From contig JAVYVS010000004.1 of assembly GCA_038727515.1 (NCBI GenBank), forward strand, positions 52,619 to 116,618: a stretch of DNA of 64,000 nt. The letters are read 5' to 3'. This DNA is from Candidatus Methanomethylicia archaeon. GTDB lineage: Archaea > Thermoproteota > Methanomethylicia > Culexarchaeales > Culexarchaeaceae. Made by a program: the position numbers and the translations under genes. Numbering within the stretch: position 1 is the stretch's first letter; the number at the start of each line of letters is the position of its first letter. Below, piece after piece: positions 1 to 64,000 of this stretch. The notes beneath the pieces were generated by a model. It saw only the letters and a program-made list of their open reading frames with translations. It was not told where the DNA came from and did not search any database.

Positions 1-804
1 GACTTCTATCTACTCCATGGATTGAATAAAGATAGGTGGAGGAAGGTTAAGGAGCTTAATGTTTTTGAATGGTTGGAGTATGCATTAGCTGAGGGTAAAA
101 TTAAGTATGTAGGTTTTAGCTTTCACGATTCCTTTGAAGTCTTTAAGGAGATTGTAGATTCATATAATTGGACTCTATGTCAAATTCAATATAATTATTT
201 GGATGTTGATTATCAAGCTGGAGTTAGAGGTTTAAAGTATGCTGCTTCGAAGGGTCTTGCAGTTGTGGTTATGGAGCCTCTTGCAGGAGGTTTACTTGCA
301 AATCCACCTCCCGAGGTGGTTGAAGTTTTTAGGAGAGCAAAGATTGAGAGGAGTATTGTGGAATGGGCTTTACTGTGGGTTTGGAATCACCCTGAAGTTT
401 CAGTTGCACTTAGTGGTATGAGTAGTATGCAGCAAGTGGTTGAGAATGTTAAGTATGCTGAGAACGCTATTCCAAATATTCTCTCCAATGAGGAGTTAAT
501 ACTTTTCGATGAGGCTAGGAGGATTCTCCGAACCACTGGATTTATAAATTGTAGTAAGTGTAGGTATTGTCAACCATGTCCAAATGGGGTTCTTATACCT
601 GAAATATTTGAGTATTACAACTTGTATTTTATTAGGGGTAGAGATCCATCGGTTATAGATGAATATAATTCTAAGGTTCCAATTCAAGGTAGAGTTGAAA
701 ACTGTGTTAAATGTGGTGTATGTGAATCTCTATGTCCACAACACATTGAAATAAGGCTTTGGCTTGATAGAGCTAGAAGATTATTTCAACGTCCAACTAG
801 ATGA
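1..804 (+). CDS. Aldo/keto reductase with C-terminal Fe-S domain (5'-truncated by window edge)
   Basis: Frame is open from base 1 (DFYLLHG, AKR motif); GFSFH, QIQYNY and MEPL.GG motifs; C-terminal CxxCxxCxxCP and CxxCxxCxxxCP. Confidence 0.85.
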   Translation, partial: DFYLLHGLNKDRWRKVKELNVFEWLEYALAEGKIKYVGFSFHDSFEVFKEIVDSYNWTLCQIQYNYLDVDYQAGVRGLKYAASKGLAVVVMEPLAGGLLANPPPEVVEVFRRAKIERSIVEWALLWVWNHPEVSVALSGMSSMQQVVENVKYAENAIPNILSNEELILFDEARRILRTTGFINCSKCRYCQPCPNGVLIPEIFEYYNLYFIRGRDPSVIDEYNSKVPIQGRVENCVKCGVCESLCPQHIEIRLWLDRARRLFQRPTR

Positions 805-820
805 ACTAGGTATTGGGTGA

Positions 821-1474
821 TTGATAATGAGTTATAATACATATAGAGATTGGCATGTTAAATGTAATGTAAATCTAGTTTTAGATAATCTTAGTAGAAG
901 GGGGTTTAAAGCATTATATTTTGAGAGGGTTGAAGAAGCTAAAAACCATATTTTATCACTTATACCTAAAAATGCAGTTGTAGGAGTTGGAGGTTCAGTT
1001 ACCATTAGAGAGTTAGGCTTAATAGAAGATTTAGAGGCTAGAGGGAATAGAATTATTCATCATTGGATTAAGGGTTTAAGTCTTGAGGAATCGTATAAGA
1101 TTAGAGTTTTAGAGAATACTTGTGATTTCTATCTTAGTAGTTGTAATGCTATAACCATGGATGGAGTTATTGTTAATGCTGATTCATCTGGTAATAGAAT
1201 TGCAGCTTTAGCCTTTGGACCTAGGAATGTTATAATTGTAGCTGGAATTAATAAGATTGTTTATGATATTGATGCAGCTTTATGGAGGATATATAATGTT
1301 GCTGCTCCAATGAATTCCCGTAGACTTGGAGTTGGAGTTCCATGTGCTGAAAATGGTTATTGTACAAATTGTAATTCCATGGAGTGTCCAGTTAGGGTTA
1401 TTGAGATAATTGAACGGAAGCCTCAACTTACAGATTACCATGTAATAATTGTAAATGCAATTTTAGGTTTCTAA
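821..1474 (+). CDS. LUD-domain (LutC/YkgG-like) lactate utilization protein
   Basis: GGSVT, SSCNAIT.DG..VN.D..GNR, GINKIV and Cys-rich C-terminus; start may be ATG 827. Confidence 0.75.
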   Translation: MIMSYNTYRDWHVKCNVNLVLDNLSRRGFKALYFERVEEAKNHILSLIPKNAVVGVGGSVTIRELGLIEDLEARGNRIIHHWIKGLSLEESYKIRVLENTCDFYLSSCNAITMDGVIVNADSSGNRIAALAFGPRNVIIVAGINKIVYDIDAALWRIYNVAAPMNSRRLGVGVPCAENGYCTNCNSMECPVRVIEIIERKPQLTDYHVIIVNAILGF

Positions 1475-1479
1475 ACCTA

Positions 1480-2124
1480 TTACTTTAAATATCCTAATAC
1501 TACTCTCATCCTATTTTCTATGGGTGATAGTTTTCCAAATACCTTTGTTCTCCCCAATTTAATGGCCTTTAAGATTTCCTCTATTGATAATTCATTTACT
1601 TCTATGATTGTATATGCATTTCCAATACATTTTGGATTGTGTGCATCACTTCCAGCGGTTATTGGAACTCTAATTCTATTGATTATCTTCCATCCTCTTC
1701 TCAAAATAAATTTGAATGGGTAATTTGAATTAAAGGCTTCTATTGCATCTGGCTTTTTAATAATCCATTTATTCATCTTATTTACTTCTATTGCTGGATG
1801 AGCTATTATTGTTATTCCACCAAGACTTCTAATCCAATCTATTGCATCTTCATATATCAATCTAGTTTTATCCTCTAAATTTACATTTACTCCCAATGCT
1901 AGTATATGTCCTGCATCTGTCTTTAATTCTAATCCTGGAATTACCATTAAACCCAATTTACTAGAATACTTCTCTACTTCTCTTAAGGCTATTGTTGTAT
2001 TATGGTCTGTTATTGCAATTCCATTTAAACCTTTTCGATAGGCTTCCAATAATATTTCTCTTATACTTCCAATTCCATCTGAGTATTCTGTGTGTACGTG
2101 TAGATCGAATTTCAGTTTTTGCAA
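1480..2124 (-). CDS. PHP-domain metal-dependent phosphoesterase
   Basis: DLHVHT..SDG, ITDHN, AHP and GSDAH motifs. Confidence 0.85.
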   Translation of the reverse strand: MQKLKFDLHVHTEYSDGIGSIREILLEAYRKGLNGIAITDHNTTIALREVEKYSSKLGLMVIPGLELKTDAGHILALGVNVNLEDKTRLIYEDAIDWIRSLGGITIIAHPAIEVNKMNKWIIKKPDAIEAFNSNYPFKFILRRGWKIINRIRVPITAGSDAHNPKCIGNAYTIIEVNELSIEEILKAIKLGRTKVFGKLSPIENRMRVVLGYLK

Positions 2125-2459
2125 ATTACCACTTCACTTATCCATTGTAGGTATGGTTTGTATCCCGCTATTATTGGTATTGCAATTATTTCTGGTACTG
2201 TATAGCTATGTAAACTTTTAACTCTCGTATATAGTTTTTCAATTACCTCTTTCTTAGTCTTTATTACTATTAATGCTTCTTGAGCTTCCTCCATTTTCCC
2301 CATCCATAGGAATTTAGATTTAACATTTTCAATTATGTTTGCACATGCTATAAGTTTCTCCTCCAATAATGCATTAACAATCTTTTCAGCTTCACTTATA
2401 CTTGGTGTTGTTATTAGTACTACTATGTATTCATCATTATCAACCATATTAAACACCAA
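2112..2459 (-). CDS. cutA: Divalent-cation tolerance protein CutA
   Basis: LIACANI, S.F.W.G and HSYTVPEII motifs. Confidence 0.92.
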   Translation of the reverse strand: MVFNMVDNDEYIVVLITTPSISEAEKIVNALLEEKLIACANIIENVKSKFLWMGKMEEAQEALIVIKTKKEVIEKLYTRVKSLHSYTVPEIIAIPIIAGYKPYLQWISEVVICKN

Positions 2460-2939
2460 TTATTCATATTGGAATATCATAGATATATAGTCTCCAATTA
2501 AATGCGCTATTACAACTACAATTAATGCTACAACTACATGTTCAATTATCATCCAATAATCCTTTTCCCTTCTACCTATTAGATAGCTTAGGGATGCTAG
2601 TAGAATTACACCCCAAACTACACTCAATATTATTGCCATGGTTAAATCTTCCACTATCATTAATGGGATTATGAAGCTTGAAGCTATTATGAATTTAAAT
2701 ATGAATGTTGTTAATGTTGATATCCATATATCCCTTAAACTATGTATTCTCTCAGATTCTTCGGATATATGTATTCCAAGTGCATCTGAAAATGCATCTG
2801 CAATTGCTATAGTTAGAATTCCACCTAAAACTGCTATTTTTGAGTGTGTTCCAGAGTGTAATCCAACCATAAGTCCAAGTGTTGTTATAACTCCAGATGT
2901 GGATCCAAAGCTTGCTCCAACTTTGAATGAATGTCTCAT
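2460..2939 (-). CDS. VIT1/CCC1-like membrane protein
   Basis: FG..SG..TTLGL, ADA.SDALG..ISEE and about five hydrophobic helices. Confidence 0.65.
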   Translation of the reverse strand: MRHSFKVGASFGSTSGVITTLGLMVGLHSGTHSKIAVLGGILTIAIADAFSDALGIHISEESERIHSLRDIWISTLTTFIFKFIIASSFIIPLMIVEDLTMAIILSVVWGVILLASLSYLIGRREKDYWMIIEHVVVALIVVVIAHLIGDYISMIFQYE

Positions 2940-2950
2940 TAGATATCTTT

Positions 2951-3505
2951 CTAAGATTGATTGTCTCTACCTATAAGTTTTTTCATTAGTTTGTTTAAAT
3001 CTAGGTTTATCTTTAAAGCTTTCTCATTAATATTATTCCAAGTATGCTTTAAAATCTCCTCTAAATGCAAAGTTTTTACACCATATTGAACCCTGTAATT
3101 CATGGATTGAATGTACGTTGCAATTCCATCAGCTAAATCCACAATTTTAGCTTCTAAACTTTCACCCTTAGAATAATCTAAATAGGCTTCCACTAAATCT
3201 CTTTCACCCAAAATCTCTTTAACAATTTCTAAACTAATTTTCGATAATCTTTCCTCATCAAGTCTTTCTTTAATTGGTTTAGGTATATCAGATATTAGAG
3301 CTTCTGGTAAATCATGTATTAAAGCCATCTTTAAAACTTTATATTCATCTAAACATTCAAGTTCTCTACATATCACCATAGCTATAAATGCAACCTTTAA
3401 AGTATGTTCTGCTATATTTTCAGCAATATCATTTGGTATCTTAGCCATGATCCAACCAGTTCTCTTAATCCTACCAAGTCTTTCCAGTACTTCAAATAAA
3501 TCCAT
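2951..3505 (-). CDS. HD-family hydrolase (YfbR/HDDC2-like 5'-deoxynucleotidase)
   Basis: KRTGW, E.IAEH, HDLPE...SDIP and AD motifs. Confidence 0.85.
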   Translation of the reverse strand: MDLFEVLERLGRIKRTGWIMAKIPNDIAENIAEHTLKVAFIAMVICRELECLDEYKVLKMALIHDLPEALISDIPKPIKERLDEERLSKISLEIVKEILGERDLVEAYLDYSKGESLEAKIVDLADGIATYIQSMNYRVQYGVKTLHLEEILKHTWNNINEKALKINLDLNKLMKKLIGRDNQS

Positions 3506-3605
3506 AAATCACTATTTACACTTTGAAGAATAAATAATATTCCTTAACTCTAGAGTTAATGATGTTAAAGATTTACTACTTTAAGTTCATAGGGAACTAT
3601 ACTCT

Positions 3606-4109
3606 TCAATTACCTCTTTTAATTGTTACCTCTAATATTCCATTCCTATACTTCTTCTCCATACTCTTTATATTAATATTTGATGGTAAATCTACTTCTT
3701 TATAGTAGTCTTTGTATTTTGAGTATGCCTTTATAATTAGTTTTCCATCCTTTACATTAACGTTTATATCCTTTTCATCTACTCCAGGTATTTCTGCAAT
3801 CACCTTTATTTCTCCATTTCTATCAATTACTTCTACAAGTGGTTCTTCACTTTCTTCTTCAATATCATCATAAACCTTTCTCTTCTGCTTTATATTTCCA
3901 AATTCTTTCTTTATGATTTTTCCATCTGGACCTATTGTTATACTATATCCATATATGTATGGTCCCCACACTCTTACTCTACTATCATCTGGAAGTATCT
4001 CCTCCTTGAATTCATGATTGAATATATCCATATCCTCTATCTCCCTCATCCTCCTCTCCATTTCCTCTATTATCTTCTTCCAATTCTTTATGAAATCATC
4101 ATAGAACAT
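3606..4109 (-). CDS. hsp20: Archaeal small heat-shock protein Hsp20
   Basis: GPYIYGYSITIGPDGK...EFGN N-terminal signature; alpha-crystallin domain (AEIPGV...NGILEV). Confidence 0.92.
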   Translation of the reverse strand: MFYDDFIKNWKKIIEEMERRMREIEDMDIFNHEFKEEILPDDSRVRVWGPYIYGYSITIGPDGKIIKKEFGNIKQKRKVYDDIEEESEEPLVEVIDRNGEIKVIAEIPGVDEKDINVNVKDGKLIIKAYSKYKDYYKEVDLPSNINIKSMEKKYRNGILEVTIKRGN

Positions 4110-4503
4110 TTATCTCACCTCCTAAATCCTCCATTAATTCCATTAATTTTGTTAAGGCGAGGGTTAATGTTGTGAATATTATTCTTCCATGATTTGAACA
4201 TCTATATCCTCCCTTACCATTTCTCTCTAGTAGTCCAATTGAACTTAATCTTCTAATGTTTTCCCAAATTATCTTTGGATTTGCATCTAGCATTTTCATT
4301 ATTTCTGTAAAACTTACAGGTTTTGGGTATTCATCCATCATCTTCATTAACATCATAATTCTAGTTTCATTGCTTAATGCTTCAAATATCCGTGTTATTT
4401 CTTTACATTTCTTTCTTAGATGATCTATTTCAATAGTTGTAGGTGTTAGTGGAGCTTCCCATATTACCTCTCCATCTTTAACTATTTGTATTTTCAGAGT
4501 CAT
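4099..4503 (-). CDS. ArsR-like winged-helix transcriptional regulator overlapping hsp20
   Basis: FEALSNETRI...HTH...L..IGL.E..G.Y; its 3' end carries the GGAGGTGA SD of hsp20. Confidence 0.75.
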   Translation of the reverse strand: MTLKIQIVKDGEVIWEAPLTPTTIEIDHLRKKCKEITRIFEALSNETRIMMLMKMMDEYPKPVSFTEIMKMLDANPKIIWENIRRLSSIGLLERNGKGGYRCSNHGRIIFTTLTLALTKLMELMEDLGGEINVL

Positions 4504-4518
4504 AACCCTCGCCCTAAA

Positions 4519-4554
4519 TTACCTTTTGGTAATTACCAATTGGTAATATATAAA
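4519..4554 (-). promoter_or_regulatory. TATA box (TTTATATA, minus strand 4554-4547) followed by two abutting TTACC-N4-GGTAA palindromes (4519-4532, 4533-4546)
   Basis: Read directly: ttacc-tttt-ggtaa ttacc-aatt-ggtaa tatataaa. Confidence 0.7.
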
Positions 4555-4556
4555 TC

Positions 4557-5753
4557 TTACGGTAATATTATCTTACCCATTACAACTCTTTCTAATGCTC
4601 CAGTGGCTGAAGGAACATTATTTGGAAATCCACTTATAGTTTCATTTGCCAGTATGATCATTACAAGTGGTTCTTTTGCTTGTGATGGTATTCCATAATC
4701 TTCATGTAAGCTAATCTTTGTTTTTGGATTTAATTCTTTAATCATCTCCATTAAAACTCTATTTCTACTTCCACCTCCACCAATTATGATTTCATCTGGT
4801 TTTTCCGGTAGGTATTTAATGTAGCTTTCAGTTATGGTTTTCGCCGTATAATATGTTGCTGTTGCAATTATATCTTCCCATTTCAAATTCATTTCTCTAG
4901 CTTTTCCAATAATCTTCTTAACATATGATTCTCCAAATTCTTCTCTACCGGTGGTTTTTGGAGGTTTCTTCTTTAGATATGGATGTTTCATCATGTAATT
5001 CAGCAATACCTCATTCACTTTCCCCTTTGCTGCTATTTCTCCATTTAAATCCATGTTGAGTTTTCCATGACTCATCTCTCTAACTATTGCATCTATTATC
5101 ATGTTTCCAGGTCCTGTATCGAAGGCTATTACATCCTTTATCTCTGCATTCCTTGGTATATATGTTACATTGGCTATTCCACCAATATTTTGAATAGCTC
5201 TACAAATATCTATGCTTCTAAATATTATGTAATCTGCATATGCACTTATTGGTGCTCCATTACCACCTGCAGCTACATCTTTATGTCTGAAATCAGCTAT
5301 GGTAATGATCTTTGTTTTATAAGCTATTATTGATGGTTCTCCTATTTGTAGTGTTGATCTAGTTTTATACCCATATATATCTTCAATCTTTGGATTATGG
5401 TATATGGTCTGCCCATGACTTGCTATAAAATCCACATCCCCCCTACTTAAACCAACTTCATCCATTGCTTCCAAAGCTTTCTCTGCAAATATCATTCCTA
5501 AAACATAATTTAATTGGCATATCCTCTTTACATTTCCAGTTTTTGGATTTGTTGATTTCAATATTAATCTACGAATTTCATTATCATATTCAAATGTCTT
5601 ATGGTATAGTATTTTGAATTTTGTATTTATCCAATTACCCTTTAATTTAGCTATTACTATTGATACTCCATCTAATGATGTTCCAGACATTATTCCTAAA
5701 CCTATCTTTTCCTCCTTTGATTTCAATTCAAATAATTTCTCTATGGGGTTCAA
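4557..5753 (-). CDS. anmK: Anhydro-N-acetylmuramic acid kinase
   Basis: GIMSGTSLDG, SHGQTIYH, DFR..D.AAGG.GAP, NIGGIANVT, FDTGPGN, PPKTTGRE and GGGSRN. Confidence 0.95.
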   Translation of the reverse strand: MNPIEKLFELKSKEEKIGLGIMSGTSLDGVSIVIAKLKGNWINTKFKILYHKTFEYDNEIRRLILKSTNPKTGNVKRICQLNYVLGMIFAEKALEAMDEVGLSRGDVDFIASHGQTIYHNPKIEDIYGYKTRSTLQIGEPSIIAYKTKIITIADFRHKDVAAGGNGAPISAYADYIIFRSIDICRAIQNIGGIANVTYIPRNAEIKDVIAFDTGPGNMIIDAIVREMSHGKLNMDLNGEIAAKGKVNEVLLNYMMKHPYLKKKPPKTTGREEFGESYVKKIIGKAREMNLKWEDIIATATYYTAKTITESYIKYLPEKPDEIIIGGGGSRNRVLMEMIKELNPKTKISLHEDYGIPSQAKEPLVMIILANETISGFPNNVPSATGALERVVMGKIILP

Positions 5754-5805
5754 TTTATCTTCAATTCACTACTTATCTCACTTTACATTTAATCCTTCCC
5801 TAAAT

Positions 5806-6204
5806 TTATTCTACTTTTACTTCTCTTCCAATCTTTTTCTTTCGTAATTCTATGGTTAGTAATCCTTCAAAATACTTTGCTTTTGCACTTTCTGGTTCTA
5901 CTGGATCTTCCAATTTAATCTTATACTTATACTCTTCTTTTCTCCCTACTATTTCAACTGATGTTTTAGCTGATATGCTTATTGCATTCTCATTTACATA
6001 TAGTTTTATATCTTCCTTCTTTACCCCTGGAAGTTCTACTGTCACTATATATTTATCATCTTCCTCTTTTATCTGATATCTTTCTGATATTACTCCGTGT
6101 TTATATGCTTTCATCTTTATTATTGGTAGTGGTATGTTTAATCCTCCAATTATCATTTTAATTTCCTTTTCCACTTTTCTATTATCGTTACACATTTGTA
6201 CCAC
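5806..6204 (-). CDS. Second Hsp20/alpha-crystallin family protein
   Basis: ELPGVKKEDI...AKY.EGLLTI; C-terminal VKVE (IXI-type motif); start may be ATG 6195. Confidence 0.85.
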   Translation of the reverse strand: MVQMCNDNRKVEKEIKMIIGGLNIPLPIIKMKAYKHGVISERYQIKEEDDKYIVTVELPGVKKEDIKLYVNENAISISAKTSVEIVGRKEEYKYKIKLEDPVEPESAKAKYFEGLLTIELRKKKIGREVKVE

Positions 6205-6249
6205 AATTAAATTTTAGTCTATTTTTGTATTTAAATTTTATTTTTGTAC

Positions 6250-6702
6250 TTATTCTATGGAAACTTTCCTCCAACCTTTAAGTTTCTCTTCCACTATCTT
6301 CATTTCTCCCTCTAGGAATTTCTTATATTCTTCTAGTTCTTCTACATCTTCTAGTTCTCTTGCTATGCTCATGTATTTCTCTGCTTCTCTAATTGATTTC
6401 TCCATTATGAATGATATATATTTCATTATTGATTTTATTTTTGGCTGTATTAGTTTTGGTATTTTATCTATTGCTTCAAATCCCTTATCAGTTAATTTTA
6501 CACTACCATCAATTTCAAATTCTATATATCCCTTATCTCTAAGTTCTGAGAGTGATGTGTAGAAAGAGCTTTTTGATTCCAATCCAAATTCATACATTTC
6601 TCTAAGTAGTTTTGCAGTCTTCTTTCCTCCACTTTTAAGTTTTAGTAGTATTGCTATTTGATGTGGATTTAATTTATCTTCTCCTACTTTAATTTTAAAC
6701 AT
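6250..6702 (-). CDS. Winged-helix (PadR-like) regulator with C-terminal coiled coil
   Basis: SSFY..L..L..KGYI....LT.KG wHTH pattern; acidic/basic heptad tail. Confidence 0.65.
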   Translation of the reverse strand: MFKIKVGEDKLNPHQIAILLKLKSGGKKTAKLLREMYEFGLESKSSFYTSLSELRDKGYIEFEIDGSVKLTDKGFEAIDKIPKLIQPKIKSIMKYISFIMEKSIREAEKYMSIARELEDVEELEEYKKFLEGEMKIVEEKLKGWRKVSIE

Positions 6703-6708
6703 TCTTCT

Positions 6709-7425
6709 TCACTCTACTGTAAAGTATATTCTCCTTTTATCTTTCCCCTTATTTTGAACTTTTATCAATTTTACTTCTCCTACTTCCATGGTATTCTTTA
6801 CATGTGGTCCACCATCTGCTTGTACATCTAATCCCTCTATTTCCACTATTCTAAGTTCTTCTAATTCTGGTGGCATTCTTTCAGCTAATTTTACTATTCC
6901 AGGTATTTTTAATGCTTCCTCTCTTTTTAGGAAGTATATTTTTACTGGTAGTGCCATTTTAACTGCTTCATTAACTTTTCGAATAGCATCTTCAAATATC
7001 TCTTTACTCATTGATGGTATATTAAAATCCATTTTCGCTTCATCTTCATCCACTTGTCCACCTGTTACAAGAGCATTATAATGATTATACATTACTGCTA
7101 CTAGTATGTGTGCTGCAGTATGTAGTCTCATTAATCTATATCTTCTCTCCCAATTTATTTCACCCTCCACTTCAATTCCAATTTCAACTTTTGGTTCTAT
7201 GTTTAATACATGTATTATATCTGCAGTGGTATGATCTAATTTTACATCTTGAACTTCATATTCTAATCCCATTATCCTAATTTTGCCAGTATCATTGGCT
7301 ACTCCTCCAGTTTGTGGATGGAATATTGTTTGATCTAAAATCAATTCTCTACCATTACAGGCGAGAACTTTAGCTTTAAAAGTTTTTTGATAACTATCGT
7401 ATTGATATAAGTGTTTTGTTGGCAT
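6709..7425 (-). CDS. alaXM: Alanyl-tRNA editing protein AlaX-M
   Basis: LDQTIFHP..GG..D.G, MRLHTAAH, ADGG.HV; start moved to ATG 7425 behind a GGTGA SD. Confidence 0.9.
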   Translation of the reverse strand: MPTKHLYQYDSYQKTFKAKVLACNGRELILDQTIFHPQTGGVANDTGKIRIMGLEYEVQDVKLDHTTADIIHVLNIEPKVEIGIEVEGEINWERRYRLMRLHTAAHILVAVMYNHYNALVTGGQVDEDEAKMDFNIPSMSKEIFEDAIRKVNEAVKMALPVKIYFLKREEALKIPGIVKLAERMPPELEELRIVEIEGLDVQADGGPHVKNTMEVGEVKLIKVQNKGKDKRRIYFTVE

Positions 7426-7522
7426 TTTAATCACCATTAAATCTTCTATACATGTTTTTAAGGGTTTCCATAATACCATAAATTTTTAGGTGTATTTATT
7501 AAATATTTGTTGGTGTTTAACT

Positions 7523-9070
7523 TTGGATTTGGATTTATTGGCTGGTCAAATGATTATGATGGGTTTTGATGGTTTAGAGCTTAATTCTGAAATTATGGAT
7601 GCTTTAAAGAGGATTAAACCTTGTGGTTTAGTCTTTTTCAGAAGGAATATGGCTAATTGGAATCAAGTTAAGAAGCTTATAAGAGATTTACAAAATTATG
7701 CTTCTAGCATTGGACTTCCACCATTAATTATTGCTTTAGATCATGAGGGTGGACCAGTATTTAGGATGGCTAGTCGTTTAACCCCTCTTCCCAGCGCTAT
7801 GGCTTTAGGTGCATCCAATGATCCATCTATGGTTGATTGTATAGCTAGAATTGCAGGTCAAGAACTTAAAGCTTTAGGATTTAATTTGAATTTTGCTCCT
7901 GTAGCTGATCTCAATACTAATCCAAGGAATCCAGTTATAGGTATTAGATCTTTCGGGGATGATCCATTTAAAGTTGCTAATATGGTTTCCAGATATGTTT
8001 CATCTCTTCAATCTACTGGTGTTATGGCTACTGCTAAACATTTTCCAGGTCATGGTGATACATCTGTAGATTCCCATTTAGATCTTCCTATTGTAGATGT
8101 TGATTTAAATGTTTTATTGAATAGAGAGCTTATACCATTTAAAGCTGCTATTGATGCTGGTGTTTCATGTATAATGACTTCCCATGTATGTTTCCCAAGG
8201 GTTGATTCTTCGAATCTTCCAGCAACATTCTCTAAATATCTCTTAAGGGATGTTTTAAGGGGTATGCTTGGTTTTAATGGTGTAATAATTTCTGATGCTC
8301 TTGAAATGAAGGCTATTAGCAGTAGATTTGATGTTGATGATGTAGCTCTTTATGGTTTAAATGCTGGTTTAAATATTCTACTTAGGGGTGGAGATTTAAA
8401 TTATATTTTTGATTTAAAGGATTCAATTTTAAAACTCGTTAAGAGTGGAGGGGTAGATCCAAAACTATTATATGATTCCTATATTAGGATTGAAGCCCTT
8501 AGGAATAAGATTAATTCTTATTCATCTCCCATTGAAGTTTCAATTAAAAATTTGAGGAAGAATAGAATGCTTTCCATGGATGTTTCTCTATCCTCCATAA
8601 CCATTTTGAAAAGTGATTTATTTAGACCATTAAAGGGTTATAATTCTATTGCCATCCTCATTCCAAGGATGCTTCAACGTTTCTTATCTAATTTTAGTTC
8701 TGAAGTTGTCAATTTATTTGTTGGTGAATTTGGGAGTTACATTGATACTTTGGTTATATCATTTTATGATGAAGATGTAAACTTTGATGATTTAATGGAT
8801 ATTGTTTATAATGTGGATGGTGTTGTCTTCTTCACTTATAATGCAATTTTCCATAGGTTTCAATTGGATTTATATGAGAAGATTAAAGATAGGGTTTTAA
8901 TGGTTGTTGCAGCAGGTTCACCTTATGATGCTGAATTAATTGATGGAGATAAACCTATAGCTTTAACCTATGGATTAAATCCAATAGTCTTATCTGCTCT
9001 TGTAGATGTTTTATGTGGTGTTTGTGAAGCTCATGGTATTCTTCCAGTTAAATTGAATTTGAAAAGCTAG
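7523..9070 (+). CDS. nagZ: GH3 beta-N-acetylglucosaminidase (two-domain NagZ, no signal peptide)
   Basis: DHEGG.V.R, NFAPVAD, IRSFG, KHFPGHGDTSVDSH (NagZ Asp-His dyad) and SDALEM; probable TTG start 7523. Confidence 0.92.
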   Translation: MDLDLLAGQMIMMGFDGLELNSEIMDALKRIKPCGLVFFRRNMANWNQVKKLIRDLQNYASSIGLPPLIIALDHEGGPVFRMASRLTPLPSAMALGASNDPSMVDCIARIAGQELKALGFNLNFAPVADLNTNPRNPVIGIRSFGDDPFKVANMVSRYVSSLQSTGVMATAKHFPGHGDTSVDSHLDLPIVDVDLNVLLNRELIPFKAAIDAGVSCIMTSHVCFPRVDSSNLPATFSKYLLRDVLRGMLGFNGVIISDALEMKAISSRFDVDDVALYGLNAGLNILLRGGDLNYIFDLKDSILKLVKSGGVDPKLLYDSYIRIEALRNKINSYSSPIEVSIKNLRKNRMLSMDVSLSSITILKSDLFRPLKGYNSIAILIPRMLQRFLSNFSSEVVNLFVGEFGSYIDTLVISFYDEDVNFDDLMDIVYNVDGVVFFTYNAIFHRFQLDLYEKIKDRVLMVVAAGSPYDAELIDGDKPIALTYGLNPIVLSALVDVLCGVCEAHGILPVKLNLKS

Positions 9071-10218
9071 TATATGTGGTATTTTTCCTTTTCATAAGCA
9101 TATTTCAATAATTCTTCTTCTACTTCATCTACTATTGCCCATGGGTCTTCATCTTCATCTATTGATCTTCTAATTTTACTTGTTCCCGTTAAGATATCCA
9201 TCCAATATTTCCCCTTAACCTTCCTCCATTGGAATTTCTCTGGGTATAGTCTTTTTATTGTACTTATTATTTGTAGTCCAGTTAGGAATGGTCTGAATAA
9301 TCCCCTATCCATCACATATATTTCTACTCCTCCACATAATTTCCCTCTATATTTACCGCTATTTGGTTTGAATGTTAATGGTCTAAATTTAACTCCACTT
9401 AATCCAGTTTTATTTAGTTCTTCTGATAGTTTCTTTGGTTTTATCCATGGTGCTCCAATTACTTGGAATGGTTTTGTAGTTCCCCTCCCCTCAGATATGT
9501 TTGTAGCTTCAATTAAACATGTTCCAATGTATACATGTGCTGTTTCTGGTGTTGGCATATTTGGTGATGGTGGAATCCATGGTAATCCAGTTTGATCAAA
9601 CCATAAGCTTCTACTCCAACCCTCCATGGATACAACTCTTAAATCAGCTTTTAAATGGTATTTCTCATTTAGATATGTAGCTATTTCCCCTATGGTTAAT
9701 CCATATCTAACTGGTATTTCAGCTATTCCAACGAAAGATCTATATTCTCCCTCTAGTATTGGTCCCTCTAATATTTCTCCTGTTATTGGGTTTGGTCTAT
9801 CTAATACTATAATTTTCAATTCATTTTCTCCACATGCTTCTAAACAGTAGTAGAGGGTTGAGATATATGTATACCATCTTGCACCTACATCTTGTAAATC
9901 AAATACTAGTGCTTCTAAATCCTCCATATCTTCTCTTCTTGGTTTATAGTTTAATCCATATAGGCTTTTTATTTCAACTTTATACTCTTCGTCATAATAT
10001 GATGTGGTTATAGGTTTTGTTTCTGTAATTGTAAATCCATGTTCAGGGGTGAATACCCTTTTAACTTGGCATTTCCCAATTCTCCTTGCTTCATCTATTA
10101 TATGTGTGAATTGTGGAGTTACACTTGATTGATTTGCCACTATCCCTATACTTCTACCTCTTAAATCTCCAAAATCTTCTTCTATTAATATTTCCAATCC
10201 AATTTTCACTCTATCCAA
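9067..10218 (-). CDS. namZ: Exo-beta-N-acetylmuramidase NamZ (DUF1343/GH171), no signal peptide
   Basis: PEHG, SLYG, DLQDVGARWYTY, LDRPNP, W.PPSPNMPT and SEGRGTT.PF. Confidence 0.92.
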   Translation of the reverse strand: MDRVKIGLEILIEEDFGDLRGRSIGIVANQSSVTPQFTHIIDEARRIGKCQVKRVFTPEHGFTITETKPITTSYYDEEYKVEIKSLYGLNYKPRREDMEDLEALVFDLQDVGARWYTYISTLYYCLEACGENELKIIVLDRPNPITGEILEGPILEGEYRSFVGIAEIPVRYGLTIGEIATYLNEKYHLKADLRVVSMEGWSRSLWFDQTGLPWIPPSPNMPTPETAHVYIGTCLIEATNISEGRGTTKPFQVIGAPWIKPKKLSEELNKTGLSGVKFRPLTFKPNSGKYRGKLCGGVEIYVMDRGLFRPFLTGLQIISTIKRLYPEKFQWRKVKGKYWMDILTGTSKIRRSIDEDEDPWAIVDEVEEELLKYAYEKEKYHIY

Positions 10219-11152
10219 TTTTCTTCACCTTTGCTATTTCTATAGCTTTTAATGGTATTCCACCAGCTTCTTCCAAGAGTTTTTCAGCTTCTTCTTTGCT
10301 TAAGTTTGTTTTAGCCATTATTATTGCTAATATAACATTACCATTTGCTTCCAATAATTTTTCTTCAGCTTCTTCATATGATACTCCTGCTTCCTCCATT
10401 ATTATCCTTTTAGCTCTTTCCCTAAGTTTATCGCTTACTGGAGTTAGATTTATCATATGTCCACTTTTTACTCTACCAAGTTTTATCATAGCTGTAGTAC
10501 TCATCATTGTTAATATAACCTTTTGTGCTGTTGCTGCCTTCATCCTTGTTGATCCAGTTATAACTTCTGGCCCTGTTTCTGGTGCTATTACTATATCTGC
10601 ATATTTTGTTATTTCACCCTTCCGATTACTTGTTATTGCTATTGTTTTTGCACCTATACTTTTTGCATATTTTAATGCTGATATTACGAAGGGTGTTCTT
10701 CCACTAGCACTTATACCCACAATTACATCTCCACTTTTAATCCTCCTAGCTTTTAATTCTCTTATTGCTGTTTCTTCATCATCTTCAGCTCCTTCTATTG
10801 GTCTAAATATTGCTCCAGGTCCTCCTGCAATTATTGCTTCCACAGTTTCTGGTCCAATATTGAAGGTTGGTAGTAGTTCTGCTGCATCCATTACTGCCAA
10901 TCTACCGCTTGTTCCAGCTCCAATATATATCATCTTCCCCCCATTGGATATGGCTTCAACTATTAATTCTACTGCTTTACATATATTCTCCAATTCTCTT
11001 CCCACAGCTTCCACAGCCTTTTTATCTTCTTCATTTATTATGCGTAGTATCTCTATTGTTGGCATATTCTCTATATCTTGTATACCCTTAATTTTTGATT
11101 CTGTAGGTGTTTCCTCTAATTCTTTAAATATCTTTAATCTATCTTTATACAT
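10211..11152 (-). CDS. murQ: N-acetylmuramic acid 6-phosphate etherase
   Basis: GAGTSGRL..DA.E..PTF, EGAED, GISASGRTPFV and GPEVITGSTRMKA.TAQK. Confidence 0.95.
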   Translation of the reverse strand: MYKDRLKIFKELEETPTESKIKGIQDIENMPTIEILRIINEEDKKAVEAVGRELENICKAVELIVEAISNGGKMIYIGAGTSGRLAVMDAAELLPTFNIGPETVEAIIAGGPGAIFRPIEGAEDDEETAIRELKARRIKSGDVIVGISASGRTPFVISALKYAKSIGAKTIAITSNRKGEITKYADIVIAPETGPEVITGSTRMKAATAQKVILTMMSTTAMIKLGRVKSGHMINLTPVSDKLRERAKRIIMEEAGVSYEEAEEKLLEANGNVILAIIMAKTNLSKEEAEKLLEEAGGIPLKAIEIAKVKKIG

Positions 11153-12101
11153 ATGCCCATTCCTCTATGTTTCTTATGATTTCATTGTTTATTTCTATTC
11201 CCATTTCCCTTAATCCCATTAATATTGTTCCAGCTATCCCTCTATATTTACACTTTACAACTTCTACTTCTGGGTATTCTCCCTCTAATTCTTTCTTTAT
11301 CTTTTCCAATAATCTCTTGGATGTTTTAAATAATCCTCCAAAACATTGTACTTCACACTTCCCATATCCACTTTTCCTTATCACTATTTTCACGATTTTA
11401 GCTAATTCTCTTCCAGCTTCATCTATTATCTCTATTGCTTCTTCATCTCCTTCTTCACATGCTTCCGCTATTTCTTCAGCTATTTTAGCTATTTCGCTTA
11501 TCCCTCTTTGACCATATATTCTTTCTATTATTTGCGTTGGTGATGTTACTTTATATAATTCCATTATCCTCTTGGATAATGGTGTTTGTGGGATTTCTTC
11601 ATCATATCTTCTAAACATTTTGTTTAAAGCCTTTTTAGCTATCCAAAATCCGCTTCCTTCATCTCCAATTAAATATCCCCATCCTCCAGCTCTAATCTTT
11701 CTTCCATCTACTTCTGTGTATGCTATTGATCCTGTTCCACATATTAATACTATTACATTTCCCCTATGTTTTACTGTTTCATATGCTATTTTTGCGTCTG
11801 ATACTATTATTACCCTTTTCGAATATTTATTGTCTATTAGCTTAATTATTTCTTCTCTATTCCTTTCATTTTCTAATCCTGCTGCTCCTATTACGCATAA
11901 TTCTGCTTTTCCATTTATTTTCACATTTTCTAAACTTTCCAATAGATTTCTTGTTGCTTCTTCTAATCCTACACTATTTATGTTTATGCTTCCTGAAACA
12001 TGTCTTTTTATTATTTTCCCATTTACCCATGTTGATACAGCTTCAGTTTTACTTCCTCCACCATCAATTCCAATTATATATTGTTTTTCCAATTTACTCA
12101 T
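11145..12101 (-). CDS. BadF/BadG/BcrA/BcrD-family amino-sugar kinase (MurK-like MurNAc/GlcNAc kinase)
   Basis: GIDGGGSKT, SDA, GTGSI and RAGGWGYLIGDEGSG.WI; overlaps murQ in an operon. Confidence 0.85.
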   Translation of the reverse strand: MSKLEKQYIIGIDGGGSKTEAVSTWVNGKIIKRHVSGSININSVGLEEATRNLLESLENVKINGKAELCVIGAAGLENERNREEIIKLIDNKYSKRVIIVSDAKIAYETVKHRGNVIVLICGTGSIAYTEVDGRKIRAGGWGYLIGDEGSGFWIAKKALNKMFRRYDEEIPQTPLSKRIMELYKVTSPTQIIERIYGQRGISEIAKIAEEIAEACEEGDEEAIEIIDEAGRELAKIVKIVIRKSGYGKCEVQCFGGLFKTSKRLLEKIKKELEGEYPEVEVVKCKYRGIAGTILMGLREMGIEINNEIIRNIEEWAYV

Positions 12102-12196
12102 TAAATTTTATTTGTATTATTTTTAAGTTATTATTTTCGTTTTATTTTGTTTGGAAAGGTTAATATTTTCTTTATTTAAAATTTTATTGGGCGTCT

Positions 12197-12847
12197 ATGA
12201 AAATTATTCCAGATGAGTATGTTGATGAAGTTAAAAATATCCTTAGTGGTTTAAGGGATGATGTTAGAATTCTACTTTTCACTCAGAGGTTTAAGTGTAC
12301 TGGATGTAGGGAGGCTGAAGATCTACTTATGGATTTATCAAGTTTATCTAGTAGGATTGTTTTAGAGAAGTATGTTTATGAGGATTCTAGGGTTAAATTT
12401 AATGAGTATAATGTTACTTATGTTCCTACGATAATTGTTGTTTCAAGGTATACTGGTGGTATGGCTAGATTTCTAGGGGTTCCATTGGGTTATGAATTTT
12501 CAAGTTTATTGGAGGATATCCTTCATGCTTCTACTGGTGAATTTGATTTGCCTAAGTCTATTGTTAGAGAGGTTAGTGGGATAAATTTTGATGTTGATAT
12601 TAAAGTTTTTGTGACTTTAACATGCCCATACTGTCCAGTGGCTGTTTCCAATGTTCATAGTTTCTCTCTAATAAATCCTAAGATTAAGGGTGAAATGATA
12701 GATGCATCTCTATTTCCAAATTTAGCTTTAAAATATTCTGTTTCTGCTGTTCCAAAAACTATTATAAATGATTCTGTGGAGATTGTAGGTGCATTTCCAC
12801 CTGAACTACTCTTAAAGAAGATTTTTGAAGCTGTTAAGTATAAGTAG
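12197..12847 (+). CDS. Protein disulfide oxidoreductase (two thioredoxin folds)
   Basis: CTGC and CPYC motifs; G.P.GYEF.S and SAVP. Confidence 0.88.
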   Translation: MKIIPDEYVDEVKNILSGLRDDVRILLFTQRFKCTGCREAEDLLMDLSSLSSRIVLEKYVYEDSRVKFNEYNVTYVPTIIVVSRYTGGMARFLGVPLGYEFSSLLEDILHASTGEFDLPKSIVREVSGINFDVDIKVFVTLTCPYCPVAVSNVHSFSLINPKIKGEMIDASLFPNLALKYSVSAVPKTIINDSVEIVGAFPPELLLKKIFEAVKYK

Positions 12848-12896
12848 ATTCCACATCTTTATCTATATCCATCTCTAATATTTTATTGGTGATTTA

Positions 12897-14300
12897 TTGG
12901 TTAAGTATGATTTAATTTTGAAGGGTGGATTTGTAGTTGATCCTAAGAATGGATTAGAGGATTATATGGATATTGCTATTTCCAATGGTAAAATAGCTGA
13001 ATTGAGTGATGATATTGATATTAGGAGTGGACGTGAAGTTATAGATGTTTCTGATAGAATAGTGTTTCCAGGGGTTATAGATTCACATACTCATATTGGA
13101 AGGTTTGGACATAAGATGATGGCTAAAGTTGGAGTTATAACTGCTGTAGATATGTCTGCATCCATGGATACATTGATATCGAATTTAAAGGTTTATGGTG
13201 CTGGATTAAATGTTGCAACGGTTACAAATATTAGGAATTATTATCCAAAGGCTTCTGAAATTCTTAGTGATTCTGAGATTAAAGAAGCTGTTGGGAAAGC
13301 TTTATGTGAAGGTGCTCTTGGTATAAAGATTGCTGGTGGTCATAATCCATTTACCCCTGAAACTACTGCTAGAATTATTGATGAATGTAATAGAGCTGGA
13401 TGTTATATTGCTTTTCATGTTGGTACCACTAAGACTGGAAGTGATTTAAATGGTTTTCTTGAAGCTTTAGATCTTGCTGGAGATAATGGTTTACATATAG
13501 CTCATGTTAATAGTTATTGTAGAGGTTTAATTGAAGATCCAGTTTATGAAGCTTTGAAAGCTATTTCAGCTTTAAAGGGTAAAAGGAGAATTGCTTCAGA
13601 ATCATATTTAGCTTTAATTAATGGTACTAGTGGTAGATGTGTAAATAATGTTCCTGTTAGTCGTGTTACTAGGAATTGTCTTAGGATGAAGGGTTATAGT
13701 GAAGATTTTGAAGGTTTAAAGAAGGCTATAATGGATGGATATTGTTATGTTAGAGTGGAGGCTGGGGGTGAATCTATACTTGTAACTGGGGATGAAGGGG
13801 TTAAGTATTGGTTGGAGGCTGGAACTGATATTGGTGTAAGCTTTCCAGTTAATGATCCTGAAGCTCAAATAGTTTTAGCTACAGCTAGAGATGGTGATAG
13901 ATTTATTGTAGATGCAATTAGTACTGATGGTGGTGATATACCTAGAAATGTGCAAGTTGAATATGGTATGCTCTTAGTTAAACTTGGAGCTTTAAGTTTA
14001 AAGGATCTTGCTATTAAATTATCTCTTAATCCAGCTATGATGTTTGGTTTTAAAGATAAGGGGCATTTGGGTGTTGGTGCAGATGCAGATATAACTGTTA
14101 TTGACCCATTTATTGGAAGTGCATGTATGGGTATTTCTGGTGGTAGAATTATTATGGTTGATGGAGTTGCAATTGTCTCTGGTGGCAGGGTTATAACTAC
14201 AGAGTATGGTTTAGAATATGTGAAGCGTAGTGGAGTGGAATATTTGATTGCAGATTTATCTAAGGCTAAGATTTATTCCGGTGAGATATATGGTAGTTAA
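12897..14300 (+). CDS. Amidohydrolase superfamily protein (dihydroorotase-like), substrate unknown
   Basis: PG.IDSHTH, GIK, AFH, AHV, STDGG, NPA...G...KG.L..GADADI. Confidence 0.75.
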   Translation: MVKYDLILKGGFVVDPKNGLEDYMDIAISNGKIAELSDDIDIRSGREVIDVSDRIVFPGVIDSHTHIGRFGHKMMAKVGVITAVDMSASMDTLISNLKVYGAGLNVATVTNIRNYYPKASEILSDSEIKEAVGKALCEGALGIKIAGGHNPFTPETTARIIDECNRAGCYIAFHVGTTKTGSDLNGFLEALDLAGDNGLHIAHVNSYCRGLIEDPVYEALKAISALKGKRRIASESYLALINGTSGRCVNNVPVSRVTRNCLRMKGYSEDFEGLKKAIMDGYCYVRVEAGGESILVTGDEGVKYWLEAGTDIGVSFPVNDPEAQIVLATARDGDRFIVDAISTDGGDIPRNVQVEYGMLLVKLGALSLKDLAIKLSLNPAMMFGFKDKGHLGVGADADITVIDPFIGSACMGISGGRIIMVDGVAIVSGGRVITTEYGLEYVKRSGVEYLIADLSKAKIYSGEIYGS

Positions 14301-14727
14301 TGTATATGTGGAATTGAAATTTATACCTGAAATAGGCTTTATAGCTAAGAATAGTCAAAATCAAGCTGTTCTAATGAGAGCTCCAATAAAGGATCTTCCA
14401 CCTGTAGGTCCAAGTCCAATGGAACTTTTATTGATGGCACTTGCTGGATGTACTGGTTACGATGTAATTTCAATACTTTTAAAGATGAGGCAGAAGATTG
14501 AGGGATTTGAGATTAAGGTTAATGGTGTTAGGAGAGATGAAGATCCAAGGGTTTATGTGAATATTGATTTAAAGTATATTGTTTATGGAGATGTAGATGA
14601 AGATAAACTTAAAGAAGCTATTAGATTATCCGTGGAGAAATACTGTTCTGTTTCAGCTATGCTTAAGAATGGTGGAGTAAACGTTAATGTTTCTCATGAA
14701 GTAATTAAACCTTCAACCCCCAGATAA
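14290..14727 (+). CDS. OsmC family protein
   Basis: GPSPMELLL.ALAGC and KYCSV; start moved to ATG 14290 behind GGTGA. Confidence 0.9.
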   Translation: MVVNVYVELKFIPEIGFIAKNSQNQAVLMRAPIKDLPPVGPSPMELLLMALAGCTGYDVISILLKMRQKIEGFEIKVNGVRRDEDPRVYVNIDLKYIVYGDVDEDKLKEAIRLSVEKYCSVSAMLKNGGVNVNVSHEVIKPSTPR

Positions 14728-14761
14728 ATTTTTAACAAACTTTTTACCACAATTTTCTTGA

Positions 14762-14837
14762 AGCCGGGTGGTGTAGCGGCCAAGCATGGCGGGCTCTGGC
14801 CCCGTCGACGGGAGTTCGAATCTCCCCCCGGCTACCA
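14762..14837 (+). tRNA. tRNA-Gln(CTG), intronless, CCA encoded
   Basis: Acceptor AGCCGGG/CCCGGCT (A1-U72 typical of archaeal tRNA-Gln); anticodon arm GCGGG-CTCTGGC-CCCGT; T arm GGGAG-TTCGAAT-CTCCC; A-CCA end; 76 nt. Confidence 0.95.
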
Positions 14838-14903
14838 ATAATTCCATCAATAAACCATTTACATTATTCAAAAGTTTTATTTCATAATTTTATCCATATT
14901 ATC

Positions 14904-15574
14904 TTGGTGTTATTATTGCTGGACTTTTATAGCGTAATGTTTTTGACCGGCGTTTTAGCTTTATGGAATTTCTTTGTTATACATTATCTCTCCAAGTGGG
15001 TTTACAATTTCTTTAATGCACATTACATTCATATTCCAGCTGCATATATTGGTAGGAAGGTTGTACATATACTTAACGGTGGTATTACAACTATTTGTAC
15101 TGCATTGTTTTATGAAGGTTATTATTGGATTGTCTCTATTGCAGCTCTCCTAATTGCTTTATATATTGATTATCGTAGGAGGACTAATATCATGTATTGG
15201 TTTCAAGTGGAGGGTAATAGATATGAAGTTCATTTTGCAATAATGTTTGGTTTAATACTTTATCTCGGCGTTTTTCTAGGTGATGTTTGGATTGGTTTAA
15301 TTGGAATGTTATTTATGTCTTTTGGTGATGCTGTTACCGGTCTTATTAGAGCTTTTAGACAACGTAGACAAGTTAAATCTTGGGATGGAACTATTGCAAT
15401 GTTTATTGTCTGTTCCTTTATAGCCTTTTCAAATATGGTTTCTATGGTGTTTTCATGGCGTTAATCTCTAGTTTGGTTGAGAGAATTCCAAAGGTTGATG
15501 ATAACGTTATGGTTCCATTAGCCTCTGGATTTATGGCTTACATATACAACCTCTTTCCAATTCTACATGTTTAA
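14904..15574 (+). pseudogene. Dolichol/phytol-kinase-like (cytidylyltransferase family) membrane protein split by a -1 frameshift near 15426-15430
   Basis: Frame 1 has RKVVH, FGDAVTG and KSW.GT; the expected C-terminus (ERI..VDDN..VP) is in the overlapping ORF 15380-15574. Confidence 0.7.
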
Positions 15575-15575
15575 T

Positions 15576-16964
15576 TCATAGACTTCTAATTTTGTGTAGT
15601 CTATTTCTCTCCATGTATAAATCTATTTTACCATCTCTTGTAATTGTGAATTCCACTGGTTGTCTAACTCCATTAGACCATATATAGAATCTTAAATCCT
15701 CTAAATTATCATTTTCCGGTATTAATGGCATTGAAACATCTATGAATTCATCTTTTTGCTCTATATATAGCATTCCACCCTTATTAACTACGTTTACCCT
15801 TATTACTCCCCCATACCCCTCATATACTCCAGTTAACATATCTAGATTCTTCTGTATCTTTAATGCTGGCACTTCATTTATGCTTCTCCCCATAATTAAT
15901 GCTAGAATTGTATGTGCAATTGTTGTATGTGGGAATCCTGTTGTATTTGAAGCCATTACTATTCCAATCTTTTCCATTGGTATGAATGCTACATATGCTG
16001 TTGAACATCCAGTTGATCCACTATGCGCCACCAATTTTCTTTCAAAGAAGTCTTCTATTATACCCCATCCATAACCATATCCTTCTCTACCATAATATGT
16101 CCTCGGCCTCTCTATGTGTATCTTCTGCATTTCCATTATGTTCTCTGGTTTTGCCAATTCTATATCTCCAAATCTTCCATTATTCATTGAAGCTATTATG
16201 TATCTTGAGAATCCCATAACTGAACTTATCAATCCACCTGCAGCATGAATTAATTTGTCAAAGGGCATTCTAACTTTTATTGGTTTTCCATCTCTACTCT
16301 TCCAGTATGGTGTTATCTTATCTGGGTCTTTCTCAAAATCTTCCTTTAAAAATGTACTTCTATCCATTTTTAATGGTGTTAATATGTTCCTCTTAATATA
16401 TTCATGGTATTCCATTCCACTCAACTTCTCAATTATATCTCCAAGTATAGTGTATCCAGCGTTTAAATAGAAGTATCTTTCACCTGGATCTGCAACTACT
16501 TCTTCTTGAGCATTATTTATGAATCTATAGAAATCCTCCATACTACTCATAGGTATAAATATATCCTTTATTCCAGTTGCCCTCCTCAAACTTATTACTG
16601 CTGTGTTTAACGATGGTACTCCAGATGAATGTGAAAGTAAATGCTTTATCCTTATAGGTTTATCTGGTCTTCCAATTTTTATTGGAGCATACTTATTCAC
16701 TGGATCTTCTAAATCTATCTTCCCCTTCTCCATCAACTGTATTATTGCAAGTGCAGTCATAGATTTTGTACATGATCCAAATCCATATAATGTATTTATT
16801 GTTGCAGGTTTATTTTCTTCTATATCCCTTGAACCAAAGGCATCTGCATATATAACTTCTTCTCCCTTAACTATTGCTATACTTAATCCCGGTGTTTTCG
16901 TTTTCTCCATTATTACTGGTATTTCTTTATCTATATACTCCCTTATTCTCTCTATCTTATTCAT
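15576..16964 (-). CDS. Beta-lactamase-fold serine hydrolase (Pab87/CubicO-like peptidase)
   Basis: SxxK (SCTK), LL.H.SG, YxN (YLN) and HSG; extra C-terminal beta domain. Confidence 0.85.
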   Translation of the reverse strand: MNKIERIREYIDKEIPVIMEKTKTPGLSIAIVKGEEVIYADAFGSRDIEENKPATINTLYGFGSCTKSMTALAIIQLMEKGKIDLEDPVNKYAPIKIGRPDKPIRIKHLLSHSSGVPSLNTAVISLRRATGIKDIFIPMSSMEDFYRFINNAQEEVVADPGERYFYLNAGYTILGDIIEKLSGMEYHEYIKRNILTPLKMDRSTFLKEDFEKDPDKITPYWKSRDGKPIKVRMPFDKLIHAAGGLISSVMGFSRYIIASMNNGRFGDIELAKPENIMEMQKIHIERPRTYYGREGYGYGWGIIEDFFERKLVAHSGSTGCSTAYVAFIPMEKIGIVMASNTTGFPHTTIAHTILALIMGRSINEVPALKIQKNLDMLTGVYEGYGGVIRVNVVNKGGMLYIEQKDEFIDVSMPLIPENDNLEDLRFYIWSNGVRQPVEFTITRDGKIDLYMERNRLHKIRSL

Positions 16965-17047
16965 GTTATAGGTTGTATTTACACCATTATATTTTGTTTT
17001 TGATTTGGAAATCCTTTTAAACTATATTTATACATGTAAATATTGGG

Positions 17048-18271
17048 ATGCCCATGCCAATAGACTATTACACTGCTTGTATACCATATAGTTTAACGAA
17101 TCTTGCTTCGCAAATATCTTCTCCAACGCTTATCCGTATAGACATAAACATACCTGTTGTAGATGGAAGGATAATGGAGGATAATATGAGGATAATTGCA
17201 TATGCACATATACTTGAGCTTTTATCTGAGTATGCTGGTCTTGTTGTTGTAGCACATCAAGGAAGACCTGGAGATGAAGATTTTATTCCATTAAAACAAC
17301 ATTGGATTACTTTAAGAAGGCTTTTACCATCAAAGATTGATATAGAATTTATCCCTAAGGAGAAGGTTTTTACTGAAGAGACTAGGGAGAGGATTAAGAA
17401 TCTTAGGGAACGTGAAATACTTTTGCTAGATAATATTAGGATGTTTGAAGAAGAACAAAAGTGGAATCCTGAGAAATCTCAATTTCTAAAATTCTTTAAG
17501 GGTATTATTAAAAGCTGTGTTAATGATGCTATACCAGTTTGGCATAGGGCTCATACAAGTGTTATGGCGCTCCCATATATTGCTAAAACTTGGGTTGGTT
17601 TGAGATCTATGTATGAATTAAAGGCTTTAAGTGAAGTTATGCGTTGCGCCAATGATTGCGCCATTATTATGGGTGGAGCTAAACTTCAGAAAATTCAATA
17701 TTTAACGGCTATATTATCTAAGATGGAAGGTTTTACTGGAGGGCTTCCAGGGCAACTTATTGCTAGAGTTAAAGGTTATGATCTAGGTCCTAGAAACAAC
17801 TCATTTTTAGAAGCTAAAATGTCTAAGGAGGATTTTGAAGCTGCAAAGATTTTAGCTGAAAAATTTAATGTTGCTCATCCAGTGGATTTTGTTGTTTTAG
17901 ATAATGGTGAAATCAAAGAGGTTGCTTTAAAGGATATGGCGAATTGTAATGGGATTATAATGGATATTGGAAGTGAAACAGTTGAGGTATATGCTAGGAA
18001 GCTTCAAGAGAAGATTTATAGAATTAGAGCCGGCCCACTTGGAGTTTATGAAAAGGGGTTCTCCAATGGTATTGAATTAACTAAGCTTATTGCAGGTTTA
18101 GGACTTATATTTCTTGGTGGTGATACTACTGCTGAAATTGTTAAGTATGGTTTAGATAGGATTATATTGAGTACTGGTGGAATGCTTTGTATTAGTGGTG
18201 GAGCATTTATACATGGATTAGCTGGTGAAAATTATCCTTCCGTAGATCTTATTTTAAAGCAAAATAAATAA
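17048..18271 (+). CDS. pgk: Phosphoglycerate kinase (divergent)
   Basis: RIDIN.P, HQGRPG, LLDN.R, VNDA...HRAH.S, GGAK, DIG and GGDT. Confidence 0.8.
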   Translation: MPMPIDYYTACIPYSLTNLASQISSPTLIRIDINIPVVDGRIMEDNMRIIAYAHILELLSEYAGLVVVAHQGRPGDEDFIPLKQHWITLRRLLPSKIDIEFIPKEKVFTEETRERIKNLREREILLLDNIRMFEEEQKWNPEKSQFLKFFKGIIKSCVNDAIPVWHRAHTSVMALPYIAKTWVGLRSMYELKALSEVMRCANDCAIIMGGAKLQKIQYLTAILSKMEGFTGGLPGQLIARVKGYDLGPRNNSFLEAKMSKEDFEAAKILAEKFNVAHPVDFVVLDNGEIKEVALKDMANCNGIIMDIGSETVEVYARKLQEKIYRIRAGPLGVYEKGFSNGIELTKLIAGLGLIFLGGDTTAEIVKYGLDRIILSTGGMLCISGGAFIHGLAGENYPSVDLILKQNK

Positions 18272-18286
18272 AAATTAAATTTTTAT

Positions 18287-19807
18287 TTATATTCCCTCTT
18301 TAAATCTCCTATACGTATTGTAATCCACATATATTAGGTATGGATTACTACTCTGCCATTCAATATTGAATTTTTCAAGTCTTTTACGTTTCTCCAATAT
18401 TTTTGGGGTTACTGTTATTAGATAGGCATCGCTTCCAGCTCCAGAACCGAAGCTTGTTAGAAGTATCTTCTCATATGGTTTCGCTATTTCTAGTACTGCT
18501 GCAAGTCCAGCTGGACTTGATCCTGAATATAGATTTCCAAATTTTGTCACCTTTAGTGATGGTAGACATTGTTCATCTTTAAATCCAAGTCTTCTAGCAG
18601 CTCTAATTGGGAATTTAGCATTTGGTTGATGTGGTACAAAGTAGTTTATGTCTTTTGCTGTTAAATTCATCTTATCCATTAGTTTCTTTGCAGCTTTTAT
18701 TATATGTTTGAAGTATGCTGGTTCCCCTGTGAATCTTCCTCCATGAAGTGGATATCTTTGTCCATCTCTCCTCCAAAAGTCTGGTGTATCTGATGTTGAT
18801 GAATACCATCCCTCTATTTCTGCTATTACATCCATATTTCCAATTATGTATGCTGCTGCACCATATCCAACAAAGTAGTCTAATTCTCCTCCAGGCTGCC
18901 CTCTTGGCGCTGCTTGTGAATTATCTGTTCCTATAACCATTGTGAAGTATTCTTCTCCTTTTTCAGCCATGTATTTTGATAATGCAATTGCATCTTTAAA
19001 CATGCTTGTAGCTGCTTTACATGCAAATTCAGTGTCTATGGCATCTATCCCTTTAACTCCATCTCCAAGATCTTCCCCTAAATCTAATACTTGAGCTACC
19101 TTTGATGCTATTGGTTTTACTGAATATGGATTTGATTCTGTTCCAACATATATCTTCTTTATCTTTTCACCATGTAATGCTGATTGTATTAATGCTAGTT
19201 TTCCAGCTTCTACAGCTGCTGTTATTGAATCTTCATCTATAAATGGAACTGATCTCTCCATATCTCCCTCTCTTATTCTGAATCTTGATGTGTATATTGC
19301 ATATCCAACTATTCCAGGTTTCTCTGATATTTCCTTTGGTTCTTTTGTTTCATATGGTATGTATGGGTAGTATTCATCTGCAAATGTGAAGGTTAATGAT
19401 GTTGTGGGAATTATTTCTTGTGGTTCTGATGCATATCTCCTCCTAAATCTAAAGACTACTTTTCTACCTTCATAAATTTCTGGTTTGAATTCATCTCCAC
19501 TATTTAATATGTGGTCTGTAAGTCTTGCTGGAACCTTTATATCCCCTTCTTTAAGTGTTACTATTCCATAAATGTATGGTTGTAGTGGTTTGAATCTATT
19601 TGTAGCTTCATTTATTATTGTGCATACCTCTAGTATTCCCTCACTGTATATGTAGCTTGTTTCCATCATTTTCCCAATACTTTTCCTACCACATTTAGTA
19701 CAGTAGTATCTTGGTTTAAAGTATCTCTTTCCACATATTGGACATATGCTTCCACGTAATCTATCTGATATATAGCTTACCCTTCTTTCAATTGGTTCTG
19801 AACTCAT
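18287..19807 (-). CDS. HMG-CoA synthase with N-terminal DUF35 (Zn-ribbon + OB-fold) fusion
   Basis: N-terminal CxxC...CxxC and PY..G.V...RL.D; synthase motifs GTESNPY..KP, FACK, DFWRR, HQPN and GN.YSGS; start ATG 19807 overlaps thiolase stop (ATGA). Confidence 0.9.
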   Translation of the reverse strand: MSSEPIERRVSYISDRLRGSICPICGKRYFKPRYYCTKCGRKSIGKMMETSYIYSEGILEVCTIINEATNRFKPLQPYIYGIVTLKEGDIKVPARLTDHILNSGDEFKPEIYEGRKVVFRFRRRYASEPQEIIPTTSLTFTFADEYYPYIPYETKEPKEISEKPGIVGYAIYTSRFRIREGDMERSVPFIDEDSITAAVEAGKLALIQSALHGEKIKKIYVGTESNPYSVKPIASKVAQVLDLGEDLGDGVKGIDAIDTEFACKAATSMFKDAIALSKYMAEKGEEYFTMVIGTDNSQAAPRGQPGGELDYFVGYGAAAYIIGNMDVIAEIEGWYSSTSDTPDFWRRDGQRYPLHGGRFTGEPAYFKHIIKAAKKLMDKMNLTAKDINYFVPHQPNAKFPIRAARRLGFKDEQCLPSLKVTKFGNLYSGSSPAGLAAVLEIAKPYEKILLTSFGSGAGSDAYLITVTPKILEKRKRLEKFNIEWQSSNPYLIYVDYNTYRRFKEGI

Positions 19808-21003
19808 TTTATCCACCTCCTAAAGATACATACATATGTTTTTGTTCCAAATCCTTCATGTTCCATGGTTAGAGCATAAGCATTTTCATATATTGGGATT
19901 TGTCTATCTCCTGCTTCACCCATCATTTGCATACATACCTCACATACTTGTGCTCCACCAGTAGCTCCATATGGATTTCCATCAGCTTTTAATCCCCCAT
20001 TTGTATTTACGTATACTTCTCCATTCATTGTTCTATACGTATACTTCTTTTCCTCTATACTATTCATTATCATCTTCCATGCATTTCCAGGTTTAGATAA
20101 ACCTATATCTTCAAGTGCTATTAACTCCATTACTGTGGATTGATCATATAATTCCATTAATTTTATATCTTCAATATTCACTTTTGCTTCTTTTAATGCT
20201 TTTTCCATTGCTATCTTTGTGGATTTAAATCCAATAAGAGTTTCTCTAGTTGTATATGATAAGTGGTCTGTAGCGCATCCTCTGCCTACTATAGTTAAAC
20301 CCTTTTCCAATCCAATTTCTCTAGCTTTTTCCTCCTTTGCTATTATTATTGCTGCTGCTCCATCTGATATTGGTGCATAATCATATAATCCAAGTATTCC
20401 ACCCCTTCTAGCTTTAATAACTGTTTCTATATCCACCTTTGACCTATAGAATTGTGCATATGGATTTCTAGATCCAAATTCATGATTTTTATGTGAAATA
20501 TATGCTAATGCTCTCATTAGTTTCTCTACATTTTCTCCATTGATTCCATATGTCTTTATGTATTCTCTTAACATAAGTTCATGATGGGCCTCCATAGTTC
20601 CTCCAGCATAGTAACTCCATGAATCTGCTAACATCATTATATCATCGCCAATTTTATCCAATCTATCAGTCATCTTTTCCACTCCACCTACAAGTACTAT
20701 GTCGTATCTACCTGCTTCTATGGCGTTACATGCATGATTTATAGCTGAACTAAATGATCTTGCAGTTTCCATTGGTATATGTACATCTAATATTTCCGAT
20801 ATGAATCCCTCTTCTAATCCTATTTTATTTGTTAATTGTAGGAAATGATTTGATACTATAACTGCATCTAAATCTTTCCTCTCTATCCCAGCTTTTTCTA
20901 AAGCTTTTAACCCTGCTTGTTCAATTAATTCTTCAGGGTCTTTTTCATAATGTTCTCCGAAGGGGGTTCTTCCATAGCCTATTATTAATGGTTTGTTCGA
21001 CAA
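19804..21003 (-). CDS. Thiolase-family protein lacking catalytic residues
   Basis: G.T.FG, GGVEKMTD, NPYAQF, PISDGAAA and GGLKA.G.P.GATG are present; CASG, HDCF and GHP are replaced. Confidence 0.85.
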   Translation of the reverse strand: MSNKPLIIGYGRTPFGEHYEKDPEELIEQAGLKALEKAGIERKDLDAVIVSNHFLQLTNKIGLEEGFISEILDVHIPMETARSFSSAINHACNAIEAGRYDIVLVGGVEKMTDRLDKIGDDIMMLADSWSYYAGGTMEAHHELMLREYIKTYGINGENVEKLMRALAYISHKNHEFGSRNPYAQFYRSKVDIETVIKARRGGILGLYDYAPISDGAAAIIIAKEEKAREIGLEKGLTIVGRGCATDHLSYTTRETLIGFKSTKIAMEKALKEAKVNIEDIKLMELYDQSTVMELIALEDIGLSKPGNAWKMIMNSIEEKKYTYRTMNGEVYVNTNGGLKADGNPYGATGGAQVCEVCMQMMGEAGDRQIPIYENAYALTMEHEGFGTKTYVCIFRRWIK

Positions 21004-21077
21004 CTGTCGTTCACCTTTACGATGATTGTCGAATTAATATTATTATGTATTAGAGTTTAAAAAGGTATGGGTTACTT

Positions 21078-21965
21078 ATGACTTCCTTTAGGAGTATTGC
21101 TGAGTGTAGAGGGTTTGTGGTTAAGATTCCATTTAATTGTTGGTTTAGTTTCTTCAATAGTCCTTATCCAGCACATAAATCATCTACTGCTTTAGATGTA
21201 TATTATCCTGAGGGGGAGGGTTTAATGCCATTGGATGAAGGTTTAATTTTAGAAGTTGAGAAATTTGAGTGTCCAGTTAAACGTTTTGATGCTTCAAATT
21301 TTGATTATTTAATATTAATTAGATGTTCAGAAGATGTGGTTTTAAAGATATTACATGTTAAACCTAGTGTTAAACCTAGTGAGAAAGTATTTCTTGGTGA
21401 TCCTTTAGGTAGAATTATTATTTCTGGTTTTTTATCGCCATGGTCTGATATACATATGCATTTAGAATTTAGGGATATTAGAGATCCATATAGAGCTTTA
21501 GGAGCCTTTAAATTGGATATTTCAAAGACCATTGATATGTTACCTAAACCTGAGAATATTTCAAACATTTTTATTGTAGATGAGGTTTTTGATTACTATG
21601 TTCTATTAAAACCCCTTGACTACATGAATTTTCAATGTGGTTTAACTGTTAAAGTCGATGGTGAATATTTTTGGGTTGATGGTGGAATACCACATTATGG
21701 TTATGGTTCAATACTTGGGTTTAATGGTTTTGGGGATGTTAAATATGTTAATGATGAATGTATAGGCTCAATATATTTCCATGATAATTGTTATTCTTTA
21801 TTTAAACCTTCATGTAATGTTTTCTTGAATGGTTTTAAGGTTAAGGGTGTTGGAAGCTATATTGGTCTACCTAAATTAAAGTTGATCTTGTTAAAGGAAG
21901 AACATAACCTTAAGATTGGAGATATAGTTCACTTAAACTTCAACTTCCCTATAACAAAACTTTAA
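21078..21965 (+). CDS. Hypothetical protein with M23 (LytM)-like metallopeptidase motifs
   Basis: H(x6)D, ILHV..V...V..GD.LG..G and HMHLEFR resemble the M23 HxH signature. Confidence 0.5.
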   Translation: MTSFRSIAECRGFVVKIPFNCWFSFFNSPYPAHKSSTALDVYYPEGEGLMPLDEGLILEVEKFECPVKRFDASNFDYLILIRCSEDVVLKILHVKPSVKPSEKVFLGDPLGRIIISGFLSPWSDIHMHLEFRDIRDPYRALGAFKLDISKTIDMLPKPENISNIFIVDEVFDYYVLLKPLDYMNFQCGLTVKVDGEYFWVDGGIPHYGYGSILGFNGFGDVKYVNDECIGSIYFHDNCYSLFKPSCNVFLNGFKVKGVGSYIGLPKLKLILLKEEHNLKIGDIVHLNFNFPITKL

Positions 21966-21997
21966 TTATACATTTTGATATTTAAGTTGGTGAGATT

Positions 21998-23044
21998 TTG
22001 ACTGAAATGTATGCTGTAGTTAAAGATAAACCTGAATATGGTGCAACCTTTAAACGTGTTCCAATACCCTCAATAGGTTATGGTGAAGTTCTAATTAAGG
22101 TGAAGGCAACATCTATTTGTGGAACTGATCTACACATATATCGTTGGGATTCATGGGCTCAATCTAGAATTAAGATTCCAAGGATTATGGGTCATGAATT
22201 GACTGGTGAAGTTGTAACTGTTGGTGAAGGTGTTAAATCTGTTAATGTTGGAGATTACGTTTCAGCTGAAACACATATTGTTTGTAATAGTTGTTTTCAA
22301 TGTAGAACTGGTATGAAACATGTTTGTCAGAATACTAAGATTCTAGGTGTTGATACTGATGGTGCATTTGCAGAATATATTGCTGTTCCAGCTGAGAATA
22401 TCTGGAAAAATCCACCAGATCTACCAATAGAATATGCTTCTATTCAAGAGCCTTTAGGTAATGCTGTAGATACTGTTTTAGCTGAAGGTTATGAGGGTGT
22501 TGAGGGTAAGAGTGTTGTGGTTTTTGGTGATGGTCCTATTGGAATTATGTGTGTTGGTGTTGCTAGAGTTTTTGGAGCTTCTAAAATTATCATATTTGGG
22601 CATAGTGATTATAGATTGAATATTGCTAGGAAGCTTGGTTGTGATTTAGCTATAAATTCTAGGGGTATTGATACTGTTAAAACAGTTATGGAATATACTG
22701 GTGGTCAAGGTGTAGATGTGGTTCTAGAGGTTTCAGGTAATCCTCAAGCTTTACGTGAATCTCTTAAAATGATTAAACCTGGAGGTAGAATATCTATATT
22801 GAGTATTTATGGTGGAGATGTATCTCTAGATGTTAATAATGGTATAGTATTTAAAGCTGCGAGAGTTTATGGTGTTACTGGTAGAAGGATTTGGAATACA
22901 TGGTACATAGTTTCAGAGATTATTAATAGTGGGAGGCTAGATTTATCTCCAATAGTAACACATAAATTGAAATTAAGTGAGTATGCTGAGGGTATGAAGG
23001 CTATGGAAGAACGTAAATGTGGTAAAGTGGTGATGTTCCCATAG
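21998..23044 (+). CDS. tdh: L-threonine 3-dehydrogenase
   Basis: SICGTDLHIY.WD, GHE, SAETH..C..C..C and QEPLGNAV; adjacent to kbl. Confidence 0.93.
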   Translation: MTEMYAVVKDKPEYGATFKRVPIPSIGYGEVLIKVKATSICGTDLHIYRWDSWAQSRIKIPRIMGHELTGEVVTVGEGVKSVNVGDYVSAETHIVCNSCFQCRTGMKHVCQNTKILGVDTDGAFAEYIAVPAENIWKNPPDLPIEYASIQEPLGNAVDTVLAEGYEGVEGKSVVVFGDGPIGIMCVGVARVFGASKIIIFGHSDYRLNIARKLGCDLAINSRGIDTVKTVMEYTGGQGVDVVLEVSGNPQALRESLKMIKPGGRISILSIYGGDVSLDVNNGIVFKAARVYGVTGRRIWNTWYIVSEIINSGRLDLSPIVTHKLKLSEYAEGMKAMEERKCGKVVMFP

Positions 23045-23095
23045 TTGAAGTGAAAATTATATGTACATTTTTAGATATATTTGTGGTGGATTAGT

Positions 23096-24277
23096 ATGAG
23101 TAGGCTGTCATATCTTAAAGCTGAATTGGAGAATTTAAAATCTCAAGGATTGTTTTTTGTTGAAAGAATTAGAGCTGGTGCTCCAGATAATAGGGTTAGG
23201 ATTGGCGGTAAAGAGTATATATTGATGTGCTCAAATAATTATCTTGGGTTAGCTAATCATCCCAAGATTAAAGAGGCAGCTATTAGGGCTATAGAAGAAT
23301 ATGGTGTTGGTGCTGGTGCTGTAAGGCCTATATCTGGAACTACAGATCTACATATTGAAGCTGAAGAGAAAATTGCAAAGTTTAAGCATAGAGAGGCTGC
23401 AATTCTATTTCAATCTGGATATGTAGCTAATGTTGGTTCTATTTCTGCATTAGTTGGCGATGAAGATGCAGTAATTAGTGAAGAACTTAATCATGGTAGT
23501 ATAATTGATGGTATTAGATTAACTAAGGCTAAGAGACTCATATATAAGCATATTGATATGGTTGATTTAGAAGCTAAATTGAAGGAAGCTAAAGATTCTA
23601 GAAGGAGGTTTATTATCACTGATGGAGTATTTAGTATGGATGGTGATATTGCACCTCTCGATGTAATTGCTGATTTAGCAGATAAATATGATGCAATCGT
23701 ATATGTTGATGATGCCCATGGAGAAGGTGTTCTAGGTGATCATGGTAGAGGTATAGTGGATCACTTTAAACTTCACGATAGAATTGATATTGAAATGGGT
23801 ACTTTATCTAAAGCTTTTGGTGTTATAGGTGGTTATATTGCTAGTTCAAAGGAAGTTGTAGAATATTTAAAGCAGAGAGCTAGACCACATCTACTTAGTA
23901 GTGCAATAAATCCACCTGATGTTGCTGCAATAATAGCTGCCATAGACCTACTTTCATCTACCGATGAACCTTTAAAGAAGCTTTGGAATAATGCTAGATT
24001 CTTCCAGAAATCTCTTGTGGATAGAGGGTTTGATATTGGTAATACTAAGACTCCAATAACTCCAGTTATGATTAGAGATGAGAAGAAGACTCAAGAGCTT
24101 GTTAAAACCCTATTTGATGATTACTATATATTTGTTCAAGCAGTTGTTTACCCATGGGTTCCAAGGGGTACTGCTAGAATTAGATTTCAACCTAATGCCA
24201 CCCATAGTCTAGATGATTTAAAGTATGTTATAGACTCCCTCACTGAAGCTGCAAAGAAACTTAAAATTTTATCTTAG
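23096..24277 (+). CDS. kbl: Glycine C-acetyltransferase (2-amino-3-ketobutyrate CoA ligase)
   Basis: SNNYLGLA, LNH.SIIDG, DGVFSMDGD, DDAH and TLSKAFG (PLP Lys); downstream of tdh. Confidence 0.9.
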   Translation: MSRLSYLKAELENLKSQGLFFVERIRAGAPDNRVRIGGKEYILMCSNNYLGLANHPKIKEAAIRAIEEYGVGAGAVRPISGTTDLHIEAEEKIAKFKHREAAILFQSGYVANVGSISALVGDEDAVISEELNHGSIIDGIRLTKAKRLIYKHIDMVDLEAKLKEAKDSRRRFIITDGVFSMDGDIAPLDVIADLADKYDAIVYVDDAHGEGVLGDHGRGIVDHFKLHDRIDIEMGTLSKAFGVIGGYIASSKEVVEYLKQRARPHLLSSAINPPDVAAIIAAIDLLSSTDEPLKKLWNNARFFQKSLVDRGFDIGNTKTPITPVMIRDEKKTQELVKTLFDDYYIFVQAVVYPWVPRGTARIRFQPNATHSLDDLKYVIDSLTEAAKKLKILS

Positions 24278-24429
24278 GATTTTCCAATAAATCTTTCTTC
24301 CACAATCCTTCCACATCTAATACATATTTTTCTTTCTATTTTGAATCCATTTTTATCTTCAATTTTAACTTTAACCTTTACAAATTCATTACAGTATGAG
24401 CAATATGCTTCTTCTCTAAATATCCCCAC
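24274..24429 (-). CDS. Small zinc-ribbon protein, 51 aa (missing from ORF track)
   Basis: Translated by hand: MGIFREEAYCSYCNEFVKVKVKIEDKNGFKIERKICIRCGRIVEERFIGKS; two CxxC motifs; fills the gap exactly. Confidence 0.7.
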   Translation of the reverse strand: MGIFREEAYCSYCNEFVKVKVKIEDKNGFKIERKICIRCGRIVEERFIGKS

Positions 24430-24440
24430 AATCTTTTCTA

Positions 24441-24815
24441 TTATTTTCTTCGTATACCTTCAACCTCCATTACCAACCTAATTAAACTTGGTTTTTTACG
24501 ATATATTTCTCTAGCGGTTATAGTATTTGATGCTGGACATTCATCATCGACACTTACATATCCTCCTTCAACGTATACCACTGGATATATTTTACATCCA
24601 ATCGGTCTATCCCTATATATTTTACATTTCATCTTTTCCTTATCTAAGAAGTAACAGTATCCACCTATATTTCTTAAAATATGTTTTCCATTTATTTTTA
24701 CCGTGAATTCATCTCTTCTATACCCTAAGTTTTCTATTCTCATTATGTCTCTTCTGGATAGTGGCATTTGAGTTTCCATACAGCATTTTCCACATTTAAG
24801 ACATTTGAATACCAT
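24441..24815 (-). CDS. YkgJ/UPF0153 cysteine-cluster protein
   Basis: CxxCGxCC...C.FL....C.IY..RP..C..YP. Confidence 0.88.
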   Translation of the reverse strand: MVFKCLKCGKCCMETQMPLSRRDIMRIENLGYRRDEFTVKINGKHILRNIGGYCYFLDKEKMKCKIYRDRPIGCKIYPVVYVEGGYVSVDDECPASNTITAREIYRKKPSLIRLVMEVEGIRRK

Positions 24816-24824
24816 AATTATTCT

Positions 24825-25016
24825 CTAGAGGATTATTTCTATTGCATTTTTAGGACATTGTATTTCACATGCTCTACATCCTAAACATAATTCTATTTTT
24901 ACTGGTTTTACATATCCATTTTCTAATTCATACACTTCTACTGGACATATTTGTATACAGTTTTCACATTTTATACATTTTTCATATTCTATTTTTATCT
25001 TCACCATAATCCCCAC
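24825..25016 (-). CDS. 2x[4Fe-4S] ferredoxin
   Basis: Two CxxCxxCxxxCP motifs; start may be 25007. Confidence 0.9.
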   Translation of the reverse strand: MGIMVKIKIEYEKCIKCENCIQICPVEVYELENGYVKPVKIELCLGCRACEIQCPKNAIEIIL

Positions 25017-25018
25017 CC

Positions 25019-26653
25019 TTAAATCTTTATCTCCGTTAATTCATTTATTTTGGCTTCTATTCTCCTAATAATTCTATTGTATGTCTTTTCATTTGTATCC
25101 TTTAGACGTTGATATTCAATTCTTCTTATGGTTTTTGATAGTTTTTTATTTTCTAGTTCCTCCATTCTACTCATTAGTGCATCAAGTTTACCTAGTTCCT
25201 CCTCTATTTCTTTAATTTTCTCCTTTGCTTGTTCAGATTCTATTTTCACAGTTATTTCCGTTAGTTTTCTCTTTATGTTTTCGATTTTAGCTTTTATTTT
25301 GCTTTTACCTTCCATGTATTGCTTTCTATCTATTTCTCCTTCTCCATATCTTTTGATTAATTCCTTTAGTTTTATGTATTCATCCTTTTCTTCCATGTAT
25401 GAATCTCGTATAGCTTTTATATATTCTTCCCTTCTAACTTTAGTTTCTCTTCTTGTGGATTTGTATTTTATGTATGTTGAAGCTGTTAATGCTATTATTA
25501 TTGTTGCATATGCTATTATGGTTGTCGGTATTTTAATTGGCATTGAACCTGGAATGTACGTTACCATTAGTGCTGATGGTTTTGTTTCTATTGCTATTAA
25601 TTTATGTATTTGATATTCTATTTTCGTTTCCATGATGTTTTTCGGTTGATCTGTATATTGGATTATCTTTGTTCCACTTGGGAATTCTATGGTTACATTC
25701 AATTGTTTTATTGGTGTTTCTAGTATTGTGTTTATTGGTGTGTTTAGAGTTTCTTGTTGTCCTTCAACAATATATTTCTCTCTTGGTATAGTATACTCTA
25801 TTGTAAATTCATATGTCCATCCACTTTGTATATCTATCCTTGGATATACTGTGCACTCTAAGTTTTCACTTGTTACATTTATGAAGTAATTTAATTTTCC
25901 AAGTGGGTCTGAAACATATTTTACTTCTGTTCCCATTGGCATTTTCAATTTTATTCCATTGCTTTTACTTATCTTCCCCCCACTTAGATTCCTTATTAGT
26001 ATTGAATCTTTCACGTATATTTGTTGGGTTATACTTACAATTCTATTAATTCTATCTACTGTTATTGGTGTTATCTTTGCTTCAAAGGATGTGTATAATT
26101 CTATTTTTGTTTCTTGTGGTAGTGGAGATTGATAGTATTCTACTTTTTGTCTTCCATTCTTAGTGATGTTTGCTAATGGTATTATTGTATTTACTTTTAC
26201 TGTTTCCTTTGGGTAATATATGGTTGTTTTACATTCTCCAATCATTATGTTTAGGATCGGGTATAAAGGGTATTGGAATACATATAAATTTGCCAATACT
26301 TGCAAATGTTTTATTAAGTATACTTCTAGTATTATTTTCCCTTTAATTTCTCCGATAATTACCATTTTAATATTGTCTTCATCTTCTTCTAATATTACGC
26401 TTCTTTCACCATTTTCATCATATGCTTTAACTATGAATATCGTATCTGAGTATTGTTTTGGTATGTATTGAGTTATGTTTACTTCTCTCCATGATATGTT
26501 TATCTCATCAACTATCTTTGCATAATTTTCATTTATCTCTATAACTCTATTCACTTCTGAGTTTACTTCCTGTGAATATGTTTTAATGGTGGATGCCACT
26601 TGAATTATCGTTATTAGGATTATCAGTAAGGCTAAACTCTTCTTTATAGGCAT
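25019..26653 (-). CDS. Type I membrane protein, ribophorin I (Ost1/RPN1)-like
   Basis: Signal peptide, two beta-rich extracellular domains with several NxS/T sequons, YPR.....GW...F.I.Y.IP..Y and I..L.V.I.FP.G motifs, one TM helix and a helical cytosolic tail. Confidence 0.6.
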   Translation of the reverse strand: MPIKKSLALLIILITIIQVASTIKTYSQEVNSEVNRVIEINENYAKIVDEINISWREVNITQYIPKQYSDTIFIVKAYDENGERSVILEEDEDNIKMVIIGEIKGKIILEVYLIKHLQVLANLYVFQYPLYPILNIMIGECKTTIYYPKETVKVNTIIPLANITKNGRQKVEYYQSPLPQETKIELYTSFEAKITPITVDRINRIVSITQQIYVKDSILIRNLSGGKISKSNGIKLKMPMGTEVKYVSDPLGKLNYFINVTSENLECTVYPRIDIQSGWTYEFTIEYTIPREKYIVEGQQETLNTPINTILETPIKQLNVTIEFPSGTKIIQYTDQPKNIMETKIEYQIHKLIAIETKPSALMVTYIPGSMPIKIPTTIIAYATIIIALTASTYIKYKSTRRETKVRREEYIKAIRDSYMEEKDEYIKLKELIKRYGEGEIDRKQYMEGKSKIKAKIENIKRKLTEITVKIESEQAKEKIKEIEEELGKLDALMSRMEELENKKLSKTIRRIEYQRLKDTNEKTYNRIIRRIEAKINELTEIKI

Positions 26654-26745
26654 CTTTCTTCACTATCCCCTTTAATTTAATTCTATATTCACCTTATAAT
26701 CGTTTATCTCAAAATTTAAATTGTGAGTAGATAAAAGGTATTTTA

Positions 26746-28149
26746 GTGGTTTTAATGGTGCCTTATGAACACCCCTACATCCCAAATTCTTCTAAGAAGG
26801 TTTTTGAAGAAATGCTTAAAGTTGTTGGTGTAAGTGATATTTCAGAGCTTTATAGGGATATACCTGAAGAAGTCAAGTTTAATGGTGAATTAAATATTCC
26901 TGGACCTATGTCTGAATTTGAGGTTTTTAAGTATATTAGTGGAATTTTAAATGATAATAAGAGTTTAATGGATATGCCAATATTTCTAGGTGCTGGCTGC
27001 TGGCCTCATTACGTTCCAGAAGCTGTTAAATATATTGTTAGTCGTAGTGAATTTCTAACTTCATATACTCCCTATCAAGCTGAAATTTCTCAAGGTATGC
27101 TTCAAGCATTGTTCGAATTTCAGAGTTTGATTTGTGAATTGACTGGTATGGATGTTGCCAATGCTTCAATGTATGATTGGGCTTCAGCATTGGCTGAAGC
27201 TGTTTTAATGGCTGTTAGAATAACTCAAAGGAAGAAGGTTATTATTCCAAAAATTATTAGTCCAGATAGATTGATAACTTTAAGGACTTATTGTGAACCT
27301 CATGGTATTTCCATAATTCAAATAGATTATGATCCTGATAGTGGATGCATGGATTTATCTTCTCTAAAGAGTTCTATTTCCAATGATGTCGCTGCAGTCT
27401 ATGTTGAGAATCCATCTTATCTAGGATTCATTGAATTAGGTGTTGAAGATATTTCCTCTATAGCTCATGATCATGGATCATTATTCATTGTTGGTGTAGA
27501 TCCAATATCCCTTGGAATATTGAAAGCTCCTGGAGATTATGGAGCTGATATTGTTGTAGGTGAAGGTCAACCTTTAGGTAATCCAATGAATTTTGGAGGT
27601 CCACTTCTCGGATTATTTGCTTGTAGAGGTGAAGATAGAATTATTAGACAAATGCCTGGTAGAATTATCGGTTTAGCTCATACTTTAGATGGTTCTGAAA
27701 GAGGATTTGTAATGGTTTTACAGACTAGAGAGCAGCATATTAGGAGGGAGAGGGCGACTTCAAATATATGTAGTAATGAAGCTTTATGCGCTGTTTCAGC
27801 AGCTATATATCTTTCTCTACTTGGTCCTAGAGGGCTTAGTGAGCTTTGTGAATCTATAATGTATAGGTCTCATTATGCTATGAAATTGTTAGACGATATT
27901 CATGGCGTTAAAGCTCCATTGTTCAATTCTCCACATTTCAAAGAGTTTACAGTTAATTTCGATAATTCTAAATTTGATGTATACCATGTTCATAGAGAGC
28001 TTTTAAGACGTGGGATTCATGGTGGAAAGATTATTAAAAATGAATTTCCAGAGCTTGGTGAAACTGCTTTATATTGTGTTACTGAAGTTCATTCTAAAAG
28101 TGATATTGAGAGGCTTGTTTTAAATATTAAATCTATTTTGGAGGGATAA
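26746..28149 (+). CDS. gcvPA: Glycine cleavage system P protein subunit 1
   Basis: FLGAG...HYVP, EFLTSYTPYQ.EISQG, NASMYD and TREQHIRRE.ATSNIC. Confidence 0.95.
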   Translation: MVLMVPYEHPYIPNSSKKVFEEMLKVVGVSDISELYRDIPEEVKFNGELNIPGPMSEFEVFKYISGILNDNKSLMDMPIFLGAGCWPHYVPEAVKYIVSRSEFLTSYTPYQAEISQGMLQALFEFQSLICELTGMDVANASMYDWASALAEAVLMAVRITQRKKVIIPKIISPDRLITLRTYCEPHGISIIQIDYDPDSGCMDLSSLKSSISNDVAAVYVENPSYLGFIELGVEDISSIAHDHGSLFIVGVDPISLGILKAPGDYGADIVVGEGQPLGNPMNFGGPLLGLFACRGEDRIIRQMPGRIIGLAHTLDGSERGFVMVLQTREQHIRRERATSNICSNEALCAVSAAIYLSLLGPRGLSELCESIMYRSHYAMKLLDDIHGVKAPLFNSPHFKEFTVNFDNSKFDVYHVHRELLRRGIHGGKIIKNEFPELGETALYCVTEVHSKSDIERLVLNIKSILEG

Positions 28150-28152
28150 CCC

Positions 28153-29682
28153 ATGTTTAGACAAGCTAAATGGCATGAACCATTAATATTTGAATTAAAA
28201 TCTGAAGGTAGAAGGGGATATATTCCTCCAAAAGTTGATGATGAAATTAAAAATGTTGTTGGAGATGTCCTTAAGAGTATTCCTGAAAATCTTAAGCGTA
28301 AGGAAATCAATATACCTGAATTATCTGAAGTGGAAGTTGTTAGACATTATACACGTTTATCACAGATGAATTATGGTGTTGATTTAGGAGCCTATCCACT
28401 TGGTTCATGCACTATGAAGTATAATCCTAAGATCAATGAGAAATTGGCTTCTCTAGATTCAGTGGCATATGTCCATCCACTTCAAGATGAAGAAACCATT
28501 CAAGGCTCTTTAAGGTTGATGTATTTAGTGGAGAAATGGCTTGCTGAAATAACTGGTATGTATAGGTTTACACTTCAACCTGCTGCTGGAGCTCATGGGG
28601 AATATCTTGGTTGTCTAATTATTAGAGCTTACCATAGGTTTAGAGGTGAGCATGAGAGAAATGAGATTATAGTTCCAGATAGTGCTCATGGAACTAATCC
28701 TGCCAGTGCTTCTATGGCTGGATTTAAAGTTGTTGTAGTTCCATCTGATGATCGTGGATGTGTTGATTTAAATGCTTTAAGAAATTCTATTTCTGATAGA
28801 ACCGCTGGACTTATGCTTACAAATCCAAATACACTTGGTATATTTGAAGAAGATATTATGGAGATATCTGATATGATTCATAGTGCTGGTGGATTATTGT
28901 ATTATGATGGTGCAAATCTAAATGGTATTTTAGGGATAGTTAGACCTGGAGATATGGGTTTTGATATTGTCCATTTAAATCTACATAAAACCTTTTCTAC
29001 ACCTCATGGTGGTGGTGGTCCAGGTGCAGGTCCCATTGGAGTTGCAAAGGATCTTGAACCCTTCCTACCAATTCCAGTAGTGGAATTTGATGGTAAAAAG
29101 TATTATTTGAATTATGATAGACCTCTATCTGTTGGTAAGATTAAATCCTTCTATGGTAATTTTGCAGTTATCGTTAGAGCTGCTGCATACATACTTTCAA
29201 TGGGTAGTATAGGTCTTAAAACTGCAGCTGAGATATCCGTTTTAAATACAAACTATTTCTTGAAGTGTATTTCCAATGTTAGAGGTTATTCAATTCCATA
29301 TGATCCTAATAGACCTAGGAAGCATGAATGTGTTTTAAGTGTTGAACCCATGGAGAGGGAAACTGGTGTTAGAGCTTTAGATGTGGCTAAGGGATTATTG
29401 GATCGAGGTTTACATGCACCTACAATATACTTCCCATTAATTGTTAAAGAAGCTTTAATGATAGAATTTACTGATACTGAAACTAAGGAGAATATTGATG
29501 CTTACGTTAAAGCTTTAAAGGAGATTTCAGATGAAGCCTATAGTAATCCATCTATAGTTAAAAGTTCTCCAAAGAATACTTCCATTGGACGTTTAGATGA
29601 TGTTAAAGCTAATCATCCAAAGTTTCTCGCTCCATCTTGGAAGATGTATTTAAAGAGGATTAGTGAGTTGAAGGCTAAATGA
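28153..29682 (+). CDS. gcvPB: Glycine cleavage system P protein subunit 2
   Basis: PLGSCTMKYNP, HGTNPAS, YYDGAN and NLHKTF.TPHGGGGPG. Confidence 0.95.
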   Translation: MFRQAKWHEPLIFELKSEGRRGYIPPKVDDEIKNVVGDVLKSIPENLKRKEINIPELSEVEVVRHYTRLSQMNYGVDLGAYPLGSCTMKYNPKINEKLASLDSVAYVHPLQDEETIQGSLRLMYLVEKWLAEITGMYRFTLQPAAGAHGEYLGCLIIRAYHRFRGEHERNEIIVPDSAHGTNPASASMAGFKVVVVPSDDRGCVDLNALRNSISDRTAGLMLTNPNTLGIFEEDIMEISDMIHSAGGLLYYDGANLNGILGIVRPGDMGFDIVHLNLHKTFSTPHGGGGPGAGPIGVAKDLEPFLPIPVVEFDGKKYYLNYDRPLSVGKIKSFYGNFAVIVRAAAYILSMGSIGLKTAAEISVLNTNYFLKCISNVRGYSIPYDPNRPRKHECVLSVEPMERETGVRALDVAKGLLDRGLHAPTIYFPLIVKEALMIEFTDTETKENIDAYVKALKEISDEAYSNPSIVKSSPKNTSIGRLDDVKANHPKFLAPSWKMYLKRISELKAK

Positions 29683-29963
29683 AGTTAACCATTCTCTTCT
29701 TCTCTCTTTTTAGAGAATCTTTAGGTGTTGATAAAATTGAATTGGATTTTAATAATCCTGTAAGTCTCCGTGAAGTTTTAGATTTCATTGATTCTAGATT
29801 TAATGGTAAACTTAGTAGGCTTATATTGAATATAGATGGTAGTCTTAGAAGCGATGTACATATAGTTGTAAATATGAATAGAATTAATCCAATGGATTCC
29901 TCAAAGATTATTCTAAGTGATGGAGATGTTATAGCTATCCTACCAGCTCCAGCTGGAGGTTAA
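29679..29963 (+). CDS. MoaD/ThiS/SAMP ubiquitin-like protein
   Basis: Beta-grasp pattern ending DGD.IAILP...GG. Confidence 0.88.
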   Translation: MKLTILFFSLFRESLGVDKIELDFNNPVSLREVLDFIDSRFNGKLSRLILNIDGSLRSDVHIVVNMNRINPMDSSKIILSDGDVIAILPAPAGG

Positions 29964-31223
29964 TTCTCCAATTAAATAAGTCTCTCTTGCCTCCAATATC
30001 TTTATGTTTACAATTCTTCCAATGAGTTCATTGGATCCTTCAATTAATGCCAATCTATAGTCCTTCATTCTTGCTTTTAAAAATCCCCTTTTATTACATC
30101 CTAATACTATTGCATCCACCATCTTTCCCTCATAGATTTTATTTCTCTCTAGAGATATCTTCCTTGATAATTCAATTACTTCCCTACATCTTTCACTTCT
30201 AATCTTTTCTGGTATTTGTGGTAGTGCTGCAGCCTTTGTATGTGGTCTAGGAGTATACTTAGCTGCATTTACCTTATCAGGTTTTGTTTCCTCAAGCACT
30301 TTTATCGTATTTCTATGAGCTTCATCACTTTCACCGGGGAATCCGGATATTATATCTGTTGTTATAAATCCATTTGGATATATACTTCTAAATCTATCCA
30401 CTATCTCCCTGTAGTCTTCAACTGTATACTTTCTATTCATAACCTTTAGTATATTGTTGTCTCCACTCTGTAATGGTATGTGAATGAATTTATATACCCT
30501 ATCATCATCGTAAACCTCTAATAATCCATCTATTATCTTTAATGCATTATTAGGTGTCATCATACCTATCCTAACCCTATACTCCCCTTGTACTCTAAGG
30601 ATCTTCTTCAATAGATTTACTAGATTAGTACCTTTATCAAATCCATATGCAGCTGTATCTTGAGCTGTAATCCTAATCTCTTTTACACCTTTACCTACAG
30701 CTTTCTCCACTATTTCCACTATTTCATTTTCAGGGTAGCTTTTCAGTCTACCTCTCGCTAATCTAACTATACAATAACTACAATCTCCTAAACATCCTTC
30801 AGCTATTGGTATTGTTAATGTTAACCCATCTGTAACCATTTTCTTCAGATCTTTAATTCCTTCACCAACGATTCTTATCTCCCTATTCTTTGATTCAATT
30901 ATCTCCATTATTTCTCCAATCTTCTGTGGAGAGATTAATGATGCTTCTGGTGATATACTCAATATTTTTGCTGGTTGAACTTTAGCCATGCATCCTGCCA
31001 CTATTAATTTTGAACCTTTTATGCATCTGATATTCTCCAATTCCTTTATTCTATGCATCATGTTTTTCTCAGTTTCCCCTCTAACTGTACATGTGTTTAT
31101 TATTATTACATCTGCCATCCAAGGGTCCGATATTATCTCATGCTTTTCTGATAGTATTCTTTTTATGAGATTTGTATCTGCATTATTCATTGCACATCCA
31201 TAGCTCTCTATATATACTTTCAT
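29940..31223 (-). CDS. tRNA t6A37 methylthiotransferase (archaeal/eukaryotic MtaB type)
   Basis: YGC..N..D, NTC.V, AGC, radical-SAM CxxxCxxC, DII.GFPGE and TRAM domain; probable start 31223. Confidence 0.9.
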   Translation of the reverse strand: MKVYIESYGCAMNNADTNLIKRILSEKHEIISDPWMADVIIINTCTVRGETEKNMMHRIKELENIRCIKGSKLIVAGCMAKVQPAKILSISPEASLISPQKIGEIMEIIESKNREIRIVGEGIKDLKKMVTDGLTLTIPIAEGCLGDCSYCIVRLARGRLKSYPENEIVEIVEKAVGKGVKEIRITAQDTAAYGFDKGTNLVNLLKKILRVQGEYRVRIGMMTPNNALKIIDGLLEVYDDDRVYKFIHIPLQSGDNNILKVMNRKYTVEDYREIVDRFRSIYPNGFITTDIISGFPGESDEAHRNTIKVLEETKPDKVNAAKYTPRPHTKAAALPQIPEKIRSERCREVIELSRKISLERNKIYEGKMVDAIVLGCNKRGFLKARMKDYRLALIEGSNELIGRIVNIKILEARETYLIGELTSSWSW

Positions 31224-31395
31224 AGTTTTTACTCTAATTTTCTGTAGTTCCACCCATATATAAACATGTTTCCCCAAAGTTTTTCTGGAATCTTTTTATT
31301 TGTTTTTCCGTCTTTATATAACTGGACTGTTTAATATGTTTCTTTTTCTTTCTTCTTTTCCTCCTTTCTTTTTCTAGAGGATTTTTAACATAAAA

Positions 31396-31440
31396 TTTTT
31401 AAGTGGTTTGTATTCTTTTTGTATTACAATTGTATGACAA
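31396..31440 (+). promoter_or_regulatory. TATA-like box (31396-31403) followed by three tandem 11-bp TTGTATxxxxx units upstream of an RHH gene
   Basis: TTGTATTCTTT (31408-18), TTGTATTACAA (31419-29), TTGTATGACAA (31430-40). Confidence 0.6.
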
Positions 31441-31488
31441 ATATCTAAATCACTCCCTACAAATCATATATTTAGTAAGGTGAGATAG

Positions 31489-31656
31489 GTGAAAGTAATC
31501 ACAATAAGACTTCCTGAAGCTGTTGTTAGAGAAATTGATCTTCTAATTAATAGTGGTAGATTTTCATCTCGTGCTGAAGTCATTCGTGAAGCTGTTAGAG
31601 ATTTTGTACGTAAGGAATTTGTTACTGCTAGATCTCAATTGAAGGTTGTTGTGTAA
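31489..31656 (+). CDS. Ribbon-helix-helix regulator, 55 aa, CdrS/aCcr1-like (missing from ORF track)
   Basis: Translated by hand: MKVITIRLPEAVVREIDLLINSGRFSSRAEVIREAVRDFVRKEFVTARSQLKVVV; GGTGA SD 5 nt before GTG. Confidence 0.88.
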   Translation: MKVITIRLPEAVVREIDLLINSGRFSSRAEVIREAVRDFVRKEFVTARSQLKVVV

Positions 31657-31721
31657 TCAATTGATTCAATAGCTACCTTCTAATCTTTTTATTTTTGTTT
31701 TTATTAATTATCTTGATTTTT

Positions 31722-32729
31722 ATGTATGATTTTAATTTGGAGGCTCTTGCTTTAGATGCTAGAGTTAGAAATGCTAATAGGATTTTGTTGCAGTTTCCTG
31801 ATGGACTTAAAACTTTTGCATTGAATGTGGTAGATAAACTTTCTAAGAATGTTAATGCTGAATTTATAATTTCCATGGATCCATGTTTTGGTGGTTGTGA
31901 TATTGCTATTGATGATGCTCGTAGACTTGGGGTTGATTTAATAATACATTTTGGCCATAGTAGATTTATAGATGATTTTGAAATTCCAATAATCTATGTT
32001 CCAGTCTTCTTTAAAACTTCTTTAAGGGATTTAATTTTAAAGTTTGTTGATCTTTGGGGGTTTAATAAGCCTGTAGGTCTACTTTCAACAGTTCAACATA
32101 TACCTAATTTAATTGAAGTTAAAGAGATTCTTGAAGGATTTGGTATACCCGTATTTTTAGGTTGTAAATGTGGTAAACTTCAATTTGAAGGGCAGGTGTT
32201 AGGTTGTGAAATTTGTGGAGCTTTATGTATAGTAGATAAGGTTGATGGTTTTTTAGTGATTTCAGGTGGGGATTTCCATGGTTTAGGTGTTGCATTATCT
32301 ACTGGTAAGCCCACATACGTTTTAGATCCATTTAGATTTGAAGTTAGGAATTTAGATAAACTTTTAAAGAAGATTGTCTCGATTAGATGGAATAATATTA
32401 TTAGAGCTCGTGATGCTAAGGTTTTTGGGGTTTTTATTGGTGTGAAGCCTGGTCAATGCCATATTGATTTAGCTTTTAAAGTGAAAAAGCTTCTTGAATC
32501 TAATGGTAGAAGGTGTTATCTCTTTTCTGTTAGGAATTTTTCTGAGGATGTTGTTGCTCCATTTAATGATATTGAAGTTTTTGTTTCAACTGCATGTCCC
32601 AGGATTGCTATTGATGATAGTGAAGTATATGGTAAACCTATACTAACGCCTCTTGAAGTTGAATTGGCTTTAAGTGGCTCTATGAATTTTGATTCTATAA
32701 GGGGGATTTTAAACTTTGGTTATAAGTAG
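31722..32729 (+). CDS. dph2: Diphthamide biosynthesis enzyme Dph2
   Basis: LQFPDGLK, PCFGGCD, HFGH, GQVLGC and ACPRI. Confidence 0.92.
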   Translation: MYDFNLEALALDARVRNANRILLQFPDGLKTFALNVVDKLSKNVNAEFIISMDPCFGGCDIAIDDARRLGVDLIIHFGHSRFIDDFEIPIIYVPVFFKTSLRDLILKFVDLWGFNKPVGLLSTVQHIPNLIEVKEILEGFGIPVFLGCKCGKLQFEGQVLGCEICGALCIVDKVDGFLVISGGDFHGLGVALSTGKPTYVLDPFRFEVRNLDKLLKKIVSIRWNNIIRARDAKVFGVFIGVKPGQCHIDLAFKVKKLLESNGRRCYLFSVRNFSEDVVAPFNDIEVFVSTACPRIAIDDSEVYGKPILTPLEVELALSGSMNFDSIRGILNFGYK

Positions 32730-33345
32730 GCTTAAGCATTTAGCTATGGTTTTAGAAAATGTTAAGCCTCATCCAAATCCAAGTTTAGATTTAGAGCAGT
32801 ATAGTTTATGTGGTGAAGATGCTGCTAGAATCTTATGGTTTGCTGGAAGAATCCATGATGATATCAATGATAAGATAGTTCTAGATCTTGGTTGTGGTAC
32901 TGGTATTTTGAGTATTGGTTCAATTCTTCTTGGAGCTAAATTTGTTTTTGGTGTTGATATTGATTCAAAGGCTTTGGAAGTTGCTTTGGATAATGCTAAG
33001 AATTTGAATGTTTATTCTAGGGTTTCATTTCTATGCGCTGAAGTTTCTAAATTGCCTATGATTCGTATTGTGGATACTGTTATTCAGAATCCACCCTTTG
33101 GAGTTCATAAGAGGGGTGCTGACATAATGTTTTTGGAAGCTTCTATGAAGATTGCTAGAGTTGTTTATTCATTACATAAGTATACTGTTGAAAATAATCT
33201 ATTTATATCTAGGGTTGTTTCAAAGCTTGGGGGTAGAATTGTTGGTATGCTTCCCCTTACAATTACAATACCTCACATATTTGATTTTCATAGGGAATTT
33301 AAACGTAAGGTTAATGTGATCCTCTATCGAATAGTACATGTATAG
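32716..33345 (+). CDS. METTL5-family N6-adenine RNA methyltransferase
   Basis: LEQY, DLGCGTG, NPPFG and YSLH. Confidence 0.88.
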   Translation: MVISRLKHLAMVLENVKPHPNPSLDLEQYSLCGEDAARILWFAGRIHDDINDKIVLDLGCGTGILSIGSILLGAKFVFGVDIDSKALEVALDNAKNLNVYSRVSFLCAEVSKLPMIRIVDTVIQNPPFGVHKRGADIMFLEASMKIARVVYSLHKYTVENNLFISRVVSKLGGRIVGMLPLTITIPHIFDFHREFKRKVNVILYRIVHV

Positions 33346-33353
33346 TTTTAAGG

Positions 33354-33926
33354 GTGTTTACTTTGATTTCAGCGGGGGATGAATTAGTATTTCCAGGGGA
33401 TTTCCTAGGAGTTATTGAGGAGTTTATAGCTGGAGATGGCGTCATGGAATTTGATGGTTCTCTTTTTGCAATTAAATTTGGTCGTTTAAAGGTTGATGTT
33501 CGTGAAAAGAAGATATGGATAGAATCTAAAAGAAGTTTTTTACTCCCTACAACTGGAGATGTGGGTTTAGGTGTTGTTTTTGATGTTGGTTTTGAATCTG
33601 CTGGTATGAAGATTCATCATATTGAGGGTAAAGGTACTTTAAGATTTCCAGTAACAGCATACCTTAGACTTCACTTCGCTTCTAATAAAGTTAAGTTTAA
33701 TTCTATGTATGATGTTGTTAGGGAAGGTGATATTGTTAGAGCTGTATTTTTAAATTCTTGGAGACCATATAATGTTTCTATTAGAGATGATGATTTAGGC
33801 GTTATCTTTGCCAGATGTCCCTATTGTCTTTCTCCACTCTTTTTAAAAGATAATAAACTTATATGTTCTAAATGCAATTTCTATAGTTCTAGGAAGTTTT
33901 CTTCTAAATATCTTCTAGTTAAGTGA
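33354..33926 (+). CDS. csl4: Exosome RNA-binding protein Csl4
   Basis: V.PGD.LG..EEF..G, S1 domain, DLGVI.A.C..C...C..C and RK; next to rpoL. Confidence 0.88.
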   Translation: MFTLISAGDELVFPGDFLGVIEEFIAGDGVMEFDGSLFAIKFGRLKVDVREKKIWIESKRSFLLPTTGDVGLGVVFDVGFESAGMKIHHIEGKGTLRFPVTAYLRLHFASNKVKFNSMYDVVREGDIVRAVFLNSWRPYNVSIRDDDLGVIFARCPYCLSPLFLKDNKLICSKCNFYSSRKFSSKYLLVK

Positions 33927-33980
33927 TTTTGAATAGTTAAATTTATTATTTATTTTGTTTAAGCCTATTAAGGTGTTTAT

Positions 33981-34286
33981 ATGGAGATTAAAGTTTTAAG
34001 GAGAGATGAAGATTGTATAGAGCTTGAAGTTAAGGGTGAGGGACATACATTCTTCAATGCTTTATGCTCTAAGCTTCATGAAGATCCAGCCGTTATTATT
34101 GCATCCTACAATATTCCCCATCCACTTGAGGATAGAACTCTATTTATACTTAGAGTTTCATCTAAATCTCCATGGGAAGTCCTAATTGATGCTGTTAAAA
34201 AGCTTAAGGAAGATGCTATTAACTTTAGAAGTGAATTTGAAAATGCCATTAAGAGTTTTGAGTCTAGTAAGAGGGGGAAGACTTAA
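33981..34286 (+). CDS. rpoL: RNA polymerase subunit L (Rpo11)
   Basis: GE.HT..N.L and Y.IPHPL. Confidence 0.92.
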   Translation: MEIKVLRRDEDCIELEVKGEGHTFFNALCSKLHEDPAVIIASYNIPHPLEDRTLFILRVSSKSPWEVLIDAVKKLKEDAINFRSEFENAIKSFESSKRGKT

Positions 34287-34289
34287 TTA

Positions 34290-34670
34290 ATGTCTATTCT
34301 TGATCTCCATGAAGTTTTAATGAATTCTGATATGGCTTCTTTCGGGGATTCTCTTTTAAATTTTGTTTATTCTCTTTCTATAAGTAGAATTAATGGTAAA
34401 TTTCGTGGTGGTAGGGTTCGGAATAAGGTTTTAGCTGAAGCTTTACATAGATGTGGATTGAGGGATTTTCTTAGTGGTAAAGTTGATGTTCATGTTAAAG
34501 GTGATGCTGTAGAAGCTTTAATAGCTTATGCATGGATTTCTAATAAAGTTTCTCTTGATGAACTTGTGAATATTCTCTCAAGTAATTTACGTAGTAATGA
34601 TTTTAAAGATGAAGTTGAAGCTTTTTCAAATCTTTTAAGATATGTTTTGGTGAAGATTTTTGAAGGTTAA
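34290..34670 (+). CDS. Archaeal RNase III-like domain protein
   Basis: A.FGD.L.NF.YS, V.NK.LA.A and H..GD..EA. Confidence 0.75.
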   Translation: MSILDLHEVLMNSDMASFGDSLLNFVYSLSISRINGKFRGGRVRNKVLAEALHRCGLRDFLSGKVDVHVKGDAVEALIAYAWISNKVSLDELVNILSSNLRSNDFKDEVEAFSNLLRYVLVKIFEG

Positions 34671-35076
34671 ATTTGAATCTAGAGTGGCTGGTATAGTATT
34701 TTTCCCCCCATTAATAGTTTCAACAATTTTTAGGGGTGGACTTAGACTTGATGGTATTTTAATTTCCATCTCCGATTCCAATCCATTTATTGAAGCTTTG
34801 AATATGATTAAATCTTCTAAATTTTTCGATGAACTTAATTTCATATTTTTTGGATATGGTGATTGGAGTGGTTTAGATATAGATTATGCATATGAGTTTT
34901 TAGGTAAACCTGTTATACATATCTCTAATAGTAGTGTAAAGTTTGTAGGTTTAAGTGATCATGATTTTAAGCGTTTAATGGATATTGTTTGTGTACATGG
35001 TGAAGTTGAAGCTTTAAGAGTTTCCCGTATTATAGCGTTAAAGCTATTAAGGACTGTGTATAATTATTCTTTTTGA
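34660..35076 (+). CDS. Short, degenerate DUF99-like protein
   Basis: Position between the RNase III-like gene and tfs; RGG..LDG, KPVI and EALRV.R motifs; acidic residues of the N-terminal strand are absent. Confidence 0.4.
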   Translation: MKVKFESRVAGIVFFPPLIVSTIFRGGLRLDGILISISDSNPFIEALNMIKSSKFFDELNFIFFGYGDWSGLDIDYAYEFLGKPVIHISNSSVKFVGLSDHDFKRLMDIVCVHGEVEALRVSRIIALKLLRTVYNYSF

Positions 35077-35082
35077 CTTTAC

Positions 35083-35424
35083 GTGATGGTTATGGAGTTT
35101 TGCGATAAATGTGGAGCTATGATGTATCCTAAGAGGATTAATGGTAAAGTCGTACTTGTATGTAATTCATGTGGATTTATTAAAGAATCCCCTAATGTTG
35201 GTATGAGAGTTGTGGAGAAAAGAGAGAGGAATCCTAAGGCTGAGCTTGTAATTGTAGATTCAAGTACCGCTGTTAATGTTATGCCTAAGGTTAAAGCTAT
35301 TTGTCCTAGGTGTGGCAACGATGAAGCTTACTGGTGGATGGTTCAAACTAGAAGGGGTGATGAAGCCCCCACAAGATTCTATAGATGTACTAAGTGTAAT
35401 TATACTTGGAGAGAATATGAGTAG
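35083..35424 (+). CDS. tfs: Transcription factor S
   Basis: Two Zn ribbons; QTRRGDEA.T.FY.C..C...WRE. Confidence 0.93.
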   Translation: MMVMEFCDKCGAMMYPKRINGKVVLVCNSCGFIKESPNVGMRVVEKRERNPKAELVIVDSSTAVNVMPKVKAICPRCGNDEAYWWMVQTRRGDEAPTRFYRCTKCNYTWREYE

Positions 35425-35477
35425 CTTCCGATAAGCATTAATATATTGTTTTAGATATTTGATTTTGGGTGTATACT

Positions 35478-36221
35478 ATGTTTAGATTTTCTATATCTGA
35501 TGTAAAGGTTTGGAGGAATATTATAGATTCCATTTCTGAACTCATTGATGAAGCAAATTTTGTAGCTACTACAGATGGAATTTCATTAAGGGCTATGGAT
35601 CCTTCGCATGTGGCTATGGTGGAAGTTGAGCTTCCAAGCTCCTTTTTTGATGAATATGAGTGTAGTGAAACTATGAATATAGGTGTTAATTTAGATGAAT
35701 TTATGAAGATTTTACGTAGAGGTTCTTCTAGTGATAAATTAGAGATTGAAGTTTCCAGTGATAGAAAGCTTAAGATTACCTTTAGTGATAAGGCTAAGAG
35801 GTATTTCAGTATACCCCTATTGGATTTATCTTGGGAGGAGCTTACATCTCCATCAATTGAATTCAATGTTTATAGTAGGCTTGTCTCAGAGGTTTTTGAA
35901 GATGCAATTAAAGATGCAAGTTTAATTAGTGATTTTGTTAAGATTTCGGCTGATAAAGACTTTTTGATAATTTCTGCATCTGGGGATAGAGGGGATGTGG
36001 AGGTTAAGTTAAGTGAGGATATGGGTTCTTTAATAGAGCTTAATGTTAAAGAGCCTTCTAGTAGCACTTATAGTTTGAATTATCTAGAGGATTTAGTTAA
36101 GACTTCTAAGGCAAGTGAGATTTTAACTTTAGAGTTTTCTAATGATATGCCTATGAAATTGAGTTTTGAACTTCCAAATAATGGTAGGATAACCTACTAT
36201 CTAGCTCCAAGAATTGAATAG
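35478..36221 (+). CDS. pcn: PCNA sliding clamp
   Basis: RAMDPSHVAM, YSL.YL and YYLAPRIE. Confidence 0.95.
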   Translation: MFRFSISDVKVWRNIIDSISELIDEANFVATTDGISLRAMDPSHVAMVEVELPSSFFDEYECSETMNIGVNLDEFMKILRRGSSSDKLEIEVSSDRKLKITFSDKAKRYFSIPLLDLSWEELTSPSIEFNVYSRLVSEVFEDAIKDASLISDFVKISADKDFLIISASGDRGDVEVKLSEDMGSLIELNVKEPSSSTYSLNYLEDLVKTSKASEILTLEFSNDMPMKLSFELPNNGRITYYLAPRIE

Positions 36222-36290
36222 TTTAAAACTTTAAATACACTTTATATTTAGGTGGAGATAACCTAAAATATTACTATTTGGATTTGCTTA

Positions 36291-37340
36291 TTGTATATGT
36301 CTCTTTCACGTGAAGATTTAGCTAAATACCCATTTTGTAAGGAGGCTAGGGATTATATTTCCATTTTAGGTTTTACTTTAGATGAAATTTTTCAACCGGA
36401 TTTCTCCACAGTTCTTGAGAGGGTTTTTGAGAGGTTTAAGAGTTCTATTGAATTTGGTAGAGTGAAAACTTATTTAACTGATTTAGATGTTGAAATTCTA
36501 TCTTTCCATGTAGCTAATATAATTCTATCATTTCTTGGTGATAGTGCTTTTTCCATGAGGTATGCTGTTTCAGAGGCTAAGAGGGTTTATGAAGAGCTTA
36601 GGGTTGATGATGATTATAAGCTTATTTTAATTTCTGAGGGTAGTTTTAATTGGAGGGTTAAATCTATTCGTCGAGGTGGCTTCCAAATTTTCTTTGCTGA
36701 TTTCCTTAAATTTTCACCTTCCTTTGAAGCTTTTAATTGGAAGCTTGTTAATAGGCATTTATATGGTGGATGGGTTTATGTGGGTAAAGACGAACTTGCT
36801 AGGCTTATTTCTGAAAAGGTTAAATTTGATATTTACTTTAAGTCTACTCAACCTCCTCCACCAATAGCCCTCCCAGAATTTATTGCTAATAGGATTGAAG
36901 ATTTGAGGAGGATCTTCTCAAGTAGGAGGAAGATTTCTGAGGTTAAGGGTGTTGAGGGTTCCGTTGTTGAAAGTGCTATACCACCTTGTATACGTAGTAT
37001 TATGGATGGTGTTTTGAAAGGTGAATCTCTTCCACATATGGCTAGATTTACTCTAGCTACATTTCTATTAGGTATTGGTAGAGATGTTGAATACGTTATT
37101 AAAATCTTTTCATCTTCTGCTGATTATGATGAGAAGATGACTAGATATCAAGTTGAGCATGTAGCTGGTTTAAGAGGGTCGAAAACTAAGTATTCTCCTC
37201 CAAAATGTAATACTTTAAAGACTTTTGGATTATGTATCCCAGATGATTTTTGTATTTCACGTAGAGTTAAGCATCCCCTAAATTATTATAAGTTGAAGGT
37301 TGGAGTTTCCGGTGGCGTTAAAGTTGAAGGTGGAAGTTAG
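36291..37340 (+). CDS. priL: DNA primase large subunit
   Basis: AKYPF, WKLVNR...G.V, PPC, H.ARF and Fe-S cysteines. Confidence 0.93.
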   Translation: MYMSLSREDLAKYPFCKEARDYISILGFTLDEIFQPDFSTVLERVFERFKSSIEFGRVKTYLTDLDVEILSFHVANIILSFLGDSAFSMRYAVSEAKRVYEELRVDDDYKLILISEGSFNWRVKSIRRGGFQIFFADFLKFSPSFEAFNWKLVNRHLYGGWVYVGKDELARLISEKVKFDIYFKSTQPPPPIALPEFIANRIEDLRRIFSSRRKISEVKGVEGSVVESAIPPCIRSIMDGVLKGESLPHMARFTLATFLLGIGRDVEYVIKIFSSSADYDEKMTRYQVEHVAGLRGSKTKYSPPKCNTLKTFGLCIPDDFCISRRVKHPLNYYKLKVGVSGGVKVEGGS

Positions 37341-38559
37341 AGATTTCATTAAGGATAGCTTTAGAAGTTATTATTCTTCTTCATTTATTGAAGCTCCAAG
37401 TGATATTAGTAGGAGGGAATTTGGATTTATCTTTATTGGTCAAGAGGGTATGAGGAGGCATTTATCATTTAAGAGCCTTGAAGATTTAAGGAGATTTCTA
37501 ATTAGTGAAGTACCTCTACATGCATACTTCTCCTCTGCTTACTATGATTTCCCAGATGTTGAAGATATGGATGGAAAAGTTTGGAGGGGTGCTGACTTGG
37601 TTTTTGATATTGATGCTGATCATATACCTACACCTTGTAAAGAAGTTCATGATTCTTGGAGATGTTTAGATTGTGGTTTTTCCTCTAAGGGTATGGCTCC
37701 CACAGAATGTCCTAATTGTTCTTCTAGGAGGATTGAAACCGACTATTGGTTTTGTGATTTATGTTTAGATGCTGCTAGAGATGAAGCTTTTAGATTAGTT
37801 GAGGAATTCCTTGTTTCTGAATTTGGTTTTTCCATTAAGGATATGATTATCGTCTTCTCTGGGCATAGAGGTTATCATATTCATGTTAGAGATAAAACAG
37901 CTTTTGAATTAAGTATTGAAGCTAGAAGGGAGATAACAGATTATATTAGAGGTATTGGGCTTTCAGTTGAACTACATGGTTTTCCCTCTAAATCTTCTTC
38001 AGATATTCCTCCACCATCCCTTTCAGATTTTGGTTGGCGTGGTAGACTTATTAGAGCTATTTATGATTTCATATGTTCCGCTTCCCTTAGCGATTTGAAG
38101 CTTATTTTAGGTGAAAGAATTGGTAGAATTGTGTATGAGAATAGAAGTTTAATTTTATCTTCCTTTGAATCTTCTCCTCCAAAATGGCCTATTATAAATG
38201 GTTTATCTATGAAGGTTTGGGGTAAACTTGCTTCTAAGCTTTTAGATAGAGTTGTAATACATATTGATGAACGTGTAACTAGTGATATTAAGCGTTTAAT
38301 GAGGCTTCCATCTTCAATTCATGGTAAAACTGGGCTTATAGCTAAATCTATGAGTATTGGCTTCTTAGATAATTTTCAACCTATTTTTGATGCTTCCGCG
38401 TTTGGTTTTGAAGATTTTAAGATTCATGTTTTTCATATGCCTAAGATCCTTATAGGTGGAAATTTTTATGGGCCTTATAGGGATGAAGATGTTCTTCTCC
38501 CTAAGACTATTGCCATGTACCTTATATGTAGAGGTTCTGCAACTTTATTAAATGGTTAA
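37300..38559 (+). CDS. priS: DNA primase small subunit with Zn-ribbon insertion
   Basis: REFGF, DLVFDIDAD, FSG.RGYH and ID..VT.D..RL.R.P.S.HGK; true start slightly downstream. Confidence 0.93.
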   Translation: MEFPVALKLKVEVRDFIKDSFRSYYSSSFIEAPSDISRREFGFIFIGQEGMRRHLSFKSLEDLRRFLISEVPLHAYFSSAYYDFPDVEDMDGKVWRGADLVFDIDADHIPTPCKEVHDSWRCLDCGFSSKGMAPTECPNCSSRRIETDYWFCDLCLDAARDEAFRLVEEFLVSEFGFSIKDMIIVFSGHRGYHIHVRDKTAFELSIEARREITDYIRGIGLSVELHGFPSKSSSDIPPPSLSDFGWRGRLIRAIYDFICSASLSDLKLILGERIGRIVYENRSLILSSFESSPPKWPIINGLSMKVWGKLASKLLDRVVIHIDERVTSDIKRLMRLPSSIHGKTGLIAKSMSIGFLDNFQPIFDASAFGFEDFKIHVFHMPKILIGGNFYGPYRDEDVLLPKTIAMYLICRGSATLLNG

Positions 38560-38586
38560 CTTAATATTTTAATTGAGGTTTAGTGG

Positions 38587-39105
38587 ATGTACAATGATAT
38601 TATTGAAGCTTTAAAAAGGGAATTGGAATTTGACTCTCTCTCCACTTTACCCAAGGATTTCTATATGAATGTTAGATTGTATTTTAAGGGGTTAATGGAT
38701 AAAATTGAGTCTTCACCTGAAGATTTAGCTGAATTGTTAAAGTATGAGTTAGATTTAACGATGAGGATGATATCTACAATTTTTGAATTAAGAATTTACA
38801 AGATGATTAAACACATCTTTTCTGGTGCTATAACTCCTCCAGAAGGACTTTTAGATGAAGAATTAGAGGCATATGTTAAGATTAAAGAAGCCATATCTAC
38901 AGTTCTTCAATCACTAAATTCCTCAATTAAATCTCTAGATATTATTACAAAAAGAATATTAGTTCGTTTTACAGCAAGTGTTTCTGAATTTGTTGGGGTG
39001 GATCTAGTGGTTTATGGCCCCTTTGAACCTGAAGATGTGGCTAACATACCTTTAATAAATAGTGAAGCATTAATCTTAAAGGGTGTTGCTGAAAAATTGG
39101 AGTAG
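38587..39105 (+). CDS. GINS subunit (Gins51/Gins15 type)
   Basis: L..L..DFY, R..K and C-terminal B domain FVG.D...YGPF...D; canonical position after priS. Confidence 0.85.
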   Translation: MYNDIIEALKRELEFDSLSTLPKDFYMNVRLYFKGLMDKIESSPEDLAELLKYELDLTMRMISTIFELRIYKMIKHIFSGAITPPEGLLDEELEAYVKIKEAISTVLQSLNSSIKSLDIITKRILVRFTASVSEFVGVDLVVYGPFEPEDVANIPLINSEALILKGVAEKLE

Positions 39106-39395
39106 TGGTGATGAAAATGAAGGTTCCCTCAATCGTTATGAAATATTGCCCTAGATGTAATTCACATACTGAGCATTCGGTTTCACTTTATAAAGCTGGT
39201 CAACGTAGATCTCTTGCTCAAGGTGAGAGGAGATTTACAGCTAAGAATAAGGGTTATGGTAGTAAGAGGGCTTCTGAGCAGAAGAGGTTTGCTAAAGTTA
39301 CGAAGAAGCAAGTTTTAAAGTTGAAGTGTAAAAAGTGTGGGCACATTCTCCATACAGTTGGAATTAGATTGAAGCGAATTGAAATTAAGGGGTGA
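39105..39395 (+). CDS. rpl44e: 50S ribosomal protein L44e
   Basis: YCP.C..HT.H, G.RR....GYG and K.TKK...C..C. Confidence 0.93.
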   Translation: MVMKMKVPSIVMKYCPRCNSHTEHSVSLYKAGQRRSLAQGERRFTAKNKGYGSKRASEQKRFAKVTKKQVLKLKCKKCGHILHTVGIRLKRIEIKG

Positions 39396-39609
39396 GATCT
39401 TGCTTATTGGAGTTAAAAAGAAGAAGATTTTAACACCTGAACCTAAGAGTAAGTTTATTTTAATTTCTTGTCCTGATTGTGGTAATGAACAAGTATCTTT
39501 TGATAGAGCTTCAACAATTGTTAAATGCCATATTTGTGGTAGAGTTTTAATTGAGCCTAGTAGTGGTAAAGCTAAAGTTAGGGGTAGATTGATTAAGGTT
39601 TTAGAGTAG
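39379..39609 (+). CDS. rps27e: 30S ribosomal protein S27e
   Basis: PKSKF...CPDCGNEQ..F......C..CG; start probably TTG near 39400. Confidence 0.93.
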   Translation: MKLRGEILLIGVKKKKILTPEPKSKFILISCPDCGNEQVSFDRASTIVKCHICGRVLIEPSSGKAKVRGRLIKVLE

Positions 39610-39626
39610 GATTTGAGGGGTTAATA

Positions 39627-40421
39627 TTGTCATTTAAAGTTAGAGATCTACCTGAGGTTGGTGAACTTGTAATAGCTACTGTAAATGAAGTTTTCGATAA
39701 AGGTGCATATGTAACTTTAGATGAATATCCAAATGTTAATGGATACGTTCCAATAGGTGAAGTTGCATCTACGTGGGTTCATAATATACGTGATTATCTT
39801 AAAGAAGGTAGGAAGGTTGTTTTGAAAGTTATAAGGGTTGATAAGAGTAAGAAGTATGTGGATTTATCTCTTAGGAGGGTTAGTGATAAGGAGAGGAAGG
39901 ATAAACTTTTAGAGTGGAAGAGGTTTAATAGAGGTTTAAAGCTTATTGAATTATTGTCTGAAAAGACCGGTATGAGTTTGGATGATATTAAATCTGAAGT
40001 TGTAGAGAAGTTTATTGAGAATTTTGGTGATGTTTTAGCAGGCTTTGAGGAAGCTGCTAGATTTGGTCTATCCCCAATAGTTAATGCTGGGATACCTAGG
40101 GATTTAGCTGAAGTTATTGTGGATTTAGCTAAAGATAATATTGAACTTAAAGAAGTTAAGGTTAGTGCAATATTACAATTGTCTTCTAATGCTAGTGATG
40201 GTCTTCTACATATCATTGAAGCTTTAAATGCTGCTAAAAATGCCATTGAATCTATGAGGGGTGTGAAATATAGGATTTATGCTATTGGAGCGCCGAAATA
40301 TAGAATTGATATTTCAGCTAAAGATTATAAGGTTGCTGAAGAAGCTTTAAAGATTGCTGTTGATGCAGCTTTAAACAAGATTTCATCTTTAGGAGGTCAA
40401 GGAAGTTTTAGGAGGGTTTGA
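39627..40421 (+). CDS. eif2a: Translation initiation factor aIF2 alpha
   Basis: PEVGELV S1 domain, DLSLRRV and GAPKY. Confidence 0.93.
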   Translation: MSFKVRDLPEVGELVIATVNEVFDKGAYVTLDEYPNVNGYVPIGEVASTWVHNIRDYLKEGRKVVLKVIRVDKSKKYVDLSLRRVSDKERKDKLLEWKRFNRGLKLIELLSEKTGMSLDDIKSEVVEKFIENFGDVLAGFEEAARFGLSPIVNAGIPRDLAEVIVDLAKDNIELKEVKVSAILQLSSNASDGLLHIIEALNAAKNAIESMRGVKYRIYAIGAPKYRIDISAKDYKVAEEALKIAVDAALNKISSLGGQGSFRRV

Positions 40422-40430
40422 GATTTAATT

Positions 40431-40613
40431 ATGCCTTGGCTATTAAGGAAATGTGTTTCTTGTGGTTCCTATACCCTTAAAAAGGATAAATGTCCTTATT
40501 GTGGTGGACCTGTTAAAATTCCACATCCACCTAAATTTTCACCTGAAGATAAATATGGACGTTATAGGAGAATGATGAAAAAACTTTCTGAAGAAAGTGA
40601 ATCTAAAGTTTAA
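40431..40613 (+). CDS. nop10: H/ACA RNP protein Nop10
   Basis: C..C..YTL...CP.CG.....HPPKFSPEDKYG.YR. Confidence 0.95.
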   Translation: MPWLLRKCVSCGSYTLKKDKCPYCGGPVKIPHPPKFSPEDKYGRYRRMMKKLSEESESKV

Positions 40614-42625
40614 TTTTGATATTTTATCTTATATACAAATACATATCCATTGGATGATTGGAATATTAATTCAAAGTTTTCTGGTTTTGGTATATTTATC
40701 CCCCAACTCTTCCAGATCTCACTTCTTGTATTGAAGATTAATCTGTAGAGGGTTGCTTGACTAGCCTTTGGACCTGTTGGTAGATATAGCCCATATCCAT
40801 ATTGTGTACTATATGTCATGTAGTCTGTAACGTTTAATCCAGCTATTTTAGCCATCCAATATGATTTTACAAAATCTCCCCAACCTCTACCTGCAAATAG
40901 GAATCCAGTATTCGTATCGAAGGCTTCAAAGACGACTACATGTGTTGCACCCATTTCACTAAATATCTTTAAAGCTTCCGTTTCATTTGATAGGAATGCT
41001 AATGCAACCCTCTTTATTTTCCCTTCATCTAGTGTAGCATTATCTGCTACACTTGTTTTATTTGCTATAACTGTTATCCAATATCCATAATCCCACCATG
41101 ATGCTACAACTGCATCATTGGGTAGATTGCTCCTCATCCACAATAATGCTTCTATCCAATCTGTACATTCATTACTTATTGGTAGTGAAGATGTAACTAT
41201 TTGTTGTGGGGTTGCTGCGTAATTCCTCCAGCTTGTGATTGGAAGTATCAATGTGGCTGAAACAATTATTAGTATTATTACGTTACTTCTTATACTCCCT
41301 CTATACATCTTCCTCCTCTTAATATGTTTCCTTTCCTCAATTATTCTTTCAATATTTTGTGTATATAATGTGTTTATTAAGTGTGCTGATAATAATGCTA
41401 TGAAGGGTGATGCAAGCATCATTAGCCTAGCCATAGTTGATGAGAAGTATGCTGAAGTTAATCCTCCTAATGCAATGAAGATATCTAATTCTCCACCACG
41501 TTTCCAGAGTTGATATAATCCTGCAGCTGCTAATGGTATTAGCAATCCATATTGATAGTATATTTGACTCCATGTTGGCATTTGATGTTCTGCCACTGAT
41601 TCTACGAGTGGTATAGATGTTCTTTGAAATGGATTTATTACTGTTGCTATTCTCCCAGTTAATGATGATAGCATTCCTAAACCTTCTAATATTGCTACAC
41701 CTATAATCCCAATGGTAACTACAAGGGCTATTCCAATGATTTTTGCATTTCTATCCTTAACATTTTGCATTATATCTTTTAATGTAAGTATTAATGTTGT
41801 TGTTATTGGTATGATTGTAGCATAGCTTATAAAGTATTTTCTTGCAAAGTATGGGTATTGTGATGAGATCATCATAGCTATTCCAATTGTTAATACGTAA
41901 TTTATCAATAGCTTCCTTGAATACCTCTTTAATAAAATCATTAGTATTGCATATACCGCGTATAGATTTAATAGGTATATGCTTCCACCCCATGTTATAT
42001 TCATGTAGGCTAATGATAATCCACTTAATATGGCATATGCTATATTACCATTTTTCATTGCTTTAATCCAGAATAGTATGCTTAAGGTCATAGCTAGAAA
42101 TCCTACACATTCATTATCAAAGAATCCTGCTGTAGTTCTCTGCATAAATGCTTGAACTGTAGCGAGTATTAGAGCTGCAATTAATCCAGTTCCATCTCCA
42201 TCAATTTCCCTACCAATCAAATAGGCTATTATTACTGTTAATCCACCCATTAATGCTGGCATTATTGCACAAAATTCCATTAAGTCTATGTTGAATCCAA
42301 GTATCTTCGCTATTGTGTATAATATGGATGCTGTTAATGGTACTCCTAAATATGATGTTTCTGGAATATTTCTACCATTTGGATACCAGCTCATTTTATC
42401 ATACCATGTAAACCATGATGTTAATCCATGGTCTAGTATGTATTGTGTCATCCTATATTGATAGTAAGTATCATATTCACTTAGGTATGGTCCATACTTT
42501 ATTACTGGTAGCATTCTTATTAGGAAAGCTAATAGGAATATTGATGTTAACGTTACAATTTTTAAAGTTATTCTTAAAGTTTTTATATTTATAAGCTTCT
42601 TCAAACCATTTTTCAAATACTTCAC
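40610..42625 (-). CDS. aglB: Oligosaccharyltransferase AglB/STT3
   Basis: EYD.Y..YR, G.FDNE, SVAEH, WWDYG, DNAT and DxxK..WM; many TM helices. Confidence 0.93.
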   Translation of the reverse strand: MKYLKNGLKKLINIKTLRITLKIVTLTSIFLLAFLIRMLPVIKYGPYLSEYDTYYQYRMTQYILDHGLTSWFTWYDKMSWYPNGRNIPETSYLGVPLTASILYTIAKILGFNIDLMEFCAIMPALMGGLTVIIAYLIGREIDGDGTGLIAALILATVQAFMQRTTAGFFDNECVGFLAMTLSILFWIKAMKNGNIAYAILSGLSLAYMNITWGGSIYLLNLYAVYAILMILLKRYSRKLLINYVLTIGIAMMISSQYPYFARKYFISYATIIPITTTLILTLKDIMQNVKDRNAKIIGIALVVTIGIIGVAILEGLGMLSSLTGRIATVINPFQRTSIPLVESVAEHQMPTWSQIYYQYGLLIPLAAAGLYQLWKRGGELDIFIALGGLTSAYFSSTMARLMMLASPFIALLSAHLINTLYTQNIERIIEERKHIKRRKMYRGSIRSNVIILIIVSATLILPITSWRNYAATPQQIVTSSLPISNECTDWIEALLWMRSNLPNDAVVASWWDYGYWITVIANKTSVADNATLDEGKIKRVALAFLSNETEALKIFSEMGATHVVVFEAFDTNTGFLFAGRGWGDFVKSYWMAKIAGLNVTDYMTYSTQYGYGLYLPTGPKASQATLYRLIFNTRSEIWKSWGINIPKPENFELIFQSSNGYVFVYKIKYQN

Positions 42626-42696
42626 CTTCTAGTTTAATAACCGTAGATATATATGTTCAAAACTTTTATATGTATTATGTTCTAGTTTATTTATGA

Positions 42697-42725
42697 TTGG
42701 TGTTTTGGGGATGTCCCAACGCCAA
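42697..42725 (+). other. GC-rich stem-loop in the aglB/ileS divergent intergenic region
   Basis: TTGGTG-tt-TTGGG gatgt CCCAA-CGCCAA pairs with one G-U and a 2-nt bulge. Confidence 0.4.
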
Positions 42726-42779
42726 ATTTAAATCTTGAAAAGTATATTTCAATGCTGTTTTTAAGGATTACACTATTGG

Positions 42780-45700
42780 ATGGTGAATTTTATGGGCGTT
42801 GTTGGAACTATTGAGAGAGATTATAAAGGGTCTGTAATTGAAGAAGATGTATTCAAGTTTTGGAGGGATAATAACATTTATGGTTTAGTTAAGAGTAGAC
42901 TTAAAGATAAACCAAAATTATACTTTCTAGACGGCCCACCATACGTTACAAATCCTATTCATGTTGGTACTGCTTGGAATAAGATTTTGAAAGATGCATT
43001 TCTAAGGTATTTCCGAATGATTGGTTATAATGTTAGGGATCAACCTGGATATGATATGCATGGTCTTCCAATAGAGGTTATGGTTGAGAAGAAGCTTGGT
43101 TTAAAGTTTAAGAAGGATATTGAGAAGCTTGGTGTTGACAATTTCATTGAGGAATGTGAGAAGTATGCATTGGAGAATCTGAAGATTATGGAGGGGCAAT
43201 TTAAGAATCTCGGTGTTTGGATGGATTGGGATCATCCATATAGAACTATTGACTCAAATTATATTCAAGCTGCATGGTGGCTTGTTAAACGTGCATATGA
43301 ACGTGGTCTTCTCTCTGAGGGGTATATGGTTTTCCATTGGTGTCCAAGATGTGAAACTGTTCTTTCAGGTTATGAGGTTACTGATGAATATCGTGATGTT
43401 AGAGATCCATCTATATACGTCAAGTTTCCATTGGAGAATTCAAGTAATGAGTATATTTTGATATGGACTACTACGCCTTGGACTCTTCCATCCAATGTGG
43501 CTATTATGGTTCATCCAAAGGAGGTTTATGTTAAGGCTCGTGTTGGTAATGAAATTTACATATTGGCTGAAGCTAGATGTGAAGCTGTGTTTAATGAAGT
43601 AGGAGTGAATTATGATATTATAGAGAGATTTACTGGAGCTTCTCTTGAAGGTTTAAGATATGTACCAGCATTATTAGATGAAGTTCCCCTTCAACAAAAG
43701 TTTAGAGGTGTTCATAGGGTTGTTTTAAGTGAAGAATTTGTTACTATGGATGAGGGCACTGGATGCGTACATTCAGCTCCAGGTCATGGTGAAGAAGATT
43801 TTATTGTTGGATTGAAGTATAATCTTCCCATTTTATGTCCAGTGGATGATAGAGGTATCTTTACTGTTGAAGCTGGAAAGTATGCTGGTAAAAGTATTTG
43901 GGAAGCTAATTCTGAGATTATAGAGGATTTAAAGCGTAAAGGTTTATTGTTTCATCAATCTTGGATTGTTCATAGATATCCACATTGTTGGAGATGTAAA
44001 TCTCCACTTATTTTAAAGGCTACAACACAATGGTTTATTAATGTTCCTGAGATTAGGAGTTCACTTATAGCTGAGAATGAACGTGTTGAATGGATTCCAG
44101 ATTGGGCTGGTAAGAATAGATTTAGAAATTGGCTTGAAAATGTTCGTGAATGGGTTATTTCTAGGCAGAGGTATTGGGGTATACCAATGCCTATATGGAG
44201 ATGTGAGAATTGTGGTAGTATAGTGGTTATAGGTTCTCTTAATGAGCTTAAGAGTATGGCTATTAATTTCGTTGAACTTAAAGATCTCCATAAACCTTGG
44301 ATTGATTCAGTATTATTGAAATGTGGGAAGTGTGGTGGTATTATGCGTAGAGTTTCAGATGTCCTTGATGTTTGGATGGATTCTAGTGTTGCTCCATGGG
44401 CTTCTCTGAATTTCCCTGTTTCCACTGAAGAATTTGAAGAATGGTGGCCTCCATACTTTATTTTGGAGGGTCCTGATCAAACTAGAGGTTGGTTCTATAC
44501 ACTCCTAGTTAGTGGATATATTGGTTTTGGTATGGCTCCATATAAGAAGGTTTTGATGCATGGATGGTCTTTGGATGAGCAGGGTAGACCTATGCATAAA
44601 TCTCTTGGTAATGTTATAGCTCCCGAGGAAGTTTTCTCTAGATTTTCTAGGGATGCATTAAGATTTTATGAGCTTCAATGTACTCCATGGGAAGATTTGA
44701 AGTTTTCCATGAAGGAATTAGAGGAGGTTTACAAGGTTTTAACTATAATGTGGAATGTCTATTATTTTGCAAGTCTATATATGAATCTTGATTCCTATTC
44801 TCCAGAGAAGTATACATTAGATTCTCTTAGTGATTATCTACAACCTGAAGATCTATGGCTTTTAAGTTGTTTTGAGTTTATGGTTAAGAAGTGTAATTTG
44901 AGTATGGAGAAGTTCCATATACATGAATTGGCTAGGGCTATTAGGAGCTTTATAGTTGATGATATGAGTAGATGGTATATTAGGCTTATTAGGAGGAGGA
45001 TTTGGCTTGAAGGTGAAGATAAAAGTAAATACGCTGTTTATGCAGTTTTATATCATGTACTTCTAAGACTTCTTAAGCTTTCAGCTCCAATAATACCCTT
45101 CATAACTGAGAAATTATATCAATCAATATTTAGAGTTGCAGATCCCAGTTTACCTGAAACTATTCATTTGTGTGATTGGCCGAAGCCTATTGAAAAGTTT
45201 ATTGATGAATCATTATTGAAGTATATGGATTTAGTTAGAGATATTGTTGAAACTTCATATAAGATTAGACAGGAAAAACGTTTAAAATTACGTTACCCAT
45301 TGAGGGAGATTATAGTATTCACAGATGATATTGATGTTATTAAAAGTGTTGAATTATTTAGGGGGGTATTGCTTGATCAATGTAATGTTAAAGATTTAAA
45401 GATTATGCCTTTATCTGAATCTTCAAAGTATAAGGTTTATGAAGTCTTCATAAACTATTCTTCTCTTGGACCAAAGTATAAGAGTTTAATTCCAAAAATA
45501 GTTGATAAAATACAATCTATGGATGCAGGTAAATTGAAATTTGAAATTGAAAATATTGGTTTTGTGAAGATTAATGTGGATGGCGTTGAAGTTCAATTGG
45601 ATAGGGGGGATTTAAACTTTGAAGTGAAGATTGTTTCCGGTTATGGTTTTAGTAGTTTTAAGTATGGTGAAATTGTCTTAAATTGTGTCGTTGATAGAAT

Positions 45701-45977
45701 GCTTATGGCTGAAGGTCTTGCTAGAGATGTTGTTAGAAGGCTTCAATCTATGAGGAAGGAGCTCGATCTTCCTGTAGATGCATATGTAGATGCATATATT
45801 TGTGTTGATGATCCAGAAACTTTAAGCTTATTGAAGGGTATGGAGCATTACATACTAAGTGAAGTTAGAGTTAGAAATCTAATTATAGATTCTACTAAAC
45901 CTATGGATGGATATTATGAGAAGAATTGGGAGATAGGGGATCAAGTGTTTGAGATGGGTATAAGATGGGTGAAGTAA
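42780..45977 (+). CDS. ileS: Isoleucyl-tRNA synthetase
   Basis: DGPPY...HVGT, G.D.HGLP.E, WTTTPWTLP, ISRQRYWG, EG.DQTRGWF and MHKS. Confidence 0.96.
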   Translation: MVNFMGVVGTIERDYKGSVIEEDVFKFWRDNNIYGLVKSRLKDKPKLYFLDGPPYVTNPIHVGTAWNKILKDAFLRYFRMIGYNVRDQPGYDMHGLPIEVMVEKKLGLKFKKDIEKLGVDNFIEECEKYALENLKIMEGQFKNLGVWMDWDHPYRTIDSNYIQAAWWLVKRAYERGLLSEGYMVFHWCPRCETVLSGYEVTDEYRDVRDPSIYVKFPLENSSNEYILIWTTTPWTLPSNVAIMVHPKEVYVKARVGNEIYILAEARCEAVFNEVGVNYDIIERFTGASLEGLRYVPALLDEVPLQQKFRGVHRVVLSEEFVTMDEGTGCVHSAPGHGEEDFIVGLKYNLPILCPVDDRGIFTVEAGKYAGKSIWEANSEIIEDLKRKGLLFHQSWIVHRYPHCWRCKSPLILKATTQWFINVPEIRSSLIAENERVEWIPDWAGKNRFRNWLENVREWVISRQRYWGIPMPIWRCENCGSIVVIGSLNELKSMAINFVELKDLHKPWIDSVLLKCGKCGGIMRRVSDVLDVWMDSSVAPWASLNFPVSTEEFEEWWPPYFILEGPDQTRGWFYTLLVSGYIGFGMAPYKKVLMHGWSLDEQGRPMHKSLGNVIAPEEVFSRFSRDALRFYELQCTPWEDLKFSMKELEEVYKVLTIMWNVYYFASLYMNLDSYSPEKYTLDSLSDYLQPEDLWLLSCFEFMVKKCNLSMEKFHIHELARAIRSFIVDDMSRWYIRLIRRRIWLEGEDKSKYAVYAVLYHVLLRLLKLSAPIIPFITEKLYQSIFRVADPSLPETIHLCDWPKPIEKFIDESLLKYMDLVRDIVETSYKIRQEKRLKLRYPLREIIVFTDDIDVIKSVELFRGVLLDQCNVKDLKIMPLSESSKYKVYEVFINYSSLGPKYKSLIPKIVDKIQSMDAGKLKFEIENIGFVKINVDGVEVQLDRGDLNFEVKIVSGYGFSSFKYGEIVLNCVVDRMLMAEGLARDVVRRLQSMRKELDLPVDAYVDAYICVDDPETLSLLKGMEHYILSEVRVRNLIIDSTKPMDGYYEKNWEIGDQVFEMGIRWVK

Positions 45978-47098
45978 ATATTAGAAAAAAGATTGGTTTT
46001 ATAGTTAATCCTATTGCCGGTATGGGTGGACGTGTAGGTCTTAAGGGTACTGATGGATATGAAACTTTAAAGAGGGCTATTGAACTTGGTGCTAAACCTA
46101 TAGCTCCTGAAAAAGCTAAATCTTTCCTTAAACATTTAAAATCTCTTAATGTATCCTTTGAATTAATTTCATACCCTAAATCTATGGGTGAATATGAGGC
46201 TATTGAAGCTGGTTTTAATCCTATTGTTATTGGTGAAATCGGTGATTTAACTACTGCTGAAGATACTATTAAAGCTGCTAAAATTATGCGTGATTTAGGC
46301 GTTAATCTAATAGTTTTTTGTGGCGGGGATGGAACTGCTAGAGATATTTGTAACGCTATAGATCTAAGTGTTCCAGTTATTGGGATTCCGGCTGGAGTTA
46401 AAATGTATTCTTCTGTTTTCGCTGTAAATGTGGAGGATGCTGCTAAGATAGTCTCAGAATTCCTTATACATGGTTTACCAGTTAAACATGCCGAGGTTAT
46501 GGATGTCGATGAAGATGCATTTAGATGTAATAGGCTCTCCATAAAACTTTATGGATATTTATTGGTTCCATATATTCCAGGGTATATTCAGGGGGTTAAA
46601 TCTCCAACTATGCCCATTAATAGTGAATTAGATAATCAAAAGGCTATTGCAAAATATGTTTTAGAATCTATGGATCCTAATGCATTATATATATTGGGTC
46701 CTGGAACTACTGTTAAAGCTATAACTGATCTACTTGGTTTAGAGAAGACTCTGCTTGGAGTTGATTTAATGGTTAACTTTAAATTATTGGCTAAAGATGT
46801 CTCTGAGAAGGATATAATAGAAGTTTTAGATTCTGGGAGGTTTAGTAGAGCTTATATTATTGTTTCCCCAATTGGTGGTCAAGGCTTTATTTTTGGTAGA
46901 GGTAATCAACAGATTAGTAGTGAAGTTATTAAGAGGGTTGGTGTAAATAATATAATTATTGTTGCTACTAAAAGTAAGATTTCCAGTTTAAGTAAACTGC
47001 ATGTTGATACTGGGGATGATGAAATCGATGCTAAGTTGAGGGGGTATAGAAGAGTTATAATTGATTATATGGAGGAAAAAATTTTAAGGGTTGTTTAA
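45965..47098 (+). CDS. ATP-NAD/AcoX kinase family protein
   Basis: NPIAGMGG.VGLKGTDG, GGDGTARD, GVKMYS and GRGNQQ. Confidence 0.85.
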   Translation: MGEVNIRKKIGFIVNPIAGMGGRVGLKGTDGYETLKRAIELGAKPIAPEKAKSFLKHLKSLNVSFELISYPKSMGEYEAIEAGFNPIVIGEIGDLTTAEDTIKAAKIMRDLGVNLIVFCGGDGTARDICNAIDLSVPVIGIPAGVKMYSSVFAVNVEDAAKIVSEFLIHGLPVKHAEVMDVDEDAFRCNRLSIKLYGYLLVPYIPGYIQGVKSPTMPINSELDNQKAIAKYVLESMDPNALYILGPGTTVKAITDLLGLEKTLLGVDLMVNFKLLAKDVSEKDIIEVLDSGRFSRAYIIVSPIGGQGFIFGRGNQQISSEVIKRVGVNNIIIVATKSKISSLSKLHVDTGDDEIDAKLRGYRRVIIDYMEEKILRVV

Positions 47099-47502
47099 TG
47101 GTGTTTTAGTGTTTTTAAGTATGCATCGTATTCTTTTGCATTCATCAAATTCTTTAATTCTTCATTCAATTTTTCTGCTTCTATTATTGCTATCCATCCT
47201 TCTCCATATGGATCTGCATTTAATAGTTCTGGTGAAGTTTCAAGTTTCTTATTTACCTCTATAACTTTGCCGCTTAATGGGCTATATACATCTGAAACTG
47301 CTTTCACAGATTCTATACTACAAAGTCTTTCAAATTGTTTTACATTTATCCCTAATTTTGGTAATTCTACATATACTATATCTCTAAGTTCCTTTTGAGC
47401 ATAATCACTTATTCCCACTCTGACTTTTCCATTTTCTATTTTAATCCACTCATGATCTTTGGTGTAATAAAGGTCTTCCTTTATTATGATGCTATGGGAC
47501 AT
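47095..47502 (-). CDS. gcvH: Glycine cleavage system H protein
   Basis: HEW, GISDYAQ, ESVKA (lipoyl Lys) and DPYG.GW; start ATG 47502 behind GGAGG. Confidence 0.94.
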   Translation of the reverse strand: MSHSIIIKEDLYYTKDHEWIKIENGKVRVGISDYAQKELRDIVYVELPKLGINVKQFERLCSIESVKAVSDVYSPLSGKVIEVNKKLETSPELLNADPYGEGWIAIIEAEKLNEELKNLMNAKEYDAYLKTLKHH

Positions 47503-48625
47503 TAGTCCTCCCCCTACCATATTTACTCTCATCATAAAATGGCCATTTCACTATTTTAGCTTTTACTCTCCTTTCTCTAATCAATACTTCAATTTCCCTA
47601 TTTACTTCATCATATTGTGGTTTTATATATCCCATTCCTATTCCAACCTTTAATAATGGTGAATATGTTCCACTTGTCACTATACCTATCTTTTCATTTC
47701 CATACCATATTTCATAGTGTGGTCTAGGTATCCCTTGCTCAATCATCATTAATCCAATTCTAACCTTCTTTAAACCTTCCTCCAATTGTTTTTGTAATGC
47801 TTCTTTTCCAATAAATTTGTCTTTCTCCATTTTCACTGCATAATCCAATTTTGCTTCGAAGGGTGTTGTATCTTCATCTATATCATTTCCATATAATACT
47901 AAACCTGCTTCAAGTCTTAAAGTATCTCTAGCTCCTAAACCACATTCCTTTAATCCATACTCTTTTCCCGCATTGATAATCTCATTATAAACTTTTATGA
48001 AGTTATCTATTTCACTTCTGGGAATCCTCCAAAATGTTATTTCAAAACCATTTTCACCTGTATATCCAGAATTTGATATTATTACATCATACCCCGCGAT
48101 CTTAGTTGTGGTTAGCCTCCAGAATTTCACTTTACTTAAATCTACATCCACAAGTTTTTGCAGTGTTTTTTCAGCGTAAGGTCCTTGTAATGCTATCATT
48201 GGGACTTCAAAAGTTACATCTTCTATTTTAACATTGAATCCCATAGATTTTTGCATTAACCAATTGTATATTTTCTCTCTATTTGATGCATTGCATATTA
48301 ACACATATTTTTCTTCAGATATCTTCTGTAGCATTATATCATCCTTTATTCCACCATTTTCATTGCATATGAGAGAATAGTGCATTCTATTTACTCTCAA
48401 CTTTTCCACGTCATTTGTTGTTACATAGTTTAGGAATTGCGTTGAATCTACCCCTTCTATTAGCATTCTTCCCATATGTGATACATCAAATATTCCAACA
48501 TTATTTCTTACAGCTAAATGTTCTTCACTTATATTTGTAAACCATAGTGGCATTTTCCATCCTACGAAATCTATGATTTTTGCTCCTTTACTCTCAAATA
48601 GATCTGAGAGATGTGTTTTCAACAC
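47492..48625 (-). CDS. gcvT: Glycine cleavage system T protein
   Basis: EH.AVR...G.FDVSHMG, GYTGE.GFE and GLGARD.LRLEAG. Confidence 0.95.
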   Translation of the reverse strand: MLKTHLSDLFESKGAKIIDFVGWKMPLWFTNISEEHLAVRNNVGIFDVSHMGRMLIEGVDSTQFLNYVTTNDVEKLRVNRMHYSLICNENGGIKDDIMLQKISEEKYVLICNASNREKIYNWLMQKSMGFNVKIEDVTFEVPMIALQGPYAEKTLQKLVDVDLSKVKFWRLTTTKIAGYDVIISNSGYTGENGFEITFWRIPRSEIDNFIKVYNEIINAGKEYGLKECGLGARDTLRLEAGLVLYGNDIDEDTTPFEAKLDYAVKMEKDKFIGKEALQKQLEEGLKKVRIGLMMIEQGIPRPHYEIWYGNEKIGIVTSGTYSPLLKVGIGMGYIKPQYDEVNREIEVLIRERRVKAKIVKWPFYDESKYGRGRTNVP

Positions 48626-48678
48626 TATTTATCGCCAATTTAAGAATCTATTGCTTTAGCTTTTTATTTTTTCTATTG

Positions 48679-49689
48679 TTATTCATGTGGATCTACTATT
48701 CCTTCCTCCGTTATTTGGAATACTGCTTCTGCCTCTGGTAGATATGGGCTATCTACAAGTCTAGCTATCCTCTTATTCTCACTGCTCTTCCTAAGGTATA
48801 TTCTAGCTCCTGGAACGTGGAATAGTACATGTCCTCCAACAGCTCTTGTAGGATCTCCAAAGAATGCATCTGGTCTTGCCATTACTTGATTCGTTATGAA
48901 GACTGCTAGATTGAATATATCTGAAAGCCTTGCCAGTGTATGTAGGTGTCTATTTAACTTTTGTTGTCTATCCGCTAGACTTTCTCTTCCAAGATATTCT
49001 GCTCTGAAATGTCCAGTTACACTATCTACAACTATAAGTTTTATATTCTTTTCTTCAATTATATCCTTTGCTTGCTCTACCAATAGCATTTGATGATCTG
49101 AATTGTATGCTCTAGCAAATATTATGTTTTTTAATGCTTCTTTTGGATCTAATCCTTTAGCCATCGCCATAGATATTATTCTTTCAGGTCTAAATGTACC
49201 TTCACAATCTATGTATAATGCTCTTCCACTAAGTCCTCCTGCTTCTTGTGGTAATTGTACATTTACCGATAATTGATGTGCCAATTGAGTTTTTCCACTT
49301 CCAAATTCTCCAAAAACTTCTGTTATTGATTGTGTTTCTATTCCTCCTCCAAGTAGTCTATCCAAGTTTTTGCTTCCAGTGGTTATCCTATTCACCTTTA
49401 GTCTTTGTTCATATATTGTATCTGCAGTTTTAAATCCTATTTCTAATGCTGCTCTTGCTGCTACAATTATTTTTTGAGCAACCTTCTCCCCCAATCCTGT
49501 GGCTGCTGCTATTTCTGATGGTGTTGCTATTGCTATTGCTTCTAAAGTTTTATATCCTGCTTCTATTAATTTTTGTTCTGTTGCATGTCCAACTCCAGGT
49601 AAATCTGATATTGACTTTATCTTCCCCTTACCTTCTTTTTCATTTTTCTCTGGAATTTTTCCCGCCTCCCAAGTATTCTTATTAAACAC
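48679..49689 (-). CDS. radA: DNA repair and recombination protein RadA
   Basis: N-terminal HhH, F.TA motif, Walker [16 protein letters not shown] and RQQKLN.H; start uncertain. Confidence 0.96.
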
Positions 49690-49696
49690 TATATTT

Positions 49697-50944
49697 TTAA
49701 TCTTCCCATCTTCTCATATAATCAATTTGTTCTTTTGTTGGTTCATCTATTACTATTCCCATGGTATTTAATTTTAGTTTTGCTACCATTTGATCTATTT
49801 CCGTAGGCACTTCATATATTTTTGGTTTAAGTTTCCCTTTATTTTCCACTATGTATTTTACTGCTAATGCTTGATTTGAAAACGACATATCCATTACTTC
49901 GCTTGGATGCCCTTCTGCAGCTGCTAAGTTTACAAGTCTACCTTCAGCTATAAGGTATATCTTCCTTCCATCTTTTAGAGTATACTCATCTACGTTTTCT
50001 CTAATTCTCTCTTTAGATATTGATATGGACTCTAAATCCCTTAGATTTATTTCAACATTAAAGTGTCCACTATTGGCTAGTATAGCTCCATTCCGCATTT
50101 TCATAATATGTTCCTTCCTTATTACATTGATATTTCCTGTTGCAGTTATGAATATATCACCTATTTCAGATGCTTTCTCCATTGGTAGAACTATAAATCC
50201 ATCCATAACTGCTTCTAAAGCTTTTAATGGGTCTATCTCTGTGATTATTACATTTGCACCCATACCTCTAGCTCTCATAGCTATTCCTCTTCCACACCAT
50301 CCATATCCAGCTACTACAATATTTTTGCCAGCTAACAATACGTTTGTTGCTCTCATTATCCCATCTATTGTACTCTGCCCTGTTCCATACCTATTATCAA
50401 AGAGATATTTTGTTTTAGCATTGTTTACTGCTATCACTGGATATTTTAGTATCCCCTCATTTTCCATGGCTTTTATCCTTATAACTCCAGTTGTTGTTTC
50501 CTCTGTTCCTCCAATTATACTTTCTGCATATCCTAATTTATGGGCTTCAACAGTTATGTCTCCACCATCATCCATCGTTATTTGAGGTTTAAATTTTAAG
50601 GCCTCCCTTATATTATCCATGTATTCTTCTTCCGTTTCACCTCTCCATGCATATACTTCTATGCCTTCTTCAACTAATGCTGCTGCTACATCATCTTGTG
50701 TGGATAGGGGATTTGATGCTGTTAGGGTTATTTCCGCTCCTCCAGTCTTCAATGTATTAATTAATACTGCTGTTTCCTTTGTGACGTGTAAACATGCTGA
50801 TATCCTAATGCCTTTCAATGGTTTTTCCTCTTCAAATTTCCTTCTTATACTCATTAAAACCGGCATTCTTGATTCTGCAATTCTTATATTCTTCTTCCCC
50901 TTTTCAGCTAATTTTAGATCTCTTATTTTTGGAATTTCTCTCAC
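49697..50944 (-). CDS. ahcY: Adenosylhomocysteinase
   Basis: [33 protein letters not shown] and GHP.EVMD.SF. Confidence 0.96.
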
Positions 50945-52296
50945 CTCTTTAACCTATTAATTAATTCCTCTTTAGCTTTTTCTGCTTCTATTAATGTACT
51001 TTCTTCATTTACTGTTTTAATTTCTCTATTCTCCATGATTATTCTTCCATCTATTATTACATGTTTTACATCTCCACATCTCACAGCATACACTATATGG
51101 CTTATTTCATTGTATATTGGTGTTAAATGTGGTTTCCTAAATTCTATTGCTACTATATCAGCCTTCTTTCCTATTTCTATGCTTCCTATAGTGTTGCTCC
51201 ATTTTAGGGCTTTTGCACCATTTATTGTTGCCATTTCAAGAGCTTTTACTGCTGGTATTACCGCTGGATTTAATGTAATCCCTTTTTGTAGTAATGCAGC
51301 AATCTTTATTGTTTCAAACATGTCTATTGTATTATTGGAGCATGGGCTATCCGTCCCTAATGATACTGTTATTCCTTCATCAACTAATTTCTTTATGGGG
51401 CTTATTCCAGATGCTAATTTTAAATTGCTTATTGGATTATGTGATACTTTAACCCTGTTTTTCTTCATTAATTCTATATCCACATCTGTTAACCATACGC
51501 AATGTGCCGCTAGTATGTTTTCAGATAAGAATCCTATTCGATTTAGGTATTCAAATATCCCTTTACTTGTATCTACACCATACTTTTCACTTACAATTTT
51601 TGCTTCTTCTCTAGTTTCCGCCACATGTATATGTATTATAACCTCTTCTTCACCACTATAATTCTCATTTAATTCATCTACATACTCCTTTATTTCCAAT
51701 AGGTTTTTTGGACTTACGGTATATGGTGCATGTGGGGATACTGCTACCTTTATCCTCCAATTCTCTTTCCCATGCCAATTCTCCACTAAATCTTTCATTA
51801 ACTTGTAATCTTCGTTTATCCTCCAATCGAAGAATACATGTGATATTACCCCTCTAAGCCCAGTTTCTTGTATTGCTTTTACCTCATTGTATTCATGTTT
51901 ATAGTGATACATACTGCATATAGTTGTTGTACCACTTTTAATGGCTTCTATAGCTGAAAGTTTAGCTCCAATGTATATATCTCTATCATTCATTTTTGCT
52001 TCTAGAGGCCATATCCATTTTTCAAGCCATTCATGTAATTGTAGATCATCTGCATAACCTCTAAGTAAGCTCATTGCCATATGTGTGTGGGTGTTTATTA
52101 ATCCTGGAATTATTATACAATCTCTTGCATCTATTTCATCATACCTATGGTATTCAGCCTTTATTCTGCTACTTTCACCAATATCCACTATATATCCGTC
52201 TTCAATTACTATATATCCATCTTTAATTATCCCTTTACTCCCCATGGTTACTATGGATTTCCCCCTAATCTTATATTGCATTGTTTCCACCGTCAA
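50941..52296 (-). CDS. 5'-methylthioadenosine/S-adenosylhomocysteine deaminase-like amidohydrolase
   Basis: NTHTH..M...RG..DD, PHAPY, H.AET, HNP.SN.KL.SG and GTD; upstream of ahcY. Confidence 0.85.
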
Positions 52297-52349
52297 CCAT
52301 TACATTATATAGAAAACTTTATGTTTAATGTTTCCGTATATGGGGTGGA

Positions 52350-52778
52350 GTGATCTTATTGAAGAGGATAAGTGAGTATAGTTATGAAGAGCTTTTGAAT
52401 AGGGCTTTGTCTAAAGTTCCATCGGTGATTGGAGTTAAAAGTGTTTTTAATCTTCCTCAGATTAATGTTTCAATAATTGGTGGTAGAACTTTTATTAGTA
52501 ACTTTATGAATGTTGTTGATTATCTTAATAGAGATGTTAAACATGTTGTTAGTTTTCTTTCTAAGGAGATTGGTGCTGCTGGTGATATTGAAGGTGATAA
52601 GCTTATTCTACATGGTAGATATGATAGTTCAACCATAAATAATGTTTTATTAAAGTATGCCAAAAAGTACGTTATATGTCCAGTTTGCAATTCAAAGGAT
52701 ACATATTTAATGAAGGAACGTAGGGTTTTATTGCTTGTTTGCACAGCTTGTGGAGCTAGAAGTAGTATTAGTGGTTAG
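52350..52778 (+). CDS. eif2b: Translation initiation factor aIF2 beta
   Basis: YEELL.R, T...NF and YV.C..C.S.DT...C.ACGA. Confidence 0.9.
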   Translation: MILLKRISEYSYEELLNRALSKVPSVIGVKSVFNLPQINVSIIGGRTFISNFMNVVDYLNRDVKHVVSFLSKEIGAAGDIEGDKLILHGRYDSSTINNVLLKYAKKYVICPVCNSKDTYLMKERRVLLLVCTACGARSSISG

Positions 52779-53108
52779 GTGTTAAATTTGAGTGAGAATT
52801 TAAAGGGGAAATTCTATGTTAATTGTTGGCGGTATGGAAAGGATTTTGTTGTTGTTGCATGTGATGCTGAGATTCTAGGTATGAGTTTTCAAAGTGGGGA
52901 TTTGAAGATTACTGTTAATAGAGAGTTTTATGGTGGTATGCTCTTAGATTCTGATGGAGCTTTAGAATATCTTAAATCTGCTTCCATAGGAAATATTATT
53001 GGTTCTAATATAGTTAAACTAGCTTTGGAAGCTGGATTAATCCATAAGGATGCTATAGTATTTATTGGCGGTCAACCTCACGCACAATTTATAAGGATAA
53101 TCCTCTAG
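52779..53108 (+). CDS. DUF424 family protein
   Basis: VA.CD.E.LG, FYGG, N..G and PHAQ; conserved position. Confidence 0.82.
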   Translation: MLNLSENLKGKFYVNCWRYGKDFVVVACDAEILGMSFQSGDLKITVNREFYGGMLLDSDGALEYLKSASIGNIIGSNIVKLALEAGLIHKDAIVFIGGQPHAQFIRIIL

Positions 53109-53130
53109 AAATTAATTTTATGGTGATTTA

Positions 53131-54216
53131 TTGACTAGGTTTTGCTGTATTTGTGGTAAATTTGAATCTCCAAATATGCCTTTAGTGGATAATATGTGTT
53201 GGGATTGTTATAAAACTAGGAATAGGTTAATTTCTGTACCTAGAGATCTAATTATGGAGTTTTGTAGTGTATGCGGATCTTATAAGCTTCATGGAACTTG
53301 GGTTATGTCAAATAAAGTTGAAGATGCTCTTTTAGCTTCAGCTATGGATTTTGTTGAGAAATATGTTAAATTGAATGGTGTAGGGGTTTTCTCAGTTTCT
53401 GAAGCTAGAAGAATTGGTCGTGGTAAAATTTCAGTTTTAGTACGTGCTCATGGTAGTGTAAATGTGAATATACCAGATTATGATGAGGAATTATGGGTTG
53501 AAATTTCTATTAAGCGTACTGTTTGTCCAAAGTGTTCTAGATTGGCTTCAGGGGTTTTTTCATCTATAGTTCAAGTGAGAGCTGATGGTAGAATGCTTAA
53601 TGATCATGAAATTAAATGTATTGATGAAATTGTTAGAAATATTCTTTTTAGGGAGTTTGGTAGAGGAGGATCCTCTAATTATAAGGTTGAGTATGTTCGC
53701 GGGGGGTTAGATTATAAATTTGATAGTTTTAGATTGGCTAGGAAGGTTGCTGATAGTATTCGAATTAATTTTGGAGCTTTTATTAAAGAGAGTCATAAAG
53801 TTATTGGTTTTAATGGTTCTAAGGGTTCTAAAATCTCTAGACTTTCTATTTCTGTTAGACTTCCAAAATTTACTTTTGGTGATATTCTGAATTTTAATGG
53901 TAGAATTCTTAGGTATGATGGTTTTAAGAATGGTAAATTCTCTTTCTATGATCTTAATTCTAATTCTCATTTCTCAGTAAATTATAAAGATGGATGGTCA
54001 AAGAAAATTGACATCCTATATAGGTGGGATGAGCTTCCTGAAGGTTTAATTGAATCTGTTTCAGATAATTTGGTTGAGATCTCTAATTCCATTGGTGAAG
54101 TTTTTCAAGCCTATAAACCCATAGCTTTTAATGTTAAATGTGGAGATCATGTTAAATTTATGGTTGTTGATGGTAAAATCATTATAATTTCCAAAGTTGA
54201 AACCTTTAAACATTAA
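53131..54216 (+). CDS. nmd3: NMD3 family ribosome biogenesis protein
   Basis: Four CxxC pairs, VQ.R, G.D and after DUF424. Confidence 0.85.
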   Translation: MTRFCCICGKFESPNMPLVDNMCWDCYKTRNRLISVPRDLIMEFCSVCGSYKLHGTWVMSNKVEDALLASAMDFVEKYVKLNGVGVFSVSEARRIGRGKISVLVRAHGSVNVNIPDYDEELWVEISIKRTVCPKCSRLASGVFSSIVQVRADGRMLNDHEIKCIDEIVRNILFREFGRGGSSNYKVEYVRGGLDYKFDSFRLARKVADSIRINFGAFIKESHKVIGFNGSKGSKISRLSISVRLPKFTFGDILNFNGRILRYDGFKNGKFSFYDLNSNSHFSVNYKDGWSKKIDILYRWDELPEGLIESVSDNLVEISNSIGEVFQAYKPIAFNVKCGDHVKFMVVDGKIIIISKVETFKH

Positions 54217-54245
54217 CCTTTTATTCATCTCTTAACAATTAGTAT

Positions 54246-54581
54246 ATGATATTCATGAGTAAGAAGGCTGGTGAGAATAGCGAGGTTAAACTTAGACCTT
54301 TAGGTGAAGGTGAAATTTTAGGGGTTATTGTCAACTTTTTGGGTTTTGATAGGGCTAGGGTTAAATGTGTTGATGGTAATGTTAGGATTTGTAGAATCCC
54401 TGGTAGATATCGTAAGAGATTATGGTTTAGGGAGGGTGATATTGTAGCTGTGGTTCCTTGGGATTTTCAACCGGATTCTAAGGGTGATATTGTTTGGAGA
54501 TATGAGAGGGATGAAATTAAAAAGCTTAAGGATGAAGGTCTTTTACCTAAGGATTTAGATCTTGATTCATTGAAGTTATAG
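54246..54581 (+). CDS. eif1a: Translation initiation factor aIF1A
   Basis: V.C.DG..R.CRIPG...KR.W..EGD.V...W....KGDI.WRY. Confidence 0.93.
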   Translation: MIFMSKKAGENSEVKLRPLGEGEILGVIVNFLGFDRARVKCVDGNVRICRIPGRYRKRLWFREGDIVAVVPWDFQPDSKGDIVWRYERDEIKKLKDEGLLPKDLDLDSLKL

Positions 54582-54590
54582 GTTTTATTT

Positions 54591-55373
54591 ATGAGTTGGG
54601 ATATTGATCGTGTAAAAGATGAACTTCATAAGATTGATCTTAGGAGGAAGAAAATTAAAGATTCAGAATTCTTTGAAACTGTAGAGGAAGTTTTTGATTA
54701 TTCTACTCTAATGATACTATATGATTTAATCAATAATGGTTTTATAGATGTAATGTATGGTGTAGTTAATTCTGGGAAGGAAGCTAGAATTTATTTTGCT
54801 AGGGATCGTAATGGTTTAGATTTAGCTGTTAAGATATATTTAACTTCAACTTCTGAGTTTAGGAAGGGGATGTTAACGTATATTATTGGTGACCCTAGAT
54901 TTAAGGTTTCTAGTAGAAAGACTAGAGATATAATTTATGTTTGGGCTAGGAAAGAATATTCAAATTTATCTAAGGCTTATGGTGTTGGTGTTAGAGTTCC
55001 AAAGCCGATAACCGTTAAAGGCAATGTTCTAGTTATGGAGTTTATTGGTGTTGATGGTGTTCCAGCTCCATTATTAAAGGATTATATACCTCTAAATGTT
55101 GATTCCTTCTTTAACGTTTTAATGGATTATGTTAGGAAGCTTTATGTTGATGCTAGACTTGTACATGGAGATCTAAGTGAATACAATATTATGGTTTTTA
55201 ATGATTCCCCTGTTTTAATAGATTTTGGTCAAGCAGTTGATTTAAGTCATCCAATGGCTGAAGAATTATTAGTTAGAGATATTAATAATTTATTGGAGTT
55301 TTTCTCAGATGTAGGTGTTGATACTCCTGATTTAGAAGAGGCTTTATCATGGGTGAAGGGTGTAAAGAGATGA
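54591..55373 (+). CDS. rio1: RIO1 serine/threonine kinase
   Basis: EEVFD, SGKEA, W..KE..NL, VHGDLSEYN and IDFGQAV. Confidence 0.93.
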   Translation: MSWDIDRVKDELHKIDLRRKKIKDSEFFETVEEVFDYSTLMILYDLINNGFIDVMYGVVNSGKEARIYFARDRNGLDLAVKIYLTSTSEFRKGMLTYIIGDPRFKVSSRKTRDIIYVWARKEYSNLSKAYGVGVRVPKPITVKGNVLVMEFIGVDGVPAPLLKDYIPLNVDSFFNVLMDYVRKLYVDARLVHGDLSEYNIMVFNDSPVLIDFGQAVDLSHPMAEELLVRDINNLLEFFSDVGVDTPDLEEALSWVKGVKR

Positions 55374-55951
55374 TTAGAGAATACATACCTATACCTCCCG
55401 ATAGAATTGGTGTTATAATTGGTGAAGGAGGTTCTACTAAATCCTATATTGAAAGTAGAACTGGAGTAAAGTTATTTATTGATTCATCTTCTAATTCTGT
55501 AATTATTGAAGCAGATCTTAATTCTATTCCATACGAGAATGTTATGAAAGCTAAGAATATCATTATGGCTATGGGGTATGGTTTTAGTCCTGAAAGAGCT
55601 TTTAGACTTTTTGATGACAATATTATTTTAGATGTTATTGATTTAACATTTTATGTTGGTTCATCAAGGAATCATCTTATGAGGGTTAAAGGTAGAATTA
55701 TTGGTGAAAATGGTAAAACTAGGAAGATAATTGAAGAGTATACCGACACTTATCTCTCCATTTATTCAAATTATGTTGCAGTTATAGGTTCATATGAAAA
55801 TGTTATGATAGTTAGAAGAGCTATTGAAATGCTTGCCTCCGGTAAGCCTCATAGTTCTGTATATAATTTCTTGGATAGAGAGAAGAGGATGCTTAAAAAA
55901 TTTGAGTTTGAATTATGGGAGAAAAAGGATTTTAGAAACACATTTAATTAG
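55370..55951 (+). CDS. KH-domain rRNA processing protein (Dim2/Pno1-like)
   Basis: IG..IG..G, GFSPERA, GRIIG..GK and G..H..VY. Confidence 0.9.
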   Translation: MIREYIPIPPDRIGVIIGEGGSTKSYIESRTGVKLFIDSSSNSVIIEADLNSIPYENVMKAKNIIMAMGYGFSPERAFRLFDDNIILDVIDLTFYVGSSRNHLMRVKGRIIGENGKTRKIIEEYTDTYLSIYSNYVAVIGSYENVMIVRRAIEMLASGKPHSSVYNFLDREKRMLKKFEFELWEKKDFRNTFN

Positions 55952-55982
55952 ACTTTAGCTACATAAATTTATTAGATATATA

Positions 55983-57503
55983 ATGTATGAAGGTGTTAAG
56001 GAAGTTTATGAAGCTATAAGTCCAGCAGACTTTTTCTATCGTAATAAGGAGATTGCAGGTTTTGATAATCCTGTTAGAGCTACATACACCATAATACGTG
56101 AATTAGTGGAGAATTCTCTTGATGCTTGTGAAACTCATGGGATTTTACCTAATGTTTATGTGGGTTTAACTGAAACTGAGAAGACTGGTGTATATAGGAT
56201 TAGGGTTGAAGATAATGGTTGTGGGATTCCTAAAGATTATATTCCATTAGCTTTTGGACAGATACTTTTTGGTTCTAAGTATGTTTTGAGGCAGAGTAGG
56301 GGTATGTTTGGTCTTGGAGGTAAAATGGCCATATTATATGGGCAGATAACAACCCATAGTTCTGTTAAAGTTGTTAGTTCTACTGGTGGCCCATTGAAAT
56401 ATCAATGTGAGCTTATGATAGATATACAATATAATAAGCCTATACTTCTACGTGGAGGGATTAAGAGTCTTCCAAATCCATTATATTGGCATGGTACTAT
56501 TGTTGAATTTGAATTTGAAGGTGATTACTCTAGAGCTAAGAGTAGGATCATAGACTATTTTAAGCAGACTGCAATAATACTTCCATATGCCACTATATCC
56601 TTTATAACTCCTGAGGGGGTTTATTATAAGTTTCTAAGGGTTACTGATGAACTTCCAAATATACCTAAAGAGGTTTTACCACATCCTAAGGGTGTTGATG
56701 TTGAATTAATTAAAAGGTTAATTAAGAGGACGAGAAGTGAAAAGATGGTTGAATTCCTATCATATAATTTTCATAGGGTTGGTAGGAAGACTGCATATGA
56801 TCTATTGAAGTATGCTAATATAGACCCTGAGAAGAACCCTAGGGATTTATCTTCTGATGAAATTGTTAGACTTGTCAATGCCATGAAGAAATATGATGAT
56901 TTCCTACCTCCAGATGCATCGTGTCTTTCACCAATAGGTCCGAATCTACTCGTTAAAGGTATTGAAAAAGAACTTAAACCTGAATTTGTTTATGCTGTTC
57001 AACGTAAACCATCATCATATTCAGGTCATCCATTCATAGTGGAAGCTGCAATAGCTTATGGTGGTGGTATACAACCTCCAAAACCCGGTGAAATAAATCT
57101 ATACAGATATGCTAATAAGATTCCACTTCTCTATGATACTGCAAGTGACGTTTCCTTTAAGGTTATTAAATCCATTAAGTGGAATAGGTATAAACTTGAT
57201 TTAAATATGCCAATAGCCTTTTTAGTTCATATAGTTTCAACTAAAATTCCATATAAGACTGTGGGTAAAGAGTTTATTGCAGATATACCTGAAGTTGCAT
57301 ATGAAATTGAATGGGCAATTAAGACTTGTGCTAGAAAGCTTAAATCATATTTAACTAGTAAAGCTCGTAGAATTGCATTGGAGCGTAGAGTTCATGTATT
57401 AGAGAAATACCTGCCTAAAATAGCTCAATTTGCAAGTGAACTTGCAGGTAAAGATCCTTCATCTATAGATGTTAATATGCTTTTGAGGAGGATTAAAAGA
57501 TGA
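55983..57503 (+). CDS. top6B: DNA topoisomerase VI subunit B
   Basis: S.A.FF..N..IAGF, E.VENSLDA, DNG.G, QSRG.FG.G and RYAN.IPL. Confidence 0.96.
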   Translation: MYEGVKEVYEAISPADFFYRNKEIAGFDNPVRATYTIIRELVENSLDACETHGILPNVYVGLTETEKTGVYRIRVEDNGCGIPKDYIPLAFGQILFGSKYVLRQSRGMFGLGGKMAILYGQITTHSSVKVVSSTGGPLKYQCELMIDIQYNKPILLRGGIKSLPNPLYWHGTIVEFEFEGDYSRAKSRIIDYFKQTAIILPYATISFITPEGVYYKFLRVTDELPNIPKEVLPHPKGVDVELIKRLIKRTRSEKMVEFLSYNFHRVGRKTAYDLLKYANIDPEKNPRDLSSDEIVRLVNAMKKYDDFLPPDASCLSPIGPNLLVKGIEKELKPEFVYAVQRKPSSYSGHPFIVEAAIAYGGGIQPPKPGEINLYRYANKIPLLYDTASDVSFKVIKSIKWNRYKLDLNMPIAFLVHIVSTKIPYKTVGKEFIADIPEVAYEIEWAIKTCARKLKSYLTSKARRIALERRVHVLEKYLPKIAQFASELAGKDPSSIDVNMLLRRIKR

Positions 57504-58561
57504 AGAGGGAAGAAGTTTTAGCTAGGTTAAGAGAGTTTGGATTAGAATTATATGAACAAATTTCTAGAGGTGAATTTCCAAGGGTTAGATTGAAGAGTAG
57601 AACATTAAATAACATTGTTTATGATGATGAATTAAAACAATTCATTTTGGGAGATAAAACTGTTGTTAGAAGTGGAGCTAATATTCGTCAAATAGGTTCA
57701 TTGACACAACTTGTTTGGGTTGCCTTTTTCGCTTATAAATCTTTAATTGCCAATCAACCAACAACTCTTAGGGACTTATACTATAATTCAGAGGCCTTCG
57801 GAATAGAGTTTAAGGATCAGCATGAATCTAATGAGATAGTTTCAGATCTTGAAACTGTACTTGGAATTCCAAGAGAGGATTTCATGATATACCCTGAAGA
57901 ACGTAGTGCAGTTTTTGGAGATTTAGTTATAGAATATACACATCCAGATCCTGATTATTATGGTAAGAGGGTTAATTTATCTTCACATCCCGATGGGATG
58001 ATGATAGGGCCATCACTTTTATCAGCTGAATTTATTGATTGTAGTGCTGATAAGGTTATAGCTATAGAAACTGGAGGTCTCTTTACAAGATTCATTGCGG
58101 AGAAAGTTCATAAGAGGTTTAATGCAATATTGATTCATACAGCGGGGCAAGCACCTAGATCTACCCGTAGATTTATTAGGAGGCTTAATGTGGAACTTGG
58201 ATTACCAGTTTATATATTGACTGATGCTGATCCTTGGGGTATGCATATAGCTATGGTTATAATTTCCGGTTCAGCTAATGCTGCTCATATCACTGAATTG
58301 AATACTCCAGATGCTAAGTGGATTGGTGTTTGGGCAACGGATATAACTAGGTATAAACTTCCCACGGAGCCTATGGATGATAGGGATATGGCTAGACTTG
58401 AAGTTTTGAGGAGAGATCCAAGATATAGAGATCCATTCTGGTCTAGGGAGATCGATGAATTTATTAGGTTGAAGCGTAAAGCTGAGCAGCAAAGCTTTAG
58501 TAGATATGGTTTGTCATATGTTGTTGATAAATATTTACCTGATAAATTAGGTCTTAAATGA
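57500..58561 (+). CDS. top6A: DNA topoisomerase VI subunit A
   Basis: TLRDLYY, IET.G, G...R.TR, D.DPWG and KAEQQ. Confidence 0.96.
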   Translation: MKREEVLARLREFGLELYEQISRGEFPRVRLKSRTLNNIVYDDELKQFILGDKTVVRSGANIRQIGSLTQLVWVAFFAYKSLIANQPTTLRDLYYNSEAFGIEFKDQHESNEIVSDLETVLGIPREDFMIYPEERSAVFGDLVIEYTHPDPDYYGKRVNLSSHPDGMMIGPSLLSAEFIDCSADKVIAIETGGLFTRFIAEKVHKRFNAILIHTAGQAPRSTRRFIRRLNVELGLPVYILTDADPWGMHIAMVIISGSANAAHITELNTPDAKWIGVWATDITRYKLPTEPMDDRDMARLEVLRRDPRYRDPFWSREIDEFIRLKRKAEQQSFSRYGLSYVVDKYLPDKLGLK

Positions 58562-60481
58562 TTTCATCTTTTCCTCTAAAATTCTTCTAACAGTTTCACT
58601 TACTATCTTACCATCTATTTTACCTCTAACAATCCCCATAATTCTACCCATTAATATACTCATTGAAGCCATACCCCTACTTCTAATTATATCTTCAGCT
58701 TTCTCCACTTCTTTTTTCACTATTTCTTCTAGTTCTTCTATGGTCATCTTAACTTTACCTAGATTTCTGATGGCTTCTTCAACGTTTATAGCTGGGTTTT
58801 GCGCTAAATATCTAAGTATGTCTGGTATTGCTTCTTTTGCTATGTCTCCTCTACTTACATAACTAAATAAATCCATTATTTTATCTTTGGTTATCCTGCC
58901 TATATCTATACCTTCATTTTTCAATGTATTCATAGTGTATACTAATGTAGATGCTACTAAAGTTGTATTAACATTGTATTTGTTCACTATTTCTTCAAAT
59001 AATTCATCCATTTCAGAATCTATTAATTCTTCAGCTAGCTTAATGCTGAGACCATGTTTTTCAATATATCTTTTAATTTTGTCTTCTGGAAGTTCTGGCA
59101 GTATACTTTCAATTTTCTTTATTAATTCTTTTGTTATTGATATTGGTCTTATATCTGTTTCTGGATACATTCTTGCAGCTCCAGGCATTGGTCTACTATA
59201 TCTCGTTGTTCCATCATCATTTGCTGCTCGCGTTTCTTCTGGTACCCCTATAATTGCTTCTTTAGCTCTTTGTACAATAGCGTTTAAAGCTTTTTCACTT
59301 TCTTCAAGGTTTCCAATAACCATTACTATGGCGTCATCATCATCTGCCTCCATATACGTCTTTAATTTTGCGACTTCTTCTTGGCTTATACCATAACCCG
59401 GTAATTCATCTGTGTGAATTAACCCCTTTATACCACTGATTAATTTTGCTCTTTCCAACATTTCTGTGGCTAATCTCCTATTTGGTTGTATCTCCATACC
59501 CAATAGTTTTGCAAATCCCTTTAATTTTACTGCGTAAACATCTTTTCCTTCAGATAATCCTTTCCTTATAAGTTTTGATTTCGTTTCATTGAATATATCT
59601 GTTACTTTAATTATCTTCCCCTCTATATCTTCTAATTTTACTTTCCTCTTGTTTAGTTCATCTCTTATCTCTAGTAATTTCCTCTGTCTCTCTATTTCAT
59701 ACTCTATGATTTTTGGTATTAAATTTAAGTCTTGTACACCCTTTATCTCTATTCTTGCACCTTTTGATATGGATATATTTAGGTCTTGCCTTATAGTTCC
59801 TATACCTCTCTTCACTCTTCCTGTAGCTCTTAGTATTCTACCTATTTTTAATGCTACTCTCTTTGCTTGTTGTGGTGTTTTTATTGTTGGTTCCGTTGCT
59901 ATTTCTATTAGCGGTATTCCAAGTCTATCAAGTCTATATGTAACTTTATCTTCTGTTTCAGATATCTTTCTAGCTGCTTCCTCCTCTAGACATATGGTTT
60001 TTATTCCTATATCTCCCTCTTCATCTTTTACTATTCCCCCCATAGCTATTATTGCAGTTCTTTGAAATCCAGTGGTATTGGAACCATCTATCACTATTTT
60101 ACGCATTACATGTACTTCGTCCACTGGATTTGATTTAAGCATTAATGCTATTTCTAATGCTATTTCTAATGCTTCTTCATTTAGATCGTGTGGTGGTTCT
60201 TCATCTAATTCCACTAGACATGAAGCTTCTTCAGGAGCTTCATATATATACTCTTTATGTTTCATGTATTCAAAGAGTGCTGCTGGATCTATTTCTCCAA
60301 GTTCGCTTTTCGATGGCTTAAGAATCCTCTTAACGGTTTTCTTAATGTTTTCTTCATCTTCAACTAGTTTTGTTGGACATTTACAGAATAGTTTATGTTT
60401 GGTATTTAATTGTTGATGTATTTCTAATCCTATTTTTACACCTAATTCTTCATAGTAATTGTAATTCTTTTCTTCAACCAT
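58547..60481 (-). CDS. gatE: Glu-tRNA(Gln) amidotransferase subunit E
   Basis: GLEIHQQL, DEEPP, MRK.VIDGSNTTGFQRT and PG.ARMYPETD. Confidence 0.96.
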   Translation of the reverse strand: MVEEKNYNYYEELGVKIGLEIHQQLNTKHKLFCKCPTKLVEDEENIKKTVKRILKPSKSELGEIDPAALFEYMKHKEYIYEAPEEASCLVELDEEPPHDLNEEALEIALEIALMLKSNPVDEVHVMRKIVIDGSNTTGFQRTAIIAMGGIVKDEEGDIGIKTICLEEEAARKISETEDKVTYRLDRLGIPLIEIATEPTIKTPQQAKRVALKIGRILRATGRVKRGIGTIRQDLNISISKGARIEIKGVQDLNLIPKIIEYEIERQRKLLEIRDELNKRKVKLEDIEGKIIKVTDIFNETKSKLIRKGLSEGKDVYAVKLKGFAKLLGMEIQPNRRLATEMLERAKLISGIKGLIHTDELPGYGISQEEVAKLKTYMEADDDDAIVMVIGNLEESEKALNAIVQRAKEAIIGVPEETRAANDDGTTRYSRPMPGAARMYPETDIRPISITKELIKKIESILPELPEDKIKRYIEKHGLSIKLAEELIDSEMDELFEEIVNKYNVNTTLVASTLVYTMNTLKNEGIDIGRITKDKIMDLFSYVSRGDIAKEAIPDILRYLAQNPAINVEEAIRNLGKVKMTIEELEEIVKKEVEKAEDIIRSRGMASMSILMGRIMGIVRGKIDGKIVSETVRRILEEKMKSFKT

Positions 60482-60485
60482 AGAT

Positions 60486-61814
60486 CTACACCTCATATTC
60501 TGATTTCACACTTATCTCTCCAGCTATATTGGAGAGCATTATCTCTCTTATTTCACTCATATTTCTTGTTTTAGCTAGAGTCCACATCAATTTTACTAAT
60601 GCTGTTTCAGGTAGCATATCTTGTCCTGGTATTACGCCTATCTCTAGTAATTCTACTCCTCTTCTATATACATTCATGTTTACTCTTCCCCAGAGGCATT
60701 GTGAAGTCATTACTACTGGTATTTCATTTTCAATAGCTCTTTTCAATGCATTGATAATCCGTTGCGGTACATGTCCTAATCCAGTTCCCTCAATTACTAT
60801 TCCATGATATCCTTTATCTATTAAGTAGTGTATTATTTCATCATTCATTCCAGGATAAACTTTTATTAATGCAACTTTATCATCGAATTTTGCTTCTAAT
60901 GATGCTCCTTCAATGTCTCTCCTTCTTGGATTATAGTCTTTTACATGCATTATTATTTCTCCATTTGGATTTATTGTTGCTATGGGTTTTGCATTTATTG
61001 TTTTAAATGCATCTCTCCTACTTGTATGGCATTTCCTAACCTTTGTTCCTCTATGTGCTATACATGTTTCATCATTGGATGTGGAATGCATAACTACAGT
61101 TACTTCTGCAAATGGTGCTTTTGATGCTGTTATGGTGGCGCATATCATGTTTATATATGCATCTGATGATGGTCTATCTGAAGATCTTTGCGCTCCAGTT
61201 AATACTATTGGTATTGGTGGATTCCTAATTGAAAAACTTAAGGCTGCAGCTGTATAACCCATTGTATCCGTTCCATGGGGTATAACTATTCCATCATATC
61301 CCTCCACAATCTTATCAAAAACTCTTTCAGAGATTTTTTCCCACTTTTTTGGATCCATATCTTCGCTAAAAATATTGAATAATGATTCTGATTCTAAGAT
61401 TGCTATATCACTTAACTCTGGAATTAACTGGTATAGTTCTTCTGGAGTTAATGCTGGATATACTGCTCCAGTTAAATAGTCTACTCTGCTTGCTATGGTT
61501 CCTCCAGTCCCAATAATATATACCCTTGGTTTATCCCTATATGTTTCCATACATCTACTCTTTACTTCCATTGAAATTGTTTTCTCTTCAATCTTATCTA
61601 TTACAGTATCTTCATCTACTTTTATTCCAATGTTATATCCATTAGACAATTTTATAACAATGCTTTCTTTATCTCCTAGTATTGGTCTCGGCATTAATAT
61701 TCCTTCATAAATCCTAGATCTATTTGCCACTCTTATTCTATCTCCAATTTTCACTCCTGCTTCACTTAGTTTCCTCAATATTGTTTTACTATAATGGTTT
61801 AAACTATCTTCCAA
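60486..61814 (-). CDS. gatD: Glu-tRNA(Gln) amidotransferase subunit D
   Basis: KL.NGYNIG, TGGTIASRVDY, HGTDTM and GAQRSSDRPSSD. Confidence 0.96.
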   Translation of the reverse strand: MEDSLNHYSKTILRKLSEAGVKIGDRIRVANRSRIYEGILMPRPILGDKESIVIKLSNGYNIGIKVDEDTVIDKIEEKTISMEVKSRCMETYRDKPRVYIIGTGGTIASRVDYLTGAVYPALTPEELYQLIPELSDIAILESESLFNIFSEDMDPKKWEKISERVFDKIVEGYDGIVIPHGTDTMGYTAAALSFSIRNPPIPIVLTGAQRSSDRPSSDAYINMICATITASKAPFAEVTVVMHSTSNDETCIAHRGTKVRKCHTSRRDAFKTINAKPIATINPNGEIIMHVKDYNPRRRDIEGASLEAKFDDKVALIKVYPGMNDEIIHYLIDKGYHGIVIEGTGLGHVPQRIINALKRAIENEIPVVMTSQCLWGRVNMNVYRRGVELLEIGVIPGQDMLPETALVKLMWTLAKTRNMSEIREIMLSNIAGEISVKSEYEV

Positions 61815-61914
61815 TTTCTCTCCCTACCATTCATAATATACGTTACAATAACTAATAAATTCCAATCAAGTAATAAGCTTAAAAAGAGTTTAGATATATA
61901 ATTTATCGATAAAT

Positions 61915-64000
61915 ATGCCATCGGAGGGCATACCATCCCCCAAAGAATTCTTTGGTTTTGAGATTGGTGAAGATAGGAAGCTTGCGCGTTGGGATAAGAT
62001 CGTTGAATACTTCTATCTTCTAGCTGAAAGGTCTAAGAGGATTAAGGTTGTAGAACTTGGTAAAAGTACTGAGGGCAATCCATTTATACTAGCTTATATA
62101 AGCTCTCCAGAAAATCTTGAGAAACTTGAGGAGTATAGACGTATATCATATACTTTAGCAAATCCAAAGGGTTTAACGGATTCAGAAGCTTTAAGTTTAG
62201 CTAAGAAGGGTAAGGCTGTTATTGCGATAACCAATAGTTTACATGCTACTGAAGTTGGTGGAACTCAAATGGCTGTGCAATTAGCTTATCACCTAGTTAC
62301 TAGTGATGATGAAACTGTTAGAGAGATACTGGATAACGTTATACTACTCCTATTTCCATGTTTCAATCCTGATGGTCAAATAATGGTTGTAGATTGGTAT
62401 TATAAGTATTTGGGAACTGAATATGAAGGTACTTCTCCTCCATGGTTGTACCACAAGTATACTGGTCATGATAATAATAGAGATGCTATTGCATTAACTC
62501 AAAAGGAATCTCAAATGTTTTCTAAGGTTATATATAAAGAGTGGATGCCTCAAGCATACATTGATAATCACCACATGGGTAGCTATGGAGCTAGGCTCTA
62601 TATACCACCATGGTATGATCCCATATGTCCTGAGATAGATCCATTGGTTTATCGTGAGCATCAATGGTTTGGTGGATTTATGGCTGTAAAACTTGAAGAA
62701 GCCGGGTGTCAAGGTGTTGAGAGTGGTCCACCCTTTACCGCTGAATGGACTGCATCCTTCCTAAATTTGGCTAATATGATGAATATTTGTGCTATGCTTA
62801 CAGAATCTGCTAGTGTAAAAATAGCCACACCTATATACGTCCACAAACACCAACTTACAGGACATAGGGGGAGAGTGGGAGACAAAAAGCAGTATAGCTT
62901 CCCCAATCCTTGGCCAGGGGGTTGGTGGAGACTAAAAGACATAGTAAAACAACAATTTGTATCAAACATGGCAGCACTGGAATTAGCAGCAAAAATGAAA
63001 GACACCATACTTTACAACATGTACTTGAAGGCGAAGAGAAATATTGAAAAAGGATTAAATGAATCACCATATGCTTTTATAGTCTCATTGGATGATCAAC
63101 ATGATCCAAATACAGCGTTGAAAATGATAGATTTATTTAGAAAATTGGATGTTGAAGTACATGTAGCTAAGAAACCATTCAAAGTGGGTAATAAAATTTA
63201 TCCTGCTGGAACTTACGTGATTTTCACAAGTCAACCTAAGAGGTCTTTTGTAAAATATGTTTTGGAGAAGACTGAGTATCCAGATAATGAGTGGACTCGT
63301 GCACGTGATGGAACTCCAATTAGACCATATGATGTTGCAAGTTATACTATCCCAGATTACATGGGTGTGAATGTTGATATTGTTGAGGAGAAGCTTGATG
63401 GAGAGTTTGAACTTATTGGTGATGTTGTTTATCCCTCAATTCCTATAGAACCTTCAAAATTTGGTTATTTGATGGATTGTAGATTTAATGATACATTTGC
63501 AGCAGTTAACGTTTTGCTGGCTTCTGGATTTAAAGTTTACAGAGTTTTGAAGGATGTAAATGTTTCTAGTGGTATTATACTTCCAGTGGGATCTTTTTAC
63601 ATTCCAGTTCAAGAGAATGTTTGGGATAAGCTTAATGAAGTTTCTAAGGAGTTTCATATTCCAGTTTACTCTTTGACTTCAGAGTTAAATGTTGATATTG
63701 TTGAAATTAAGCCTGCTAGGATTGGAATATACCAGAGATATTATGGTGGAAATATGGATGAAGGTTGGACTAGATGGCTTCTTGAACACTTTAGATTTCC
63801 AGTGCAGGTGGTAATGGATAATGATATTAAAAGTGGTGAACTAACTAAGAAAATTGATGTACTGATTTTTGCCGATGATAGTACTGCAATAATTTTAGGT
63901 GAAAGTAAAGAAGCTGTGGAGAAGGCTTTAACTGAAAGATTTAAGAGACCTGTCTTCCTACCTCCAATACCTCCAGAATATATGAGTGGAATTAAGAAGG
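61915..64000 (+). CDS. M14 zinc carboxypeptidase family protein (3'-truncated; missing from ORF track)
   Basis: ATG 61915 MPSEGIPSPKEFFG...; HATE (HxxE), NPDG, DNNRD and D.H motifs; frame appears open to the window end; no signal peptide. Confidence 0.85.
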   Translation, partial: MPSEGIPSPKEFFGFEIGEDRKLARWDKIVEYFYLLAERSKRIKVVELGKSTEGNPFILAYISSPENLEKLEEYRRISYTLANPKGLTDSEALSLAKKGKAVIAITNSLHATEVGGTQMAVQLAYHLVTSDDETVREILDNVILLLFPCFNPDGQIMVVDWYYKYLGTEYEGTSPPWLYHKYTGHDNNRDAIALTQKESQMFSKVIYKEWMPQAYIDNHHMGSYGARLYIPPWYDPICPEIDPLVYREHQWFGGFMAVKLEEAGCQGVESGPPFTAEWTASFLNLANMMNICAMLTESASVKIATPIYVHKHQLTGHRGRVGDKKQYSFPNPWPGGWWRLKDIVKQQFVSNMAALELAAKMKDTILYNMYLKAKRNIEKGLNESPYAFIVSLDDQHDPNTALKMIDLFRKLDVEVHVAKKPFKVGNKIYPAGTYVIFTSQPKRSFVKYVLEKTEYPDNEWTRARDGTPIRPYDVASYTIPDYMGVNVDIVEEKLDGEFELIGDVVYPSIPIEPSKFGYLMDCRFNDTFAAVNVLLASGFKVYRVLKDVNVSSGIILPVGSFYIPVQENVWDKLNEVSKEFHIPVYSLTSELNVDIVEIKPARIGIYQRYYGGNMDEGWTRWLLEHFRFPVQVVMDNDIKSGELTKKIDVLIFADDSTAIILGESKEAVEKALTERFKRPVFLPPIPPEYMSGIKK

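Follow-up and report, generated by a model that had tools for sequence, protein, structure and literature searches.

A hot spring archaeon of the Culexarchaeum family was found to carry bacterial-type wall-degradation genes on one of its contigs. Within the window analyzed in this study, a stretch of 64,000 nucleotides, five intact open reading frames at positions 4557-12101 encode AnmK, a GH3 family NagZ, NamZ, MurQ, and a MurK/NagK-like kinase, all with their catalytic motifs present. The archaeon very probably salvages the wall debris of neighboring bacteria, because intact genes for the breakdown of wall sugars and wall peptides are present and also occur in nearly all of its close relatives. 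With a probability of about 0.8, the cluster belongs to a cytoplasmic salvage pathway for soluble bacterial peptidoglycan fragments that descends from the Culexarchaeales ancestor. Thermoproteota are not known to make murein, nor this group to build a bacterial-type wall.

The cluster comprises more than one transcription unit. The kinase, murQ, and namZ genes overlap in a unit on the minus strand, while nagZ lies on the plus strand and is convergent to namZ, with a 4-nt overlap of the two stop codons. The anmK gene comes after alaXM, a winged-helix gene, and hsp20 (5806-7479, minus strand), which lie between nagZ and anmK; AlaXM passed the NF040865 model. These three genes appear to be passengers: families f1 and f2 have them in the cluster, but the cluster of family f3 lacks them. 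The kinase and hsp20 genes were also present in the cluster of the relative G003. A putative metal-dependent amidohydrolase (12897-14300, plus strand), of which only terminal stretches match known families, adjoins the f1 and f2 clusters, and its syntenic orthologs are 67-87% identical. A shared operator for the kinase, nagZ, and anmK genes was rejected, as alignments of their upstream regions gave AT-rich promoter-like blocks and no common motif. One sediment metatranscriptome gave only short, low-depth contigs that partly overlapped the nagZ, namZ, and kinase genes, one of them with a joint; these were discarded as expression evidence, as contigs cannot show transcription.

The gene calls of the sequence-only reading, five intact genes with full catalytic motifs, were borne out by family cut-offs, domain scores, and motif residues. 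The first gene of the overlapping unit (11145-12101, minus strand) encodes a BadF/ASKHA sugar kinase of 318 amino acids with the motifs DGGGSKT, D103, and GTGS. Its best PDB match was the MurNAc/GlcNAc kinase 8zo3 (E 3e-35), followed by the Sulfolobus tokodaii hexokinase (6e-30), and its score was under the cut-off of the NagK_SO3507 model. The residue before the catalytic Asp is a Ser, where the Sulfolobus enzyme has a His that blocks lactyl binding. The Ser-Asp pair and a GGWG motif fit the room for a lactyl group (the S133-P134-L135 patch criterion), but the clostridial MurK itself carries an Asn at that place, and the residue rule is therefore not diagnostic of MurK. The murQ gene (10211-11152, minus strand; 313 amino acids) passed TIGR00274 (score/cut-off 330/302), NF003915, and NF009222 (347/255), and its product matched PDB 4lzj with an E-value of 6e-77. 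E92 and E123, in a protein that was also aligned to 4lzj, are 31 residues apart and invariant in 10 homologs; the catalytic glutamates of Escherichia coli MurQ, E83 and E114, have the same spacing. The protein is thus a predicted MurNAc-6-phosphate etherase, with a predicted release of D-lactate.

The namZ gene (9067-10218, minus strand) encodes a protein of 383 amino acids of the exo-beta-N-acetylmuramidase family, with scores of 254 bits for NamZ_N and 182 bits for NamZ_C. E59, within a PEHG motif found in 33 of 34 archaeal sequences, and R245 are conserved, and presumably correspond to Glu92 and Arg279 of the Bacillus subtilis enzyme (PMC8054146), as mapped by motif rather than by direct alignment to B. 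subtilis NamZ. The nagZ gene (7490-9070, plus strand) encodes a two-domain GH3 beta-N-acetylglucosaminidase that passed NF003740 (216/207) and matched PDB 6k5j (E 2e-82); a DNA alignment of orthologs suggests a TTG near 7523 as the true start. The protein contains KHFPGHG..DSH at residues 183-196, including D194 and H196, and the Asp nucleophile D269. All 10 archaeal sequences checked share the loop KH(F/I)PG(H/L)G-x4-D(S/T)H and the nucleophile. The anmK gene (4557-5753, minus strand) encodes an anhydro-MurNAc kinase family protein of 398 amino acids that scored 322 bits against Pfam AnmK and exceeded the NCBIfam AnmK cut-offs of NF007148 (460/387) and NF007142 (441/435), two of the 14 models being passed. 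Its motif residues are R156, D212, and E361, with D212 as the catalytic Asp in FDxGP. Whole-sequence PDB scores placed fungal levoglucosan kinases (LGK) on top and favor that specificity, whereas the local motifs QIGEP and DFRHKD follow AnmK (QIG[DN]P and DFRR[KR]D) rather than LGK and, together with the gene context, favor AnmK. No signal peptide was found in the five enzymes by a hydropathy scan (not SignalP), nor a hydrophobic N-terminus in NagZ, NamZ, or their orthologs, and all five look cytoplasmic.

An assembly chimera, contamination, or a recent and decaying transfer from a bacterium might be suspected from the bacterial type of the genes and from the assembly (G000), which consists of 12 contigs and is 93.6% complete with an estimated contamination of 2.9%. 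However, RadA, TopoVI-B, GatE, PCNA, and aIF2-alpha on the contig passed their model cut-offs, which upholds the earlier view of the contig as archaeal. The chimeric join that would have refuted that reading was not observed: contigs from three independent metagenome studies tile the region, covering all 30 bins, and bridge archaeal and murein genes, with single independent contigs spanning 2900-5853, 5882-11318, and 11320-14790. The gene order was common to G003, G004, G005, G006, and L301. The GC content is flat at 30-37% over the whole window, and the four genes scored (anmK, nagZ, namZ, and the kinase gene) had codon scores and GC3 within the range of the genome. The nearest relatives of the sequences are archaeal, which argues against a recent transfer, and dN/dS values of 0.10-0.18 versus a congener indicate purifying selection rather than decay. 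In one congener, anmK is interrupted by an insertion element. Given the synteny in relatives, the host-like codons, the independent assemblies, and the purifying selection, chimera and contamination were ruled out, and this whole class of explanations retains almost no probability.

The occurrence of the genes was concentrated in a single order of the class. Among 12 Culexarchaeales genomes, murQ was found in 10, anmK in 11, and namZ in 10, and they were missing only from genomes that are 45% and 57% complete; all three were absent from the 29 other genomes of the class. Across 401 Thermoproteota genomes, in which kin are not independent, 37 carried murQ, 41 carried namZ, and 35 carried both, while murQ, namZ, and anmK occurred together in 26. 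The survey of synteny, profiles, and trees that the earlier reading had proposed found the gene order to recur in relatives, with synteny across all three families of the order, and the Culexarchaeales sequences formed starred clades in the MurQ, NamZ, and AnmK trees (SH-aLRT 97-99). A single archaeal MurQ clade was not rejected by an AU test (p 0.86). The constrained tree outscored the quick free tree, so the deep branching cannot be relied on and we name no donor; a single origin of archaeal MurQ is compatible with the test and was not retained as a firm claim. In the AnmK and NamZ trees, the archaeal sequences fall in several groups. We propose that the cluster dates back to the common ancestor of the order.

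Genes for a peptide arm were found alongside those for the sugars. A D-stereospecific peptidase of the Pab87/CubicO type (15576-16964, minus strand; PDB 2qmi, E 4e-98), which includes the octamerization domain, lies in the same neighborhood in G003, G004, and L301 and is a candidate stem-peptide trimmer. Its Pyrococcus abyssi ortholog cleaves D-Ala off muropeptides (PMC2651629). A DUF8155 protein (21078-21965, plus strand) was modeled with a pLDDT of 95, and at its N terminus the model adopts the fold of an M23 metallopeptidase, including the His/Asp and HxH zinc ligands: VIA-align matched it to EnpA with a Z of 12.0 and an rmsd of 2.7 over 117 residues, and the top 26 rows were M23-fold or near. 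The zinc-site residues H33, D40, H93, H126, and H128 are invariant in 67 homologs. Catalysis is putative, and the protein is offered as a lead to a candidate cross-link endopeptidase. Foldseek matches of the model to neurotoxin binding domains (TM about 0.13, rmsd about 19) were dismissed as noise.

The D-peptidase gene dppA was found in 10 of the 12 genomes of the order and lysA passed its cut-off in 11, while both were absent from the 29 other genomes of the class; by coordinates, the two genes adjoin in seven genomes. The genome analyzed here encodes LysA and DapF, as well as a DapA-family protein that barely passes its cut-off. DapB_C was not found in it or in 10 of its 11 order relatives, DapB being present in one genome only, and Ask, Asd (a partial query), and DapB from the operon of that genome gave no tblastn match in the 93.6% complete assembly. 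LysA is hence an orphan in this genome, where the Ask, Asd, and DapB steps of diaminopimelate lysine biosynthesis upstream of DapF and LysA were not found, and therefore lends independent support to peptidoglycan salvage. Across the phylum, lysA occurred in 25 of the 45 carriers of any pathway gene and in 51 of the 356 others, a comparison confounded by kinship and by real DAP synthesis.

The five genes by themselves cannot attack the wall, because their products have no signal peptides and neither an importer nor an AmiE ortholog was found in the genome. The search for importers gave no SBP_bac_5 match, and the lone SBP_bac_8 protein sits with a permease read as iron/thiamine-type. The genome contains only Pab87 paralogs at 25-30% identity; within the order, AmiE orthologs were restricted to G009 and G010, where an AmiE/PBP4B-like gene lies within the cluster, as it does in three other Thermoproteota loci. 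No stem-peptide amidase and no member of the L-Ala-D/L-Glu epimerase family was found in the genome. In B. subtilis, wall digestion is efficient only with AmiE, NagZ, and NamZ together (PMC8054146).

From the genes, motifs, conservation, and HMM and tblastn absences described here, we infer the following activities, substrates, uptake, and flux. Small muropeptides or disaccharides would enter through a transporter, and NagZ and NamZ would remove terminal GlcNAc and terminal MurNAc, respectively. AnmK would turn 1,6-anhydro-MurNAc into MurNAc-6P, and the BadF kinase would phosphorylate GlcNAc and probably MurNAc, after which MurQ would yield GlcNAc-6P and D-lactate. Stem peptides may be trimmed by the Pab87 ortholog and DppA, and diaminopimelate may be turned into lysine via DapF and LysA. 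The next sugar step may fall to a NagB-PIG-L fusion, predicted to form fructose-6P, acetate, and ammonia, which is encoded outside the window, passes NF002557 and TIGR00502, and was not found in f3, one of the three families of the order. Its PIG-L domain is a putative GlcNAc-6P deacetylase; no match near the cut-off was found in the genome for classical NagA, and a search for a stand-alone NagB-II gave only GlmS and other SIS proteins. D-lactate could be oxidized to pyruvate by a GlcD-type dehydrogenase, also encoded outside the window, with a score under the equivalog cut-off. Among 72 bacterial murQ loci, NagB homologs occurred in 20 and GlcD homologs in seven.

Much of the hexose is probably channeled into biosynthesis and not into glycolysis, because no canonical phosphofructokinase (PFK) was found and family f3 gave no NagB fusion. 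It would then spare gluconeogenesis, supplying pentoses by the reverse RuMP route and UDP-GlcNAc through GlmM and GlmU, while energy could come from lactate and amino acids. The same substrate may instead be used mainly for energy, with amino sugars fermented via the Embden-Meyerhof route by a PfkB-type or unrecognized phosphofructokinase. The fusion directs flux to fructose-6P, four PfkB-family proteins are encoded in the genome, and PGK lies nearby. Yet five genomes of the order gave no match over the cut-off to PfkA-type (PF00365) or ADP-dependent (PF04587) enzymes, and at least one of the PfkB matches looks like a ThiD fusion by sequence. The FBP aldolase/phosphatase, which is present, is gluconeogenic. 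Kohtz et al. likewise report no PFK and route fructose-6P to RuMP, and an energy pathway of this kind was considered unlikely. The earlier label of the system as catabolic holds only in part, given the PFK survey and the result for f3.

Enzymes that have drifted to chitin-type oligosaccharides, archaeal N-glycans, or levoglucosan, with MurNAc being incidental, would account for the levoglucosan kinases at the top of the AnmK scores, the kinase's proximity to a broad-range hexokinase, and the fact that GH3 and NagK-type enzymes take GlcNAc of any source. This is very unlikely, as the lactyl ether is the target of both MurQ and NamZ, which were retained together in 35 genomes, the local motifs of AnmK match its own family, and the orphan LysA and the D-peptidases also point to peptidoglycan. 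To our knowledge, the lactyl ether is essentially confined to peptidoglycan. Active predation, with the cluster processing the spoils of killed bacteria, is similarly improbable. Other archaea kill bacteria by peptidoglycan hydrolases (PMC12352652), and the M23-fold protein, whose zinc residues are intact, is encoded at a distance of 9 kb; however, no signal peptide is apparent in that protein or the five enzymes, the genome has no Amidase_3 (one match occurred on a small contig of G003), and no obvious secreted wall hydrolase was seen among 57 predicted exported proteins read by eye. Salvage of foreign wall sugars, as the sequence-only reading had suggested, is favored by the order-wide conservation, the purifying selection, the downstream NagB fusion, and the peptide arm with its orphan LysA.

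Part of the pathway was found in about a tenth of the sampled Thermoproteota species. It is conceivable, and we suggest it tentatively, that archaea have long and widely lived by salvaging bacterial peptidoglycan, and that the Culexarchaeales dismantle its glycan as well as its stem peptide in their cytoplasm and, having no lysine synthesis, depend on bacterial diaminopimelate for lysine. If so, they would be wall-debris specialists, and purified sacculi could serve to enrich them. The locus also suggests a substrate for the selective cultivation of Culexarchaeia. Peptidoglycan makes up a major part of the dead matter of microbes, and archaeal feeding on it was proposed for Pab87 in 2009 (PMC2651629). 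The locus supplies directly assayable enzymes that depend on the lactyl ether (MurQ, NamZ, and AnmK), possibly thermostable MurNAc enzymes, and marker genes for surveying the trait. The founding paper on Culexarchaeia does not mention the pathway, and the literature searched, which leaves most subscription journals outside, gave no description of an archaeal MurNAc arm, in agreement with the earlier impression that no such pathway had been characterized. The underlying chemistry is already familiar from bacteria.

The E. coli recycling route runs through AnmK, MurQ, NagA, and NagB. The archaeon shares the AnmK and MurQ steps with NagB downstream, but has no classical NagA, encodes a PRK02122-type fusion of NagB with a PIG-L domain instead, and must draw on a foreign wall. 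The murQ-murR-murP-amiE-nagZ-namZ operon of B. subtilis (PMC8054146) likewise encodes NagZ, NamZ, and MurQ with conserved motifs, and the AmiE/PBP4B-like gene has its counterpart in the cluster of some archaeal relatives. In contrast, the archaeal NagZ and NamZ are not of the secreted type, MurP (PTS) and MurR are absent from the cluster examined, with kinases replacing PTS phosphorylation, and the host has no AmiE ortholog and is not known to make murein. A BadF/ASKHA kinase beside murQ, with a small residue before the catalytic Asp and a GGWG loop, resembles MurK of Clostridium acetobutylicum and Tannerella forsythia (PMC10465942; PDB 8zo3), the latter of which salvages MurNAc for its own wall. 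The archaeal kinase is only moderately similar, and its preference between MurNAc and GlcNAc is putative. Pab87 (PMC2651629) and the study of Strock et al. 2025 (PMC12352652) both led to proposals that archaea may feed on bacterial walls, but concern only peptide trimming and lytic hydrolases; the text of the latter leaves scavenging open and does not mention MurNAc or recycling. A further parallel in gene content is an uncharacterized locus (L036) of Ca. Fermentithermobacillus carboniphilus, a thermophilic member of the Bacillota, with the order namZ-kinase-murQ::amiE-like-nagZ-anmK plus a dppA whose product is 52% identical to the archaeal one. Its murQ is fused to an AmiE-like domain and its genes are all co-oriented, unlike those of the archaeon, and it was not shown to be a donor, because it is not sister to the archaeal sequences in the trees. 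Since this single bacterial locus already holds all five genes, the set is not an archaeal mosaic of parts from different bacteria, as the earlier wording might suggest.

Five intact open reading frames (anmK, nagZ, namZ, murQ, and a MurK/NagK-like kinase gene), as claimed in the sequence-only reading, were confirmed by an ORF check at positions 4557-12101 of the window. AnmK, the GH3 enzyme NagZ, and MurQ scored above curated NCBIfam cut-offs, NamZ contained both Pfam domains, and the fifth gene encoded a BadF-type kinase whose best relative of known structure was a MurNAc/GlcNAc kinase. The conserved or catalytic residues were present in MurQ (E92/E123), NagZ (D194/H196 and D269), NamZ (E59/R245), and AnmK (D212). 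The minus-strand kinase, murQ, and namZ genes were linked by successive 8-nt overlaps, and nagZ, opposite in direction, had a 4-nt overlap with the namZ stop. Upstream of anmK were alaXM, a winged-helix gene, and hsp20.

A chimeric join, which the same reading had named as the case against it, was looked for and excluded: the whole region was covered by contigs from three independent hot-spring studies, with archaeal and murein genes joined on single contigs, and the gene order was identical in a congener from other samples. The archaeal markers RadA, TopoVI-B, GatE, PCNA, and aIF2-alpha in the window scored above family-model cut-offs, and GC and codon use were in line with the rest of the genome. 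The closest named murQ loci were from Ca. Culexarchaeum nevadense of the same family (G005, 79%) and Ca. Culexmicrobium cathedralense of the same order (G009, 65%).

Among 12 genomes of the order Culexarchaeales, murQ, anmK, and namZ were found in 10, 11, and 10, respectively, the gaps being genomes only 45% and 57% complete; all three were missing from the 29 other genomes of the class. The cluster was syntenic in all three families of the order, and the alaXM-winged-helix-hsp20 block was confined to two of them. Sequences of the order formed a starred clade in each of the three protein trees (SH-aLRT of 97 for MurQ, 99 for AnmK, and 99 for NamZ), neighbored by other Thermoproteota, the named ones being Thermoproteales/Thermofilaceae bins. 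This indicates inheritance from the ancestor of the order, with deeper branches unreliable. Across 401 Thermoproteota genomes, murQ occurred in 37, anmK in 34, and namZ in 41, murQ and namZ together in 35, and all three in 26; these counts are descriptive, as related genomes are not independent. The dN/dS against a congener was 0.10-0.18 by a rough count. The locus is real, conserved, and probably functional. In a congener (JGI 3300005801; L301:15410-18334, L302:6311-6583), an IS607-like element interrupted anmK at 90 codons; the element consisted of a resolvase and a TnpB-like frame apparently broken by a LAGLIDADG gene. The anhydro branch is therefore dispensable, at least in the short term.

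Peptidoglycan is the main outside source of DAP. The host encoded a DAP decarboxylase, LysA (contig C1:550566-551846, 458 bits against a cut-off of 298), adjoining a dppA D-aminopeptidase gene. LysA was above its cut-off in 11 of the 12 genomes of the order, and DppA was present in 10; neither was found in the 29 other genomes of the class. Within the order, DapB was confined to G009, as part of a complete DAP operon (asd, dapA, dapB, ask, lysA, dapF, and an aminotransferase) on the 7.3-kb contig C10. This operon may be foreign to the organism, given the small contig and 8% contamination of that genome. Ask, Asd (a partial query), and DapB of this operon had no match in the host, where DapF was present; the host genome is 93.6% complete, and the absence of DAP-making genes is not proven. 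Since no DAP-making route was found, the orphan LysA would need an external source, and it independently supports peptidoglycan salvage.

The window also included an orthologue of the Pab87/CubicO enzyme of P. abyssi, which removes D-Ala from muropeptides (PMC2651629), and an ORF (21078-21965) with a predicted M23 fold and intact zinc ligands. A second Pab87 paralogue (C6:19144-22958) was located 1.7 kb from an Asp/Glu-type amino-acid racemase, and a second dppA (C1:445064-445927) beside an alanine-dehydrogenase-like gene. In another Thermoproteota cluster (L019:5367-8977), joined nagZ and lysA faced a Peptidase_C39-like gene whose product is probably secreted and may act as an extracellular wall peptidase; no homologue was found in the host.

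Downstream of the sugar steps, no classical NagA was found in the host. A NagB-PIG-L deacetylase fusion (C1:146737-148611) passed NF002557 and TIGR00502. Intact copies were present in two other genomes (G003, G004) and fragmented ones in G005 and G006; family f3 yielded none. Stand-alone PIG-L deacetylase genes, with a GNAT gene, adjoined namZ or murQ in three further lineages, namely Thermofilaceae (L020:9333-12188), family f15 (L297:5273-10109), and a Bathyarchaeia bin (L040:7404-10411), which suggests PIG-L proteins as the archaeal stand-in for NagA. The complete genome G092 (one contig, 2,077,567 bp) lacked murQ despite encoding anmK, namZ, and lysA, together with a beta-lactamase-fold gene (L294:9630-10775, L294:17394-18479, L295:7832-9750); a SIS_2 sugar-isomerase gene ahead of its namZ might replace MurQ. 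A GlcD-family dehydrogenase (C3:96858-98255) had homologues in 7 of 72 bacterial murQ loci.

The fate of the hexose allows two readings. Glycolytic use, the less likely one, could run through a PfkB-type enzyme, as the host has four PfkB proteins. A search of five genomes yielded neither a PfkA-type nor an ADP-dependent PFK, which fits the direction of fructose-6P into the RuMP pathway (Kohtz et al., 10.1101/2022.04.06.487207), and the host had two GlmM enzymes and an archaeal GlmU. We infer that the hexose would mostly spare gluconeogenesis and provide UDP-GlcNAc, and that lactate and amino acids could supply energy metabolism.

No importer for wall fragments was identified in the host. Candidates included several MFS proteins and an OPT-family transporter adjacent to a D-aminoacylase-like amidohydrolase and an M29 aminopeptidase (C1:488533-493232), a candidate D-peptide uptake unit. 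Paralogous four-gene membrane-protein cassettes, some adjoining peptidases or dapF (C1 ~158-160k, 201.5-204.5k, 350-353k, and 631.8-634k; C2 ~286-288k), could be an overlooked importer. In G009, G010, and several further Thermoproteota, the cluster included an AmiE/PBP4B-like gene. Neither an AmiE orthologue nor Amidase_3 was found in the host; it may therefore live mostly on sugars already free of peptide, or it may have an amidase that escaped recognition.

Elsewhere in the window, a tRNA-Gln(CTG) (14762-14837) was flanked by osmC and a kinase-like membrane gene. As judged by eye, an HMG-CoA synthase (18287-19816) carrying a DUF35-like zinc-ribbon/OB fusion at its N-terminus adjoined a thiolase. 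A threonine dehydrogenase paired with a glycine C-acetyltransferase-like enzyme and a complete glycine cleavage system, also recognized by eye (21998-24277, 26746-29682, 47095-48625), are consistent with amino-acid catabolism. Short peptide motifs repeated in spurious ORFs at C1:129784-131623 suggest a CRISPR array.

Peptidoglycan salvage by the host is considered likely, with a probability of roughly 0.8. The founding Culexarchaeia paper does not mention peptidoglycan or muramic acid, Strock et al. left scavenging of the wall open and did not discuss MurNAc (PMC12352652), and the accessible literature yielded no description of a MurQ/AnmK/NamZ pathway in archaea. This is a known pathway in a new form, undescribed in archaea as far as found.

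The earlier description of the set as combining parts characterised in different bacteria suggests a new mosaic, which it is not: in Ca. Fermentithermobacillus, a thermophilic member of the Bacillota, a single locus holds namZ, the kinase gene, murQ (here with an AmiE-like domain fused to it), nagZ, and anmK consecutively, with dppA close by. The five-gene set is a bacterial module, and the novelty is its long retention in hosts for which no murein synthesis is known. Compared with the B. subtilis murQ-murR-murP-amiE-nagZ-namZ operon, whose hydrolases have signal peptides, none of the five host enzymes has one, and the cluster, without secretion, PTS, or AmiE, is not a member of that operon type; it would nevertheless perform the same kind of MurNAc salvage, functioning like the bacterial routes.

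Follow-up and report, generated by a model that had tools for sequence, protein, structure and literature searches.

The thiolase/HMG-CoA synthase (HMGCS)/DUF35 complex is held to pull the unfavourable condensation of acetyl-CoA forward by channelling acetoacetyl-CoA into HMGCS. In the 64,000-nucleotide stretch of DNA analysed here (the window), which derives from a hot-spring archaeon, the gene coupled to HMGCS encodes a protein, PTH, that has the fold of a thiolase and none of its catalytic residues. The locus raises the question of what such a subunit contributes, and of where the acetoacetyl-CoA used by the synthase is made. The features concerned are the following.

19804..21003, minus strand: PTH, thiolase-fold protein without thiolase catalytic residues, 399 aa (ORF, Pfam and alignments)
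21001..21015, minus strand: PTH start, with GGTGA (21015-21011) 7 nt upstream of TTG (21003-21001)
19804..19820, minus strand: translational coupling signal, with GGAGGTG (19820-19814) and an ATG (19807-19805) overlapping the PTH TGA (19806-19804)
19379..19807, minus strand: DUF35 module (CxxC...CxxC zinc ribbon plus OB fold) at the fusion N-terminus, boundary with HMGCS approximate (Pfam, NCBIfam)
18287..19378, minus strand: HMGCS module of the fusion, E-C-H-N tetrad intact (NF003274, alignment to 6ESQ_I)

The PTH reading frame begins with TTG and contains zero internal stops; its start follows the ORF call and the alignments of homologues, which open at residues 1-7. An intergenic region of 74 bp (21004-21077) is common to PTH and a divergent gene, and the neighbours of PTH are HMGCS, PGK and one ORF without assignment. 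Both domains of the five-layer thiolase fold were recognized by Pfam, as Thiolase_C_1 (PF22691, 106 bits) and Thiolase_N (PF00108, 60 bits). The best-scoring relatives of solved structure were 7YVY, a thiolase of P. furiosus (190 bits), and 6ESQ_A, the thiolase subunit of the thiolase/HMGCS/DUF35 complex from M. thermolithotrophicus (161 bits). When an AF2 model of PTH was searched by Foldseek, the top match was 6ET9_C of this same complex (TM 0.82-0.84), with 7YVY also at the top (~0.83). PTH nevertheless scored far below the cut-offs of NCBIfam NF004720 (279.6 vs 420) and NF053570 (211.4 vs 600), while a canonical thiolase encoded in the source genome scored 482 with NF004720.

Residue-by-residue alignment confirmed the proposal of the earlier note that all catalytic residues are replaced in an intact gene. 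In the nucleophile loop, VE(A/C)AC-ASG was found to align with METAR-SFS in PTH (TARSFSS to ACASGS), and HMMER placed a one-residue gap at the nucleophilic Cys. Depending on the register, the nucleophile position is taken by R82 (ungapped from the conserved Glu) or A81 (the register of the earlier note); Cys was absent from it in every register. The previously reported changes of EVHDCF to ELYDQS and of GHP to GNP were likewise recovered, as His to Y286, Cys to Q288 and Phe to S289, and as N343. A fourth loop, beyond those listed earlier, is also changed, with NxGG replaced by E381-x-E383-G. The earlier reading would be undone by a substitute Cys in the active site, such as that of HACN; this residue, C92, was found unfit for the role, as (i) it is predicted to lie within model helix 84-96, 10 residues beyond the catalytic elbow; and (ii) intact sister thiolases, which have a nucleophile of their own, carry it as well. 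Being bulky or charged, the substitutes R82, F84, Y286, E381 and E383 probably occupy what was once the acyl pocket, a judgement drawn, like that on the distance of C92 from the pocket, from secondary structure and helix geometry only. The remaining Cys residues of PTH in the window are unconserved, and a Cys near position 378 that occurs in 100 of 120 family members is missing from it. In characterized systems, the His to Tyr change in the HDxF motif of PfACAT (H294Y) nearly abolished thiolysis, and the archaeal complex carrying H284A no longer formed HMG-CoA (PMC12960953). With no nucleophile, Tyr for the HDxF His, Asn for the GHP His and low NCBIfam scores, the loss of thiolase chemistry (thiolysis and condensation) from PTH is well supported. 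Pipelines that name the gene 'acetyl-CoA C-acetyltransferase' therefore misstate its activity.

PTH was detected in 60 of 401 sampled Thermoproteota genomes as a tight family distributed over Bathyarchaeia, Culexarchaeia and part of the Methanomethylicia; searches of the literature yielded no account of it. Among 120 homologues, Cys was never observed in the nucleophile column (0/120), the Tyr and Gln of the HDxF equivalent were retained in 119 and its Ser in all 120, and the Asn of the GHP equivalent (N343, DGNP) was retained in 120. Many positions were invariant across 34 aligned members, and the substituted stretches (RSFSSA, YDQST, GGLKADGNP and ExEGFGTK) rank among the best-conserved parts of the protein. 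The dN/dS of PTH was 0.12 and 0.085, compared with 0.066 and 0.058 for the DUF35::HMGCS fusion, based on the two usable pairs (L102-L103 and L106-L107), as comparisons of the window with its relatives were saturated (dS > 1.5). Between genomes of different classes, PTH was 54-64% identical and the canonical thiolase of those genome pairs 60-72%. PTH is thus under strong purifying selection with its substituted residues near-invariant, and the substitutions are neither chance nor decay. For a close relative, one run of a metatranscriptome library (X17) gave contigs of low depth and 95-99% identity that cover PTH and the fusion in part; these hint at expression, with DNA carry-over possible, and the uncovered stretch 20841-22000 carries no weight either way.

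The link between PTH and the synthase was found to be tight. The ATGA overlap noted previously was borne out, and this overlap together with the upstream GGAGGTG indicates MSSEP as the most likely start of the synthase (506 aa), in place of the GTG of the ORF list. The DUF35 module at its N-terminus was identified by zf-ChsH2 (24 bits) and OB_ChsH2_C (21 bits), and the NCBIfam HMGCS match opens at fusion residue 186, equivalent to profile position 40. The HMGCS module matched NF003274 at 358 bits (cut-off 244), kept the tetrad E82/C114/H238/N270 and was the only match in the source genome, which makes it the sole HMGCS; HMG-CoA reductase is also encoded there. PTH was followed by DUF35::HMGCS as a single frame at 76 of 76 loci with enough flank, and all 17 fusion-bearing genomes of the class sample (17/17) possessed PTH.

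The earlier note, while allowing for different chemistry of the complex, had predicted another source of acetoacetyl-CoA, and a separate canonical thiolase (CACASS/HDCF/GHP) with its own stand-alone DUF35 was indeed found when the same genome was searched.

G000, contig C1, ~238.8-240.3 kb: canonical thiolase and DUF35 pair

The same pair was present in 5 of 5 other genomes checked. A Cys-type thiolase was detected in 53 of the 60 PTH genomes at a threshold of E<=1e-60; beyond these, a classical thiolase was present in two and a thiolase fragment at the edge of a contig in one, and in two genomes of 95-97% estimated completeness no other thiolase was found. In G050 and G215 an unrelated classical thiolase replaces the canonical one. 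PTH and the canonical thiolase share only ~30-35% identity. In S. acidocaldarius, pairs of thiolase and DUF35 are known to function in the absence of HMGCS (bioRxiv 10.1101/2024.07.05.601840).

Phylogenetic analysis placed PTH inside the HMGCS-linked acetoacetyl-CoA thiolases as a clade with 100% support and deep internal divergence. Its sister clade encodes an intact thiolase followed by DUF35::HMGCS, and this was the only thiolase of the genome in 14 of 14 cases; family f4 likewise has an active linked thiolase and no second one. The sister operons (L137-L144) share with the PTH locus the gene order, the fusion, GGLKADG and the 'AC' Cys (position 92), and their thiolases are 39-40% identical to PTH but, unlike it, have kept EAACASG, HDCF, GHP and NIGG. 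Since active sister thiolases share the thiolase to DUF35::HMGCS operon, the fusion is older than the loss of catalysis, and an origin of the two together was rejected. A second Cys-less type (f6, GASG/YDDY/GAP), from a related family, adjoins an unfused HMGCS and likewise co-occurs with a stand-alone thiolase. The AU test rejected one common origin for the dead thiolases linked to HMGCS (p = 0.0004), with the constrained group having been named after the tree was seen. Thus, the linked thiolase was inactivated at least two times independently, each time in genomes with a separate thiolase, and the pattern is complementary: dead linked thiolases occur with a separate one, and active linked thiolases without a second.

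These results favour, at a probability that we would put at about 0.62, a role for PTH as an obligate non-catalytic partner of DUF35::HMGCS, with acetoacetyl-CoA supplied by the stand-alone thiolase, in line with the non-catalytic scaffold suggested in the earlier note. On this view PTH derives from the subunit that serves the archaeal complex as acetoacetyl-CoA thiolase, and would still assemble with DUF35::HMGCS, supplying the partner surface and its half of a shared CoA-binding chamber needed for HMGCS solubility and activity. The stand-alone thiolase/DUF35 complex would make acetoacetyl-CoA (β-oxidation may be a further role), and the product would get to HMGCS as a free intermediate; once a second thiolase was present, catalysis in the linked subunit would be dispensable and the subunit itself would not. 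In the published work, archaeal HMGS alone was inactive and ACAT alone insoluble (PMC12960953). The PTH locus resembles the Methanothermococcus thermolithotrophicus complex (6ESQ/6ET9; Vogeli et al. 2018, as cited in PMC12960953) in the thiolase fold, at 31-32% identity, and in encoding the same three partners together at the same pathway step. It differs in that none of the four catalytic elements (nucleophilic Cys, HDxF His, GHP His, NxGG loop) survives, the N-terminus of HMGCS carries DUF35, a further pair of active thiolase and DUF35 lies elsewhere in the genome, and channelling from the linked subunit is impossible. Counting against a scaffold are the lost channelling of a thermodynamically unfavourable intermediate, which calls for explanation, and the two PTH genomes of 95-97% estimated completeness in which no other thiolase was found. 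A further consideration is that the near-invariance of the replaced residues is not obviously required of a pure scaffold, and the residues could form a new active or ligand site.

That last consideration leads to an alternative in which the old pocket has acquired new chemistry and PTH works as an enzyme or ligand sensor, either through Tyr acid/base catalysis on a CoA thioester or as an acyl-CoA-binding regulator of HMGCS. R82, Y286, Q288, N343, E381, E383 and K388 are polar or charged as well as near-invariant, and the combination of no Cys, a Tyr for the HDxF His and an amide for the GHP His resembles the aldolases Sal (Gly89, YDCY, Gln352) and Ltp2 (YDHF), whose catalytic base is this Tyr and which both function with a DUF35 partner (PMC12329534). 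Like PTH, Ltp2-ChsH2(DUF35), Sal-Shy(DUF35) (6OK1, 9MYR; PMC12329534) and TbSLP (YDCF) combine an SCP2-thiolase fold that has no nucleophilic Cys with a Tyr substituting for the HDxF His and with a DUF35 partner; Y286 falls at the catalytic Tyr position (equivalence of YDHF/YDCY with HDCF from PMC12329534), and a Tyr is also found in the second independent lineage (YDDY). PTH, however, does not share their second catalytic residue: Q288 takes the place of Cys304 in Sal, and N343 that of Tyr344 in Ltp2 (Gln352 in Sal), the latter an equivalence from spacing only, 50-57 residues downstream. It also differs in phylogenetic origin, nested as it is among HMGCS-linked thiolases, in having no steroid-catabolic context and no hydratase-DUF35 partner, and in its structural neighbours, with the archaeal complex thiolase nearest, Sal ranked 28 and Ltp2 ranked 49 by Foldseek. 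The gene context hints at no substrate. The source genome, 93.6% complete, yielded no carboxyltransferase, so a malonyl-CoA-dependent (decarboxylative) chemistry was rejected and a malonyl-CoA-decarboxylase version of the reading is unlikely; nor is new chemistry needed to account for where the second thiolase is present or absent. We therefore regard a repurposed site as improbable. Were the pocket nonetheless a working one, whether for Cys-independent CoA-thioester catalysis in the HMGCS complex or as an acyl-CoA sensor gating HMGCS, itself an unlikely outcome, the entry into isoprenoid lipids in Bathyarchaeia and Culexarchaeia would run by chemistry or control unseen in described mevalonate pathways, and the YDDY Tyr of the second HMGCS-linked lineage would be convergent evidence.

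PTH might instead serve as a docking adaptor, either joining the canonical thiolase in a mixed core or recruiting the thiolase/DUF35 pair to the HMGCS complex, with channelling preserved. The thiolase cores of such complexes are dimers of dimers, as in Phl(A2C2)2B4 (PMC12960953), a stand-alone thiolase accompanies PTH in nearly all PTH genomes, and the thermodynamic case for channelling still holds. In the model, segments 54-74 (with a PTH-specific insert, 65-69) and 111-136 are strongly conserved yet of low pLDDT, and resemble partner-dependent interfaces. Counter to this, the canonical thiolase is encoded far from PTH together with a DUF35 of its own, in the manner of autonomous thiolase/DUF35 pairs, its identity to PTH is low, and its replacement in G050 and G215 argues against a specific co-evolved interface; an adaptor is considered improbable. 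That PTH is a functionless relic, recently inactivated and heading for loss, is extremely improbable. Every catalytic residue is gone, as this reading would have it, but the frame is intact in > 400 species-level genomes of several classes, dN/dS is ~0.1, the clade is deeply divergent, and metatranscriptome contigs in the close relative point weakly the same way; the conservation data effectively refute it.

The preferred reading of PTH as a non-catalytic partner has counterparts elsewhere. The bacterial complexes PhlABC, MucABC and, in P. fluorescens, PfACAT/HMGS-DUF35 are likewise tripartite and retain one dead thiolase-superfamily subunit, the HMGS, and in PfACAT/HMGS-DUF35 the DUF35 is fused to that subunit, as here (PMC12960953). 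They are the mirror image of the PTH locus, as their HMGS-like subunit is dead and their ACAT-like subunit works, and the pathway of the PTH locus, unlike theirs, remains primary metabolism. The position of PTH also recalls a second type of pairing, found in a different branch of the superfamily. In type II PKS, the chain-length factor is a Cys-less thiolase-superfamily paralogue that is the obligate partner of the catalytic ketosynthase. That factor and its catalytic paralogue form a single dimer, whereas PTH would pair with HMGCS through DUF35.

The thiolase/HMGCS/DUF35 complex itself is already known, and the form with a dead thiolase is a variant of it; new here are the active sister clade in the same operon, the complementary thiolase pattern and the second independent Cys-less type. 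The complex is the first in membrane-lipid synthesis, and Bathyarchaeia are among the most abundant sediment archaea. In a large part of the Thermoproteota, Bathyarchaeia included, the architecture of this complex has been kept while its thiolase half has been switched off. If PTH is a scaffold, it would follow that the thiolase subunit has an essential non-catalytic role for archaeal HMGCS, and that channelling is dispensable in the PTH lineages. Together, the active sister clade and PTH provide a natural series, from an active subunit to a dead one with a back-up thiolase, for the origin of a pseudoenzyme subunit in core metabolism.

The 399-aa thiolase-fold protein (PTH) and an HMG-CoA synthase (HMGCS) were found to be encoded by two translationally coupled genes, which occupy the following setting:

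17048-18271, plus strand: phosphoglycerate kinase (186 bits on Pfam PGK), transcribed towards the synthase gene
18287-21003, minus strand: the two coupled genes
19804-21003, minus strand: PTH, TTG start, 399 aa, upstream gene of the pair
21078-21965, plus strand: 295-aa ORF without a Pfam match, divergent from PTH across a 74-bp spacer
21998-23044, plus strand: by eye, zinc alcohol-dehydrogenase-type protein resembling threonine dehydrogenase
23081-24277, plus strand: by eye, PLP enzyme resembling 2-amino-3-ketobutyrate CoA ligase

The last two, read by eye, likely represent a threonine-to-glycine plus acetyl-CoA pair. The 295-aa ORF was syntenic with PTH in Culexarchaeia-like loci (L007, L008, and L010-L014; 45-70% identity) and not in Bathyarchaeia. 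The phosphoglycerate kinase neighbourhood was conserved in loci L009-L014.

PTH was assigned to the thiolase fold by Pfam (Thiolase_C_1, 106 bits; Thiolase_N, 60 bits), and its best solved relatives were thiolases: 7YVY from P. furiosus (190 bits) and 6ESQ_A (161 bits), which belongs to the thiolase/HMGCS/DUF35 complex of M. thermolithotrophicus. The top structural match of its AlphaFold2 model (pLDDT 77, pTM 0.83) was 6ET9_C (TM 0.82-0.84). The downstream gene was found to encode a DUF35 module (CxxC...CxxC zinc ribbon and OB fold) fused to HMGCS; the synthase part scored 358 bits on NCBIfam NF003274 (cut-off 244) and, when aligned to 6ESQ_I, retained all of E82, C114, H238, and N270, a tetrad shown to be essential (PMC12960953). 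The ATGA overlap between the two genes, described in the earlier note, was located at 19807-19804 with GGAGGTG six bases upstream; thus, MSSEP is the most likely start of the synthase (506 aa). As the fusion is the sole HMGCS of this genome and an HMG-CoA reductase is also present, the operon therefore serves the mevalonate pathway. The stretch was present in hot-spring metagenomes of ten studies, and one RNA-library run yielded contigs of low depth that cover both genes in part at 95-99% identity, a weak hint of transcription.

Residues were assigned by pairwise HMMER and family alignments, which agreed with each other and upheld the claim that the nucleophile, HDCF, and GHP motifs of PTH are replaced. 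The nucleophilic elbow was one residue shorter (ETARSFSS versus E(A/C)ACASGS), with R82 at or next to the nucleophile position and no Cys there in any register; YDQS stood in place of HDCF, GNP in place of GHP, and E381-x-E383-G in the NxGG loop. Comparison with 86 Cys/His/His relatives revealed (i) a short insert at 65-69; and (ii) PTH-specific invariant replacements at R82, F84, E138, E142, L145, A210, Y286, Q288, S289, N343, E381, and E383. PTH fell well below the curated thiolase cut-offs (280 versus 420 and 211 versus 600), and the other thiolase of the genome scored 482 on NF004720. Another Cys in the active site had been named as a point that would speak against a non-catalytic scaffold. 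The only invariant Cys, C92 (119 of 120 homologues), was ruled out as a replacement nucleophile because it lies inside helix 84-96 of the model, ten residues past the elbow, and also occurs in sister thiolases whose catalytic residues are intact. In the archaeal complex, H284A in the HDxF motif abolished HMG-CoA formation, and H294Y in PfACAT, the same His-to-Tyr substitution as in PTH, nearly abolished thiolysis (PMC12960953); this published mutagenesis gives concrete form to the loss of function in PTH.

PTH is conserved as a family rather than decaying. Its substitutions recurred throughout the 120 best homologues (55-81% identity), Y286 and Q288 in 119 of them, and dN/dS for two unsaturated pairs was 0.12 and 0.085, the fusion gene giving 0.066 and 0.058, so that both checks proposed earlier, on residue conservation and on selection, bore out an intact gene. 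For the same genome pairs, identity was 54-64% for PTH and 60-72% for the canonical thiolase. In a representative library of 1.84 billion proteins, the family formed one full-length 50%-identity cluster (498 bits; next scores 244 bits). Relatives were detected in 424 species-level genomes, mostly Bathyarchaeia with Culexarchaeia and some Methanomethylicia, the closest being Ca. Culexarchaeum nevadense (Culexarchaeia, 78%). In an even sample of 401 Thermoproteota genomes, PTH was found in 60, one copy each and all-or-none per family. Literature searches found no published description of it.

The proposed search for other thiolases identified exactly one further thiolase-fold gene in the 93.6% complete genome, on contig C1: a canonical 394-aa enzyme (CACASS, HDCF, GHP) followed by a stand-alone DUF35. 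Orthologous pairs (60-72% identity) were found in each of five further PTH genomes that were checked, two of them complete Bathyarchaeum chromosomes, and a Cys-type thiolase (E ≤ 1e-60) in 53 of the 60 PTH genomes of the phylum sample. When five of the seven exceptions were searched again, one had a thiolase fragment at a contig end, and two of 95-97% completeness had no other thiolase. The remaining two (G050 and G215, Bathyarchaeia-type) lacked the SCP2-type stand-alone thiolase and carried a classical thiolase of 433-436 aa (272-278 bits on PF00108), which appears to be a non-orthologous replacement. Since the canonical thiolase has a 3-hydroxyacyl-CoA dehydrogenase gene 20 kb away and β-oxidation has been described as encoded by Culexarchaeia (PMC9723716), this enzyme may serve both acetoacetyl-CoA supply and β-oxidation. 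A carboxyltransferase was not found in the 93.6% complete genome, which argues against malonyl-CoA-based chemistry.

By IQ-TREE, the PTH clade (100% support, long stem of 0.59) was nested among Cys-containing thiolases, with the group of representative P0122 as sister (98%). Sister-group relatives occurred in 14 of the 401 genomes, in other Thermoproteota families, with one thiolase match each, the linked one. In all eight loci inspected (L137-L144; families f17, f22, f32, f34, and f51), an intact thiolase (EAACASG, HDCF, GHP, NIGG) preceded a DUF35::HMGCS fusion that no stop codon interrupts; the fusion is therefore older than the catalytic loss. The DUF35 zinc ribbon of these fusions seems to keep three Cys only (C-x2-C ... 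C-N-V-E-G), versus CxxC...CxxC in the window. In P0122 itself, within this otherwise active clade, Ser occupies the nucleophile position, HDS is present, and GNP replaces GHP; it may represent a third, partial loss. Within the window's own class, three linked-thiolase states were found: (i) families f4 and f8 have unfused HMGCS with active thiolase and DUF35, and a single thiolase; (ii) family f6 (L119-L126) has a Cys-less thiolase (DAGGASG/YDDY/GAP/TSCGFN) between unfused, catalytically intact HMGCS and DUF35, plus a stand-alone thiolase orthologue (E about 1e-150); and (iii) all remaining families have PTH and the fusion, PTH being present in every genome of the class sample with a fused synthase. 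The synthase E-C-H-N was kept in all of these. The f6 thiolase was placed elsewhere in the tree than PTH, and an AU test rejected their grouping (delta lnL 89.7, p = 0.0004), the group having been named after the tree was seen. Thus, a dead linked thiolase goes with a separate thiolase and DUF35, and an active one with no separate enzyme, and this held through no fewer than two independent losses; because genomes that are related are not independent, the pattern was counted as two events, not 60. More widely, Cys-less members of the SCP2/archaeal-type thiolase clan appear common and largely uncharacterised, many 50%-cluster representatives (P0124-P0264) having Ser, Asp, Pro, Gly, Asn, or Glu at the nucleophile.

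The best-supported reading, with assembly predicted, is that PTH persists as a structural subunit within the HMGCS complex. At all 76 loci with enough flank, a single frame encoding DUF35 and HMGCS directly followed PTH, the remaining four being cut off at contig ends. Neither archaeal protein performs when expressed alone, HMGS being inactive and ACAT insoluble; their CoA-binding chambers are fused into one that both share, and a dead HMGS subunit is retained in bacterial descendants of the complex (PMC12960953). Segments 54-74 and 111-136 of PTH, low-confidence in the model, belong to its best-conserved parts (top-residue frequency averaging 0.87 and 0.92), as partner-dependent interface loops would look. 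A new active site is improbable. In its favour, the substituted residues are nearly invariant and polar or charged, and in Ltp2 (YDHF) and Sal (YDCY), thiolase-fold aldolases associated with DUF35, a Tyr replacing the HDxF His acts as the catalytic base, Sal also having Gly at the Cys position and, by spacing, Gln at the GHP His (PMC12329534); however, their second catalytic residue is absent from PTH, and Sal and Ltp2 ranked only 28 and 49 among its structural matches. Docking of PTH with the stand-alone thiolase, by which channelling would be preserved, is rated just as improbable. If PTH is instead a structural subunit, acetoacetyl-CoA would have come to be supplied by the separate thiolase/DUF35 complex, such pairs from S. 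acidocaldarius working on their own (bioRxiv 10.1101/2024.07.05.601840), and this supply would have made catalysis by the linked subunit dispensable, though not the subunit itself.
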